Of a stretch of 64,000 bases of DNA, positions 1-64,000 are shown piece by piece (positions within the stretch are counted from its first letter, which is position 1; the number at the start of each line of letters is the position of its first letter). The notes beneath the pieces were generated by a model that was not told the origin of the DNA, made no database searches, and was given only the letters and a program-made list of their open reading frames with translations. Source of the DNA: Dudresnaya verticillata (Eukaryota); contig OZ374563.1 in assembly GCA_977862235.1 (NCBI GenBank), positions 124,001-188,000 of the forward strand. Direction: 5' to 3'. A program made the translations under genes and the position numbers.

Positions 1-150
1 CCGTTTGCCAAGCAAGGATCCCTGTGTATCCAGACCAGTGCGCGTAATGCTGATGTTGATCTCGCTTACTGCGCGAGTGGCTGCGTCGAGTGTAAGATTG
101 GGGATACGTTTCTATTCCTTTGTCTTGGCAGAGTCGTTCTTGTTCATCTG

Positions 151-825
151 TGTTGTGAAGTGAAAGGCACACCTATAAGGAGAGCTGATCAGGCAATCCC
201 AATAAGGAGTGATCTCACACGGCATCGGGGTGGTAGAGCTTAGTTCGTAGACCGAAGGGAGTACCTCGAGCGGCAACACCTGTAAGGAGTAAAGGGACGC
301 AACAGACAAGGGGGACGGTACAGTACCAAGACAGCTACACCGGGACGGAGGTAAGAGGAATCCGTGCACGGGGCTGGCGAGGGGAAACCGTAAAGGAGTA
401 TGAGGGTAAGGCTTAGGGTAAGTCACTTTGCCCAGGGTTGCGTACCCGTTTACTGTAGGACTCGCGGTGGCCACCCATTAATATACTGGGAGATACGCCC
501 CGCGGTCCGGTCCGTGTGGGCCAGACCCCAATGGGTCTGGTCCACCAGGTGGGTCCGGCCCTACTGGTCCCGGTCACCGTTGCGGACATGCTCGGCATTC
601 TCATTGGCCGGCTGACACTACGTACTGTACAGCATGATTATAATTACCTAATCACAAATAAATAAACTACTTGGCTCCTATTGGTGGTGCGCGCAGACTC
701 CAGCAGGGCATACAGTGCTACTGTGTCACTGCACTCCGCTTCGGCTTTTGGCGCCAGCTCACCGGTGCGTCGGCCGCGGGTCGGCTCAACCGTCGTCCGC
801 ACTCCGAAACGGCCGCTTCACCACA
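151..825 (-). mobile_element. Gypsy family B solo LTR (675 bp) inserted in Copia gag
   Basis: Termini TGTTGTGAAG...CTTCACCACA. 5-bp TSD ATCTG (146-150, 826-830). Reverse complement of the PPT-preceded LTR at 54079-54753. Confidence 0.95.
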
Positions 826-1592
826 ATCTGCAGTAGTGTGCTGGATATCGAATTGAGAGTGGTCTGGACGGAAGCTACGTTGGGAGTATCATTTTTAAGT
901 GTGGAGGCGGCTTCGAATGAGGCTTGAATGGCTTTCGATAGATTGCTTCTGGAGACTGAAACATACTCCAGGATGGGCATATCCGTCTTGACTGTAGCTT
1001 CGCTGATAAGTTGAAGGATGATGTGGTTTAGGGTGGCTTCTGGAAGTTTAGCATTTTCCAGTAGAATCATGGCGAACAACTGGCTATCTTGTTTGGCGTT
1101 CCCGGTTTGGCAATTATTGAGGTAAAGACTGGCGAGTCCTTTGAATCTGCGGGCGTATGCAATTGGTGACTCAGCATCCCCGCGAACACAGTGATGGACG
1201 TTTTGCATCATGGAAACAAATCGCTTTACGCTTTCGGTTGGGCTGTCTTCTGCAACGATATTCAGTATCGCTTCGATCATATTCGTCTGGTCCGGATCTT
1301 CTTCGTCCGTGTCGAGTGATAGGGTGCCCATACTGATTGCATGATCAAGGAGGTACCTGGAAGACTCGTCTACTGCGAGGTAGAGCGACTCTCCCAGAGC
1401 ACTGGCAATGGCTTTGGCGTTCTTGCAATCGGCTGCGGCTTGTTTCTTGACAATTCGGACCCATGTGCGGACTTCATTGCGCCATTTAAACTTGTTGGTA
1501 GATGATTTGAAGGCTGGTGGATCAGTTGGCCTCCTCGGAACAACTGCTATGGCTGGACCCATAACTGTCGTTTGCTGGAAATGATCTGACAT
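826..1592 (-). pseudogene. gag: Copia Gag N-terminal part, interrupted by solo LTR
   Basis: ORF starts inside the 5' LTR and reads through the PBS. Contains PPAFK..F.KW..EV..W and R...ES...Y..RF gag-like motifs. Confidence 0.8.
1553..1565 (-). promoter_or_regulatory. Primer binding site GTTATGGGTCCAG (internal/half tRNA-iMet type)
   Basis: Directly abuts the 5' LTR. Resembles the Drosophila copia-type PBS GGTTATGGGCCCAG. Confidence 0.8.
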
Positions 1593-2013
1593 AGAGCTGT
1601 TCAGAAGGGACGAGGAGGTAGGGCTGGGCGGCTAGTCGATTCGGCACGGTTGCCGGTCAGGTCCGTTCCTTTTTTCCTCTCGTTTATCAGTCTAGCAATG
1701 AGGAGTCTGCTTAAATGCTGTTCTCGTTTTCTCCTCTCTGGGCTGTAGCGCCCTCTTCGCGGCGATGCACTTCGGCGATGTTTTCATGAGCATTTGTTCG
1801 CGAATTGTGCTAGCACTTATTCCGGTTGCACATTTGCCTTGGTGAAGGGGCGTGAGTATTTGTATTCGTGAGTGTGCGAATTGGCCTGGTGGTTCTCGTG
1901 CTCGTCGATTAGCATTGCATTGTATTGCTTTCGTTTCGTATTGCATTTCCTCGTAGTGCTCGTGAGCTGGCTTTGTTTTGTATTGCTTTCGATTTGTTGT
2001 GCTGGGTTTGACA
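1566..2013 (-). repeat. Copia 5' LTR (448 bp)
   Basis: TGTC...GACA termini. Matches 15026-15473 and 34428-34875. Confidence 0.95.
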
Positions 2014-3479
2014 ACAGTACAGTACTGTAGCAACCCCATATCTGGCGCACACCGATTTGAGTCCAATTACCCAACCCGCTCGGAAAGCTAGGTCTGTTCC
2101 TTCGCCTCATGCAAACCGTGTCACCGAAAGAGCATCTATCGCCCCCGGAGGAAGCAAGAGGTTGCTTGCGAGTCTCAGTCGCCGCAGAGCAATATTCACT
2201 CTCCCTTAGCAACCAAACTGGCTCAAACGCGTTGTCTCCAGCTGCATCGCGTTCGTTTTGCAGCTTTGCTGCGAACATTATACATCTTTAGTGCTACAGT
2301 TATTACAACAGAACGTAGCGGCCGCGGTCAGTTATCAACAGGCGTGAGCTTGTTGACTGTCTGGTTAGGAATGTTTTTTGATGCATGTTAAGTTCCCTTA
2401 ACGAGCTTCTGCTCCCAGCACAATCTTGCAAGTATCGCCAGTGATGTTTGCGGGTGTAATATGAAAGTCGCCCCTCTATATCAACATGCATGTGTTGGCA
2501 TGTTGCTGATTTCAGCCACTAACGTGCAGTTCTGCAACGTCGGGCAGGTAACTTGCACGCCAGTCAGCGCTCGCCGCCGTGGTCACCACCGCGCCAGTAT
2601 GTTATCACCTACTGTCACTCGCCAAAGGCGGTGCGTATGCTTGCGGGCCTCAATTTATCCAGATGGCACAGCTATGCCCGCAGGCTAGTCTTGGATAGTG
2701 GGTTAGTGTAATGAGCAATCGTATTTATGCCAGAAGGAATGAATCCCAGCCTTACTTCTGCTCTCCTTGCAAAGCGGATATCGGACTCACCTGGGTCGTT
2801 TCAAACATCGCCCTGGGTTCGAGACTGTTGCGAGTCGCGGTCCTCGAGAATACAATCTCTGAGAGGGAATATATTACTGTTTGCTTTAAAGGGATGCTTG
2901 TTGTTTGCAAAAAGCATGTTTTTGCTTGCAGGTGACTTTTCAATAAGGTCAGAGGATGCAGATTAAAGGGCAAAAAAGGCGGAGTGGTTGGGGCAGTGCT
3001 ACAGTAGGTGCTGTAGAGAATGTTTTGTGCGATTGTGCGCGAGGAGATGTCCGACGTTGGTCTTTCTGCCGAGGAGGCAGTGCCAGACACATTATAGCAG
3101 CTTTCCAAAGCGGGCGTGATGGACTGTTCGAACGTGGTTGACCTGACGGCGAGTTGGGGCAATAAAGATGAGCGGCTGGGTGCGGAGCTCCCGTGGCGAT
3201 CCACGACGCGCTGCCTCGTCTTTCGCGCTCGCGCAACTGCTGTTATGACTTGCAGCTGGCGATGAGACTGTTGCAGTATTGTTGGGTCGAACGGTGCTGT
3301 TGACACTTCAAGAATCATGACGGCAAGCGGGAATCTGTCGGAGAGCGGAATGCGCCGAGCTCCCAGGCGATGAGATATTGCCGCGAACGCGCGTTTTTTC
3401 ACCATATGTTCCGGGCTCATTGGGTGAATCTAATGGTCTGAAGATAGGTATTTGGGTGTGTATACAACGACTGTGTAAA

Positions 3480-4096
3480 CTCTACCGGTTGAATTTATTT
3501 CTAACTGTATCCGGACCACAGTGCTCCTTCCTCGTCCTGCCGTAGCAACTTCGAAACAATGCATCACCGGCCTGTTCCCGTACTTGCCGTCGGGAACCGC
3601 CGGCGGCTGTGGTCCCTTCTCGATGAAGCGGCGGTGCATGGCTTCGGAGACGCGCTTGGCCTTCTGGTCCGCACCCACGACTGGATCCTCGGACGCAGCG
3701 ATCCAGGCGCGGGCGAGGACCTCGTTCTCATGCTGATGTCCCAGCTCTTCCCGCGGCCCATGTTGGCGGTGTGTGTGCGTGAGTGGTAGAGGTGGGCGAG
3801 CGGGGACGAAGTGTGCGATGTAGCATGGGTTGTGGCGGATGGACGGTACTGTGTACAGTACCTCTCTCTGTCTTCGCGCGCTTTGCGCAACCAATGATGG
3901 AGCAGAGAATGGCACTGTGTATCAATAGAATACCTCACGCGCGTGCGCTATTGTGGTGATCAATAGACATTTTCGGCTGGGTATTCTATTGAAATTTTAC
4001 GCGATTAGAATAGATTCGCCGCGGTAGAGATGGGAAATTCTATCTATACTAAAAAATTGTATATATTTACTGAATAGCGAACCGGTAGAGATGCTC
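3480..4096 (-). mobile_element. PIF/Harbinger (Pong-like) DNA transposon remnant with frameshifted Myb/SANT-like ORF1 fragment
   Basis: The right end reads GAGCATCTCTACCGGTT on the minus strand, next to TTA (4097-4099). A partial inverted copy CTCTACCGGTT is at 3480. The minus-strand peptide from ATG 3761, MGRGKSWD/ENEVLARAWIAASEDPVVGADQK, matches the Harbinger ORF1 pattern W...E...L..AW...S.DP..G..Q. Confidence 0.65.
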
Positions 4097-6530
4097 TTAG
4101 GTAGTTGTTTTGTTGTATTTTATTTGTTGTTTAACGTGGTCCTCTGTGGGCGACTATGGAGCATTTGCTTGCACACGATCGATTGATGGGCAGGGAGCTA
4201 TACGCTACAGAATGGATGTAGCTTTGAAACAGTATCTAACCACAACAAAGAATGTAATACTTTGTAATACTTTTCGGTCTGTTTACTAACCTTGTGATGG
4301 TTTTTACAGAATGCCAATAACCGAGTGTGGTTGATACTCGGAGACAGCTGAATTTACATAACACCGGCAACAGTAAAGTGTGTTCTTGATTCGACAGCCG
4401 GTTTCTGACGACTTTCAGAGCAACAGTACTGTCCTGCAGTGAAAAAAGGTGTGCAAAGAAGGTTCATTATGACCCATGAATTGCGAACAAGCTGCATCTG
4501 AAAGTGTTGTGAAATTTACCGTGACCAAGACTGGAAAAACATACGGAACTTGGTAGAATTGTCAAACAGGCCTCTTGAAAGAGCAGGCTTTGACTTACGA
4601 ATAGCACTTGTCTGAGAGAAGCAGAGAGAATATGACTATCACTTAAGACAATAATGCGTCGCGTATTTGGGAGTGGCACAGGGAGTAGAGTGACTACAAG
4701 CCATTGTTTCCAATTTAAATGATGAGGCAGTCTATACGTAGTTATACAGATAATGCGCAGTCGGGAATGGGAACATGGAACCGTATAATTGTACCTAGAT
4801 TTTGCGCACTATGGCAGCGCGCTCGAGGAGAATGAATAACTTTACGACTGCTATAGCAAGGGGGAATTCCCCCGACTAAGTAGATTGCTAATTTCAATCG
4901 TGGACATGGCTTTTGTCGAGCATGCCTTTGTCAAGAAACCACTGCAAATCTCTTACATGCCTTTTTATGATACTTTTCTTCGAGTCCGCAGGGCACACAT
5001 CTTTTGCAGATTCAGTACTGTTGGGACTGTCGATATGCATAACAAGATAGTCAAGGTCAGGTTTGTACATCAGTGTCTGATGGACTAGCTGGCAGTAATT
5101 AGACAATCGGTCAATGAGAGTCGTTATAGTTTATTAAATCAACTGTATTCACATCTGCTCCTAAGCGCGACAGCGAGACATGATTCTGCGAAGAAGGCCC
5201 CGAAGTGAAAACGTGAACAATTGTGATGTACATCGAGAACACATTCCAATACGAGGCTGCGCAATTGGAGAACTTTCGCAACAAGGCTTCAGAACGCACG
5301 CGATGCAGCTGGCGACATCGCGTTTGAGCCAATTAGGTTGCTATGGAGTGAATATTGCGCTGCGGCGGCTGAGGTTCGCAAGCATGCTCTTGCTTCCTCC
5401 AGGGGCGATAGATGCTCTTTCGGTGGCACGGTTTGGATGAGGGGAAGGAACAGACCTGGCATTCCAAGCGGGTCGGGTAATTGGACTCAAATCGGCGTGC
5501 GCCAGATATGGGGTTGCTACAGTACTGTACTGTACTGTACTGTACAGTACAGTATTGTACAGTTCCCTTATTTAAGATGCAGTACGGTATTCAGCATATG
5601 TGACGGTCGTGACAGTCGTCCCAGCCGCGTCGTTGAGGAACTGCTGAGATAGTGCCTGGCAGAGCTTTCTGGCCTGCAGGGCGCTTTCCGCATCACAGCT
5701 ATTTTAAAGCTGTGGGATTTATGTGGAATTGCAACAGTGGGCAGTTTTAAGTGCGCAGACCTTTGTTTCTCTGCCAGTTCCTTTCAGTTCTCCGGCAGTT
5801 GCGAGACGGTAAATTGACCGTGGAGAAGTTCGTCACTCCGCGATACGACTGGCCGCCTAAAGCACGCCATCGTCACGTCACCCAATGGTGAGCGTTACGC
5901 TACCACGGCGGGTGACGTCACCCAATGTTATGAGAACACTTGGCGAGTCCCGAGTTGCAATTCCCGTAGAATCAGAAATGACTCAATCCTTGATGCTTCC
6001 CGCAGATGGACGTATCTGCGTGCCAAAGTCGGAATATAAGGCCTAAATTTTGCAGCATGCACGATTCTTGCGTCTACGCATTGACCCGTCTGTTACACAC
6101 GTCCCGATCGACAGCTGCGTGTTCGATACTGATTTGCCATCCCTCCGAGCCCGTCTTGGGAGTTAGTCGGCTTGGAAAACCCTGCTACTACAGCTATTTA
6201 TTGTACCAATCCCACGTTTGACTGGCAGACGCAAGGCTCGGTGTGTCGACGTGCCCAGGCCGAGCCCCGGCAACTGTAGGACAGTAACCGACCTATGGCT
6301 CACATTGCAACAGAACAGAAGCCTTCTTGCTGTCGCTTTCCGACTGCAAGTTTGATGGCGTGTGTTTCAAGTAGCTGTCACAGCATTCGTGCTAAAGTAC
6401 TAACAAGTTCATGGGTGAGCCCCCGTCGCATCATGCAACCGGCAGACAGTTGATGGCAGTCGGCCTGTGTATTGTGCAAAGTCAAGATTAAGCTTTATGA
6501 AAATTTCACCCTTCTGCTTTCAAAGTTGTG

Positions 6531-6536
6531 TATAAG
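6531..6536 (+). promoter_or_regulatory. TATA-like box of secreted-protein gene
   Basis: TATAAG about 110 bp upstream of ATG 6644. Conserved at the edge of the homologous block in the inverted paralogue (about 12756-12761). Confidence 0.5.
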
Positions 6537-6643
6537 ACCTCTTGACCTCGATTTGCACATGCGATTCGTTTTGTTTGTGTAGCCTGCCGTCGCACCTTTC
6601 GCAACCGACTGCACACTGCCGTTCTCATCTGACCCACAACGCC

Positions 6644-7366
6644 ATGAAGCTCCTCTTGTTCTTCACTCTCCTCGGCCTGTCGCTGTCACAAGCATTCGCC
6701 GCTTTCCTCGCCTCATCGAATGTCCGTCAGGCGGTGACCAAGAGATGCGGGCGGTGCAACAAAAATGCCTGCAAGAGGCAGTTCAAAGATGACAGGCGCC
6801 AGTGCCGCACGCTGAAAAAGGCGAAGCGCCCGAAGTGCATCTCCCGCGCCAAGAGGAATCGCAGGCGTTGCCAACTCACGCTCGAGCTGGCTTCGTCTGA
6901 GTGCCCCGAAGTTTGCGCTTCGCAAAGTCCGACGCCGTCTATGACACCATCGCCGTCGGTTTCACCGTCGGTGACACCCTCAGCGTCACCCTCGGTGTCG
7001 CCCTCTCCGTCTGCCTCGGTGTCACCCTCGCCGTCTGCTTCGTCGTCTGCTTCGCCGTCTGCCTCGCCTTCGACATCAAGTGCAGCTGTAGCGCCTCCTT
7101 GCACGTGCGAGGTTGTCAACAAGGGCGACAGTACGTTTGGGATGTTTACCCTCACAAGATTAGAGTTTACGTGCACCGGGCCAAATGGGGCGTCCGGGTT
7201 CGTGATTTCAACCATATTGAAGGCGAGCGCGCAGTGCTACTTGGACGCGACGTTCTCACAGGCTGATGTGGACGGCCTGTCGTGCGCGCCGTGTGAAACG
7301 ACACGTCGTGGCGAGTCTTGTGGAAACGATTTTAGGGGCTTTTTTGAGGATACGTTTGGTTGCTAG
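6644..7366 (+). CDS. Secreted 240-aa protein: signal peptide, basic Cys-rich domain, Ser/Pro linker, C-terminal 8-Cys domain
   Basis: Start context GCCATGA. Hydrophobic N-terminus MKLLLFFTLLGLSLSQAFA. K/R-rich Cys domain, (SPSA/SPSV)n spacer, intact frame. Paralogue at 11446-12650. Confidence 0.85.
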   Translation: MKLLLFFTLLGLSLSQAFAAFLASSNVRQAVTKRCGRCNKNACKRQFKDDRRQCRTLKKAKRPKCISRAKRNRRRCQLTLELASSECPEVCASQSPTPSMTPSPSVSPSVTPSASPSVSPSPSASVSPSPSASSSASPSASPSTSSAAVAPPCTCEVVNKGDSTFGMFTLTRLEFTCTGPNGASGFVISTILKASAQCYLDATFSQADVDGLSCAPCETTRRGESCGNDFRGFFEDTFGC

Positions 7367-8563
7367 AGATGGTGGCGAAAACATATATGAACATTGCGTA
7401 CATTCTCCAGTGTTGGTGGCGCCACGCCTGGTGGGAAAGAACGCGTTGTAAGGATATCTGTTTAGAAAAGGGGATGGTCAGAAAGTGTTGAAAGCAGCTT
7501 GAAGCCTGTTTCGAGTGAACATCGTTTAGCAATGCAGCTTGTAACTGTGCCTGCCAGCATAGTCCCCGTTGTACCGGTTCAATAATGAATTCCAGTATTC
7601 GGCGACTGGCCTCATCGAGTCGAAAAGTTTTCTTCTTGGAGAAGGACCACAGGCCCTTCCGATAATAAGTTTGCAAGATGTGTATGGCGTACTTTGTCTG
7701 CATTCTGTACCCTTTGGATGAACCATTTATTAGTGAACTGTGCGACGAACGAGCCCATGCATTAGAGCCAACCGATATATATTTTGCACGCAGTCTTGCA
7801 AAACGCCGCGCGGGGAAACGGCTTGCGTGACACGCGAGTAGTGCACGATCGGGACGCCGGTCACTCGAAAATCACTAAACGGCAGAGCTGCCGGGTACCA
7901 ACAGGAATGCTGGCGCTGCGCACCGAGCACGTTGCGCCCGATTGTACCGCAAGGAGCAGGTGTGCCATGATCTGTAGCTTTAACAAGTTTCTTTCGCCTT
8001 GGCCTCGGTTGCCGGCTTGTATGTCCCACTTTTCTCAACCTTCGCATCGGCAGCGCGCTACAGCGCGAAACCGAGAGTAGCGCGAGAAGCCGTTCACTGG
8101 GCGCGCGATCTTGAACAACTCCCGTGGAGCTCGCAAGTGAGTAACGGGCAACTCCCGCGGAGCTCGCAAGTAACTTACGGGGCGACGCGCGGCAATCAAG
8201 GCCAGATATATTCAAAGCCTTCTTTGCGGGCTCTGCACTTGTTTGATACCTGTAGAGTGGAATCGGTAGGTTGTATTGGGTACTCATTGGGGGCTGTGGA
8301 GGCCTTGAAGACAGCCATGAAAGGAAGGGAGGTGACTAGAACATATTGTATTGATGAAGTACGGGCGTCGCTTGGCTTAATTATTCAGAAACCTTTTAGT
8401 GGGATGACCGTTTTAAGGTAATGGGGTTACAATAAGGACTTAAACTGCTACAATTACAATATTCCGTTGATACCTCTACGGAGAGTATTAGAACGTAGCA
8501 GTCGCAACCATAGCTCTGGTACGGAGTGATAAAAATTGGTAGAAGTCCTGGATTGGTCTTGGG

Positions 8564-8947
8564 GTGGTGTTCAATGTTGTCAGTGACACAGTATACGATT
8601 TCCGTTCACTAGTTGATGGCAAAGAGGAACGAGTCCACACTGCTAGGCTGATGAAATACCGGGCGGCACAAGATGGCGTCAAAGTGTCTGAAGAGCTGCT
8701 ACGGCAAGCTGAGCACCTTGAAGCTAAGTACGAGGTCATTGATAAGCTACGGGATATATGCAAGGCTTCTGATGGACTTTTTGTACAAGTCAAATGGATG
8801 GGTCTACCCGATCCATGTGATTGGACGCGGAATAGTATTGCGCAGCTGTTCGAGGATTTTCCCGGCAAGCTCCACGCACTTCTACAGTCCACGCGAAAGC
8901 GCAAACTCGCAGCCCAGGCGCAAGAGCTCTTGGGCTTAAACAACTAG
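8564..8947 (+). pseudogene. Gypsy integrase C-terminus with chromodomain (5'-truncated remnant, family E)
   Basis: VHTARL..Y motif, then YEVIDKLRD...VQVKWMGLPD..DWT....QLFEDFP. Followed by a purine tract and an LTR-like TG start. Confidence 0.75.
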
Positions 8948-8979
8948 CATGCCCAGGCTACGCCTAGGCATGGGGGCAC

Positions 8980-9321
8980 TGTAGACTTTCCGCGCGAAAG
9001 CAATGCGGATGAGACTCACGCGTCTCAAATCATGCAGGAAAGACTCAAGTCGATGAGACTCATGCGTCTCTTGTCAATTTCATTTTGTCAGTTTTCAGAA
9101 TTTTATGGAGCACTCAAATGCTCGCTTTAGTGCAACCGCGGGAGAGATATCTCTCTCCCTTTGCTCCACCCTCAGGGCCAACATTACTGTACGAGGGAGG
9201 AAGCAGACTAGTATAAATAGGGACTGTGCTTTCGTTCCCGGAGTAAAAAAGGCATCAGACACATCAGAGTACTGGTCACCCGCAAGGTTCCGCCAAGGTT
9301 ATTTTCTGGACTACGTTTACA
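8980..9321 (+). repeat. Probable 3' LTR of Gypsy family E
   Basis: Preceded by AGGCATGGGGGCAC (PPT-like). Termini TGTAGAC...GTTTACA. Internal TATAAATA at about 9212. Confidence 0.55.
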
Positions 9322-11445
9322 GTCCAGAAAGATAAATGAAGTAGGGGCGATGCTCGGGCTGTGTGTCGTTATGCGTCATGGAAGAAGCAGCCAGTCGCAG
9401 GGATGGGCCAGGGCCGTCGAGAAGAGAAGGCGGCGCAAGGACTGTGCTTCACTATTATAATATCTAACTTGTATCCTTGATGGATATTTGTTTAGAGATA
9501 TTGCATTACATGCATGCAATATCAGATCAATACAATATTGCTAAGATACAATACTTCCACTTATATAGTAGTAACGTCTATATTATTGTTGACTTTCTGA
9601 ACTACTAGAATACTATCTCAAGCTGAGAAGTAGAAAGTCTATAAGAACCCTCAATAGTTTGTTCATTCTTGATCTAAGGCATCAGAACGAGAAGAACTAT
9701 TATAACACATTCAAATACACTTTCTTATTTGATCTATCCATTTATCTTGTCTTATCTTCCTTCTTCACAACGTGTTTCCCTCCTCATTATTAATATAATG
9801 CCTATTCCCTCGCGCTCAAAAGTGCCGTCGTGAGCTGCGTTACAATAATGATTGTTGTAGGCAGTAAACAATGAGATATGCAGTAATATGACACAGTGCA
9901 TGCTCTTGATCTTTTCAATGAGCTGGATGTTGGTATAAAACGGCAACATCAAACGTATAATATGGACAAACTCAATAACTTTCTAATTGCTGGAGTAGCG
10001 TGATGGCGGCTTGTTGAGCAAAGTCCTCGTTCGATTCTTCGAGGTCATTCCAAATACCAACAAATGAGCTTAAACGCCCGGCCAAGTCAACAATTTTCGT
10101 TACCCAAGTCTAGCAGTACACTGGATATATTCCGGAAACAACAGCTGTTTCCGGACGCATCTGTTTCCGGAATATGGTCCTACAGTATGTAGGTCCATTT
10201 CCGGAGGCGCCGATGTGCCCTAGAATTGGAAACAAAGTTGCATTTCCAGTTCTGGAAACGCCATTAGAGCAGTCCTAAACTTGCTCAATTCGGCGGAGCG
10301 TCATATAGTTTGTTTGAGCGCGCGTTTCACTGCTACGCCCCGTCAGTTGTTTGAAACAAGCTCACTTGTCAATTCGGATTTCGCCCAGTGAATGGCTTCA
10401 CGTGCTACTCGTTCTTTTGCGCTGTAGCGCGCTGCCGGCGCGAAGGTTGAGAAAAGTGGGACATACAAGCCGGCAACCGAGGCCAAGGCGAAAGAAACTT
10501 GTTAAAGCTACAGATCATGGCACACCTGCTCCTTGCGGTACAATCGAGCGCAACGTGCTCGGTGCGCAGCGCCAGCATTCCTTTTGGTACCCGGGCAGCT
10601 CTGTCGTTTAATGATTTTCGAGTGACCGGCGTCCCGATTGTGCACTACTCGCGTGTCACTCAAGCTGTTTCCCCGCGCGGCGTTTTGCAAGACTGCTTGC
10701 ACAATATATCAGTTGGCTCTAATGCATGGGCTCGTTCGTCGCACAGTTTACCAATAAATGGTTCATCCAAAGGGTGCAGAATGCAGACAAAGTACACCAT
10801 ACGCATCGTACTAACGTACTATCGGAAGGGCGTGCGGTCCTTCTCCAAGAAGAAAACTTTTCGACTCGATGAGGCCAGTCGCCGAATACTGGAATTCATC
10901 ATTGAGAACCGGTACGACGGGGGCTATGCTGGCAGGCACGGTTGCAAGCTGCATTACTAAACGATGTTCACTCGACTTCAAGCTGCTTTCAACACTTCCT
11001 GAACAACTCCTTTTCTAAACAGATATCCTCACAACGCGTTCTTTCCCACCAGGCGTGACGCCACCAACACTGGACCAATAAATGGTTCATCCAAAGGATA
11101 CAAAACGCAGACAAAGTACGCCATACATATCGTGCAAATTTGTTATCGGAAGGGCCTGCGTTTCTTCTCTATGAAGAAAACTTTTTCGACTCGATAGGAC
11201 CAGTCTCTGAGTTCTGGAATCTATTCTGGAGAACCGGTACAACGAAGGCTATACTGGCAGGAACGATTACAAGCTACATTACTAAACGATGTTCACTCGA
11301 AGCTGGCTTCAACCTGCATTCAACTCTTCCTGAACAGCCCCTTTTCTAAACAGATATCCTCACCTCGCGTTCTTTCCCACCAGGCGTGACGCCACCAACA
11401 CTGGAGAATATGCGCAATTTTTCGTATATGCTCTCGCCACCAAGT

Positions 11446-12650
11446 CTAGCAAAACACTGTAGTTTCAAGGCGGTTCCGTAAAACTTGTCCACACGAAGCG
11501 GCAGCAGCTTCCGTTGTACACGGCATGCAGAACAGGCTGTCCACAACAGACTGCGGTAACATAAAGTCCAATATGCACTGCGCTTTCGGCTTCATGAAGG
11601 AAGACGCAAAGTTCCCGTCCACCTCATTTGGCCCGGTGCACGTAAACAGTAAATTTGTCAAGGTTGTACCCCCAATAACAAAGTCGCCATCGCCGCTGAC
11701 CTCGCACCTGCAAGGCGGCACCACAGCTGCACATGATGTCGAGGGCGAAGCAGAGGGCGAAGCAGAGGGCGAAGCAGAGGGCGAGGATGATGCCGAGAGT
11801 GACGCCGAGGGTGACACCGACGGCGAAACCGACGGCAATGGTGTCATAGACGGCGTCGGACTTTGCGAAGCGCAAACTTCGGAGCACTGAGAGGAAGCCA
11901 GCTCGATCGTGAGTTGGCAACGCCTGCGATTCCTCTTGGCGCGGGAGATGCACTTCGGGCGCTTCGCCTTATTCAGCTGCGGCACTGGCGTCTGTCATCC
12001 TTGAACTGCTTTTTGCAGGCATTTTTGTTGCACCGCCCGCATCTCTTGGTCACCGCCTGACGGACATTCGATGAAGTGAGGGAAGCAGCGAATGTTTGTG
12101 AAACTTAAAAAGGGAAGGATGCACACTGAATGGATGGATTGCTGACGAAAGGGAAAGTGATGAGATAAAGTGGTATTGATAAGTTGGTAAGTGTTGTTGT
12201 GTTTCGATGGCTAGAACTACTGCAGACCTCGAAAAGGTCAGTATAAATAGACCAAAGCCTGCACTACATCGTAATCTGTCGCATGAATACAACTGTAGTA
12301 CTAGACGTAACATAAACCTAACAACAGCTAGTTCTGTCATACAGTAGCCGTGAACCGCTGGAATAATCGTAACAACATATCTAGTATGTAACTACTCAAC
12401 TGCTTGAACAAGAAGCAGTAAAACAAATACTATGAACGACAGTGCTTGAACGATAAACAGTAAAAACATATATGTTGAACGGCAGTGTTTGAACCATAAA
12501 CAGTAAAAACATATATATGTTGAACGGCAGTGCTTGAACCATAAACGGTACAACAAAAAGTAGTGTTTCAGCCATGATTGAACAGCTCTTCAAGCCAAGT
12601 TATTCAGAAACTGCCAGGACGAGGAGAGTGAAGAATAAGGGGAGCTTCAT
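11446..12650 (-). pseudogene. Disrupted paralogue of the secreted Cys-rich/Ser-Pro protein
   Basis: ATG at 12650 (MKLPLFFTLLVLAV). A 0.5-kb insertion interrupts the signal peptide. A 1-bp deletion lies near 11978 (GCCGCAGCTG vs GCCGCACGCTG). All C-terminal Cys residues are conserved. Confidence 0.85.
12105..12606. mobile_element. About 500-bp insertion (possible degenerate solo LTR) with internal 44-46-bp tandem repeats
   Basis: Absent from the paralogue. Flanked by direct repeat GAAAC(T) at 12100 and 12607. Ends ...TTATTCA. TATAAATA at 12242. TGAACGGCAGTG(C/T)TTGAACCATAAAC repeats at about 12430-12550. Confidence 0.6.
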
Positions 12651-13333
12651 GACGTTGTGGGTCAGATGAGCACTGCAGTGTGCAGTTGCTTGCGGAAGGT
12701 GCGACGACGGGCAACAAACAGAACGAATCGCATGTGCAGATTGAGGTCAAGAGGTCTTATACAGCTTCACTTCTGCTTGTTCGACCTCCACGTCTTGTAA
12801 CAGCAGTGAACTATAAAAGAGGTCACGCCCTATCACCACAATGGACTACGGTCTTTCTGATTCATTTGCGCAACCAGGGGTGTTTGATTTGCGTAGTTTT
12901 CCCGCGACTTTGGTACAGAACATGTTTCCCATCTCCAAGACATTCGTTTATTTCAATAACAATTAACTGGTGTGCAAGTCCTTCATTCATACTCTAAATT
13001 AGAGACTGTGGCACAAGCCTCTCAACACGACGCTGTCAGAAGGATCTGAAAGTGTGGCGACAAGTCCTACATTGTATAATGACGAAATCGAGATGTGCAA
13101 GGACTAACCTTCTCGACGCCTCGTCCAGTTTCCCTCCAAAGGATTCAGAGACACTAATATTCTCAACTCCTCGTCGCCCAGTTTCCCGCCAAAAGATATA
13201 GTACCTTGTATTGCACTAAAACTCCCCTTTTTCTCTTTATGTTATTGTTAGTGTGATTTGGATAGCAAACCTAGTGAAGTGTGCGGAGCTTTCAACGACA
13301 AGCTAACCTGTTTTCTTCCATGTCGGTGAGTGA

Positions 13334-13926
13334 TGTTATAGATTTAGATTACAGCGCACAATACATTTCTTGGATCCGACTTTCTCTCCAGAAACGCTAT
13401 TTGATAGGAGAGAGGAGACCTTTATTAAAGAACAAGAGAGAAGCCCCTTAAGGGGGCTTAGGATTCAGAGCTACCATAAAGACGCGGAGGAGCAAGCTTG
13501 CGGCGGTTGACACTCACCGCGACGCATTGGAGAACTAAAGAGAGTAAACCAGTAGTGAGGCGAAGTTTCTCCGTAGACGGAGAGGTCCCGCGCTTGCTAG
13601 CAATGAAATTAGCAATACGTTGGGCGCCAATTTCAAAGCCAGATCCAACACGGCCATTCAAAGCGTTGTGTTGGGGCTCCGTAGCCAATGCCAGACGGGG
13701 ATCACGGTGTAAGGTTTTTTGTTTTCCCTTGTTGTAGTAGGCCTGGTTCTCGTATGGTCATCTTTTCGTTGTACGTTTCGTACCCGTTTCTTTTTAGCTC
13801 CTGGCCGAAGCTTGGCCTATATACTGGTTCTGGACTACTTTTCAAGCAGGGCTTCCTTACTCTGCATCTAACTATATCGTACTTATTATACCTTATCGTC
13901 CTATCGTATCGCTCGTATCGCTAACA
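13334..13926 (+). mobile_element. Possible solo LTR
   Basis: TGTTA...TAACA termini and an internal TATATA. Lies in sequence absent from arm 1. No clean TSD. Confidence 0.3.
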
Positions 13927-15025
13927 GTAAACCGATAGGGCCTGCTGTCCTCTGTTCAAAGCCGCTATTGATACTGATACTACCCGGTTGTTTCTCTCTG
14001 CTGAGTACACAACATCTTTGTCTCTATTTCTGCTTTCAGAAAACTTTGTTGCTCCGATGCCAGTATTCACCACTTTGGAAGCAAAGGTTGAAATTTTCAT
14101 AGAGCTTGAACTTGACTTTGTACAACATAATCCACAGGCTTACAGCCATCAACGGTCTGCCTGTTGCATGATGCGACGGGGGCCCGCCTATGAAATTGCA
14201 CATACATTAGCACGGATGCTGTGACAGCTACATGAAACACACGCCCTCAAGCTTGCTGTCGGCAAGCGGCAGCAAGAAGGCTGCTGTTCGGTTGCAATGT
14301 GGGCCTCGGCCGATTACGGGGGCTCTGCCTGAGCAGGCCGACACCGAGCCCGGGAGTCAAACGTGGGATTGGTACAATGGATAGTTTAACTGTAGGAGGC
14401 CTTTTCCAAGGCGAATATGGACTCGGAGGGATTGCAGATCAGTATCGAACGATCAGCTTTTGATCGGGACAGGTCAGCGGGTTGACGCAAGAATCGTGCA
14501 TGCTGCAAAATTTAGGCCTTATATTCCGACTCTGCCACGCAGATACGTCCATCTGCGGGAAGCATCATGGCTTGAGTTATTTCTCATTCTACGGGAATTG
14601 CAACTCGGGACTCGCCAAGTGTTGTCATAACATTGGGTGACGTCACGCGCCGTGGTAGCGTAACGCTCACCATTGGGTGACGTGACGATGGCGTGCTTTA
14701 GGCGGCCAGTCGTATCGCGGAGTGACGAACTTCTCCACGGTCAATTTACCATCTCGCAACTGCCGGAGAACTGAAAGGAACTGCAGAGAAACAAAGGTCT
14801 GCACTTAAAACTGCCCACTGTTGCCATTCCGCATAAATCCCACAGCTTTAAAATAGTTGCGATGCAGAAAGCGCCCTGCAGGCCAGAAAGCTCTGCCAGG
14901 CACTATCTCAGCAGTTCCTGAACGATGCGGCTGGGACGACTGTCACGACCGTCACAAATAGTGAATACCGTACTGCATCTAAATTAAATAAGGGAACTAT
15001 ACAATACTGTTATCAACTGTACAGT

Positions 15026-15473
15026 TGTCGTTTGCTGGAAATGATCTGACATAGAGCTGTTCAGAAGGGACGAGGAGGTAAGGCTGGGCGGCTAGTCGAA
15101 TCGGCACGGTTGCCGGTCAGGTCCGTTCCTTTTTTCCTCTCGTTTATCAGTCTAGCAATGAGGAGTCTGCTTAAATGCTGTTCTCGTTTTCTCCTCTCTG
15201 GGCTGTAGCGCCCTTTTCGCGGCGATACACTTCGGCGATGCTTTCATGAGCATTTGTTCGCGAATTGTGCTAGCACTTATTCCGGTTGCACATTTGCCTT
15301 GGTGAAGGGGCGTGAGTATTTGTATTCGTGAGTGTGCGAATTGGCCTGGTGGTTCTCGTGCTCGTCGATTAGCATTGCATTGTCTTGCTTTCGTTTCGTA
15401 TTGCATTTCCTCGTAGTGCTCGTGAGCTGGCTTTGCTTTGTATTGCTTTCGATTTGTTGTGCTGCGTTTGACA
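15026..15473 (-). repeat. Copia 3' LTR
   Basis: About 6 differences from 34428-34875 by eye. Preceded on the minus strand by the PPT. Confidence 0.95.
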
Positions 15474-15657
15474 TGTCCCCCAGTCATCTCATTAACATCT
15501 TGTTACACAAATGTATAGAGGTGACTTAAGTTAATGGAAATGCCGGGGACTTGGTTGCTTGCGTCGATGTAGCCCCTTTAGTGAGGATCGGAATGCGTAG
15601 GGCCGGATGGTCTTCGAGTTGGTAATTCGGCTGGAGATTGTTGTGATGAGGTGACGT

Positions 15658-15811
15658 TTATGTACATGTTGCACTATCCAATTCGTAACCAGTATCGAGG
15701 CTTATAGTGAGTTTCCCGCTAGTTACAACTTCGTTAAGCATGCGAAAGCTCTTTGTGTTCCTCTTGGTTAGGAAGTCTGCGACGTTTATGCCACCAGGGA
15801 TCCATCTCAGG
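15658..15811 (-). pseudogene. pol: Copia RNase H C-terminal end
   Basis: LRWIPGGINVADFLTKRN joins in frame to ...FEARDLDVL at 29248 once the insertion and one TCAGG copy are removed. Confidence 0.9.
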
Positions 15812-15820
15812 TGTGGTGTA

Positions 15821-16668
15821 TGTGGTATAGACGCTATTCGTGAAATGACTCCGTGATCTACGCAAAAATAACCGAGAAATACGAATTTCGAAGTGACTTC
15901 GTGAATGCGCACGCCACGATGGCACACGTATTACAGAGCGCATACTTTGCCAGCGCCACGATGGCATACGCATTATAGCACGCACGTGATACGAAATCGC
16001 TGACACCTCCGGATGAATCCCGATCCGACGTCGTGATCGCGCGCGCCACGATGGCATTCGCATTACAGTGCGCACCCGATACGAAATCGCTGACACCTTC
16101 GTGACTTTCCCGTTCTTTCCCGCGCGTAACGGCACCGCGGCCCACGCGACACGCGCACCTCCGTATGCATCGCTGGCGCACTTCGCAACCGCCACCATAC
16201 GTGAGGCGACCGTTCGTTGGCACCGAGGCCGTTACGAATCATTCGAGTACGAAACCGTCTCCCGCGTTGACGCGTATTCGTGCTCCCGTAGTGCTACTTA
16301 GTAGCCAGTCGTCTGGCACAACCTCCGAGGGTTCCCGGAGAAGCGACTAGCGCCCGGACCTCGGAGTCTTCGGTAAACGCCTGTTTCTTCGAGTTCGGTG
16401 TCTTCGTCTGCGTGACCACGGATACGGTCGAGCCTCGCTTTCGATAGCCCCGCGCACCCGGGGTCATCCCCGGTGATCGATCGCTCGAGTTCTCGCTTCC
16501 GCACACGAATACGTTGACACCGTAGTCCTTCGTGTTGGTCGCTCCGCTCTACCACGCTACCACCCCTTTTCGTTTCTCCGTTAGGCTACGAGGCCATTCG
16601 TTAGGCTCCGAGGCCATTCCTTACAGTGCGAGACTTCCCCGCGTCACCGTGGACTTCGTTATACCACA
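15821..16668 (+). repeat. Element A 5' LTR
   Basis: About 98% identical to 27748-28595 by eye. Internal repeats CGCCACGATGGCA (x3) and GATACGAAATCGCTGACACCT (x2). Confidence 0.97.
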
Positions 16669-16669
16669 C

Positions 16670-16685
16670 TGGTCTCCCGACCTAG
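16670..16685 (+). promoter_or_regulatory. Element A primer binding site TGGTCTCCCGACCTAG (possibly tRNA-Tyr)
   Basis: TGG lies 1 nt after the LTR. The complement ...CGGGAGACCA resembles a tRNA-Tyr 3' end; the tRNA identity is inference. Confidence 0.65.
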
Positions 16686-16739
16686 AACGTGGTCCCGAAG
16701 TTTCGCATTTATTCGTAATTCGTTTCTATCCGAGACACG

Positions 16740-19127
16740 ATGTCTCACGCTCCGAGTCGTCCCGATTCGCCGGTACCGAAACCCGATGACGTACCGATTC
16801 CGGAGCTCCCGTTGTTCGACTCGAACGCGAGTGACCGAGAACCGTTTTCTCGCACTCGCGCTTCACGAATAACGGTACCCGATCTTCGCACAGACTCGCG
16901 TTCGCAGGCTCACGGTAGCCAGTCCGACCTCTCGTATACGTACACTCCGTTGGAAATCGTTCCCTCGGATACCGTCGATCGGCTCTTCTCGATGAAGCAC
17001 GTCTCCGGTTCCGAATTACGTTTACTCTACGAAGAGGTCATCGATGCGCTTTCTACCGCGTACCGTATCACGCAGCTTTCGATTCGTAATACGCACAATC
17101 GAGTTCACGAAGAGTTTAACAATCTCCGCGCTGGCAAGGTCCGTAGGATCGAAGACTCACTCGAGAGTCTCCGGGATCTCGTCTCGGGAGTCAGCAATCG
17201 GTTTCTCGTGCTCGAGCGCAACGTATCCGCCCCCGTGGGCAAGGCGAGTCACTCGCTTCCCGTTCGCAGCTCGCACGCATTCTCCGAGGAACAGTTGAAC
17301 GCTATTCGTGACATCGTGTCCGCAGCGTTACCGAAGTCTCGAAGTCGCGAAGATCATTCCGAAGCCCGTCCTGACCCCCGCAATTCGCCGCTGGTTCAAC
17401 CCGTGCAAGGCCCGGGTGCCCAATCTACGTTACCGAAAAACCCGTATCCGAATCCGTCCCCGCACGCTTTATCGAATCAGGCAACCGATGCCTCCGACAA
17501 CCCCCGTATCAACCCCGCAGTATTCCGAGATTCGCTTCAACAACCAATGTCCCCCGGAGGACCCGTAATCGAAAATACGTTAGCGCTCGCGGGACCCGTG
17601 TCATCGTTCTGGCACTGGGGACCGCTCGAGCCGGGCGTCGAACCGATACCGACGCTCATTCCCGAATTCGCGCGGGCCGTAAGCTATCGATCGTATCGAC
17701 TCACGAATTCGTCACCTCGGGATAATCAACACGAAGTATTCCGAGGTAACACGTCGAAAACCGTTTCACGCATGCGTTCGATGATGCCGAGACTCGAGAA
17801 GTTCACGGGACGCGACCCGATTAAGGTTCTCGCATTTCTTCGTGATATTCGACAAGCGCTGAACGGAGTCGGGCTTTCCGAAGGAGCAGCGGTTCGTACG
17901 ATTTCGTGGTTTCTCGATGAGACCGCGCTCAAGGTGTATCAACACTATGCCTTCGGAGGCGTTCGTACGGGCAACCCGGTTTGCTGGTCCGCGATCGTGA
18001 ACGTGTTACTACAACGATTTCTCACAGAAGACGTAATCGCAGACGCACACGATCGCGTGATAACCACGAAGCAGAAGTCCGATGAAACCGAGATGGAGTT
18101 CGCGACTCGCTTGCAAGGCTACGCGGATGTCTGCTCCGGTGTCTACGATGACTCTTCGTTAACGCACCAGTTTATTCGTGGATTACTACCTACTACGTAT
18201 CCTATCGTGGCCGACCAGGTGCGATGCCTACCGCTGTCCGAGCAGAAGAATTTTATGAGCGTGCAACGAATCGCGCAAGCCGAAGGCACGACATCCCGAG
18301 CTCGCGAACTACGTGACACCGCGGCCCAACAGTCGCGTGATTCGAAGAACCGAGTGTCTCCTACGTACCCGAAGAGTCGCCAAGCGCCCGGACGCACGAT
18401 GCTTATCGAAGCTTGCGACACTCCCGGGAGTGAATACAAGTACCCGATGAACGAAGATCCGCAAATGGCCGTGATGATGATTCGTTCAGGAACCGGGTCC
18501 ACATCCGCTACACCGACTACTTCGACAACGGTCTCCGTGGACGATACGTTAGATCTCACGAGTCGCATCGAGCGTTTCGTACCCGCACGTGTCCCACCGA
18601 TGACCCCGGAGCAAATCGAGATGGCGCGTTCGATGATACCGAAGAATCAAGATGGGTGGCCGTGTTGGTTCTGTCGCGAAATCGGTCACCTCATGTATTC
18701 GTGTCCGTATCTCACGAAGGAGCAAAAACTCTATTGCGCGTACCAGAACTACATGTACCAACTCGAAACGAGACCGTATACGCGTAATAACTTCGTGAAT
18801 CGCGGCGCATCAAGAGGGAATTCGTTCGCGTCCGTTGACAATCGAGGTCACAGTGGACAAGACTCCCGAGGACCACGTGACAATCGCGTGAACCGAGATC
18901 TTCGTCAAGGCGATACGCGCTACCCGAGGGACCGAGCCCAGCGTCAAGTCAGCTTCGAGCGTCGAGGGCCGCCGACCGTCCTCCGCAATCCGAGACACGC
19001 GCAGGCCCCGGGCCGTCAACCGGTTCTCGCAGTCCGTGAAGACGTTGATGCGATTGAGCCGAGTCACCCGAACCTGCCCTCGGAGGCTTACGAAGACTCC
19101 GCGAACAACGGAAGAGGTGATCGATAA
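16740..19127 (+). CDS. gag: Gypsy Gag (795 aa) with CCHC zinc knuckle
   Basis: CWFCREIGHLMYSC knuckle, KQKSDETEMEFATRL major-homology-like region, and position just after the PBS. Confidence 0.9.
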   Translation: MSHAPSRPDSPVPKPDDVPIPELPLFDSNASDREPFSRTRASRITVPDLRTDSRSQAHGSQSDLSYTYTPLEIVPSDTVDRLFSMKHVSGSELRLLYEEVIDALSTAYRITQLSIRNTHNRVHEEFNNLRAGKVRRIEDSLESLRDLVSGVSNRFLVLERNVSAPVGKASHSLPVRSSHAFSEEQLNAIRDIVSAALPKSRSREDHSEARPDPRNSPLVQPVQGPGAQSTLPKNPYPNPSPHALSNQATDASDNPRINPAVFRDSLQQPMSPGGPVIENTLALAGPVSSFWHWGPLEPGVEPIPTLIPEFARAVSYRSYRLTNSSPRDNQHEVFRGNTSKTVSRMRSMMPRLEKFTGRDPIKVLAFLRDIRQALNGVGLSEGAAVRTISWFLDETALKVYQHYAFGGVRTGNPVCWSAIVNVLLQRFLTEDVIADAHDRVITTKQKSDETEMEFATRLQGYADVCSGVYDDSSLTHQFIRGLLPTTYPIVADQVRCLPLSEQKNFMSVQRIAQAEGTTSRARELRDTAAQQSRDSKNRVSPTYPKSRQAPGRTMLIEACDTPGSEYKYPMNEDPQMAVMMIRSGTGSTSATPTTSTTVSVDDTLDLTSRIERFVPARVPPMTPEQIEMARSMIPKNQDGWPCWFCREIGHLMYSCPYLTKEQKLYCAYQNYMYQLETRPYTRNNFVNRGASRGNSFASVDNRGHSGQDSRGPRDNRVNRDLRQGDTRYPRDRAQRQVSFERRGPPTVLRNPRHAQAPGRQPVLAVREDVDAIEPSHPNLPSEAYEDSANNGRGDR

Positions 19128-19207
19128 ACCTCCCCATTGGACGCGGACGCTCGCAATTCGGATTCTAGTTCGAGTTCGGAAAACGAGTAAAGGCGAAGAC
19201 GCCCGTT

Positions 19208-22200
19208 GTGTCACGTACTTCGTCTGAATCCGTTCCCCGAGACACCCCGCGTATTCCGATTCCGAGGGCCGCTGCGATGCGAAGGAAGCGCGCTGCACGA
19301 CGACGAGACCGAAAGCGATGTCGAGTCCTCGCGAAAGACGCTTCGTGCGAAAACAATTCGAAGAAGATACCGATCTCGAAGATCGAACTCGAAGTTACCA
19401 CCGAGGGATACGTTTGCTTGATGACTTCGGGGATCTTCCTCGTGACCGGGTCCATTGCCCTCGATGCCTCCGTAATGACGCCGCATACGATTGCAGTCGA
19501 TACGTGTTCCGGTTACAACCTAATAGCCCGGGCTGCGTTACCCACCGGTTGGGAAGCGAACGCGTCCACGATGGAATCAGCTCCGAGGCTCGCGTCCGCT
19601 GATCGCACCCCGTTGCGACTCGATGGTATCGTTTACCTGACAGTCCGCCTTGGGAACGTTCGATACCGCGTACCCTTCGTGGTTGCGGAGAAACTCGCAG
19701 TCGATGTTCTCCTTGGAACTTCGTGGATGGACGCGCATTTACGAAGCATCGAGCTCAGCCCACGGAGGCTCATCACGAAGAGTGAAAGCACGATTCCGAT
19801 TATCAATCGCACTGCTGGATCTGCTCAGCCCGCAATTAATTCGAAAAATCCGAAGCAAAAAACCGAGAAAACGCTATCGAAGCGACGTCAACGCGAGCTC
19901 CACGATTGGGACCGAGACACCCGTACCATTCGTTTGAACCGCCGCGTCACCATACCGAGTTATTCGCAGAAGCTAGTCACCGTGACCTCGGAAGCACTCG
20001 GACTAATTCATATCGAACCGAAGCCTTCGTTACAACACCGACACGGAGTACGGTTAACGAACGGGATACACGAAGTCAGCCCGAATCGCGAGTTTTCGGT
20101 GTTGATAGCGAACTTCACGGATAAGCCTCGAGCCCTACCGAAGGGAACCGTCATCGGATACGCAGCTCGAAACCCGCTCGCAATTCTGACACCCGATCGC
20201 GAAGTCGCGGATTCGCTTTCCAAGGTGCTCAACATCTCTACGCTACGTGAGCACAACGACTCGAAGTCACCCGAAGAATCCGTATCCACGAAGGAAAAAC
20301 CGCTCACGAAGGGCGCCGCGACTGCAGCAGCAGAAGCCAATTCGAGTTCCCGCGATTGGGAAGAACGCGTAGATCTTTCGAACATACCCGACGAAACTAT
20401 GCGAAACGAGGTCCTCGAGATGCTACATAAGCACGAATCGATGTGGAACGGAGACCTCGGAACGATCGCAGCCACGGAGCATCGGATCGATCCACAACCC
20501 GGGACTCGACCTATTCGTTCGATGCCCTACCATCAAGGGCCTGCAATACGTGAAATCGTCCGTAACGAAATCGACAGTATGCTCGAAGCCGGAGTTATCG
20601 AACCAGCCACCTCGGAGTGGGCGTCCCCCGTAGCCCTCGCACCGAAGAAAGACGGAACACTTCGTTTTTGCGTAGATTACCGCAGACTCAATACGAAGAC
20701 GCTATCCGACGCGTACCCACTTCCCCGGATGGAAGATTGTATCGATTCACTCGGAGACGCTTCGATTTTCTCGACACTCTATTGTAACAGCGGATACTGG
20801 AAGATTCCGGTTGCCCCGGAAGACCGCGATAAGACTACGTTTACTTCGTTTCTCGGAACTTATCGCTATCTTCGTATGCCCTTCGGATTGAAAAACGCAC
20901 CCGCTACGTTTCAACGCGCACTCGATATCATTCTATCCGGAGTCCGTTGGCAGTGCTGTCTCGTTTACCTCGATGACGTGATCGTTTTCTCCGCAAATCT
21001 TCGTGAACACATCGCGCATCTCGATCAAGTTCTCACGCTACTTCGTAACTCCGGGGTTTCGCTCAAGATGAAGAAGTGCTTCCTCTTCCGAAAACGAGTC
21101 GACTATCTCGGACACGTAATTTCCCCGGGGAAGCTGAGTATGGCCGAGAAGAGCTCCGAAGCATTCCGATACGCGAAGTTCCCGAAGACACTCACGCAAG
21201 TCCGTTCGTTCCTCGGCGCGTGTAACGTATACCGAAGATTCGTGAAAGACTTCGCGAAAATTGCGCGACCATTGACGAACATGACGCGAAAGGACGCGGA
21301 TCCCGACTACGAGAATCCCACGGAGGATCAGGTTACCGCATTCGAAACGCTCAAACGGAAGCTCGTGTCACCGCCGATACTACGGTTACCGCAACTCGGG
21401 AAACGTTACATTATCGATACGGACGCGTCTGCGTATCAACTCGGATGCACGTTGCTACAGGAGCAAGATAACGAAGAATTCCAACCCGTGGGCTACTGAT
21501 CGTATTCGTTAAACGATGCCGAGAAGAACTACTCCGCAACCGAGCGCGAGTGCTACGCAGTCGTTTGGGCGGTTACTTCGTTGCGTCCGTATATCGAAGG
21601 GACCCGGTTCACCGTGCGTACGGACCACGATGCGCTCCGATGGCTTCTTTCTCTCACCGATTCGTCCGGGCGACTCACGCGATGGAGGTTTCGCTTAGCC
21701 GAATTCGACTTCGAAATCGTGTATCGCCCCGGTCGCGTCCACCAGATTCCCGATTCCCTCTCGCGATTGCTACTTCCGCATCGCGAACAGCCCGCAATCG
21801 ACGACGAAGTTCCTACGTTTGACTCGGATCAAATTGCAGCGAAGAACGAAGAACGTTTCCCCAACGACATTACGAAAACCATCGAAAACGAAAGAGACCC
21901 GGTTCTCATTACTACGCGATCCCGCAAACGTCAATCGAAGCCCACCGCGATTCGCCACGACTCTACGCGAAAGACTACACCCGCCACACGCGTACATCGA
22001 GCAGGCACTACGCCACGACCCACGGAGGTCACCACGGGTTCCGAACCCCACCATCATACGTGCCACGAAGGCTGCCAACAACACGACGCAGAACTACGTG
22101 ATGAATACGCAGGCCAAAAGGATGTCTACGATGACTGCGACTTATGGGACTATATCGATGACGATGATCCGTTTGACCTTTATCGAATTGACCCCAACGA

Positions 22201-23797
22201 AGAACCGAGTGACCTCACCGACGTGAAACCCGTGGAACTCCCTGCGCCGATTACGGTAACCGAAATCCTCGAAGGACAACGTATTGATTCGTTCTGCCAA
22301 ACGGTGCAATCACGACAATCGAAAACGAAGGATATTCTCTTTCACGAAGATGGAGACGGTCTCCTGCGACGAACGCACCCAACGATTCCGAAGCTAACGC
22401 AAATCGTATTGCCCGAGACGCTCCGACCTCGCTTGCTCACGCTGGCGCATCATTCGTTACTCGCTGGCCACCCGGGGCAAAATCTTATGTTCTACTCGCT
22501 TCGTGAAACGTATTACTGGCCTTACATGGCCGCCGATATCGCATCCACTGTTCGTAACTGCAAACATTGCGCAAGGAATCGAATCCGTCTCCGAAGGAAT
22601 CTTCATCGCTTGAAGCTCTTCCCCGCTACGCGCCCACTCGAATCGGTCGCGATTGACATCTTAGGCCCGTTTCCACGAATGAAATCCGGACGCAAGTTCA
22701 TTCTCGTGATTACGGATCGCTTTACGAAGTTGACCCAGGTGGCCACACTACGAGTAATAACCGCGTATCACGTGGCCGTTACCTTTTGCGAAGTTTGGAT
22801 ATTCAAGTACGGACCGCCAGTCTCGGTGCTCTCGGATAACGGGAAACAGTTTACTTCGAAGTTCTTTCAGGGCGTCTGTCGCTTACTCGGGTTATCGAAC
22901 GTATTCACTTCCGCGTATCATCCGCAAACGAATGGACAAACCGAACGCTATAACCGCACTATCCTCGCGATGCTTCGTAACTACGTGAACGACCACCAAA
23001 ACGATTGGGACCGCTACGTTTCCGCGTTAACGTATTCGTACAATTGCCACGTTCATCGGTCTACGAAGACAACTCTGTTCAATCTCGTTTTATCGCGACC
23101 GCCGCCCGAGTTCACCGTGAAACATCGCTCCCGAAAGCATCGCTCAAAACCCACGGAGGACCTTCGCAACGATTTCGTTAAGCGACTCGATTTAGCAATC
23201 GACTCCGCACGCACTTCGTTACAGCGAGTTCAGAATCGTTACAAACGCGACTTCGATAAGCGCATCCGCCACATGAAGAGCGGCGTCAAACCCGGAGACT
23301 ACGTGTACCTCGATACCCACGATGGGAAAACGAAACTTCCGAAGCTGAAATCCCCCGCGGAGGGGCCGTACAAAGTGCTCTTCAACGATACGCGTACACT
23401 CGTGATCGATCGCAAGGGCCTCGTCGAACGCGTCTCCGCGGAATGCTGCATCTACGCGCCACCCCCTACGAATACGCGACCGTCGATTACGCGACCCGAA
23501 GACATTGTGGAAAAGGTCAACGAAGGCCCCGAATACCTTGTCGATCGCATCCTCGCTCACTCGACCGACGAAGACGGGAAATTCGTGTTTCGTATCAAGT
23601 GGGACGGCTACGCGACGCCTACGTGGGAACCTCGTACGCACGTGCCCGAAGAACTCGTTTCGCGCTACTTCGCAAGGCTTCGAAGCCAAGCGGACCCGCG
23701 TGATCCCGTGCTACTTGCCCACGAATGGCTCTCCGACTGGGACCCCGAGTTGTTCCGTGGCCCCGACTTCGCAATCCGCACCCCGCAGCCCGAATAA
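19208..23797 (+). pseudogene. pol: Gypsy Pol (PR-RT-RNaseH-IN-chromodomain) with one in-frame stop
   Basis: Motifs VDTCSG, FCVDYRRLN, YLDD, DTDAS, HHCC, DILGP/SDNG/TER, GPY, and chromodomain EYLVDRIL...IKWDGY..PTWEP. TGA at 21497-21499 replaces W. The first catalytic RT Asp reads Y (STLYCNSGYW). Confidence 0.95.
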
Positions 23798-25077
23798 CGC
23801 TTCCGCACTCGAGTTGCGCGGCACACGAGGCTCACCACACGAACGGCCCCAGCGCCCCACTACGTTCTTGCATCACGAGCTGATCACGAAAGTGCTCATT
23901 TCGATTGCCCCGGAGCATACGTTTGCATGATACCGCAGCTGCGCAATTTCGATGGCACGCCAACGCAGCCCTCGGCGGCGCCGCAGTCTTTCCCGCAACA
24001 TTCACGAAGTCGCCTTCGACACAGCACGCTTCGTGATCTCCGTCTTCGCTTAGCTCGACCTGCACCGGATTGCGTTCGTCGCGCCACTACTCGGCCGCAA
24101 CCCGCACGACACCGAGGTCCTCGGAGACGACACGCCACCGCATCAACGATACGCGATCACGAAGCCCTTGTCCCCACGAAGTTGCGCTCCACGCTGTTGG
24201 GCGGTGTTGACCACCCCCTCCCCACCTCAACACCCCTCGTGAAATCCGCACAGGCGCAACGCGCGCACCGCGCACCCGGTTGCACCGCGGCACTCGCATT
24301 ACAGAGGCTGAGACCGCGACGGACGGACACAGTGCCCTATCCGTAACTTGTCATACGCGCCTGACGTCATACTTCGAGGCCGATGCCACCCGCAACGCGC
24401 ACTTCGCATTCGCAACCCGGGCCTCACGCCGACTTCGCCTGATCGCTTGCCTCGGAGCAGCGCAGATGCCGACTCGACCCCGTTACGACGCCCTTTCGAC
24501 AAGACCATGGAGTCCTTGGTTGTCGCCAACCGCCGTCCTCACGCATGGCCTCGGAGCCCCGTTACGCATACGTTCCGCCCGCACCGATGCGCACATGCGC
24601 CCACTCGAGCAACGCGCCCACGACAGCCCCGGAGCACACACGACTTGTTCGACACGCTAACCGCAACCCACCCCCCCAAGCACGTCGGCGCGGACGCCTT
24701 CGTCTTGAGGAGGGGGCCGTGCACGCATACTTCACGAAGTCTCGATGACTCAACTCCGCGAAGGAAACACGCATCCCGTAGACCACGGAGTCGAGAAAAA
24801 CGAAGCCGCGCCACGAACAAGTTCCCGATTCGCACACTTGAGCACGAAGCTCGTTTAAGAGAAGCTACGAAGTTAAAAGCTACGATGCTAACAACTACGT
24901 GACTATCACTACGAGGCAAAGAAGAGTCGGGCAAGAAAAATGTTTACTCGAGACGATACCACGAGACCGAGACCCCCCCACCGTGAGCTCCGAGAACAAG
25001 GAGCCCGATACCGAAAACGAGAAACCACGCAGCTACGAAGCTAAAAGAGAAAGCCTCGGTGCTAATACTACGTACGG

Positions 25078-26985
25078 TTACGAGCGACCATACAGGTTTG
25101 CGGAGTCGTAAGGCGGATTATCACGAGGATCGTTTCCGTTCTCGTCTCGAGTCACGCGAAGAAAGTTCGGCGCATACGGATCCGATGTCTGCGATTGTCC
25201 GCGGTGACCATCGTAACCGTCGCCACCGCTGGGTCCGAAGCCCGAAGGGCCTCCGGAGCCAGACCCGTAACGCGGAGCATCGTAACTCGGGTAACCGTAA
25301 TCTTCGCGGCGACGCTTACCGCTCAACTCGAGGTCGCGAATACGATGACGAAGGTCCGCTATCTCCGCATCCCGATCACGAAGCTGCCTACAAAGGCGAC
25401 TCACCTCCGTAACCGCGCGAAGGAAACTTCCGCCGAGATCGTCCAGCAGTTGTCGAAGAGTCCCATCGGGGGAGATGCCCGCTTCGCGACACGCATCGCT
25501 CACGGAGTCGAGACTGCGAATATCCGTAGAGCGCATCTCGAGTCTCGCGATCGAAGACCCCGAAGCACTCGGCACCAACGCGACAGCCCCGGTGCCAAGA
25601 GATGACCCCGGAGTCAGCGACGACGAAGGAACCGGAGTTACAGAACGAGGTACGCGCGGCAACGGCCCAACCTCACCTCCGATGGCACGAACCGCGGCAC
25701 TCGGATGCGAAAACGGATCAACTCGCGGACCGCGCCCTCCTCGTGACGGACGGTTGTGGCGCCAATCGAACCAGGCCCCGGAGCCCACGTCGTGTCCGAC
25801 CAGTTGGGACCACTGTCCCGTCGGAAAATCGCGACACGTCGACTGGAGCTCCCTCCGATCTGCAGCCTCGATGTCAATCGTGAGTATCTTCGTGAACGGC
25901 ATCGCGCTATCCGAGCCCCGGAGCGAAAGATCCGGATACCCGCCATCTTCGGAGAACGACTTCGACCAACGATCACGAACGAAACTACGCAACGAAGCAT
26001 TGAGCACCCATACGTATTGACGCTGCGTGACATCTGAAATCAACACGCGACCAAGCTCGAAGCGATATTCGGAATCCCGGAAACGCACGAAGCACTTCTT
26101 CGAAGGTTCCGCGAACAGGTCGACCACGAGCCCGAAATAACGAATCACCCTCGGAGGTGGCACGACTAAGCCCGCGGGGGCCCGAATACACGAAGCATCG
26201 AGCCAGAACGAACTCACAAACATGCTCAGAGGCACGCGGTCATCGAGACGCGAATTCGTATCCACGCGATCAGGCATCGAGCCCGCGCCACGGAATAGCG
26301 CCCAGTCTCCGGCACCGATGTGCACTCCGAGGATGCGCGAAATCGAGTCTACGTGACGCCATACGTTTCCCGCGGCGGACTCGAACTCCGGATAATCACG
26401 AAAGCGAGTAATCGACACCACCGGAGAGTCCACGGAGATACCCGCACCCGGTTCCAGGAGCACGTGCGCGCACGCATCTACGTAAGCAACCTCGTCAACC
26501 GTGGTCACGTAGGAGACGTCGCACGGAAGACCCATCGGAGTCGGATACACGGGGCCACGGGGCCAGAATACGTGAAATACGCCAGCTCCGTTATCGTCAC
26601 GACCCTCGCACAGTGCACGAAAACGAGCGAGATCCGGACGAACACGGCCATCGTAGGCAGCAACCTCTTCGTGAGTAACTCCGGAGACCGCGAGCTCGTC
26701 CCACGCGAAGTGCAGCTGCGCAGACGGAAGCCTCGGAGCACTCTCATCCTTAGTCCCGAATTTCGGAGGACCCAACGAAGCACTCGGCTGCCAACCCCGA
26801 TTCACGAATTGCGGATTCGAGCCGCCCGAACTTACGAAAGGGCTACCGCGATCCGTGATCCCTGCTGACTCCGAGGCCCCGATATCCACAACGTGTGGAA
26901 TCGCGAGAGTCCGCGGTACGTATTCGGAGTCACCACCCGAAGGGCCCGCAACATCCGAAGAAGGACCCGAAGGCTTCGGAGCCAA
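25078..26985 (-). CDS. Antisense accessory ORF of element A (at least 635 aa, unknown function, C-terminal coiled coil)
   Basis: Long uninterrupted ORF between pol and the 3' LTR, homologous to ORFs in B, C and D. The annotated start is TTG. The probable true ATG is at 27089 (MSDTGHEEG), with a frameshift near 27050. Confidence 0.8.
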   Translation of the reverse strand: MAPKPSGPSSDVAGPSGGDSEYVPRTLAIPHVVDIGASESAGITDRGSPFVSSGGSNPQFVNRGWQPSASLGPPKFGTKDESAPRLPSAQLHFAWDELAVSGVTHEEVAAYDGRVRPDLARFRALCEGRDDNGAGVFHVFWPRGPVYPTPMGLPCDVSYVTTVDEVAYVDACAHVLLEPGAGISVDSPVVSITRFRDYPEFESAAGNVWRHVDSISRILGVHIGAGDWALFRGAGSMPDRVDTNSRLDDRVPLSMFVSSFWLDASCIRAPAGLVVPPPRVIRYFGLVVDLFAEPSKKCFVRFRDSEYRFELGRVLISDVTQRQYVWVLNASLRSFVRDRWSKSFSEDGGYPDLSLRGSDSAMPFTKILTIDIEAADRRELQSTCRDFPTGQWSQLVGHDVGSGAWFDWRHNRPSRGGRGPRVDPFSHPSAAVRAIGGEVGPLPRVPRSVTPVPSSSLTPGSSLGTGAVALVPSASGSSIARLEMRSTDIRSLDSVSDACREAGISPDGTLRQLLDDLGGSFLRAVTEVSRLCRQLRDRDAEIADLRHRIRDLELSGKRRREDYGYPSYDAPRYGSGSGGPSGFGPSGGDGYDGHRGQSQTSDPYAPNFLRVTRDENGNDPRDNPPYDSANLYGRS

Positions 26986-27734
26986 CTGACCCGCCGTAGC
27001 AGCCGCGAGCTCGCCATCGAGGCGGCGACGAACGCCCTCCGCACGTTTCCCTGGGACCCGGTTCCCTCTTCGTGACCCGTGTCCGACATCGTTACTCGAA
27101 GCTCGTCACGAAAAACACAGCAACCCACGGAGGAACGAACGCGAATCTCGACGAGGCCCTCACGAACTCCACGAAGGACCAGCCGCACTTGCCCCAACAC
27201 CGAGACCCACGACCCGCAACCGGCTATCGCAAACCACCGAGGCCAACGAAGCAACAACACGAACGCCACAGAGCGGAGTGAACGATGCGCGAAGAGACGC
27301 GAAAGGACGCACCAGCGCACACGAAGAAGCAAACGAACCGCGAAGACCGAAAGCCAAGGAGCTGAAGCGAGTTGTGCGTGTGCGCGATGACCGGAGAAGC
27401 AAGGGGCTCGGACCCAGCGCAACACGAAGTTGAAATAACCCACGCGGCTCGTGACCCGTCTCCGTGATCCGCGCGCGCACGCGTCGACGGACGGCGCCGC
27501 AGCCCTAACCCATTCTACGTACGCGAAAATATCTTCGTGATTAGCCAATACGAAGGCGCCATCGCACATGTGATCCGAATTCAAATTCGTAAGCCCCGAG
27601 GCACCGTTGCCCGACATCGTGAGCTCGAAGCAATCTACGCGCCGCCACTCGGATGGCTCCACCCGCGCTCCACCGAGGGAAACCGGGCCACGCAATTTCG
27701 TAATTCGTAGCCCGCGACCGGGACGTTCGCTCTT

Positions 27735-27744
27735 GAGGGGGGGG
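27735..27744 (+). promoter_or_regulatory. Polypurine tract of element A
   Basis: GAGGGGGGGG, 3 nt before the 3' LTR. Confidence 0.9.
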
Positions 27745-27747
27745 CCG

Positions 27748-28595
27748 TGTGGTATAGACGCTATTCGTGAAATGACTCCGTGATCTACGCGAAAATAACC
27801 GAGAAATACGAATTTCGAAGTGACTTCGTGAATGCGCACGCCACGATGGCACACGTATTACAGAGCGCATACTGTTAGCGCGCCACGATGGCATACGTAT
27901 TACAGCACGCGCGTGATACGAAATCGCTGACACCTCCGGATGAATCCCGATCCGACTTCGTGATCGCGCGCGCCACGATGGCATTCGCATTACAGTGCGC
28001 ACCCGATACGAAATCGCTGACACCTTCGTGACTTTCCCGTTGTTTCCCGCGCGTAACGGCACCGCGGCCCACGAGACACGCGCACCTCCGTATGCATCGC
28101 TGGCGCACTTCGCAACCGCCACCATACGTGAGGCGACCGTTCGTTGGCACCGAGGCCGTTACGAATCATTCGAGTACGAAACCGTCTCCCGCGTTGACGC
28201 GCATTCGTGCTCCCGTAGTGCTACTTAGTAGCCAGTCGTCTGGCACAACCTCCGAGGGCTCCCGGAGAAGCGACTAGCGCCCGGACCTCGGAGTCTTCGG
28301 TAAACGCCTGTTTCTTCGAGTTCGGTGTCTTCGTCTTCGTGACCACGGATACGGTCGAGCCTCGCTTTCGATAGCCCCGCGCACCCGGAGTCATCCCCGG
28401 TGATCGATCGCTCGAGTTCTCGCTTCCGCACACGAATACGTTGACACCGTGGTCCTTCGTGTTGGTCGCTCCGCTCTACCACGCTACCACCCCTTTTCGT
28501 TTCTCCGTTAGGCTACGAGGCCATTCGTTAGGCTCCGAGGCCATTCCTTACAGTGCGAGACTTCCCCGCGTCATCGTGGACTTCGTTATACCACA
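27748..28595 (+). repeat. Element A 3' LTR
   Basis: Direct repeat of 15821-16668. Confidence 0.97.
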
Positions 28596-29247
28596 GTGTA
28601 GTGAAAACCCACGAACTCCGAGACGGACAGCTGGCCTGACTTTCCTTAACGGACGAGAGCAACACTACCTCCACGGGGTGGTAGAGCAATTCGCACCGAG
28701 ACGGGAGAACAGCGAGCGGCTAGCCGAGACGGATATTGGGAAGCAACAGACAAGGGGGTGGTACAAGTGCCGGGACGGACTCCGTAACGGTGGTGGTGGT
28801 AGACCGCAACGGGCTCGGCGCGGGGAAAACCGTAAAGGATTGGGCTAAGGTTGCTTACCCGTTTACCTTAGGAGCCTCTGCGGTGCCGCCCTGATATACA
28901 AGTCAGGGTGGCACCGAGCGGTCCGGTCCGCGGGGGCCAGACCCTAGTGGTCTGGTCCTATGGTGGAATCGGCCCTGCTGGTCCTAATCTCCGACACGGA
29001 CATGCGCAGCATTCTCATTGGCTGGCGCGCTACTCTACACACTGTACACAGACTCACTAAAAATAAAGAATAAATACTACAAATACTCCGCTTCGGTTGG
29101 TGCGCTCCACTGCTGCACAGCAATGTACGCCAGCACACAACAATGCACCTAAAACCGACACGGGTACACGTGCACACATCCCACAACGGTTCAGGCCACA
29201 CTATATGTATTTCCACCGTTTCGGATGCCGAATCTCACTTCACCACA

Positions 29248-32200
29248 TCAGGACGTCGAGGTCGCGTGCTTCGAAGCTGTTGCGGATTCTTTCGACTGTT
29301 TGACGTAAACGGAACTCCTTACCCTCATGGAGCGTTGTAATAGTGTCGTATAGGCCACGGGAGTCGACATACAAGATGTGCTTGATCTGGCAGACAGGAT
29401 CCAGGGACCGTATGGAGTTGCGGAGGTGGTAGCCGTGGTCGTCGGAGTCCGCACAGGCAAGAATTTCTGCACCGTAAGATGAGTAGCTGACGCGTTTTTG
29501 TTTGTGGCTCGTCCAATCTATGACGTGGAATATCTTGTTCTCCGTAGGCGTATCAATGCACACACCTGTCACCATGCCTGTCTGTCCGTACTGCTGTGCT
29601 TTGCTAATGTTGAATGAAGCGTCCGAAAATGTGTAAACGTGTACCGAAGTGATGCTGTCGGATGGGCAGGGGTACGTGATCATGGACTTGAGTTGCATAA
29701 GCTCCTTTAGCATTGTGTTGGCCTCTTTTAGACGGCATACCTTGAGGCAGCCGAGCTTTTGTTGCATGGCGGACGCAACGTGAGATGCTTGAGGTAAAAA
29801 ACCGCTGCCAAGCCAGAGGATAGCGCCGGCTAGGCCCTGATACAATGAAGTTTCTGTTGGAGTTGCCATAGAGCTTTCCTCCTTTCGCCGTGCTCTTGAG
29901 AGTGGAAGATGGTGGATCTCGTCTGCGAACGCTTGCATGCTCATAGTAATTGATCCAGCGATTGTTTGCAAGATGGAGCACCCGTTGAAGTAAAGTGGGC
30001 GATTGACGACGGCTTTGCTGATGCGAAATCTGGATTGTAACTGGCTGTTGAAGGCGGCGATGGAGTCGAGTGATCCGGATAGGAGTAGGTCATCTGTTAC
30101 TTTGGCTATGAGTAGAATTGTTCTGCCCTTGGCGTCCCTTTTACGGTAGAGCTGACTGATTCCGAATATGCGTTCTAGGCCGGCTTCGTTTAGGAGCCAT
30201 TCTTCAAATGTCTTCTGCCATTGACGACCTGCTTCGACTATTCCATAAGGGAGTTTAGTGAGTTTCCACAGCTTGCGTCGACTGCCTGACCATTCTCGCG
30301 GTGGCCGAACTTAGATGTCTCTCTTGATGGGTCCACTTTGTAAGTAGGCGCCTTTAACATCAGCGTGGCCTAGGCGGAACCCAAGGAAGGTTGTTAAGCA
30401 GAGCAGGAGCCTTATAACGGCAAACTGCGCTGTCGATGAGTCCTTTCGAACGTTGTCTTTCTCGAAGTCCCTATTGCCATGGGGGACGATCCGCGCTTGC
30501 ATGGAGCGGAGCCCATCCTCGTCTTTTCTGACCTTGTATATTACGTGCGATGTTATGGTATTGGCGACGGGTGGTACTGTATTTTCGTCGTGTTCTTCGT
30601 ATGCAGTGGACCAGTTGGAGTCATGTTCGATGTTGAATGCTTCGTCGAGTATCCAGGGTGGCGCGAATTCGAGCTTGCCCCGTGTTACCTGGGCATTGCC
30701 AATTCTATCGTGTATGTACTTGAGGACGTGCTGGTGGTTTGAGGTCAGGTCACCTTCGGCGGGTTTGCTATCTTGGATTGTGACTGTACCAATATCTTGC
30801 GTAGGGTCACCGAGGCATTTCGTGGCGAGGAGGCTTGGGTTGTGCGGTATGTGCATGCGGATCCGAAGTGGGGTGGCTGTAGCTGGGGTTGGTATTGCGG
30901 CTAGCGGCGGCTGAGAGTCTGGAACTAAGGTGGGTTCCGCTGTAAATCGGACTGTGCGTCGCCGACTATGCTGAACTTCGTCTGATGATGGTGTTTCGTT
31001 GTGCGCTGAGCTGTTATCGCCTAGTGTGGGGCTTGGCTGATCCGTTCGGTCTTCGTTTCGGAGTTCTTCTTCGAGGGAACATCGCATTAGTTCTTCCGTA
31101 AGTTGCCCGGTTGGCGCGAGCCGAGGATCTTCGTATGCGATTGACATAGCCGGGACGCGCTGTGATCGTCGACAAAGGACCCGGTAGCGCTGCGCATCGA
31201 CGACTTTAGCCCGAATCCACTGCGTTGGGATGCTGTTGTTGCTACTATCGTGGTAGATGAAGACGGCGGTGCCAGGCTTCAGTAAACGGGATGGTACTGT
31301 GTTAGTGTCACGAGATTTTAGGAGTTTCTGGATAGCACGAAGCGCGACTTGTTCGCAGTGCGCATCGAGCAAGTCTGGGGTCACGATTGTAGGTGGCAGT
31401 CCCAGGATGGATGGAGAGTACCACCGTGCGAGCTGGAAGGAACTGAGTATGTGCGAGCCGGAGAATATGTTGGTAAGGAACGATGCCCGCGAGATGAGCT
31501 GAGTCGGAGCGGCAGTCGTGTTTTCCTTGCCAAGGCGGGCTAACACAGTCTTGAAAACGGCGTTGTTCCTTTCTACGATACATGTCTTATTGTGACGACG
31601 TGCTGGTCTTGGGTGAAATTGTATCTTGTGATGTGCGAGGGTTTGTTTGAGACTAGTGACGTGGAATTCCGGGTCGGAACTGAAGGCGGTTGGTGCTCCG
31701 TGCTTGGTGATCCAGTGTTGGTCGATCAGCTTAGCCATGATATCGGCGGATCTTGAAGGGGCCACGACTCTCTCACCGTATTTAGTACCTGTGTCAACGA
31801 TGTTGAGAATGACGTACTTTGTCGATTGGATTACTGCCCATAGAAAGTCTGCTTGGATCTCGTAGTTGAATTCCTTGTTGACGTGTGAGAGTGAAATCTT
31901 TTTCGAGTGACGAGGGCGGCCCTCTGAGCAACAGATTTCGCAGGCGGCGTGTATCTTATCGAATGCTAGTGCGAGTTCTTTTGTCAGCTTGCCGGCGGAT
32001 TTGTATAAATCTTTCATCTCTGTGGCTGTGGCGTGTGTATAGCGGTGAATTTTCTTTGCAAGTGAGATGGCTGGACGGTGGTGGATGGTGGCCATGAGAG
32101 TGAGTATTGATGAGTTGCGTTGGGGGATAATCTAGAGGCGGAGTCGTTGCTCGTTGTTGGATTGGGTGATGTATGTGCTGAACCTGCGGACACTACTGTC

Positions 32201-32530
32201 TGAGGGGCGATTGATCTCGACGAAGCTTGGATTCGAGAGATTGATAGTATTCGAGAATTTCTTGACGTCTAGTCCGAGGATGAGGGGAGACTCGCCGTTG
32301 ACGAGGTCGAAGGTTAATGAAGTCGGTTTGCCTGTATTATCGTGTATAGTTAGTGTCCAGGAGCATTCGATCATCTTTGCGTCGAGGCAGTTTTGACCCC
32401 ACCCATGTAGGTACAGGTCTCTTGGTTCACTGAGTGTTAGAGGGATGCCGAGGATGTCGCATAGCTTGGCAGCGTTGGAGGTCCCTCCGGTGGAGGTAGG
32501 AGCTCCTTCATCGAGGATGGGGTTAGGGTC
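29248..32530 (-). pseudogene. pol: Copia Pol (PR-IN-RT-RNaseH) with stops/frameshifts
   Basis: ILDEGAP protease (about 32500-32520). KIHRYTH...CEIC, QADF, SSDPEF and IVERNN integrase motifs. ARIVPHG, DVKGAYLQ, KLPYG and KVTDDLL RT motifs. FSDASF, GAEILA and VDSRGL RNase H motifs. Confidence 0.92.
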
Positions 32531-33012
32531 CGAGAGGAGCTGGTCGGACCCTACCGACGAAAAAACGAGGACTTCTCTTTCTAGGGCGTGTCAGCAGGGG
32601 CTTCTGTGTCGGAATCGTCGTCGTGTTGGATCTTGTCGGAGCGCGGGGTTGTCGGTCGTCTGCTTTCTTGCGTTTGGGCGTTTTTGAATTTGTGTTGAAC
32701 ATATTTCTCAAATTTCTTCTTTGCAATAGCACATTCGGGGCGGTCTTGCCACCAGTGGCCCATTTTGTGGCAGGAACGGCATTTGGTGGTGGCTTTGAGG
32801 CCTGCACCGACTGGTATATGGCGCTTGGCGGGGCTATGGGCGTCATTATTGTGTTGGTATGTCCGTTTGCCAAGCAAGGATCCCTGTGTATCCAGACCAG
32901 TGCGCGTAATGCTGATGTTGATCTCGCTTACTGCGCGAGTGGCTGCGTCGAGTGTAAGATTGGGGATACGTTTCTATTCCTTTGTCTTGGCAGAGTCGTT
33001 CTTGTTCATCTG

Positions 33013-33687
33013 TGTTGTGAAGTGAAAGGCACACCTATAAGGAGAGCTGATCAGGCAATCCCAATAAGGAGTGATCTCACACGGCATCGGGGTGGTAGAG
33101 CTTAGTTCGTAGACCGAAGGGAGTACCTCGAGCGGCAACACCTGTAAGGAGTAAAGGGACGCAACAGACAAGGGGGACGGTACAGTGCCAAGACAGCTAC
33201 ACCGGGACGGAGGTAAGAGGAATCCGTGCACGGGGCTGGCGAGGGGAAACCGTAAAGGAGTATGAGGGTAAGGCTTAGGGTAAGTCACTTTGCCCAGGGT
33301 TGCGTACCCGTTTACTGTAGGACTCGCGGTGGCCACCCATTAATATACTGGGAGATACGCCCCGCGGTCCGGTCCGTGTGGGCCAGACCCCAATGGGTCT
33401 GGTCCACCAGGTGGGTCCGGCCCTACTGGTCCCGGTCACCGTTGCGGACATGCTCGGCATTCTCATTGGCCGGCTGACACTACGTACTGTACAGCATGAT
33501 TATAATTACCTAATCACAAATAAATAAACTACTTGGCTCCTATTGGTGGTGCGCGCAGACTCCAGCAGGGCATACAGTGCTACTGTGTCACTGCACTCCG
33601 CTTCGGCTTTTGGCGCCAGCTCACCGGTGCGTCGGCCGCGGGTCGGCTCAACCGTCGTCCGCACTCCGAAACAGCCGCTTCACCACA
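33013..33687 (-). mobile_element. Gypsy family B solo LTR
   Basis: TSD ATCTG (33008-33012, 33688-33692). Same element as 151-825. Confidence 0.95.
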
Positions 33688-34414
33688 ATCTGCAGTAGTG
33701 TGCTGGATATCGAATTGAGAGTGGTCTGGACGGAAGCTACGTTGGGAGTATCATTTTTAAGTGTGGAGGCGGCTTCGGATGAGGCTTGAATGGCTTTCGA
33801 TAGATCGCTTCTGGAGACTGAAACATACTCCAGGATGGGCATATCCGTCTTGACTGTAGCTTCGCTGATAAGTTGAAGGATGATGTGGTTTAGGGTGGCT
33901 TCTGGAAGTTTAGCATTTTCCAGTAGAATCATGGCGAACAACTGGCTATCTTGTTTGGCGTTCCCGGTTTGGCAATTATTGAGGTAAAGACTGGCGAGTC
34001 CTTTGAATCTGCGGGCGTATGCAATTGGTGACTCAGCATCCCCGCGAACACAGTGATGGACGTTTTGCATCATGGAAACAAGTCGCTTTACGCTTTCGGT
34101 TGGGCTGTCTTCTGCAACGATATTCAGTATCGCTTCGATCATATTCGTCTGGTCCGGATCTTCTTCGTCCGTGTCGAGTGATAGGGTGCCCATACTGATT
34201 GCATGATCAAGGAGGTACCTGGAAGACTCGTCTACTGCGAGGTAGAGCGACTCTCCCAGAGCACTGGCAATGGCTTTGGCGTTCTTGCAATCGGCTGCGG
34301 CTTGTTTCTTGACAATTCGGACCCATGTGCGGACTTCATTGCGCCATTTAAACTTGTTGGTAGATGATTTGAAGGGTGGTGGATCAGTTGGCTTCCTCGG
34401 AACAACTGCTATGG

Positions 34415-34427
34415 CTGGACCCATAAC
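34415..34427 (-). promoter_or_regulatory. Copia PBS GTTATGGGTCCAG (half tRNA-iMet type)
   Basis: Abuts the 5' LTR. Confidence 0.8.
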
Positions 34428-34875
34428 TGTCGTTTGCTGGAAATGATCTGACATAGAGCTGTTCAGAAGGGACGAGGAGGTAGGGCTGGGCGGCTAGTCG
34501 ATTCGGCACGGTTGCCGGTCAGGTCCGTTCCTTTTTTCCTCTCGTTTATCAGTCTAGCAATGAGGAGTCTGCTTAAATGCTGTTCTCGTTTTCTCCTCTC
34601 TGGGCTGTAGCGCCCTCTTCGCGGCGATGCACTTCGGCGATGTTTTCATGAGCATTTGTTCGCGAATTGTGCTAGCACTTATTCCGGTTGCACATTTGCC
34701 TTGGTGAAGGGGCGTGAGTATTTGTATTCGTGAGTGTGCGAATTGGCCTGGTGGTTCTCGTGCTCGTCGATTAGCATTGCATTGTCTTGCTTTCGTTTCG
34801 TATTGCATTTCCTCGTAGTGCTCGTGAGCTGGCTTTGCTTTGTATTGCTTTCGATTTGTTGTGCTGGGTTTGACA
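34428..34875 (-). repeat. Copia 5' LTR
   Basis: Matches 15026-15473. Flanked by TSD ACAGT. Confidence 0.95.
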
Positions 34876-36331
34876 ACAGTACAGTACTGTAGCAACCCCA
34901 TATCTGGCGCACACCGATTTGAGTCCAATTACCCAACCCGCTCGGAAAGCTAGGTCTGTTCCTTCGCCTCATGCAAACCGTGTCACCGAAGGAGCATCTA
35001 TCGCCCCCGGAGGAAGCAAGAGGTTGCTTGCGAGTCTCAGTCGCCGCAGAGCAATATTCACTCTCCCTTAGCAACCGAACTGGCTCAAACGCGTTGTCTC
35101 CAGCTTCATCGCGTTCGTTTTGCAGCTTTGCTGCGAACATTATACATCTTTAGTGCTACAGTTATTACAACAGAACGTAGCGGCCGCGGTCAGTTATCAA
35201 CAGGCGTGAGCTTGTTGACTGTCTGGTTAGGAATGTTTTTTGATGCATGTTAAGTTCCCTTAACGAGCTTCTGCTCCCAGCACAATCTTGCAAGTATCGC
35301 CAGTGATGTTTGCGGGTGTAATATGAAAGTCGCCCCTCTATATCAACATGCATGTGTTGGCATGTTGCTGATTTCAGCCACTAACGTGCAGTTCTGCAAC
35401 GTCGGGCAGGTAACTTGCACGCCAGTCAGCGCTCGCCGCCGTGGTCACCACCGCGCCAGTATGTTATCACCTACCGTCACTCGCCAAAGGCGGTGCGTAT
35501 GCTTGCGGGCCTCAATTTATCCAGATGGCACAGCTATGCCCGCAGGCTAGTCTTGGATAGTGGGTTAGTGTAATGAGCAATCGTATTTATGCCAGAAAGA
35601 ATGAATCCCAGCCTTACTTCTGCTCTCCTTGCAAAGCGGATATCGGACTCACCTGGGTCGTTTCAAACATCGCCCTGGGTTCGAGACTGTTGCGAGTCGC
35701 GGTCCTCGAGAATACAATCTCTGAGAGGGAATATATTACTGTTTGCTTTAAAGGGATGCTTGTTGTTTGCAAAAAGCATGTTTTTGCTTGCAGGTGACTT
35801 TTCAATAAGGTCAGAGGATGCAGATTTAAGGGCAAAAAAGGCGGAGTGGTTGGGGCAGTGCTACAGTAGGTGCTGTAGAGAATGTTTTGTGCGATTGTGC
35901 GCGAGGAGATGTCCGACGTTGGTCTTTCTGCCGAGGAGGCAGTGCCAGACACATTATAGCAGCTTTCCAAAGCGGGCGTGATGGACTGTTCGAACGTGGT
36001 TGACCTGACGGCGAGTTGGGGCAATAAGGATGAGCGGCTGGGTGCGGAGCTCCCGTGGCGATCCACGACGCGCTGCCTCGTCTTTCGCGCTCGCGCAACT
36101 GCTGTTATGACTTGCAGCTGGCGATGAGACTGTTGCAGTATTGTTGGGTCGAACGGTGCTGTTGACACTTCAAGAATCATGACGGCAAGCGGGAATCTGT
36201 CGGAGAGCGGAATGCGCCGAGCTCCCAGGCGATGAGATATTGCCGCGAAGCTTGCATTGCGTCGTGCTCTTCGAACGAACCACGGTAGATTACATAAGCT
36301 ATATAAAGAGGGGAGGATTAGATTCAGTATA

Positions 36332-36386
36332 TATACCTCTAGTTTGCTCCTAGCGGCGACCCTGCTAGGAGCAAACTAGAGGTATA
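36332..36386. repeat. Perfect 23-bp inverted repeat with 9-nt loop
   Basis: TATACCTCTAGTTTGCTCCTAGC-ggcgaccct-GCTAGGAGCAAACTAGAGGTATA. Confidence 0.95.
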
Positions 36387-38371
36387 CGGTTAACCGTAAT
36401 TACGAGTAGCTGTGTACCAAAACGCGCATTTCATGCACCACCAAGTGGATTGATTGCAGCGACCACGATCCGCCACCTGTTTCCCACTCTGCCGTTCCAG
36501 CGTCTGCAAGATCCATCTGTTTTGCGTGTGATTTATTTTGTCTGATCCGCAACCAAGATTTTGTCCAATCCGGAGCTTTTTCACTCCCATGAGCACGTAA
36601 AATGAACAAGTCTCCACTCTGATGATTCATTTCTTGTTTCAATTTTATGCGCGTTTGTGGGCTGATCAAATCATAATGTTACTTCCCTTCCTCTTTCCAG
36701 CAAAAGAATTAGGCAAAGACCACCTCGGGGAATGAGTAGAGAAAGCAGTAGTCCAGAGACTGGAAGGCTGTAGTTGAATTTATCTTCACGCAGTACGCAT
36801 CCAGACTAAAGGAAAAGTATCGCTGATAATGGCGTAATTGTTTGTGGTGTTGAAGGTTTGTTGCCAAAATCCGTTCATGTTTGGAGAGCTGAGCAGCGTG
36901 CTAGTTGATGTGAATGGGAATGCAAACTGTGCCGCAGTTTGAAGACAGCCAAGTTAGGACGGAGGACTTACGATGATATTCCCCCAGGCGTTCGTAGCTT
37001 CGACAGGGAGGCGCTGGTCAGCAAATGGTGGTGTTTACCAAGGAGAACAAACTGAATTGACTTCTCCGCTACTATAAAGAAGCCGAGAGCAGACGCGAAG
37101 ACAGACTCCATGAATGACATTGTAAGATGGGAAGAGCTCTGATTTGGGCGTGATGCCGTGATGCACGAATAGAGAGCCTCAAGCGCAGACGTCTCGCCGG
37201 CTGCGGCTCTCATCATCTTCCAGGCCTCGTCCAGGAAGCAACTGCGAATTGCGTTTTGACACCGGCTGCAGCGCATGCGCTTCAGGTGCCGTACGTCCGA
37301 TGAGAGAGTCTGCACTCTGTCACACAGCGGCTGTGGGAGAGCAGAAATCCGTCGGCGGGTGGAAGTACGTTTGCTCTTTCGGCCGCTCTTTCGGCGGCGG
37401 CATGCATAGTGTGTGGAAGGAGGCGAGAGTGCCATCTTTCGCTCGAAGCGAAAAGCATTGCCTTTGAAGCTTTGATATTTCACTTGCGCGCTCGGGTTAA
37501 CATTGATGTACACAGCCAAGCTACGTAAGCGCACAGAAATATCTCTATCAGTAGATGTCAGCGTCAATTTGGCGCCTTTTCCTGCACGTCCCCAATGGTT
37601 TCTGGTTTTGTGGCAAGGACCTCTTTGACGACGCAGGACGAATGAGCATTTCGAAGATCTCCTATTTCAGCGGAGAACTAGGACTTCACAACTAATACAA
37701 AACAACAGGCAACAGGCAATGAAGTGACACTTGTGGCCGAACACCCACGAACAGACATTAATTCTCAAACGGTACACTAGTAGATCTATGCACTTCTACA
37801 ACCCTCCATGCTTATTGCTTGGTTCCATGAGATTCCAGCAGTTCTCGCGCCTTCATCGCCCCCAGCAATCCAACAACGTTTGTCATAGTGCTCTCGTCTA
37901 CCACCAAATCGTTCGGAACGATAAGAAACTGCGTAAATCCACCGCCCGAAGATTGTGTCATGTTTACGACCTCAAGAATCTTATATGCGTCGTTGCTCAG
38001 CTCCCTCACCCACTCACTCTTCTTTCCACAAGCTCTCAGAAACTCCGTGACCTGCGAATGACCCGAAACCAGCAGGGACCAATGTTTCTCCGTTGCCTTT
38101 TGTATCGTGATACGGTTCTTCGAATATTGTGAAGTTTGATTTATTGGTATTTTGTTTAGAGTGGTCCTGCGCGGGCGGCTATGGCCCATTTGCAGGCACA
38201 CTTTCAGGCTGTGGTCTATTCAGGCGATGTGGAGTGCATGCTCCTGCGGGAGGGGGAGAGGGAATTCTTCTTGGCAGGCCGCTCGGATCAGGTGGATGGC
38301 TTCCGTTATTTCTTGGAGATCTTGAGGGGTGGGGTCGCGTAGTGCGAGTGACAGCGGGTTGGCGGAGGGCA

Positions 38372-41300
38372 GCCATCCTTCTTAATAGTGACTACAGTGT
38401 CCGTTGCGGTGTGAACCTCGTAGGGGCCTGTCGATCTTGGGAGGAGCTTCTTCATTTGCACCGCAAATTCACCGACGTGGTCAGGGCCTTGGCCCAATCG
38501 GTCGCGTTCCTTCCGTTCGGTGGGTCGTAGATTACGCGGCGGGCGATCTACGTAGACTTGATCGCCACCGCGAACCACCGGTCGGAAACGCACCTTACGG
38601 TCGAAGAGGGCCTTCGACTTCAACTGGGCTGTAGTTTGCTTGGTCTTCGCCTTCTGTAGGGCATAGCGCAAACGCCGCATGGTTCCCCGCTTTTGGAGTA
38701 CGGGCGTCATACGCCCCTCCGTAACGGTTTCTTCCAACTCCACAGGGGTGCCACGCACAATAATATCCGATGGGTGTCGAGTTAACACCAAGTCAAAGGG
38801 AGTAGTATCCGTAATCCGGTGTACCTGCATATTATAGGAGTAGGTCAACGGCTGTAGGTATAACCCCCAATCGGTGTGGTGATCCTCGACGTAGTGTCGA
38901 AGGCGCTGCGCGATGGTTTTGTTAAACCGCTCGGCTTGCCCGTTGGTTTGCGGGTGGTAGGCAGCGGTCAGCAAATGCCGCACTCCGAGTAGGGCACAGA
39001 CAGCGTCGAAGAACTTCGCCGTGAACTGTCTTCCATTGTCGGTGAGTACAAATTTAGGTGTGCCATACGCATACACCTAATGGTCTAAAAATGCATTCTC
39101 CACCACGACGGCTGTAATCGTCCGTAACGGGATGCACCGTGTTAGTTTAGAAAAACAATCGGTGATGACCAGTACAAAGACGTATCCCCGTTTGGTTTTC
39201 GGCAGCGGGCCCAGTATATCCGTAGCGACAAACTCCAGTGGGCCACTAGCGGGAAATAGCTTCATGGACTTCTGATGCTTAAACCGCGAGCCCTTGGTTT
39301 TGACACATGAGCGGCAACTCCGATCGGTCTCGAATACATCGTTAGCCATATGTGGCCAATAGTAGTCTCTCCGTAAGCTGTAGTACATCTTAATTCCGCC
39401 AGGGTGTCCAGACATGAGGGTGTAGGGGCGAGATACAGGACCCTGCCGCGCATCTGTTGCGGTACTGCCTTTTGGAGTGCGCCGTCGAGGGCAGATTTAC
39501 GCACGAGAAACCCATGTCGGTCGTAGTCAAATTGTGATCCAGGGGATCCCACCGATTCGGCTTTAAGCTTGCAGAACGTATCTGTTGCTTGCGCGGCTAT
39601 GAACTCCTCACGGGTAAGGGTTTCATTGCGCATATCCTCTTGTTGGATGACCGTTTGCCGGAGTGGAGTGGGTGGTACTGTATCCTTTTCAGGCGTAGTA
39701 TCCGTTTCGTTGTCTCCACTTTCAACGCCTAGGACAAGGCTGCTTGCGGCATCAGGCTGTTGGGTCTGTTTCCAATTGGTTAGTTGCACACCATGTTGCA
39801 CTACACCATTAGGAGTCGATTCCATAACGAAGCAAGGTACTTCTTCATCCATTTCAGCTTTGTCAGCACCACCTGTTCGGAGTCTTGACATACCGTCTGC
39901 GAGTTGGTGCTTGATACCAGGGCGGTATTGTACTTCGAACGCAAATTCCGATAGGCGTAGGCGCCATCTTGCTAAGCGTCCAGACGCATCGGCTAGACTC
40001 AATATCCAGCGTAATGCGTCGTGATCCGTACGGAGTATAGACTTTTCACCGTAAAGGTAGGGGCGTAGCGTTAGCATACTCCAAACTACAACAAGGCACT
40101 CCTTTTCAGTGGTTGTGTAATTCTTCTCCGCATCGGCTAGGCTTCGGCTCCAGTAACCCACTGGTATATTATCTCCACTAGGTTGCTCCTGGAGAAGGAC
40201 ACACCCAACTTGGTAATCAAAAGCGTCAGTATCCAACGTGTAATTGAAACCATGGCGGGGTAAAGCCAATATTGGTGGAGAGATTAGGTGTCTCTTTAAC
40301 TCCTCAAAGGCGTTAAACTCCGTTTCGGTGAGAGTTCCAAACTAGAATACCAGACCCTTGCTGGTTTTCTTATTGAGTGGCGAAGCAATGCGTGCGAAAT
40401 TGGGAACGAAGCGTCGATAGACGTTACATAATCCTAGAAAAGAGCGCAACCCCGTTTGGTTTGTAGGTGGCTTAGCCTCCTTAACGGCGAGAATATTCTT
40501 CCGTTCCACTTCTAGTTGGCCCGGGCGCACTATGTGGCCCAGATACTGTACGGAAGTGTCGAAGAAGGCACACTTTGATAATTTCAGAGTTACACCTGCG
40601 GAACGGAGTAGCGTGAGGACCTCCTTAAGGTATTCGAAGTGCTCCATGACGGTGTTAGAATATACAATCACATCATCCAGGTAGACTAAGGCAAATTGCC
40701 ATTTCACCGTAGATAGGATGATGTCAACCGCCCGTTGGAAAGTAGCGGGTGCGTTCTTGAGCCCAAAAGGCATTCTCCGGAAGCGGTATAATCCATAATG
40801 ACTGGTGAAGGTAGTTTTGTCACGCTCCTCCTCGGGGATCTCTACTTCCCAGTAGCCACTATTACAATCCAGAGTGGTGAATACTGTAGCTTCTCCAAGG
40901 GATTCGATACATTCATCCATCCGGGGTAAAGGGTATGAATCCCGAACAGTGACAGCATTAAGACGCCTGTAATCGACACAAAACCGCATGGAGCCGTCCT
41001 TTTGAGGAAGGAAGACCACAGGGCTGGCCCACTCCGAAGCGGATGGCTCGATCACCTTAGCGGACAACATACGATCCACTTCTGCCTTCTCCAGCTCGCG
41101 CTGTTTATGTCCTGCCCGATATGGTGCTTGATACACCGGTTTGGCACCAGGCTTTAATTCAATACGGTGTTTCGCGGCAGTTATATTTCCTAACTCGCCG
41201 TTCCACATAGTGCGGAACTCCTCGAGGAGTGTAACCACCTTAGCGCGGAGTTTTTCACCCTTGGCACCAATATGGATGTTATCTTTCCAATCGGTGTCAG

Positions 41301-44260
41301 GGGTTGTAGTTGATTCCGATACGGTGTATCCTTTGAATCCATCCTGGGGTGTAGCCTTGCTGCTTTCATTAGGAGGAGTAGGAAAGGAATTAATATGTCC
41401 TCCCCCCTCCTTAAATGGAGGTACACCGTTAACGGTGAGTATGGCAGAGGGAGCAGCAGTAGCGAGGCCCAGGACGGTAGACTTGGGTAAACGCACCGGT
41501 TTTGGGAAAATTTGTCAGCCACACCTTAAAGGGTTTGTTAGGGATTATATCCATAACTCCTTTAGCCATAAGGGTGAGGTGCTTATGGATGGGATTGGGA
41601 TGGGTTTTGAAGAAAACACAAACCACCGGTAGGAGTGGTGACCAATGCAAGGGATTGGGTCATAAGGGAGTTTGCTAGTCGGAGCTTTTGCGATATCGAA
41701 GCGGATGACACAGGGGGCCCTGAAGAGTAGAGGCAGCCACCGTTTTGGAGTGTCTGGTTTGTCCCATTAGCGAAACCGGGGAGTGGTGATGAAAAACAAC
41801 TTTCTGTGCCGGTGGGAGGATCGCCTTGACATGGCGATCAATAAAACTCGTTCCCAGGATACACGGAGCAGCAAGGTTCGCGACCACCAGGAAGTGGACT
41901 CGAGTACGCAATTCTCCGATACGGACAAAAAGTTGAATGACACCAAGCGGGTGTATCGACCTATTGGACGCATCACGTAAAGGTGGACTGGCAGCGGGGC
42001 GAATCAAAGACAACCACTGGCGTGGAAGCCGTCTGGCATTAATGAGATTTGGCCCAGCACCAGATTCCAATACGGTGATGAGAGGCAACATGAGGTCATT
42101 ACTCCTTCCCACGGTAATCTGGATTTTATAATTCTGCCGTTGTAGAACACAGACAGAATCACCGGGTGGTGGAAATTCAAGAGGGATTTCTGGAACAAAA
42201 TCAAGGGGGTACTCCGTAATGGTAGCGGACTGACAGTCCAGCAAAGCCCGTATTGGTGGGCGTACCACGTTGCATGGAGGAGAGCGGGACGCCCTTACAC
42301 GTCTCCTGCGACGTTTTCCGAATCGGGGTGCGACATGAGTGCCTCCTCCACCATATCAGCTGGGGGCTCGCCAACCGCACCACCATCGACAGTCAGCACC
42401 CGCGCTGGGCGTTGCTGGTAGTTACCCGGTGGACGATTTCCCGTATTGGAGTTGGCGAAGGCCTGCCGCTTGAGGAGGAGGGCCTGATAGTTGCGCTCGC
42501 GCTCTTCCATCAGGGGACCCCTTTCGGTGTCGCTCAGATACGGACAAATGACATGGTCCGGGGAGAGGCACAAACGACAGTAGCCGCTTCCATAGAGGCG
42601 TCTAACATCCGGTGAGGTGTGATCCGTATGCTCTGCGGCAGGGGATTGTTTTCCAATACGGTGTTCGCCCTGCCCTTGACGGGGAGGCGTGTTGCCGTGG
42701 GGGCGTCCGATATAGCTGGGATGCTGCCCGGTGGTTCCTTGACGGTGTTCGGTTCCCTGACGGTGTGTGGCGGGACCGTAGCGGCTATCAGCCGGTCCGT
42801 AGCGGGGTTGCCGGGTGGTTGCATCCGTGGCGCTGGTGGGCGTAGGTTGGGCGTCCGAGGCGGAGTAGGGTAGACACTACTCGGTTGGGAAGAGTACGCT
42901 GTAGTAAACGTAACCCCCGACGAGGTGCCAGCGCTTCGACCCGCGCCACCTTCCAGGGCGAGCACGTGCTCCTCCGATTCAGCGTGATGCTACGAGTAGG
43001 TGTACTTCGATGGAGAACCAATCGACAGAACGCCCGAACGTCGTGACTGACTCTTAGGTTTTCCGTCGAAGACGTGCACCGCTGAGGTTTGGCATCTGGT
43101 TGCCCGATGGGATTCTCCAAGCCCTTTAGCGTAGCGGGTGATGGTTTGGTAATCCATATGGGGGTGTGCGGCCAGATAATTGCACATCTGCTGACACGTT
43201 CCCGGTAGGAGTCTTTCCACAAACAGCGACTTGAGGGACCTGTCGGAGAATACTGTACAGCATCGGAGTGCCTTAGTCCAAAGTTGGTTGGAGAATTGCT
43301 CTTCCGTTAAGGCCGACGTTTGTCGAAACGACTTTACGTCCGAATACCCTTCGGCAATCACCTCATCGGTAGCATAAGTCCTTAGCAAAAAGTTCACCAC
43401 TTCGGTATAGGTGCGAAGCATCTCTGCTTGCTCCTCGTCGACCGCCATGGTGCCACCAGCGAGACGGGCCTGAAGTATAGCTTCAGCCTGTCCACGCAAG
43501 AAAAACTGGAAGCACCACAGTGCGGTTCCTTCCGAAATGGAGTTGATGTTACACGCATCCTTGAACTTCGCGAGAAATCCAAGGACCGTGATGGGGTCTG
43601 TACCGTTAAAGGAGTGGGACTTCATTTGCACCTCCAGCTTTTCGCGGATACGTCCCATATTCTGGGACAAGCTGGAGCTGTAGTATGAACTCCTTTTCTC
43701 CAGTCGGTATGTTCGGAAATCCAGCGCCTTCACGAACCTTTCGTTCAGGGGCCGGATCACCTTTGGGAGTGGCCTGTCGACCTCTCGGTGTTTGGCGTCG
43801 TGTTTTCTGGCCCGACGCCGCTCGTCCCTATCCGTATCGGAGTAGCTCGTATCAGAGCCGGAGGAATGGGAGGAGTCATGCCCTTTTCGGCGCCTATGGA
43901 GCGACTTGCGCTTATTCTTCTTCCTATTGCGGTGTTGGCTATCATCAGATTCCGTGCCGGAGTGTTCTTTGTCCCGTCGCGAAGCGCGTTTGCTCCGTTG
44001 CGAACGGTCACGTTCCTTATCGGAGTGGGAGTCCTTGGCCTTTCTGTCACCACTGTCTCTACCACGCCGGTCTTGGTTTTTCTTGGAGTCACCATCGGAG
44101 TGCTCACTGCCTCTACGCGAAGCCACCGGCACGGTGATACGTTCCCTCGCAGGCACTTCTGCGGGTCCAGGGACCGTACTCCGATTCGGTTGGGGTTGGT
44201 GTGTTGGATCCAATTCGGTGTATTGAGTTTGGGTAGGTAACCCAGGGGCTGTCGCTTGCT
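38372..44260 (-). mobile_element. Gypsy family B internal region (gag-PR-RT-RH-IN), LTR-less, degenerate (copy B')
   Basis: Gag about 42990-44260 (FRTYRL, FNGTDPITVLGFL) with knuckle CRLCLSPDHVIC. Protease LESGAG, RT FCVDYRRLN/YLDD, RNase H DTDAF, integrase TDILGP/TDNG/AER. Truncated after TVVTIKKDG. 38372-40645 is the near-identical inverse of 48090-50370. Confidence 0.92.
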
Positions 44261-44320
44261 GTGGCACGACGCCTGCAGCACTGGGCGGCGCGCCTGCGCC
44301 GCCCTGAGCGCCTGGGTACA

Positions 44321-46816
44321 TCAGTTGCCCGGCGCCTTGCCAAGGGGCAGCCGGGCCAGAAGGGCCCGGAGCGTACGACTGCATCGCTGAATCGACGCAT
44401 ACCCCGTCGGGGGCGGCTGGTACTCCTCGCGAAGCCTCTTGCGCGCCGGCGCATAAGACATGCGCTGGACTTCCCCGCGGAGCCTCTGCACCTCGCGGGC
44501 AAAGCCGTCCCGCTCGTCGCGGTATCGAACCGCGACGGCATTGGAGGCGTTGACGTCCTCCTGCAGCGCCACTGCGCTCGATGCCAGGGCCTGCAGGAGC
44601 GTGCGTGTCGACACGCCTTGCCCGACGCGCGCCAAGGAGGCCGCGCTGCGTGCAGTCGGATCGGCCCAGACTGCCGCACTCACCTCCTCGTCCAGTGGGT
44701 CGACCACTGGAGGAGGTGGGACATAAGCCACCGCCGGCGACCCAGACGGGGCCGGCGGGGGCTGGTACACCTCAACGGCAGCGGCCGGAGGGGCGCGGGC
44801 CGTCGACGGCCCCCCAACAGCCGGTCCGCCGACTGCCGCAGGGGCGGCTGGCGCACGACGCGCGGACGCCCTTGGGGGCGGCGGGATGTATGACTCGGTC
44901 TCCGCCGCCATGACGGCCGCGGCTGACCCAGGGTTAGCACCCACGCCACGATGGCGACGACCGGCGCGCTCAGTGCGGGCCATGGCGGCCATCGAGGCGA
45001 ACCCGGAGCGCTCGACGCGCTCCCGCCGGTCACGTGCGCCACGATTGCGCTGGAGCCTGTAGAGGGCCCCTGTCTCTGGCAAGAAGCCACACACGAACGC
45101 GTCGACGCGTGAAGAGAAGTGACGCCTCCGCGTGTGCTTCTCGGTTGCCGCAGCCACTCGGCGGACTACGCAGAGTAGCTCTCCGAACCCAAAAGACGTG
45201 CCATCCGAAGAACGGAGCAAGTATGGGAAACACGGCCTCTCGCTTGACCAGCCGGTCGCGAGGAAATTAATCAGGCGGGCGTCGAAGACCCAGCCTGTCC
45301 CCTTCGCGAGGAGCTCGATGCAGTAGCGGCGGCCCACCTCGAAGGCGTATTCATCTGAGCACCTAGCCAGGAGCTCACGACGAGCAGCTACGCCACCGAC
45401 TGTCGCGTAGTGGAAATACCGGTCTACGGTTATCCACGGGATAGTGAATCCCGATGGCGTCTCCCGGTGGGAGTACCACTACGCTGATGGGAACCAGGCC
45501 GCGTCGAGCGCTGGATGCAACTTGCACCCCTTTGACGGGCGTCCTTCGCCCGGGGCCTTGCACACGTCCCAGTCCCGCTCCCCGAAGCATACCCCAAAGA
45601 GGCGGCGCGCAGAGTCGGCATCGGCCAGACGGTGCGCGAGGTCCACGGGCTCGTCGACGGGCACCGTGCGCATCTCTGAGATGGTGGCAGGCAGGGGCGG
45701 GGCCCACTCATCGGCGGGTGTCAGGAAGAGGGCATCGGCTGCCCTGTCCACCCGCCGAAGCTCCTCAAGGGAGGCGACGTAAGAAACGTCGCAGGGTAGC
45801 CCCAACGGCGTGAGCCAGACTATGGCGTCCGCCGGGAGGAAAGCGGCATAGGCTGCCGCCCCTCCGTCCACGCTCGCGTGGGCCACCCTCAGGAGCCGCC
45901 GGACGTCTTCCCGAGGCTCCTGCAGCCCGCGCCACTGATCCAGCGGGATCTGGTGGCGCGGCGCCCCCCAGGCGAAGACCGTCTCGGTCGGGGGCGCGTG
46001 CTGTCCAGGGGGCGCCTGGCCCATGAGGGGCGGTCCGACTGAGACGGACACCCCAACAAGAGGCACGACGGGCGCAGCGGTGGACTCACTCACGCCCGCG
46101 GCCTCCCCCTCTGCGTTGGCAGAGGCCACGGGAGACGGCGTCGGGGCCGTCGACGGCCCCAAGCCACTAGAATCGCGCGGGACAAAGGGTGCCGCCGCTG
46201 CGGGGACTTTCTCCGACCCTGATGGCGTGGGTGACCTCGACGGACTCAGGTCGAGCACCCTCGCCACCATCGGCACCGCGGAGCGCGAAGGCTGCTCCGC
46301 AGGTGCCCCTCCTCGCGTCGACGCGGGTTGATTGCTTTGAGCCGTAGGCCCTGCGCGAGGCGGGCCAGTCGGCTGAAAGACCCGAGCCGCCGCTACTGGG
46401 CGCGGGGCGGCAGAGGCCGCCCCACTCGGGTCCTTCACTCTCTCGCCCTGCGTCGCGGCAAGGGCCACCGCCTCTGACCAGACGTCAGCGGCGGGCGTTG
46501 GGGTGGGGTTGGCGTCGACGCCACCCGCCCCGGCGGAAGAAGCCGGCGCAACAGCCCCGGCCTTGCCCAGCGCACCCGTCGATGCGGGCGCTTCTTCTGG
46601 CACAACCGTCGAAGGTTGCGCCTCTTCTGTAGCGACCGTCGAACGTCGCTCTGCGGTTGGCGCGGCCGTCGAAGGCCGCGCCTCCCCGCCAGCCAGCGCC
46701 CTTGGCACCGGCCCGGCAGGCCCACCCCCTACGACTGACTCAGTCGAGGAGGTGGGCTTCGTAACCGGCGCCCCCTCGGCGGGGGCGCCGTCCGCGATCG
46801 GTTCGCGTGACTCCAT
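44321..46816 (-). pseudogene. Antisense accessory ORF of element C (one in-frame TAG at 45479-45481)
   Basis: ORFs 45479-47314 and 44321-45337 share one frame. Likely ATG at 46816 (MESREP). TPLGLPCDVSYV and EYAFEVGRRY match the element A ORF. Confidence 0.8.
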
Positions 46817-47148
46817 CGCCGCGTCGACGCTGGCAATGGGGGAGGAAATTGAGAGCGTCGAAAGCTTGGAGCGTATGGCAATGGTCGACAGGCAGCTGTA
46901 CGCGTGGGGGAGGGAGTGTTGGTGGTCGTGGTGAGCGATGACCAGACCACCCACCCCTCGGAGCCGCAGAGGCGGCTCCCTAAATAGCCCGTCGCGGCTC
47001 AGCGCGGGCACACCCGACGTGGCATCGACGCCCGTCACCGACGGACGCCCGGGAGCCCGCTGGCCAATCCCGGGCGCCGTCTTGGCCACCCCACAGCGTG
47101 CGCGTTGTAACGGTCGCGACCGAGGCGTTCGCGCTTGAGGGGGGGTTG

Positions 47149-48089
47149 TGTGGCATAGCTGTAAGACCAGCTGTGCCACGCACGCGCAGCTGTAAGACCA
47201 GCTGCGCCACGTGTGCACGGCCGTGCGCACGCTGTCAGCCGGTGGCGCCGAAGCCCCGCTGAGCTGTAAGGAAGTGCGCAGTGGCGCGCGCAGCTGTAAG
47301 ACCAGCTGAGCCACGTGTGGACTGCTGTGCGCACGCTGTCAGCCGGTGGCGCCGAAGCCCCGCTGAACTGTAAGGGAGTTCGCAGTGGCGCCCACGTGTA
47401 CACGCGTTCGCGTGTGACACTGAAACTCCCATCTAATATCTACGTTTATTGTTTTCTAAGTGTACAGCACCCTCTAGTGTAAGCGGCGGTCGAACGCCCT
47501 GCTGTCCCGCGCGCTGTGCACACGCACTCCGGCGCAGAGCCGTTGAGTGCGTGACACGCGCGCGCGCACTCCGGCGTCGAGCCGTTGAGTACGTGTGGAC
47601 CGTTCCGCATACGCGCGCCCCCGGGTTACCGTTACCCGTACCTGTCGACGCGTGTTGGGGCGCGCCGGCGCACCTCCCGGGTTGGTGCCGCCGCAGGCCC
47701 TGTAGTATATCTAGTATTCGCCCCTCTGGGCTTCAGTAAACCAGGCAAGCCAGCCTACGCCAGGCTTGCCCTTTCTGCTTTGGGTTTCTTTCCCAGTCCT
47801 TCGCCCCACGGCTTCCCTCTTTCCCTAGCCGTCTACGCTTTCCTTTTCCTTTCCCTACCGTCGGCTTCGTGCCGCCCCACGACGGGGACGCAGGGATCCG
47901 GCCGCTGCCGCCCGCGTACGGTACGCCCCGTGCGCGCTCAGGCTTCGACGCCGTTGATCCGCGACCGTCGACGGCGCGCGCGGCCGACACCACCGCTCTA
48001 CCACCACAGCTACCACCCTTCGACGGGTCTGGGTGCGACTGATCGACCAGCGCAGCTAGACGTCAGTTCGACCTGACGTCTATGCCACA
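47149..48089 (+). repeat. Family C 3' LTR (941 bp)
   Basis: TGTGGCATAG...CTATGCCACA. Internal AGCTGTAAGACCAGCTG repeats and an about 105-bp tandem duplication (47187-47395). Confidence 0.9.
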
Positions 48090-50746
48090 GTGACGGAACA
48101 CTTCGAACACCTTAAGGAGGTCCTCACGCTACTCCGTTCCGCAGGTGTAACTCTGAAGTTATCAAAGTGTGCCTTCTTCGACACTTCCGTACAGTATCTG
48201 GGCCACATAGTGCGCCCGGGCCAACTAGAAGTGGAACGGAAGAATATTCTCGCCGTTAAGGAGGCTAAGCCACCTACAAACCAAACGGAGATGCGCTCTT
48301 TTCTAGGATTATGTAATGTCTATCGACGCTTCGTTCCCAATTTCGCACGCATTGCTTCGCCACTCAATAAGAAAACCGGCAAGGGTCTGGTATTCGAGTT
48401 TGGAACTCTCACCGAAACGGAGTTTAACGCCTTTGAGGAGTTAAAGAGACACCTAATCTCTCCTCCAATATTGGCTTTACCCCGCCATGGTTTCAAGTAT
48501 ACATTGGACACCGACGCTTGTGATTACCAAGTTGGGTGTGTCTCCTCCAGGAGCAACCTAGTGGAGATAATCTACCAGTGGGTTACTGGAGCCGAAGTCT
48601 AACCGATGCGGAGAAGAATTACACAACCACCGAAAAGGAGTGCCTTGCTGTAGTTTGGAGTATGCTAACGCTACGCCCCTACCTTTATGGTGAAAAGTTT
48701 ATACTCCGTACGGATCACGACGCATTACGCTGGATATTGAGTCTAGCCGATGCGTCTGGACGTTTAGCAAGATGGCGCCTACGCCTATCGGAATTTGAGT
48801 TCGAAGTACAATACCGCCCTGGTATCAAGCACCAACTCGCAGACGGTATGTCAAGACTCCGAACAGGTGGTGCTGACAAAGCTGAATTGGATGAAGAAGT
48901 ACCTTGCTTCGTTATGGAATCGACTCCTAATGGTGTAGTGCAACATGGTGTGCAACTAACCAATTGGAAACAGACCCAGCAGTCTGATGCCGCAAGCAGC
49001 CTTGTCCTAGGCGTTGAAAGTGGAGACAACGAAACGGATACTACGCCTGAAAAGGATACAGTACCACCCACTCCACTCCGGCAAACAGTTATCCAACAAG
49101 AGGATATGCGCAATGAAACCCTTACCCGTGAGGAGTTCATAGCCGTGCAAGCAACAGATACTTTCTGCAAGCTCAAAGCCGAATCGGTGGGATCCCCTGG
49201 ATCACAATTTGACTACGACCGACATGGGTTTCTCGTGCGTAAATCTGCCCTCGACGGCGCACTCCAAAAGGCAGTACCGCAACAGATGCGCGGCAGGGTC
49301 CTGTATCTTGCCCACTAAACCTTGATGTCGGGACACCCTGGTGGAATTAAGATTTACTACACCTTACGGAGAGACTACTATTGGCCACATATGGCTAACG
49401 ATGTATTCGAGACCGTTCGGAGTTGCCGCTCATGTGTCAAAACCAAGGGCTCGCGGTTTAAGCATCAGAAGTTCATGAAGCTATTTCCCGCGAGTGGCCC
49501 ACTGGAGTTTGTCGCTACGGACATACTAGGCCCGCTGCCGAAAACCAAACGGGGATACGTCTTTGTATTGGTCATCACCGATCGGTTTTCTAAGCTAACA
49601 CGGTGCATTCCGTTACGGACGATTACAGCCGTCGTGGTGGCGAACGCATTTTTAGACCATTAGGTGTATGCGTATGGCGCACCTAAATTTGTACTCACCG
49701 ACAATGGAAGACAGTTCACGGCGAAGTTCTTCGACGCTGTCTGTGCCCTACTCGGAGTGCGGCATTTGCTGACCGCTGCCTACCACCCGCAAACCAACGG
49801 GCAAGCCGAGCGGTTTAACAAAACCATCGCGCAGCGTCTTCGACATTATGTCGAGGATCACCACACCGATTGGGATTTATACCTACAGCCGTTAACTTAC
49901 TCCTACAATATGCAGGTACACAGGATTACGGATACTACTCCCTTTGACTTGGTGTTAACTCGACACCCATCGGATATTATTGTGCGTGGCACCCCTGTGG
50001 AGTTGGAAGAAACCGTTACGGAGGGGCGTATGACGCCCGTACTCCAAAAACGGGGAACCATGCGGCGTTTGCGTTATGCCCTACAGAAGGCGCAGACCAA
50101 ACAGACTACAGCCCAGTTGAAGTCCAAGGCCTTATTGGACCGTAAGGTGCGTTTCCGACCGGTGGTTCGCCGTGGCGATCAAGTCTACGTAGATCGCCCG
50201 CCGCGTAATCTAAGACCCACCGAACGGAAGGAACGCGAGCGATTGGGTCAAGGCCCTGACCACGTCGGTGAATTTGCGGAGCAAATGAAGAAGCTCCTCC
50301 CAGGATCGACGGGCCCCTACGAGGTGCACACCGCAACGGATACTGTAGTCACTATCAAGAAAGAAGGCGTCCTGATTCCCATCAGCATCGATCGCATCAC
50401 TAAGGTACCAATTGGAGTTCCCGTGCAACCGGCACCGCTATTGGCTCCGCCAGTTACGCCACACACCGACATGGACGGTACAGTACCCCAACAGGCGGGA
50501 GGCACCACAGTAGTACCCCAAACACCAGGTGGTATTACTGTAACGCCCCAAACGCCAGGCGGTATGTCAGCCCCCGTGCCGGAGACAATTGATGCCGACA
50601 CGGAGTATGTCATCGAGCAGATCGTGGGACACCGCGAAGAACCCACGGGCATGACCTACAAGGTGCGTTGGTACGGCTACCCACCAGACCAAGACACGTA
50701 TGAACCCGCTGAGGAGTTGCCGCAAAACTTCATACACCGCTATTGA
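48090..50746 (+). pseudogene. pol: Family B Pol C-terminal half with chromodomain
   Basis: RSFLGLCNVYRRFV, DTDAC, HHCC, DDE, GPY and EYVIEQIVGH...YKVRWYGY...DTYEP motifs. Frameshift near 48543. Stops at 49316 and 49661. Confidence 0.93.
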
Positions 50747-51189
50747 AATAGAAAGCGCACGGCAGCCGCTGCAGCTCGACGTCGCAGAGCCCCCACGCGT
50801 CGATAACCAGTCGCTACTCACCCACGCAGTAGGGGTTTTGGCAAAATCGGGCATGACCTGTGGACTCCGTGTTGACAGAGCCCTTGCCCAAGGGGCCCTA
50901 CTCCGTATTGGTGACTTATCATTGGTACAAAATGGGCATGACCTCTGGACTCTGGAGCCACAGAACCCTTGCCCAAGGGGCTCTACTCCATATTGGTGAA
51001 TCGCCGGCAAACGCTCAACCACTTCTGGTATCAGGTGGTCGTCAACCAGACGCAAAGCTTTGCATAGTGGAGAGTATCCCCGCCACTTCGGGACTCACTC
51101 CACAAGTGGTGTTATTCCACTTCCCCTCCGCCAGTGGAAGGGGGCTCACAAAAGTCACAATATTTTATTGACAAGTGGCATTTCTACGC

Positions 51190-54063
51190 TTACACCGCAT
51201 TTCGTGGACGCTTCGCTGGCGGCCCCAGGTCAGCCTCGGTATCCTCCTCTTTCGCCGCACTCTCCTCCAAGTCGGGAATATCCTCACCATACACCCTTGC
51301 GGTAATCATGGTGAGTCTCCTACCGGTGTCTGCCATGCGACGACGCAAGGCGCGAATGGTGTGCCGCAGACGCGCCAGACGCCCGACCCACAGCACTGCG
51401 GTGTTAATGGCCTCGTTTGCCGACGCTGGGAGCGGCATACCCGCGGCCCTACACCCTTCGCGGAGTCGCTGCAGCGCAGCCCCATCGACACGCAAATCCG
51501 CGTCGCACCACGTCGACATTTCCGCATCGGTGTCCTTCTCCTCCTTTACCGTGACGGAGTCGGTAAGCCTTGCCGCGGTACCATCTGGATCCAAGGGCGT
51601 GACGCAGACGACGGAGTCACTGGACTCTGTCGACACCGGTTTGGCAACTTCACCCCGCTTCGGTATAGGGGCCTTCACTGCTCCTCCAGACCGTGTGTTC
51701 GCAAGTGCCTCCACTTGGTCAGCCCTCACCGGTGTAACGTCCTCTTCCATCTCGGAGTCTTCTTGTTCCCCGACGGGGTCCAACTTCGCCGCGGCGGCAG
51801 CTACTACCGTGGGCTTCTCACAAACTACCGCTACGGTATTCGCCGCCTTGTCCAACTTGGTGTTCTTGTTGACCCCCGGCGAGACAGCCGGTTTCGAAGC
51901 CCCGATTGGTGTGGATGCTGCGGCCACCCCCGACAAGCCCCCCTGTGCCTCGATCTCCGCTCCTACAGGAGGAGACTCCGTTACGGTCTTCTTGGGCGAC
52001 GAAGTCGTGCGGTCGCCCCACACCTTTATGGCTTCTCCACCAGGAGATTCTCTTGGCACAAGGACCCTTGGGTCCCCTCGCACCTTCCCAATCTCGTCAA
52101 CCCCCACTGGTGTAATCTCGTCAGCAGGCGGACCGTCGAGGCGTCCCTGTTGATGCAGCACACCGGATGGAGTACCCCACTCGCGCGACGGCGGAGCCCT
52201 TGAAGGCCCCTCCGTCATGGGGTAAAACCTTGAGTGGGAGCGCATCGCGTGCCAGTTTGACATCTTCTCGTCGATCAACCACGCCGGCTCGGGGTCTTCT
52301 TCCGATAGGAAATACGCCATGCCACACCCGGGGTTGAGCGACGGCATCGACAACACGCGATCGTCATCCCAATGATAACCAACGAATCCCGGTGTTCGCT
52401 CCCAGTTGGTGTCTGCGTGAACTGCGAAGAGACGCTCCACACGCGCCAAGGGGTATTCGGTCCCCTCAACCAACCGGTCTACTCCAACTTGGTGTATAAG
52501 GGTAACCATCGGCCCTGGTAGCTTGAATATGCGCCCGCACTCGCCACCTTCCGGATCCGTTCTGCTCCGCGGGTACGCCCTCCAGTCGGTCATTTTGGTA
52601 TTGGCTCTAACACCCCGGTAGGTGACCTGTAACCAGGAGAAGAGGACTAACATGGCCCATTCCGCTCGGAGTATCCGACCCAACACCGTCATCAGCGGAT
52701 GTTCGACTGACTTCTCTCAGCCTGGGTGTGCAGCTTGCCAGTCATGATGCTGAATGAACCGATTAGAGAAGTACGCCACCACAGTCGGCGTTGGCACTGA
52801 CAACCAACGGGTGACTTCATACTCAGCCCACCAATCCGGAACGGTGCAGTACAAGTGACGATGCGCCCCCGGCGGCACCTGGAAGAATTCATTTGTGTTC
52901 CAAGTGTGGAGTATCGCCCTTCCGAGTCGGCGTCCATCTCGACTCCGCAACCAGAGTCGATGCTCTTTCGCCGCGTCGTCAGCCCACCGTTGCGGATTCC
53001 CAAACCAATGAACACCTTGGTCATATGGTTTTTCGTAGCAAAGGAAATCGACACCAACCGGATGATCTCGCAGTCGATGGGCCATGGCCAACAATCGACA
53101 CACCTTATCGGGATAGCCCTCTTCTTCCTGACATCTCAACCACACGATGTCACACCCAAGTGGAGTTCGCACTCTACAGTTTTAGTGAATCCACCTGGCT
53201 CTCCACATCTCCGCACGCCGATTCGGGAACCACTTGTTGTTGATTAACCCACCGGCGTCTGTAAAAGCACTGTAGCGACGCCCCTCGAGGGTTTCACCAT
53301 AGTTGGAAACGAACACCGATACGGGCATGGGGAGACGCACCATATCTCGCTCCTCTTCAATACGCTGACGTCGCCCGGTGCGGTGGTCATACTCCCGGCC
53401 CGGCCAGGTCCCCTCATCGGTGTACCCCGTCGAGTCCACACGCCCGTGGTAACTCCCCGGTGTCCCCGGCGCGTATGGAAGTGAACCCGACGGTCCGCCG
53501 CCGACACCCATGTGGAGTGGGGGTGAGGTTACTCCAGTTCTCCCATGCCCTACCTGGAGACCCTGCGTGTACGCCTCATATCGCCAATGCGGAGTTGTGC
53601 GACGATAACCACCGAGCTCCATCTCCATGTTGCCCTTTGAAGGATCGGGTCATTGTGCCCCGGGCCCTACCTGTCGATCCGGAAGCGGAGTGGGCGTCTG
53701 GCGAGCCTCGCCATCATCGCGCCGGCGCGGAACACGCGGGCTACCCGCGCGTGCTGGCAGCATCGGCGTTGTGCTCGCTGCCACCACAACTCCAGATATG
53801 GTGTCCACATGTCCGCCTCCTTCTCCGTCTTCTTCATCCGGCGCAGGAGCCGCCCCCACCGATGGTGTACGCCGCGTTGGTTGAAAGGGGGCCCGTGCGC
53901 TGTCAGTGTTACCGCCCACCATCGCTAGTGGCACACCGGGCTGGACTTGCACGTTGGTCGACTTGCCCGAAGTGGAGTGCACCGATGAGGTTTGCTCCGT
54001 TGTTGGATACACCTGAGTGGATTTGTAGAAGACGTGCCGAGGCGCACGAGGACGTGGCGCCAT
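51190..54063 (-). pseudogene. Antisense accessory ORF of element B (ancestrally about 957 aa, three in-frame stops)
   Basis: ORFs 53650-54063, 53182-53628, 52717-53172 and 51190-52692 are all in one frame, separated only by single stops. The ATG is 15 nt from the LTR. Confidence 0.85.
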
Positions 54064-54078
54064 TTAAGTAGGGGGGTC

Positions 54079-54753
54079 TGTGGTGAAGCGGCCGTTTCGG
54101 AGTGCGGACGACGGTTGAGCCGACCCGCGGCCGGCGCACCGGTGAGCTGGCGCCAAAAGCCGAAGCGGAGTGCAGTGACACAGTAGCACTGTATGCCCTG
54201 CTGGAGTCTGCGCGCACCACCAATAGGAGCCAAGTAGTTTATTTATTTGTAATTAGGTAATTATAATCATGCTGTACAGTACGTAGTGTCAGCCGGCCAA
54301 TGAGAATGCCGAGCATGTCCGCAACGGTGACCGGGACCAGTAGGGCCGGACCCACCTGGTGGACCAGACCCATTGGGGTCTGGCCCACACGGACCGGACC
54401 GCGGGGCGTATCTCCCAGTATATTAATGGGTGGCCACCGCGAGTCCTACAGTAAACGGGTGCGCAACCCTGGGCAAAGTGACTTACCCTAAGCCTTACCC
54501 TCATACTCCTTTACGGTTTCCCCTCGCCAGTCCCGTGCACGGATTCCTCTTACCTCCGTCCCGGTGTAGCTGTCCTGGCACTGTACCGTCCCCCTTGTCT
54601 GTTGCGTCCCTTTACTCCTTACAGGTGTTGCCGCTCGAGGTACTCCCTTCGGTCTACGAACTAAGCTCTACCACCCCGGTGCCGTGTGAGATCACTCCTT
54701 ATTGGGATTGCCTGATCAGCTCTCCTTACAGGTGTGCCTTTCACTTCACCACA
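54079..54753 (+). repeat. Family B 3' LTR (675 bp)
   Basis: TGTGGTGAAG...CTTCACCACA. Reverse complement of solo LTRs 151-825 and 33013-33687. Confidence 0.95.
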
Positions 54754-56048
54754 AAACGTCTAACATTTTCAGTGCTTCGCCGAACATCTGCAGCTCCTTT
54801 CACAGCTTTTTGCTCTTGCGCTGCACGTGCTTGTGTATTTGTAATTTCAGATAAAGCTCTTTTGCCTACAACGATCGGAATCTTACTCTTGGTCTCCAAA
54901 ACCTGCTTTACCCTTGTGATTTCTTTCCTGTTTGCTTCGATGATAGCTTCGTCACTGCCCCCGTTTCTTTTCGGTTTGAAGCGGATGTAATTCTCTCGAC
55001 CAATGCTTGCCTCCCAGTGGTTCTGCAACGCAATCTCCCATTCCGCAACTTGCTTGTTTCTGCTTTCACTACTCTCACGTAAAGCGATCATGAGGTTATT
55101 TTTGAGAGGTCCTAACCATTCGCTGTACTCTTTCAATATTTGCCAGTCATTCCCTGTCGGATTGCCTGAGCTGTTTCCCTGCAAAATCACTGAGGCGATA
55201 CTGTGAACATCCATCAGCTCATTCTTTATCCGTTCCATCTGTGTTCTTTTGGCGAAGCCACTCTCGTGTCTTCCGGGCGTCTCCCAAACGTTGATCTTTT
55301 GCCTCTCGTCTTGAGAGGGCACAGACATTTTACATGATGTCGGCGGTGGGTTGTTCGTGATATCTTCTTTCCCGTTCCCTGTCAGCAGCCACCTTGTCGT
55401 TGACTTCCCAGTGCTTCCCATACCTACAACAATTACGGTTGCGGATTGAGAATTAGCTGCTTGAGCCGACTCATTGAGTCCTTGGAGTAATGTCGAAACC
55501 GAGAGCTGCCTCATGGCTTTCAGTTCCTACTTCGTGACCCACGATACCTGTACCTCAATTTCTTTCATGTGCGACCTTGAAATTCGACGTGAGGTATCCC
55601 ATTTACCCGCAAAGATGTTCGCAATGAGTAGAAGAAAAGCGAGTCGTGTAATAGCTTCATACTTCGAAACAACCTCAGTCGGCTCGATTTTACCTCGGGC
55701 ATCAACTTGTTGCACAACTGAACTCGACCAAGCCATGTTGATAATTGCAGACAGTGCCCCTTGCGGGTTCAGCCTCAGCGCTTCCCCTCCAATGACCACC
55801 ATAAAATCATTTGAATCAAACAGAGCAACTTCACTAACACCTGCCTGTTCCAAACCATAAATAAGCTTTAAAACCTGCCGAATGAGGGCTTCGTTGTCAC
55901 TTACTTGACCGGGCTGAGCCTTGCGTACCTTTGCTAAAGTCTGCGGAACGTACTTCTCTCTGCTGCTGAACTTTTCCCTTCCCGCTTTAGCGAGTCGCTT
56001 TGTTTCTATCTGGAGCGTCTTGGGGCTCTCCACGTCAATCTTGCTCAA
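54754..56048 (-). pseudogene. P-loop GTPase-like gene (AIG1/GIMAP-like?) truncated by element B
   Basis: Walker A VIVVGMGSTGKST and G3-like INVWETPG. ORFs 55527-56048 and 54741-55514 share one frame across a TAG. The frame runs into the B LTR at 54753. Confidence 0.6.
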
Positions 56049-56484
56049 AGCGAAGAGGTTCCGTTGCCAAGGAAATTTGGACCGTGCCTTGGGGTCCTCG
56101 ACAACTAGTCACTGGTCACCTGACGGTTGGAGGCGGATTGAATCACGAATCACGTTCGTCTCGGTGTTCTACGCCACGGCGCACGTGCCGTGGCACCATG
56201 ATGCCTCGGTCTTAGCAAGGAGCTTCGATGCCTAACTCCTCCAAAGAGTACTGAATGCCTTTGCGCCAAAGCTCCAACACGAGCTACAGGCTCTGCAAGC
56301 GGTGAACAGAAGTAGATTCATCGCCTCGATGAGGCCCCGGATAAAAGGACCATCGGGCGTGGACGAAGCCGGCTGTCAGCCGTAAGAATACACAAATCTC
56401 AAAGCTTTACTTTAACGGTTAAGCCACTCTTACCCAAGCAAGGTGAACAACATTGGCTGTTAGCCACTACGTAAGCACGTTGGC

Positions 56485-57321
56485 TTAATCCGATGATAGG
56501 TCGATGACCTCGTCCTCGCCAAGAGGCGGGTCCGGCTGTGGAGCCGTATGAGAAATGACGACACGAGCCACTTCGCGTATCATGCGCCGCCCACGACCCA
56601 AGCGGCGGGAAGCCTGACCGATCCCGGTCCCCGCTTCTTCATTGACATCCCGACTGCCAGTCGCTGTCGCATCGATGTACATAACGTCTAAGCCGCTCGT
56701 TAATACACTGCTTGCAGCGGGCAGGACCTCGTCTTCCTCCTTGACGACTAATTCCGTCTTGACAATCACGTCGTCCGAGGAGGTTGCGACCTTATTCGCT
56801 TGAGAGGCGCCATTCTGCCCGTCGACATCGAGCTTTGAGCCCTCGGCTTCCTTATCCTGTGACACAGGTACAACTGCAGCAACCCCGGTCAACTCTCCCT
56901 CCGTGGCTTGAGAGCCCCGGCGAGGGAAGTCAGCCCCGAGGAGCTCGCCCACGGGGGCGAAGCCGGGTAAACCCGTAGTTGGTGCCCCAAGGGTCGGAGC
57001 CCCGACTGTTGCTATCGCAGTAGAAGCTGAGACGACCGCCATCGAAGGCGTGGTAACAGACTTAACAGCTGTAGCTGTGGTCTGCACGGCGGTGTCGGAC
57101 GACTCCTCACGCGGAATCGCCGCAGGATTGTCAGTCGTGGTAGTTCGGGGATCCTTTTCTTCGACTGCAGTCGACTCTTGTTTGATGCCAGGCGCACCAG
57201 TGTGGCCAATATCGCGACGCGGCTTCACGTCCCCAACCCGCGAACGGCCCGACAGAAAAGGAAGGGCAGCGAAGTGAGCCGACGCTCCATCTCGTCGGCC
57301 GGACCCGGCATCTACAACCAA
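56485..57321 (-). CDS. Low-complexity acidic/Ala-Thr-rich ORF, probably the frameshifted C-terminal tail of ORF D
   Basis: Overlaps the stop of 57312-59021 on the same strand. Composition resembles the tail of the B antisense ORF (VKEEDE vs VKEEKD). Ends EDEVIDLSSD. Confidence 0.5.
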   Translation of the reverse strand: MVVDAGSGRRDGASAHFAALPFLSGRSRVGDVKPRRDIGHTGAPGIKQESTAVEEKDPRTTTTDNPAAIPREESSDTAVQTTATAVKSVTTPSMAVVSASTAIATVGAPTLGAPTTGLPGFAPVGELLGADFPRRGSQATEGELTGVAAVVPVSQDKEAEGSKLDVDGQNGASQANKVATSSDDVIVKTELVVKEEDEVLPAASSVLTSGLDVMYIDATATGSRDVNEEAGTGIGQASRRLGRGRRMIREVARVVISHTAPQPDPPLGEDEVIDLSSD

Positions 57322-58766
57322 TTGGACTCATAATCCACCATGGCCTCCTCCACCCAGTCTGCTAGACTATGTATGTTGAGATGACGCATGTCGCAATGGC
57401 AAGCAAGCCGGATGGCTAAACCACGCCTATTGAAGACGTCTATAATAACGTGGTCGGCTTTAGAATAGCCCACGGCAGGCGGGGCATGAGGTCCCTGTGG
57501 CTGTCCACCAACAGTCTCGTCGAAGACGGGAACTTGCTCGGGAGTTTCGGGACCTGGCTCACGCCAACGGGAACTAACCCAACCGGCCGTCACTCCGGTC
57601 ATACGAGTTCCCTCGTCAAGGATGAGTGGATTCGCCTCGGATGGCTCCGGCTGGATGAGATATTCCGGCAGCATCGGGTGCCACCTCTGCGGATCAAAAC
57701 CGACCCAGTCACCACGGTTGTAAACCGGCGTCAGATGACCAGTGTTGTCGGGTAGATGTCGGTTGCGCTTGGTAATTTCGCTCCAGGAAATACGTTCGAC
57801 GAAGATGAGCAGAGCTTCTAAGTCCTTTTCGTCGGCTGCGTCAGCAGTTAAGTCCTTAAGGCCTAACGCCCGAATTGCTGCCCGCAATGGTTGACCGATG
57901 AAATATAGTAGGCCGCGACGCGCCTCATACACCAGCGTCTGAGTGACGAGCACGACCCACTCATGGCGATAAATGCTCCAGAGCACGCTGTCATCTATGG
58001 CTTTCGCCATCATTTCGAGACCAAGGTACGCGATAATCGTCAGAGTACCGACCGGCATGGAGTAGGAAACCTCGAAGTTCTTGTGGTCATCGGGTACTTG
58101 CGGATACTTCCCGTTATACCACTCCGGCTTGATATCCGTCACCTCTTGGCAATGGCAAGGGATGAGACACCCTGTCTTGTGGCGTTGCTTTCGCTCGAAG
58201 CGGGAATGCTCCAACGGCATAGCCGTCTGGGGGTTATCCAGGGCATATTTTAAGTTGGATGACTCATCCCACCGCACCACGCGGGCCATTGTATTCGGGA
58301 AGTTATCCCTCCCCTGCCGAATGAGTGGGCGCTCATGCATGACGAGTCGAAGGTCCCACTCGCCACCCTGGTGAATCTCATACAAAAGAGCGGCCTGGGA
58401 AGTTAACTTCTGCGTCAGCGCATTGCTACACGCAATCTCATGCCTGAAGCGCACATAGGCAAGGTCCCATTGCAGGGTGTCTGCGTCGCCATCAAGGCGC
58501 GTGAGTAACCGGTTGGTACCGGTCATGATGCCAACGCGCGTGCGCATGAGGCGATTCCAAACACGGCTTTGAGCCATCCTCCCCCCGATGCGGCGAACCT
58601 CCTCGCGACTAGCTCCCGCCCGCATCGTTAGATGTGTTAGATCGGTACGCAAGAGCCAGTCGCGGCTGTGGGAGATCGCTATCGGCACGCCAGCCGCGTC
58701 CACCTCATGTCCCAAGACATTCGCACTAGAGCCTGCGGCTCCATACGCCAAGTGTGGCGGCGCCAT
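57312..58766 (-). CDS. Orphan homologue (D) of the retrotransposon antisense accessory protein
   Basis: LQWDLAYVRFRHEI, PEWY, IIAYLG, YRHEWVVLV, IRALGLKDL and WVGFD align with B, A and C motifs. First ATG is at 58766. Confidence 0.7.
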   Translation of the reverse strand: MAPPHLAYGAAGSSANVLGHEVDAAGVPIAISHSRDWLLRTDLTHLTMRAGASREEVRRIGGRMAQSRVWNRLMRTRVGIMTGTNRLLTRLDGDADTLQWDLAYVRFRHEIACSNALTQKLTSQAALLYEIHQGGEWDLRLVMHERPLIRQGRDNFPNTMARVVRWDESSNLKYALDNPQTAMPLEHSRFERKQRHKTGCLIPCHCQEVTDIKPEWYNGKYPQVPDDHKNFEVSYSMPVGTLTIIAYLGLEMMAKAIDDSVLWSIYRHEWVVLVTQTLVYEARRGLLYFIGQPLRAAIRALGLKDLTADAADEKDLEALLIFVERISWSEITKRNRHLPDNTGHLTPVYNRGDWVGFDPQRWHPMLPEYLIQPEPSEANPLILDEGTRMTGVTAGWVSSRWREPGPETPEQVPVFDETVGGQPQGPHAPPAVGYSKADHVIIDVFNRRGLAIRLACHCDMRHLNIHSLADWVEEAMVDYESNWL

Positions 58767-59047
58767 CTCGATATAATGCGCAAGAACGCCAACGGCTTGG
58801 AAATCGTTTCCAAGCAAATCGAGTCTTCTAAGGTTCGGAGACCTTTCTCTTGGTTCGCGTCGGCTCCAGAACTGACCCTGAGGGGTAGTGAGCGCGACCT
58901 GATTACTCCTACGGTGCGGAAGCCGTTCTTCTGCCTGAATGTCGGCTCCAGAGCCAAGTCCAGAGACTGACGAGCACGATCTGAGAAAACGTCTGTGAGC
59001 CGGGAAGAGCGGGGCGCGCACGGCGCACTACGGGGAAAAGTAAACGC

Positions 59048-60080
59048 AAAAGCCCGAAAAGTCGGGCTTTGAAAGCCCGACTTATCGGGCTTTTGCCCGA
59101 AGTTCAATTTTTCGAGCTTCCGAAAGCCCAATATATTGGGCTTCCCAGAGCCTGAAAGTCTGGCTTTACGTCGGGTTACATGATAAACACCATGTCGGGG
59201 TTTGCAAAGCCATATAATTGGGCTTGAGCAAGCTTGACATTTCGGGCTTCAGGAAGCCCAACTGTAGAGCTTTGCATTTTTGTTGCAGTCGGGCACTACG
59301 AAGCCCGACTTTTCGGGCTTCAGGAAGCCCGTCTTTTCGGGCTTCAGGAAGCCCAACTGTAGAGCTTTGCATTTTTGGTGCAGTCGGGCACTACGAAGCC
59401 CGACTTTTCGGGCTTCAGGAAGCCCGAATTTTCGGGCTTCAGGAAGCCCAACTGTAGAGCTTTGCATTTTTGGTGCAGTCGGGCAGTACGAAGCCCGACT
59501 TTTCGGGCTTCAGGAAGCCCGCCTTTTCGGGCTTCAGGAAGCCCAACTGTAGAGCCTTGCATTTTTGGTGCAGTCGGGCACTACGAAGCCCGACTTTTCG
59601 GGCTTCAGGAAGCCCAACTGTAGAGCTTTGCATTTTTGGTGGAGTCGGGCACTACAAAGCCCGACTTTTCGGGCTTCAGGAAGCCCGAATTTTCGGGCTT
59701 CAGGAAGCCCAACTGTAGAGCTTTGCATTTTTGGTGCAGTCGGCAGTACGAAGCCCGACTTTTCGGGCTTCAGGAAGCCCAATTGTATAGCTTTTCATTT
59801 GTTCTTTGGTCGGGCACTACAAAGCCCGACTTTTCGGGCTTCATGAAGCCCAACTTTTCGGGCTTCAGGAAGCCCAACTGTAGAGCTTTCAATTGTTCTG
59901 TAATTGGGCACTACGAAGCCCGAAATGTCTGGCTTCAGAAAGCCCGAGTTTTTGGGCTTCAGGGATTCCGACTGTAGAGATTTCACTTCCTGGCACAGTT
60001 GGGCATTGCAAGGCTAGAGTTCTTTGGCTTTGAAAGCCCGACTTGTCGGGCTCCAGGAAGTCCGACTGCAGAAATTTCAC
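59048..60080. repeat. Subterminal tandem array (95/71-bp units built from 24-bp GAAGCCCGACTTTTCGGGCTTCAG palindromic modules)
   Basis: Repeated CGGGCTTCAGGAAGCCC and AACTGTAGAGCTTTGCATTTTTGGTGCAGTCGGGCACTAC. Degenerates at both edges. Confidence 0.95.
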
Positions 60081-60234
60081 TTCCTGGCATTCCAGCAGGG
60101 ACAATTTTCTTGTCATACGGATTGCCAGCAGTACAACCGAGTGGCAGCACTGCAGCTGCCGTAATTCGACTGAGAGGTCTGTATCCTCCCCTTAACAATG
60201 TTATGGTTCCTTTCCGGAAGAGCTGCGGAGAGCA

Positions 60235-61965
60235 ATGACTCATGCCGCAACGCGTTCGCGCCGCGTCACATCGGTGGTTCGCGATCAGGAACACAACAAT
60301 TCCGCTACTATTACTGAATCGGCACCGATGAGGCGCGCCGCAACAGCTACGCGTCGGTCAAGTGCTCCCATGCGTGGTCAGGAGACCCCGGAACGCGCAG
60401 GTGAGTCTAGTGCGCCCATGCGAAATCAGGAGAACCCGGAACGTGCAGGTGAGTCTGCGCCCGGCGGCAGAGCGGAGCACACCGGAGCAGAACGCCCACA
60501 TCGCAGCTGTAGAAGTGGAAAGCGCACTTCTCCTGTCCCAGAACCGAACCAATACATCGAGTTATACTGGTTGCTGGATTCACCAGGATCTCGTGGTAGT
60601 CCAAGCAGCGAAACCAACCCGTCATGGAAGCCGGCGAAGAAAAGTACGACTGGAAAGCCTTCTCTAACCCTTCCTGGTGTGTACTGGCCTGCGCTGGTGA
60701 AAGAGGGCTCATTTCCAAACTCACTGTGTCTTCAGTACACTAAATCGCCGAATTCATGCTCCCCAAGTCATCTAGAAGACTTCGATTATAAGGACGTATT
60801 CTTCTATGGAGACTACATGCTGAGACATGGCTCAGGTCGTCACGCTGCAATGGTTGCGCCTTGGCGGTTCTGTCAATGGGGAGAAGATACCGGCTCTTCC
60901 GCGCTTCCTGTCGAGGATGATTCCCTCTTGACTGAAGTGTTGCAAGGTACAATCGCGTCCGTCTCGCAAAGGGTTATTCGAAACGAGTCAGAAATCGCTG
61001 CTTTGGGACAAGTCGTGGGAGGGCTTGGAATTATTCTCGGCAATCAGGAAGGAACGAGACTGCGCTCGCAGATATTGTCACGTGTCAAGATGGTGACAGG
61101 AAGTTTTCTTGTAGCTGAATTGAAGATAGGTGACGCAAAAGAACGCCGTCGCAAGAAAATGTCCTTAGTAAGGCTGCCAGATCTCGTGCAGGAAACGGCT
61201 GTTGTATCTTCTATCGTGAAGAGCAAAGCATTTGCATGCTCTTTAGAAGATCTGCTGAACTGGACATCGCATCTCCAAATTGCTTTCCAGGATCGCCTCA
61301 CCGTTCGCCCTGCGTTGTTCCATTCGATCTTCCTGAACATGCGAGTGCGGTCGAAGGTTGAAATCATCTTTTCAAGCTTTGCTGATTTATGCAAGGCGTT
61401 GGACCTGGATACACATCTGTACAAGGAGCTCCTGGTCCAAGAAGGATGGATAGGGCTGAAGTCCAGGCGAAAAGTGACCCAAACTATTGGCAGTTACGGT
61501 TCGAGTGGTGTAGATTCTGACGTCTCGTCGCAAGGCGCTCAGAAAAGTGAGGCCGTGATTCTTCCTGGATATGGTACCAAAATGGTACGTGAAGTACAAA
61601 ACCGCCCGCTACCTGTCCTACACCGCCCGCCTTCTTCCTGGTTTGGCGCGTTCAGTCCTTCGACTATGAGTCCTCAATCCATTGAACGCGTCCTGTGCAA
61701 TACGAATCAAGGCAGTGACGTTCTTGACAACAACTCTTTTTCGGAAGCTGAAGAGAAACTCTCGCAGTCAAGTTCGTACGAATTCAAGCTGGAGTGGAAG
61801 AAAGTACCTGATCAGGTACACAGTACAGCCTGTTGTCTGCAGGGGAGCAGAGATATACTCGGGCTCATTCGCTGCGTTGTCCCGGTATGCCGTGTTATGG
61901 CACCTGCCGTTGGAAGAATGGTGCAGTGCCAGCTACCGAGTGATCTGGACGCTCTTCTCCCCTGA
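60235..61965 (+). CDS. 576-aa CACTA-associated protein (accessory/ORF1-like), possible Tudor/Agenet-like N-terminal domain
   Basis: Intact long ORF inside the element, with motif YIELYW...VYWPALV...LCLQY and a central coiled-coil-like stretch. Confidence 0.6.
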   Translation: MTHAATRSRRVTSVVRDQEHNNSATITESAPMRRAATATRRSSAPMRGQETPERAGESSAPMRNQENPERAGESAPGGRAEHTGAERPHRSCRSGKRTSPVPEPNQYIELYWLLDSPGSRGSPSSETNPSWKPAKKSTTGKPSLTLPGVYWPALVKEGSFPNSLCLQYTKSPNSCSPSHLEDFDYKDVFFYGDYMLRHGSGRHAAMVAPWRFCQWGEDTGSSALPVEDDSLLTEVLQGTIASVSQRVIRNESEIAALGQVVGGLGIILGNQEGTRLRSQILSRVKMVTGSFLVAELKIGDAKERRRKKMSLVRLPDLVQETAVVSSIVKSKAFACSLEDLLNWTSHLQIAFQDRLTVRPALFHSIFLNMRVRSKVEIIFSSFADLCKALDLDTHLYKELLVQEGWIGLKSRRKVTQTIGSYGSSGVDSDVSSQGAQKSEAVILPGYGTKMVREVQNRPLPVLHRPPSSWFGAFSPSTMSPQSIERVLCNTNQGSDVLDNNSFSEAEEKLSQSSSYEFKLEWKKVPDQVHSTACCLQGSRDILGLIRCVVPVCRVMAPAVGRMVQCQLPSDLDALLP

Positions 61966-62932
61966 GTTGTTTCACCAAGTCATGATGATCCCGCTTTATA
62001 TATTGGTTGCAGTGGAAAGGATAGGACGAGGTGACTTGGAAGGTTTTTCCTTTCGCGTTCAGTCCTGGACAGGAAGTATGCTTCCTGCGGTAGACAGGAA
62101 GTATGCTTCCTCTCTACGAGATACAGTGGAACAATACATTTTCCTCCGCGATTGTCACAATAAAATAGCTCATTTGTGTTGACTTGGTTATACCCGCGCA
62201 GATATCCGTTGCTAGTGAATTGTTAACACACTACAACAATTGCGGAAGTTGGTATGGTAGCAACCGGAGTTCTCGTGCTATGTTTTCAGCTTTCGTCGGA
62301 CTTCGCATACCTTGCAGTTCATCCCTTTGCGAGGGATCCGATATAGCTGCAGGATTAGACCAGAGGATGAGAAAGTGGTATGTGCAGAAGATGAGGAGGA
62401 TGTCTGATGGCCTCGAAGATATTGTGTACGTAATATGAGTTGATATCCATGGACAGTGGAAACCAAAACCAATATTGAAATAAGATCATATCCGAGCTGC
62501 ATGTGGGCATGAATGCAATATTTTCCAACCGGGTAGGAGATCTGAGGTTGATCTTTCTTGACAAACTCTGCCGCGGCACGTCGCGACTTTATTACCAGCT
62601 CCTCGGATTTCTTTGTCAAGTGGACAACGTTTTACTAGGCTCGCCATGCCCAGGAGGGTTCCTGGTCTTCCAAAGCGCGCTGGTGTTGTAAAGGGGATGA
62701 AGTAGAAGTGGAGACGTTACCGACGTGGAGTGGAAGATGAAATTTTGCTAGGAGTGTCATCTTCACGAGAACAGGATACTGCTGAGAATGGCCGTCATCA
62801 GACATCCCAATTGTTTCCTGGGGGAGATATGAGCACACCTATTCCTCATAGAACCGATAATGCAGTTGCAGGGCTGCTTTTCATGGATGATGAGGGGCCA
62901 TTTCTCCACGGTACTCATGAGCTGCAGCTGGA

Positions 62933-63931
62933 ATGTTCATATGTCCTGTAAGTACCACAGGTGCTTTTGGGGATCGACCAGGAGCTCTGGATACATTAAG
63001 TCAAGAACAGGAGCCCCATTTCAGAGATCCCTTACGACAAGACGATGAGGGCCAGCAGCAGACGATAGATCGGCAAAATAGACCTCTTGTCGTGGAATAC
63101 GATGCACACAATGAGGAAGAAATAGATGGGTTTGTCATGGAAACCACAGCGCCGCCGCAGCGATGCAGAGGGGAACCGGAAGGAGGGATAGAAGAGCGGG
63201 ATGAGGAGGAAGCCATTCGTGAGGGAATACCGCAATCCGGGGCCCCAGGGTTGACTCAGGATCTCATCGAACATCCAGAAAGTATGAACACAGGTCAAAA
63301 TGACGATCGAAAGGAAGGGGGTATCGACAGTTGGCAAAAGCTCGTCCCAGTATTGTTGGTGAACGGTAGTGTCAAGTACACGAAGCTTCAGTTTGTGGTT
63401 TTTTCATCTCTGTGCAACTTCTTCAATGGGAATAGTGTATCATCATGGAGGAGATTAATCTTACCCTCGTCAGGAGACAGTCATGTGGAGGCATCAGGGC
63501 AGCGGTTTTACCCGTTCAGGAACGAACGTTCAGGAAGGTTTTCGAGTTTGAACCAGGAAGGGAAAGATTTAAAAGTCTTTCCGTGCTCTCGCACTGTGAA
63601 AGACGTACATGCCACATATCTAAGGAACAATCTCACCTGTAGGGGAATCATCGAGAGACACAAGATCAGGCACAGTGCTCCTGTTGTATCTTCGCGTTGC
63701 CTTAGGGGTGGAGATTTCGGATATGCAAGTCTCAGAATTGTCGTTGTGAGCGAGTATGCCAGAATGGATCTATCCTGCGGTCCAGTTTATAGAGCTATGC
63801 TGTCGACGAGCTCGGAAAGGTGCAGAGCCAATTCACACAACAGCTATGCTCCCGGTAGGGCTGGCAGTGCGGACTGCAGCCATGGACACACTGAAAACTT
63901 CCCTGGTGTGAGGCCGTGGGATTTTTATTGA
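62933..63931 (+). CDS. Fragment of a large ORF, possibly the N-terminal region of the CACTA transposase
   Basis: 332-aa ORF inside the element, preceded by broken frames at about 62000-62930. No DDE motif is visible in the window. Confidence 0.35.
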   Translation: MFICPVSTTGAFGDRPGALDTLSQEQEPHFRDPLRQDDEGQQQTIDRQNRPLVVEYDAHNEEEIDGFVMETTAPPQRCRGEPEGGIEERDEEEAIREGIPQSGAPGLTQDLIEHPESMNTGQNDDRKEGGIDSWQKLVPVLLVNGSVKYTKLQFVVFSSLCNFFNGNSVSSWRRLILPSSGDSHVEASGQRFYPFRNERSGRFSSLNQEGKDLKVFPCSRTVKDVHATYLRNNLTCRGIIERHKIRHSAPVVSSRCLRGGDFGYASLRIVVVSEYARMDLSCGPVYRAMLSTSSERCRANSHNSYAPGRAGSADCSHGHTENFPGVRPWDFY

Positions 63932-64000
63932 TTACTGGCCCCTTGTTGCTGCCCGCAAATATTTCTACGGAGGTCCCAGAACCGTGTGTCTGGATTGGGA

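Follow-up and report, generated by a model that had tools for sequence, protein, structure and literature searches.

A conserved antisense gene of chromodomain Ty3/Gypsy elements in Dudresnaya verticillata appears to encode a new protein family

Chromodomain-bearing Gypsy elements in a 64,000-nucleotide stretch of Dudresnaya verticillata DNA (contig OZ374563.1, positions 124,001 to 188,000; hereafter the window, whose own numbering is used throughout) carry, on the strand opposite to gag-pol and next to the 3' LTR, what is almost certainly a real accessory gene maintained by selection. The genetic layout is a known one found in a new carrier lineage, and the protein family that it holds is apparently undescribed. 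We tentatively propose, as possible rather than probable, that the product is a nuclear factor that keeps the chromatin of the element permissive against host silencing. A first-pass annotation of this DNA had counted four copies of the gene, which is overstated: two copies are certain (ORFs A and C), one is probable (ORF B) and one is possible (ORF D).

Element A, which carries the first of these copies, comprises the following features:

15821..16668, plus strand: 5' LTR, 848 bp, with TG...CA ends
16719..19127, plus strand: gag (Pfam Retrotrans_gag, E 5.5e-6), with no internal stops
19169..23797, plus strand: pol, with RT-RNaseH-integrase-chromodomain by Pfam scan
25078..27105, minus strand: antisense ORF A, 675 codons from stop to stop
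27736..27747, plus strand: polypurine tract (PPT)
27748..28595, plus strand: 3' LTR, followed by the TSD GTGTA at 28596-28600

Element A is a complete chromodomain-bearing Ty3/Gypsy element. Its two LTRs are 97.8% identical over 848 bp, the 5-bp TSD GTGTA is also present at 15816-15820 before the 5' LTR, and a PBS-like site starting with TGG lies just after that LTR. The Pfam scan gives the gene order gag, RT-RNaseH-integrase and C-terminal chromodomain (Chromo, E 1.2e-6), with ORF A downstream of the integrase, and pol contains one in-frame stop in 1543 codons. The best PDB relatives of pol are Ty3-type RT chains, and the closest named relatives of the integrase are Chondrus crispus proteins (53-56%), which makes a red-algal host likely.

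Neither a chance ORF nor the shadow of a sense gene accounts for ORF A, as these are ruled out by the other five frames of the locus, which have 7-22 stops each, by Markov shuffles of the pol-LTR spacer, none of which reached 675 codons (0/300, maximum 401), and by the codon-position pattern given below. From its N-terminus, the protein consists of a disordered arm, a folded core (approximately residues 115-461, nt 25723-26763), a helical or coiled-coil module, the basic motif GKRRRE and a tail with DPY. The gene had earlier been drawn as a single frame at 25078-27089, but the ATG at 27089 is out of frame with the long ORF. The first in-frame Met of the latter is residue 191, within the conserved core, and there is none upstream of the core, so that damage close to the 5' end of this copy is probable, unless splicing or an alternative start is used. 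The highest 19-residue hydropathy is 1.24 in A (0.9-1.8 overall, and no more than 1.83 in 12 proteins of the family), values low enough to leave no evident transmembrane segment; together with the antisense orientation, they rule out an env-like ORF.

A clear homologue of ORF A is found in the remains of a second element:

44321..46816, minus strand: antisense ORF C, with Met at 46816 and one in-frame stop at 45479-45481
47137..48089, plus strand: PPT (47137-47145) and 3' LTR (47149-48089) of element C

What is left of element C in the window is the ORF, the PPT and the 3' LTR, its own gag-pol being absent. Family-B sequence lies on both sides of this remnant, an inverted gag-pol on one and RT sequence on the other: the 3' end of ORF C abuts the inverted gag, and the RT sequence comes directly after the 3' LTR, which has 10-bp inverted ends. 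By blastp, A and C match at 28% over 358 aa (E 2e-22), with a score (z 37.8) reached by none of 500 shuffles, and their similarity in DNA amounts to one 54-nt match only. Over 311 aligned codons, identity at the three codon positions is 0.45/0.51/0.32, a pattern typical of constraint at the protein level. The proposal that this is a conserved accessory protein under such constraint is borne out for A and C by the codon positions, and also by 25 outside relatives and a confidently predicted fold, both described below.

The two remaining ORFs lie further along the window:

49664..50746, plus strand: C-terminal part of the element B integrase, with chromodomain (Pfam Chromo, E 8e-11)
51190..53649, minus strand: antisense ORF B, first Met at 53628, in-frame stops at 53182-53184 and 52717-52719
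54069..54753, plus strand: PPT and 3' LTR of element B (LTR at 54079-54753)
56485..57327: low-complexity ORF overlapping and following ORF D
57312..58766, minus strand: ORF D, intact, open up to 59027

In line with the first description, ORFs A, B and C lie just inside a G-run PPT that is followed by a TGTGG...CCACA LTR, A and B stand downstream of chromodomain integrases, and the LTRs of the three elements cannot be aligned, their common matches being of 26 nt at most. The elements are not unrelated, however, as had been supposed: A and B share 50% in RT, 31% in integrase and 28% in gag, and represent related families. The quoted peptide blocks and the basic motifs GKRRRE, RKRLRE and PPAKRPR are all present in the translations, but the colinear similarity said to join the four proteins is strong for A and C and not significant for A-B (z 2.1), A-D (z -0.2), C-B (z 0.6) or C-D (z -0.9). 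B and D are weakly similar to each other (E 0.004, z 5.0; 57909-58154 in ORF D).

Profile comparisons bring ORF B nearer to the family. With three profiles built without it, B is the next match in the six-frame window after A and C (iE 0.012, 0.028 and 0.015), over about 52610-52870; its hmmsearch score is reached by 0/300 shuffles and its hhalign score (P 0.00055) lies above 60/60, and it was missed by a profile of the C-terminal module. ORF D alone obtains iE 3-31 in hmmsearch, a score reached by 18 of 300 shuffles, then iE 0.35 with B added to the profile; in hhalign (P 0.009) it too stands above all 60 shuffles. Once D joins the profile, B rises to iE 5e-5, and the family against an alignment of B and D gives E 0.002 with a probability of 14%. 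The segment matched in B and D corresponds to the second and third of the peptide blocks quoted in the first-pass annotation, and B, D and the outside relatives have EW where A and C have EY. Judging from these similarities, ORF B is probably a distant member of the A/C-type family, and for ORF D we consider the chances of such membership to be evenly balanced.

The idea of an antisense family borne by Gypsy elements is upheld by A and C, receives a weaker profile match from B, and is weakest for D, which may lie outside any Gypsy element. D is an intact ORF and lacks the basic end motif, as stated, but it gives no significant match alone and its setting is different: a motif scan of its surroundings found no PPT-TG motif and no LTR, there is no integrase, and an LTR displaced beyond the window is possible. 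Next to D are a GTPase-like ORF and, at 59026, a CACTA-like terminus with an inverted-repeat array beyond it. An AlphaFold model made for D and B was uninformative (pLDDT 31).

Outside the window, the A+C profile was run over 1.84 billion protein representatives and retrieved 25 proteins at E<=0.001, nine of them at <=1e-10 and the best at 3e-30, all from ENA or Logan assemblies. Seven of the 25, and the cluster member P0157, are long, start with Met and contain the whole core and the C-terminal module. The long relatives share a layout of disordered N-arm, core, helical or coiled-coil module and low-complexity tail, and ten long cores are 17-41% identical. A family tree of 18 rows, from which short fragments, B and D were left out, has 4 well-supported inner branches out of 15, and A and C fall together in a group that is loosely resolved.

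The closest relative of ORF A is P0157 (747 aa; 30% over 577 aa, E 2e-44, 157 bits), and those of element A pol are P0037/P0159 (61-68%). For both P0157 and P0037/P0159 the record gives an ENA contig 21,821 bp long, the sole exact match of length found by eye when 35 rows of the family were compared with 120 of integrases. The evidence that P0157 is linked to a chromodomain-integrase pol is thus circumstantial, and a stray match is possible. The same length joins the top-ranked relative of the ORF with that of pol. Compared with the pair P0157/P0159, element A is 30% identical in the ORF and 61-68% in pol, and this difference bears on whether the protein is a cofactor of the pre-integration complex, acting in nuclear import or in the choice of site together with the chromodomain integrase. 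The NLS-like motifs would suit this role, as would the linkage to such integrases that is seen in A and B and is probable for the contig of 21,821 bp; the role has been discussed for other antisense proteins of this class (PMC7264820). Nevertheless, the ORF diverges much faster than pol, the integrase already has a chromodomain of its own, and D may lie outside any Gypsy element, all of which makes a cofactor quite unlikely.

The core of ORF A is modelled with confidence (pLDDT 89.5, pTM 0.88), as a predicted domain of about 330 aa whose fold is unmatched among the solved structures searched. Fold searches of the PDB and of a viral library gave no match, which does not in itself prove a new fold, and the ESM Atlas gave no usable match for the core of A or D. 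With a confident prediction and no structural neighbor in these libraries, the domain is by itself a target for structural work. For the sequences of A-D, no Pfam family scored above cut-off. Among 27 members, Pfam produced four single-member matches only (E 0.004-0.008), three of them to coiled-coil families; NCBIfam, with 11 proteins, yielded one weak match far below cut-off, and a PDB sequence search with the A+C profile yielded none at E<=10. The earlier statement that the domain has no name is sustained for A and C in Pfam, NCBIfam and PDB sequences. No similarity to known chromatin domains was seen by sequence or by fold. Protein searches by word index, whether ORF A or an alignment of 17 sequences was the query, found nothing, a limit of sensitivity, as relatives do exist there, and locus searches in metagenome, viral and prokaryotic genome contigs confirmed no relative. 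One locus from a degenerate motif scan (L001) was discarded as a bacterial chance match of 16 residues (iE 0.08) within an unrelated gene region. In the literature covered, no antisense ORFs are described in red-algal Gypsy elements; Repbase and GyDB may already contain them. On these comparisons, the protein family appears to be new and its layout known.

The conserved residues of the core allow two further functions to be weighed. Arginines and aromatics (R52, R57, R153, R168, W31 and W164, in model numbering) would be expected of an RNA-level factor, whether one that suppresses small-RNA silencing or a Rev-like one for export or packaging, and retroviral accessory proteins do act in this way (PMC7264820). 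Against this, no RNA-binding fold was matched in the PDB or the viral library, and the core is not consistently basic: in 10 A/C-type proteins its net charge varies between -9 and +9, a spread that gives no consistent basic DNA-binding signature. Action on RNA is thus quite improbable. The conserved acidic residues (D54, D92, E101, D106, D163 and E242) could instead belong to an enzyme of new fold, working for example on nucleic acid or chromatin marks, and enzyme-like accessory genes are found on red-algal transposons (10.1101/2025.02.11.637652). Such an enzyme is very unlikely, given that there is no invariant column over all 27 alignment rows, no Cys/His cluster among the conserved columns and no enzyme fold matched.

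It might also be argued that the ORF plays no part in transposition, being either a host gene that was captured or a neutral passenger. Its genomic context does come from this window, with a single 21,821-bp coincidence outside it, and each of the three LTR-linked copies found here seems to be damaged. Yet elements whose LTRs cannot be aligned carry the ORF in the same antisense position, all 25 relatives have sources that are neither named nor annotated, and the fold has been kept despite deep divergence. We therefore regard a mere passenger as extremely unlikely.

The layout itself has precedents. In A and B, each with one copy in the window, a long ORF lies antisense to gag-pol between pol and the 3' LTR, which is the arrangement of the aORF-3R class, comprising Grande, RIRE2, Retand, PvRetro13 and the fungal Boty, and whose function is called unknown in PMC7264820. 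The family resembles the members from maize (Grande gene23), rice (RIRE2) and Silene (Retand), as well as PvRetro13, in position, orientation and the long pol-to-LTR region, and also in having coiled-coil-like parts and a proposed nuclear role; the Grande antisense protein is nuclear and its gene has its own promoter (PMC7264820). Retand differs in being a non-chromovirus lineage of flowering plants that mostly encodes TRP28 (PF04195), present in 97% of Retand clusters (PMC11963269), whereas the family described here accompanies a chromodomain integrase with red-algal relatives. TRP28/Transposase_28 was considered and rejected, with no match in A-D at E<=1 or in the 27 members at E<=0.05. [quoted passage not shown] We thus apparently have an independent example of antisense ORF in another lineage, with a foldable domain, conserved residues and intact homologues such as P0157, that bears on the role of antisense extra ORFs in LTR retrotransposons (PMC7264820). 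Boty differs in its fungal host, none of the 25 family relatives is a named fungal protein, and brtn was compared by description only.

Beyond plants and fungi, a parallel exists in HTLV-1. Its HBZ is a small bZIP-type protein, with no homology to the family, which has a folded domain of about 330 aa. The likeness is that HBZ is a nuclear protein whose antisense gene lies near the 3' LTR (PMC11963269), and by a similar logic the protein here, or its antisense RNA, could be a self-limiting regulator that dampens transcription or replication of its own element, as a form of copy-number control. Antisense genes with a proposed regulatory role, in retroviruses and plants, have this same position and orientation (PMC7264820, PMC11963269), and a coiled coil with a basic motif would suit a dominant-negative partner. 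However, there is no similarity to Gag, bZIP or transcription-factor families, and a 330-aa folded domain exceeds what an antisense RNA or a decoy would need; self-limitation is, in our opinion, unlikely.

A precedent for countering host silencing is provided by VANC, borne by eudicot DNA transposons called VANDAL and acting through hypomethylation. The family described here differs in residing on retrotransposons and in having no Pfam match; what it shares with VANC, a model for counter-silencing, is to be an accessory protein encoded by a TE (10.1101/2025.02.11.637652). Element A has no CpG depletion (o/e 1.5-1.7) and other repeat pairs have an excess of CpG transitions of only 2-3-fold, so a DNA-demethylation route of the VANC type is little supported. 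In the red alga C. merolae, TEs are silenced by H3K27me3, and red-algal DNA transposons bear putative chromatin-modifying accessory genes (10.1101/2025.02.11.637652). Our results bear on the silencing of TEs in seaweeds and their escape from it. PAG1-3, the Plavaka accessory genes of red-algal EnSpm/CACTA elements (10.1101/2025.02.11.637652), are also red-algal, TE-borne and mobile, and D is adjacent to a CACTA-like terminus with an inverted-repeat array. Still, they have been described from DNA transposons and not as antisense genes of Gypsy elements; PAG1, for which that source gives no known domain, and PAG3 were compared by description only, and identity with PAG2 (methylase/SET) is excluded by Pfam. 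The words 'antisense' and 'chromodomain' do not occur in the main text of that source.

In the counter-silencing reading that we tentatively prefer, the antisense gene would be transcribed separately from its own promoter near the PPT and 3' LTR, by analogy with maize Grande gene23. By analogy too, the protein would oligomerise through its predicted coiled coil and its core would recognise the DNA or chromatin of the element itself, while the repeated DPY motifs of the tail would recruit a host factor. Entry into the nucleus would rely on the predicted NLS-like basic motifs, and the product would then act on element chromatin, countering host silencing. Nuclear action is likely, on the two grounds of the basic motifs and the analogy with Grande GENE23. 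In A, C and P0157, a basic motif comes after the coiled coil; its place varies among members, and the pattern used finds none in two of eight outside proteins scanned. Counter-silencing is supported by these motifs after the coiled coil, by an ORF that diverges faster than pol, by the repeated tail motif and by the precedents of Grande gene23 and the Plavaka accessory genes; the variable charge of the core, the lack of a recognisable chromatin domain and the little sign of CpG methylation go against it. The fast divergence of the ORF fits weak constraint just as well as an arms race.

A more ambitious version would have an ancient superfamily with a new fold, antisense across a red-algal clade of chromodomain Gypsy elements, divided into A/C and B/D subfamilies and moved to other elements or to the host genome (as D), that opposes Polycomb-type repression through a host protein recruited by DPY; taken as a whole, this is a long shot. 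The DPY motif, noticed before it was counted and hence post hoc, occurs 11 times in ten C-terminal arms, one of which (P0014) was wrongly cut by the profile, against 0.4 expected. Six of these ten arms carry DPY and four do not.

The remnant element C, recognised by an antisense ORF and a 3' LTR, is enclosed within 38306-50746 by two oppositely oriented copies of Gypsy family B (38372-40654 versus 48086-50368, 96%), and the end of the C ORF enters the inverted B gag (42990-44771) in frame, which yields a chimeric frame of 593 codons. Two short duplications in these elements are comparable to the tandem arrays found in the pol-3'LTR regions of Retand, a plant Gypsy lineage that also carries antisense ORFs.

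50842-50999, tandem duplication, 85-bp units, directly past B's integrase
47183-47391, tandem duplication, 104-bp units, inside C's LTR

The LTR of element B truncates the 3' end of a neighbouring gene, which consists of two in-frame ORFs with one stop between them. Next to it lies a low-complexity ORF whose composition resembles that of B's disordered arm; this ORF may be the frameshifted tail of D, the possible distant member of the antisense ORF family.

54741-56108, minus strand, P-loop GTPase-like gene (Pfam MMR_HSR1, E 4e-5; AIG1, E 0.01)
56485-57327, minus strand, low-complexity ORF, 280 codons, 16-nt overlap with the end of D

Beyond D, the stretch 59026-64000 probably represents the left end of a DNA transposon of the EnSpm/CACTA (Plavaka-like) type. 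Neither of its ORFs has a Pfam match; the first contains a YWPALV motif reminiscent of Tudor/PWWP domains.

59026, CACTA-like terminus
59220-60089, tandem array after the terminus, units of 24/71/95 bp, many inverted repeats
60196-61965, plus strand, first ORF right of the array
62921-63931, plus strand, second ORF right of the array

Family B also left a solo LTR in each copy of a duplication, where it adjoins the putative gag of a Copia element.

1-3387 and 32863-36249, 3.4-kb duplication, 99.5%
151-825 and 33013-33687, B-family solo LTRs
29240-32131, minus strand, pol of the same Copia element

Two paralogues of a small protein sit inside a more extensive inverted duplication (5539-8103 versus 10382-15025). 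Each has a signal-peptide-like start, a segment that is basic and rich in Cys, SP repeats and an end likewise rich in Cys; neither matches Pfam.

6536-7366, plus strand, paralogue 1
about 11446-12763, minus strand, paralogue 2, inverted relative to paralogue 1

The chromodomain Gypsy element A (15821-28595) is unusually CpG-rich, with an observed/expected ratio of 1.5-1.7 versus 1.14 for the window and about 1.05 for elements B and C.
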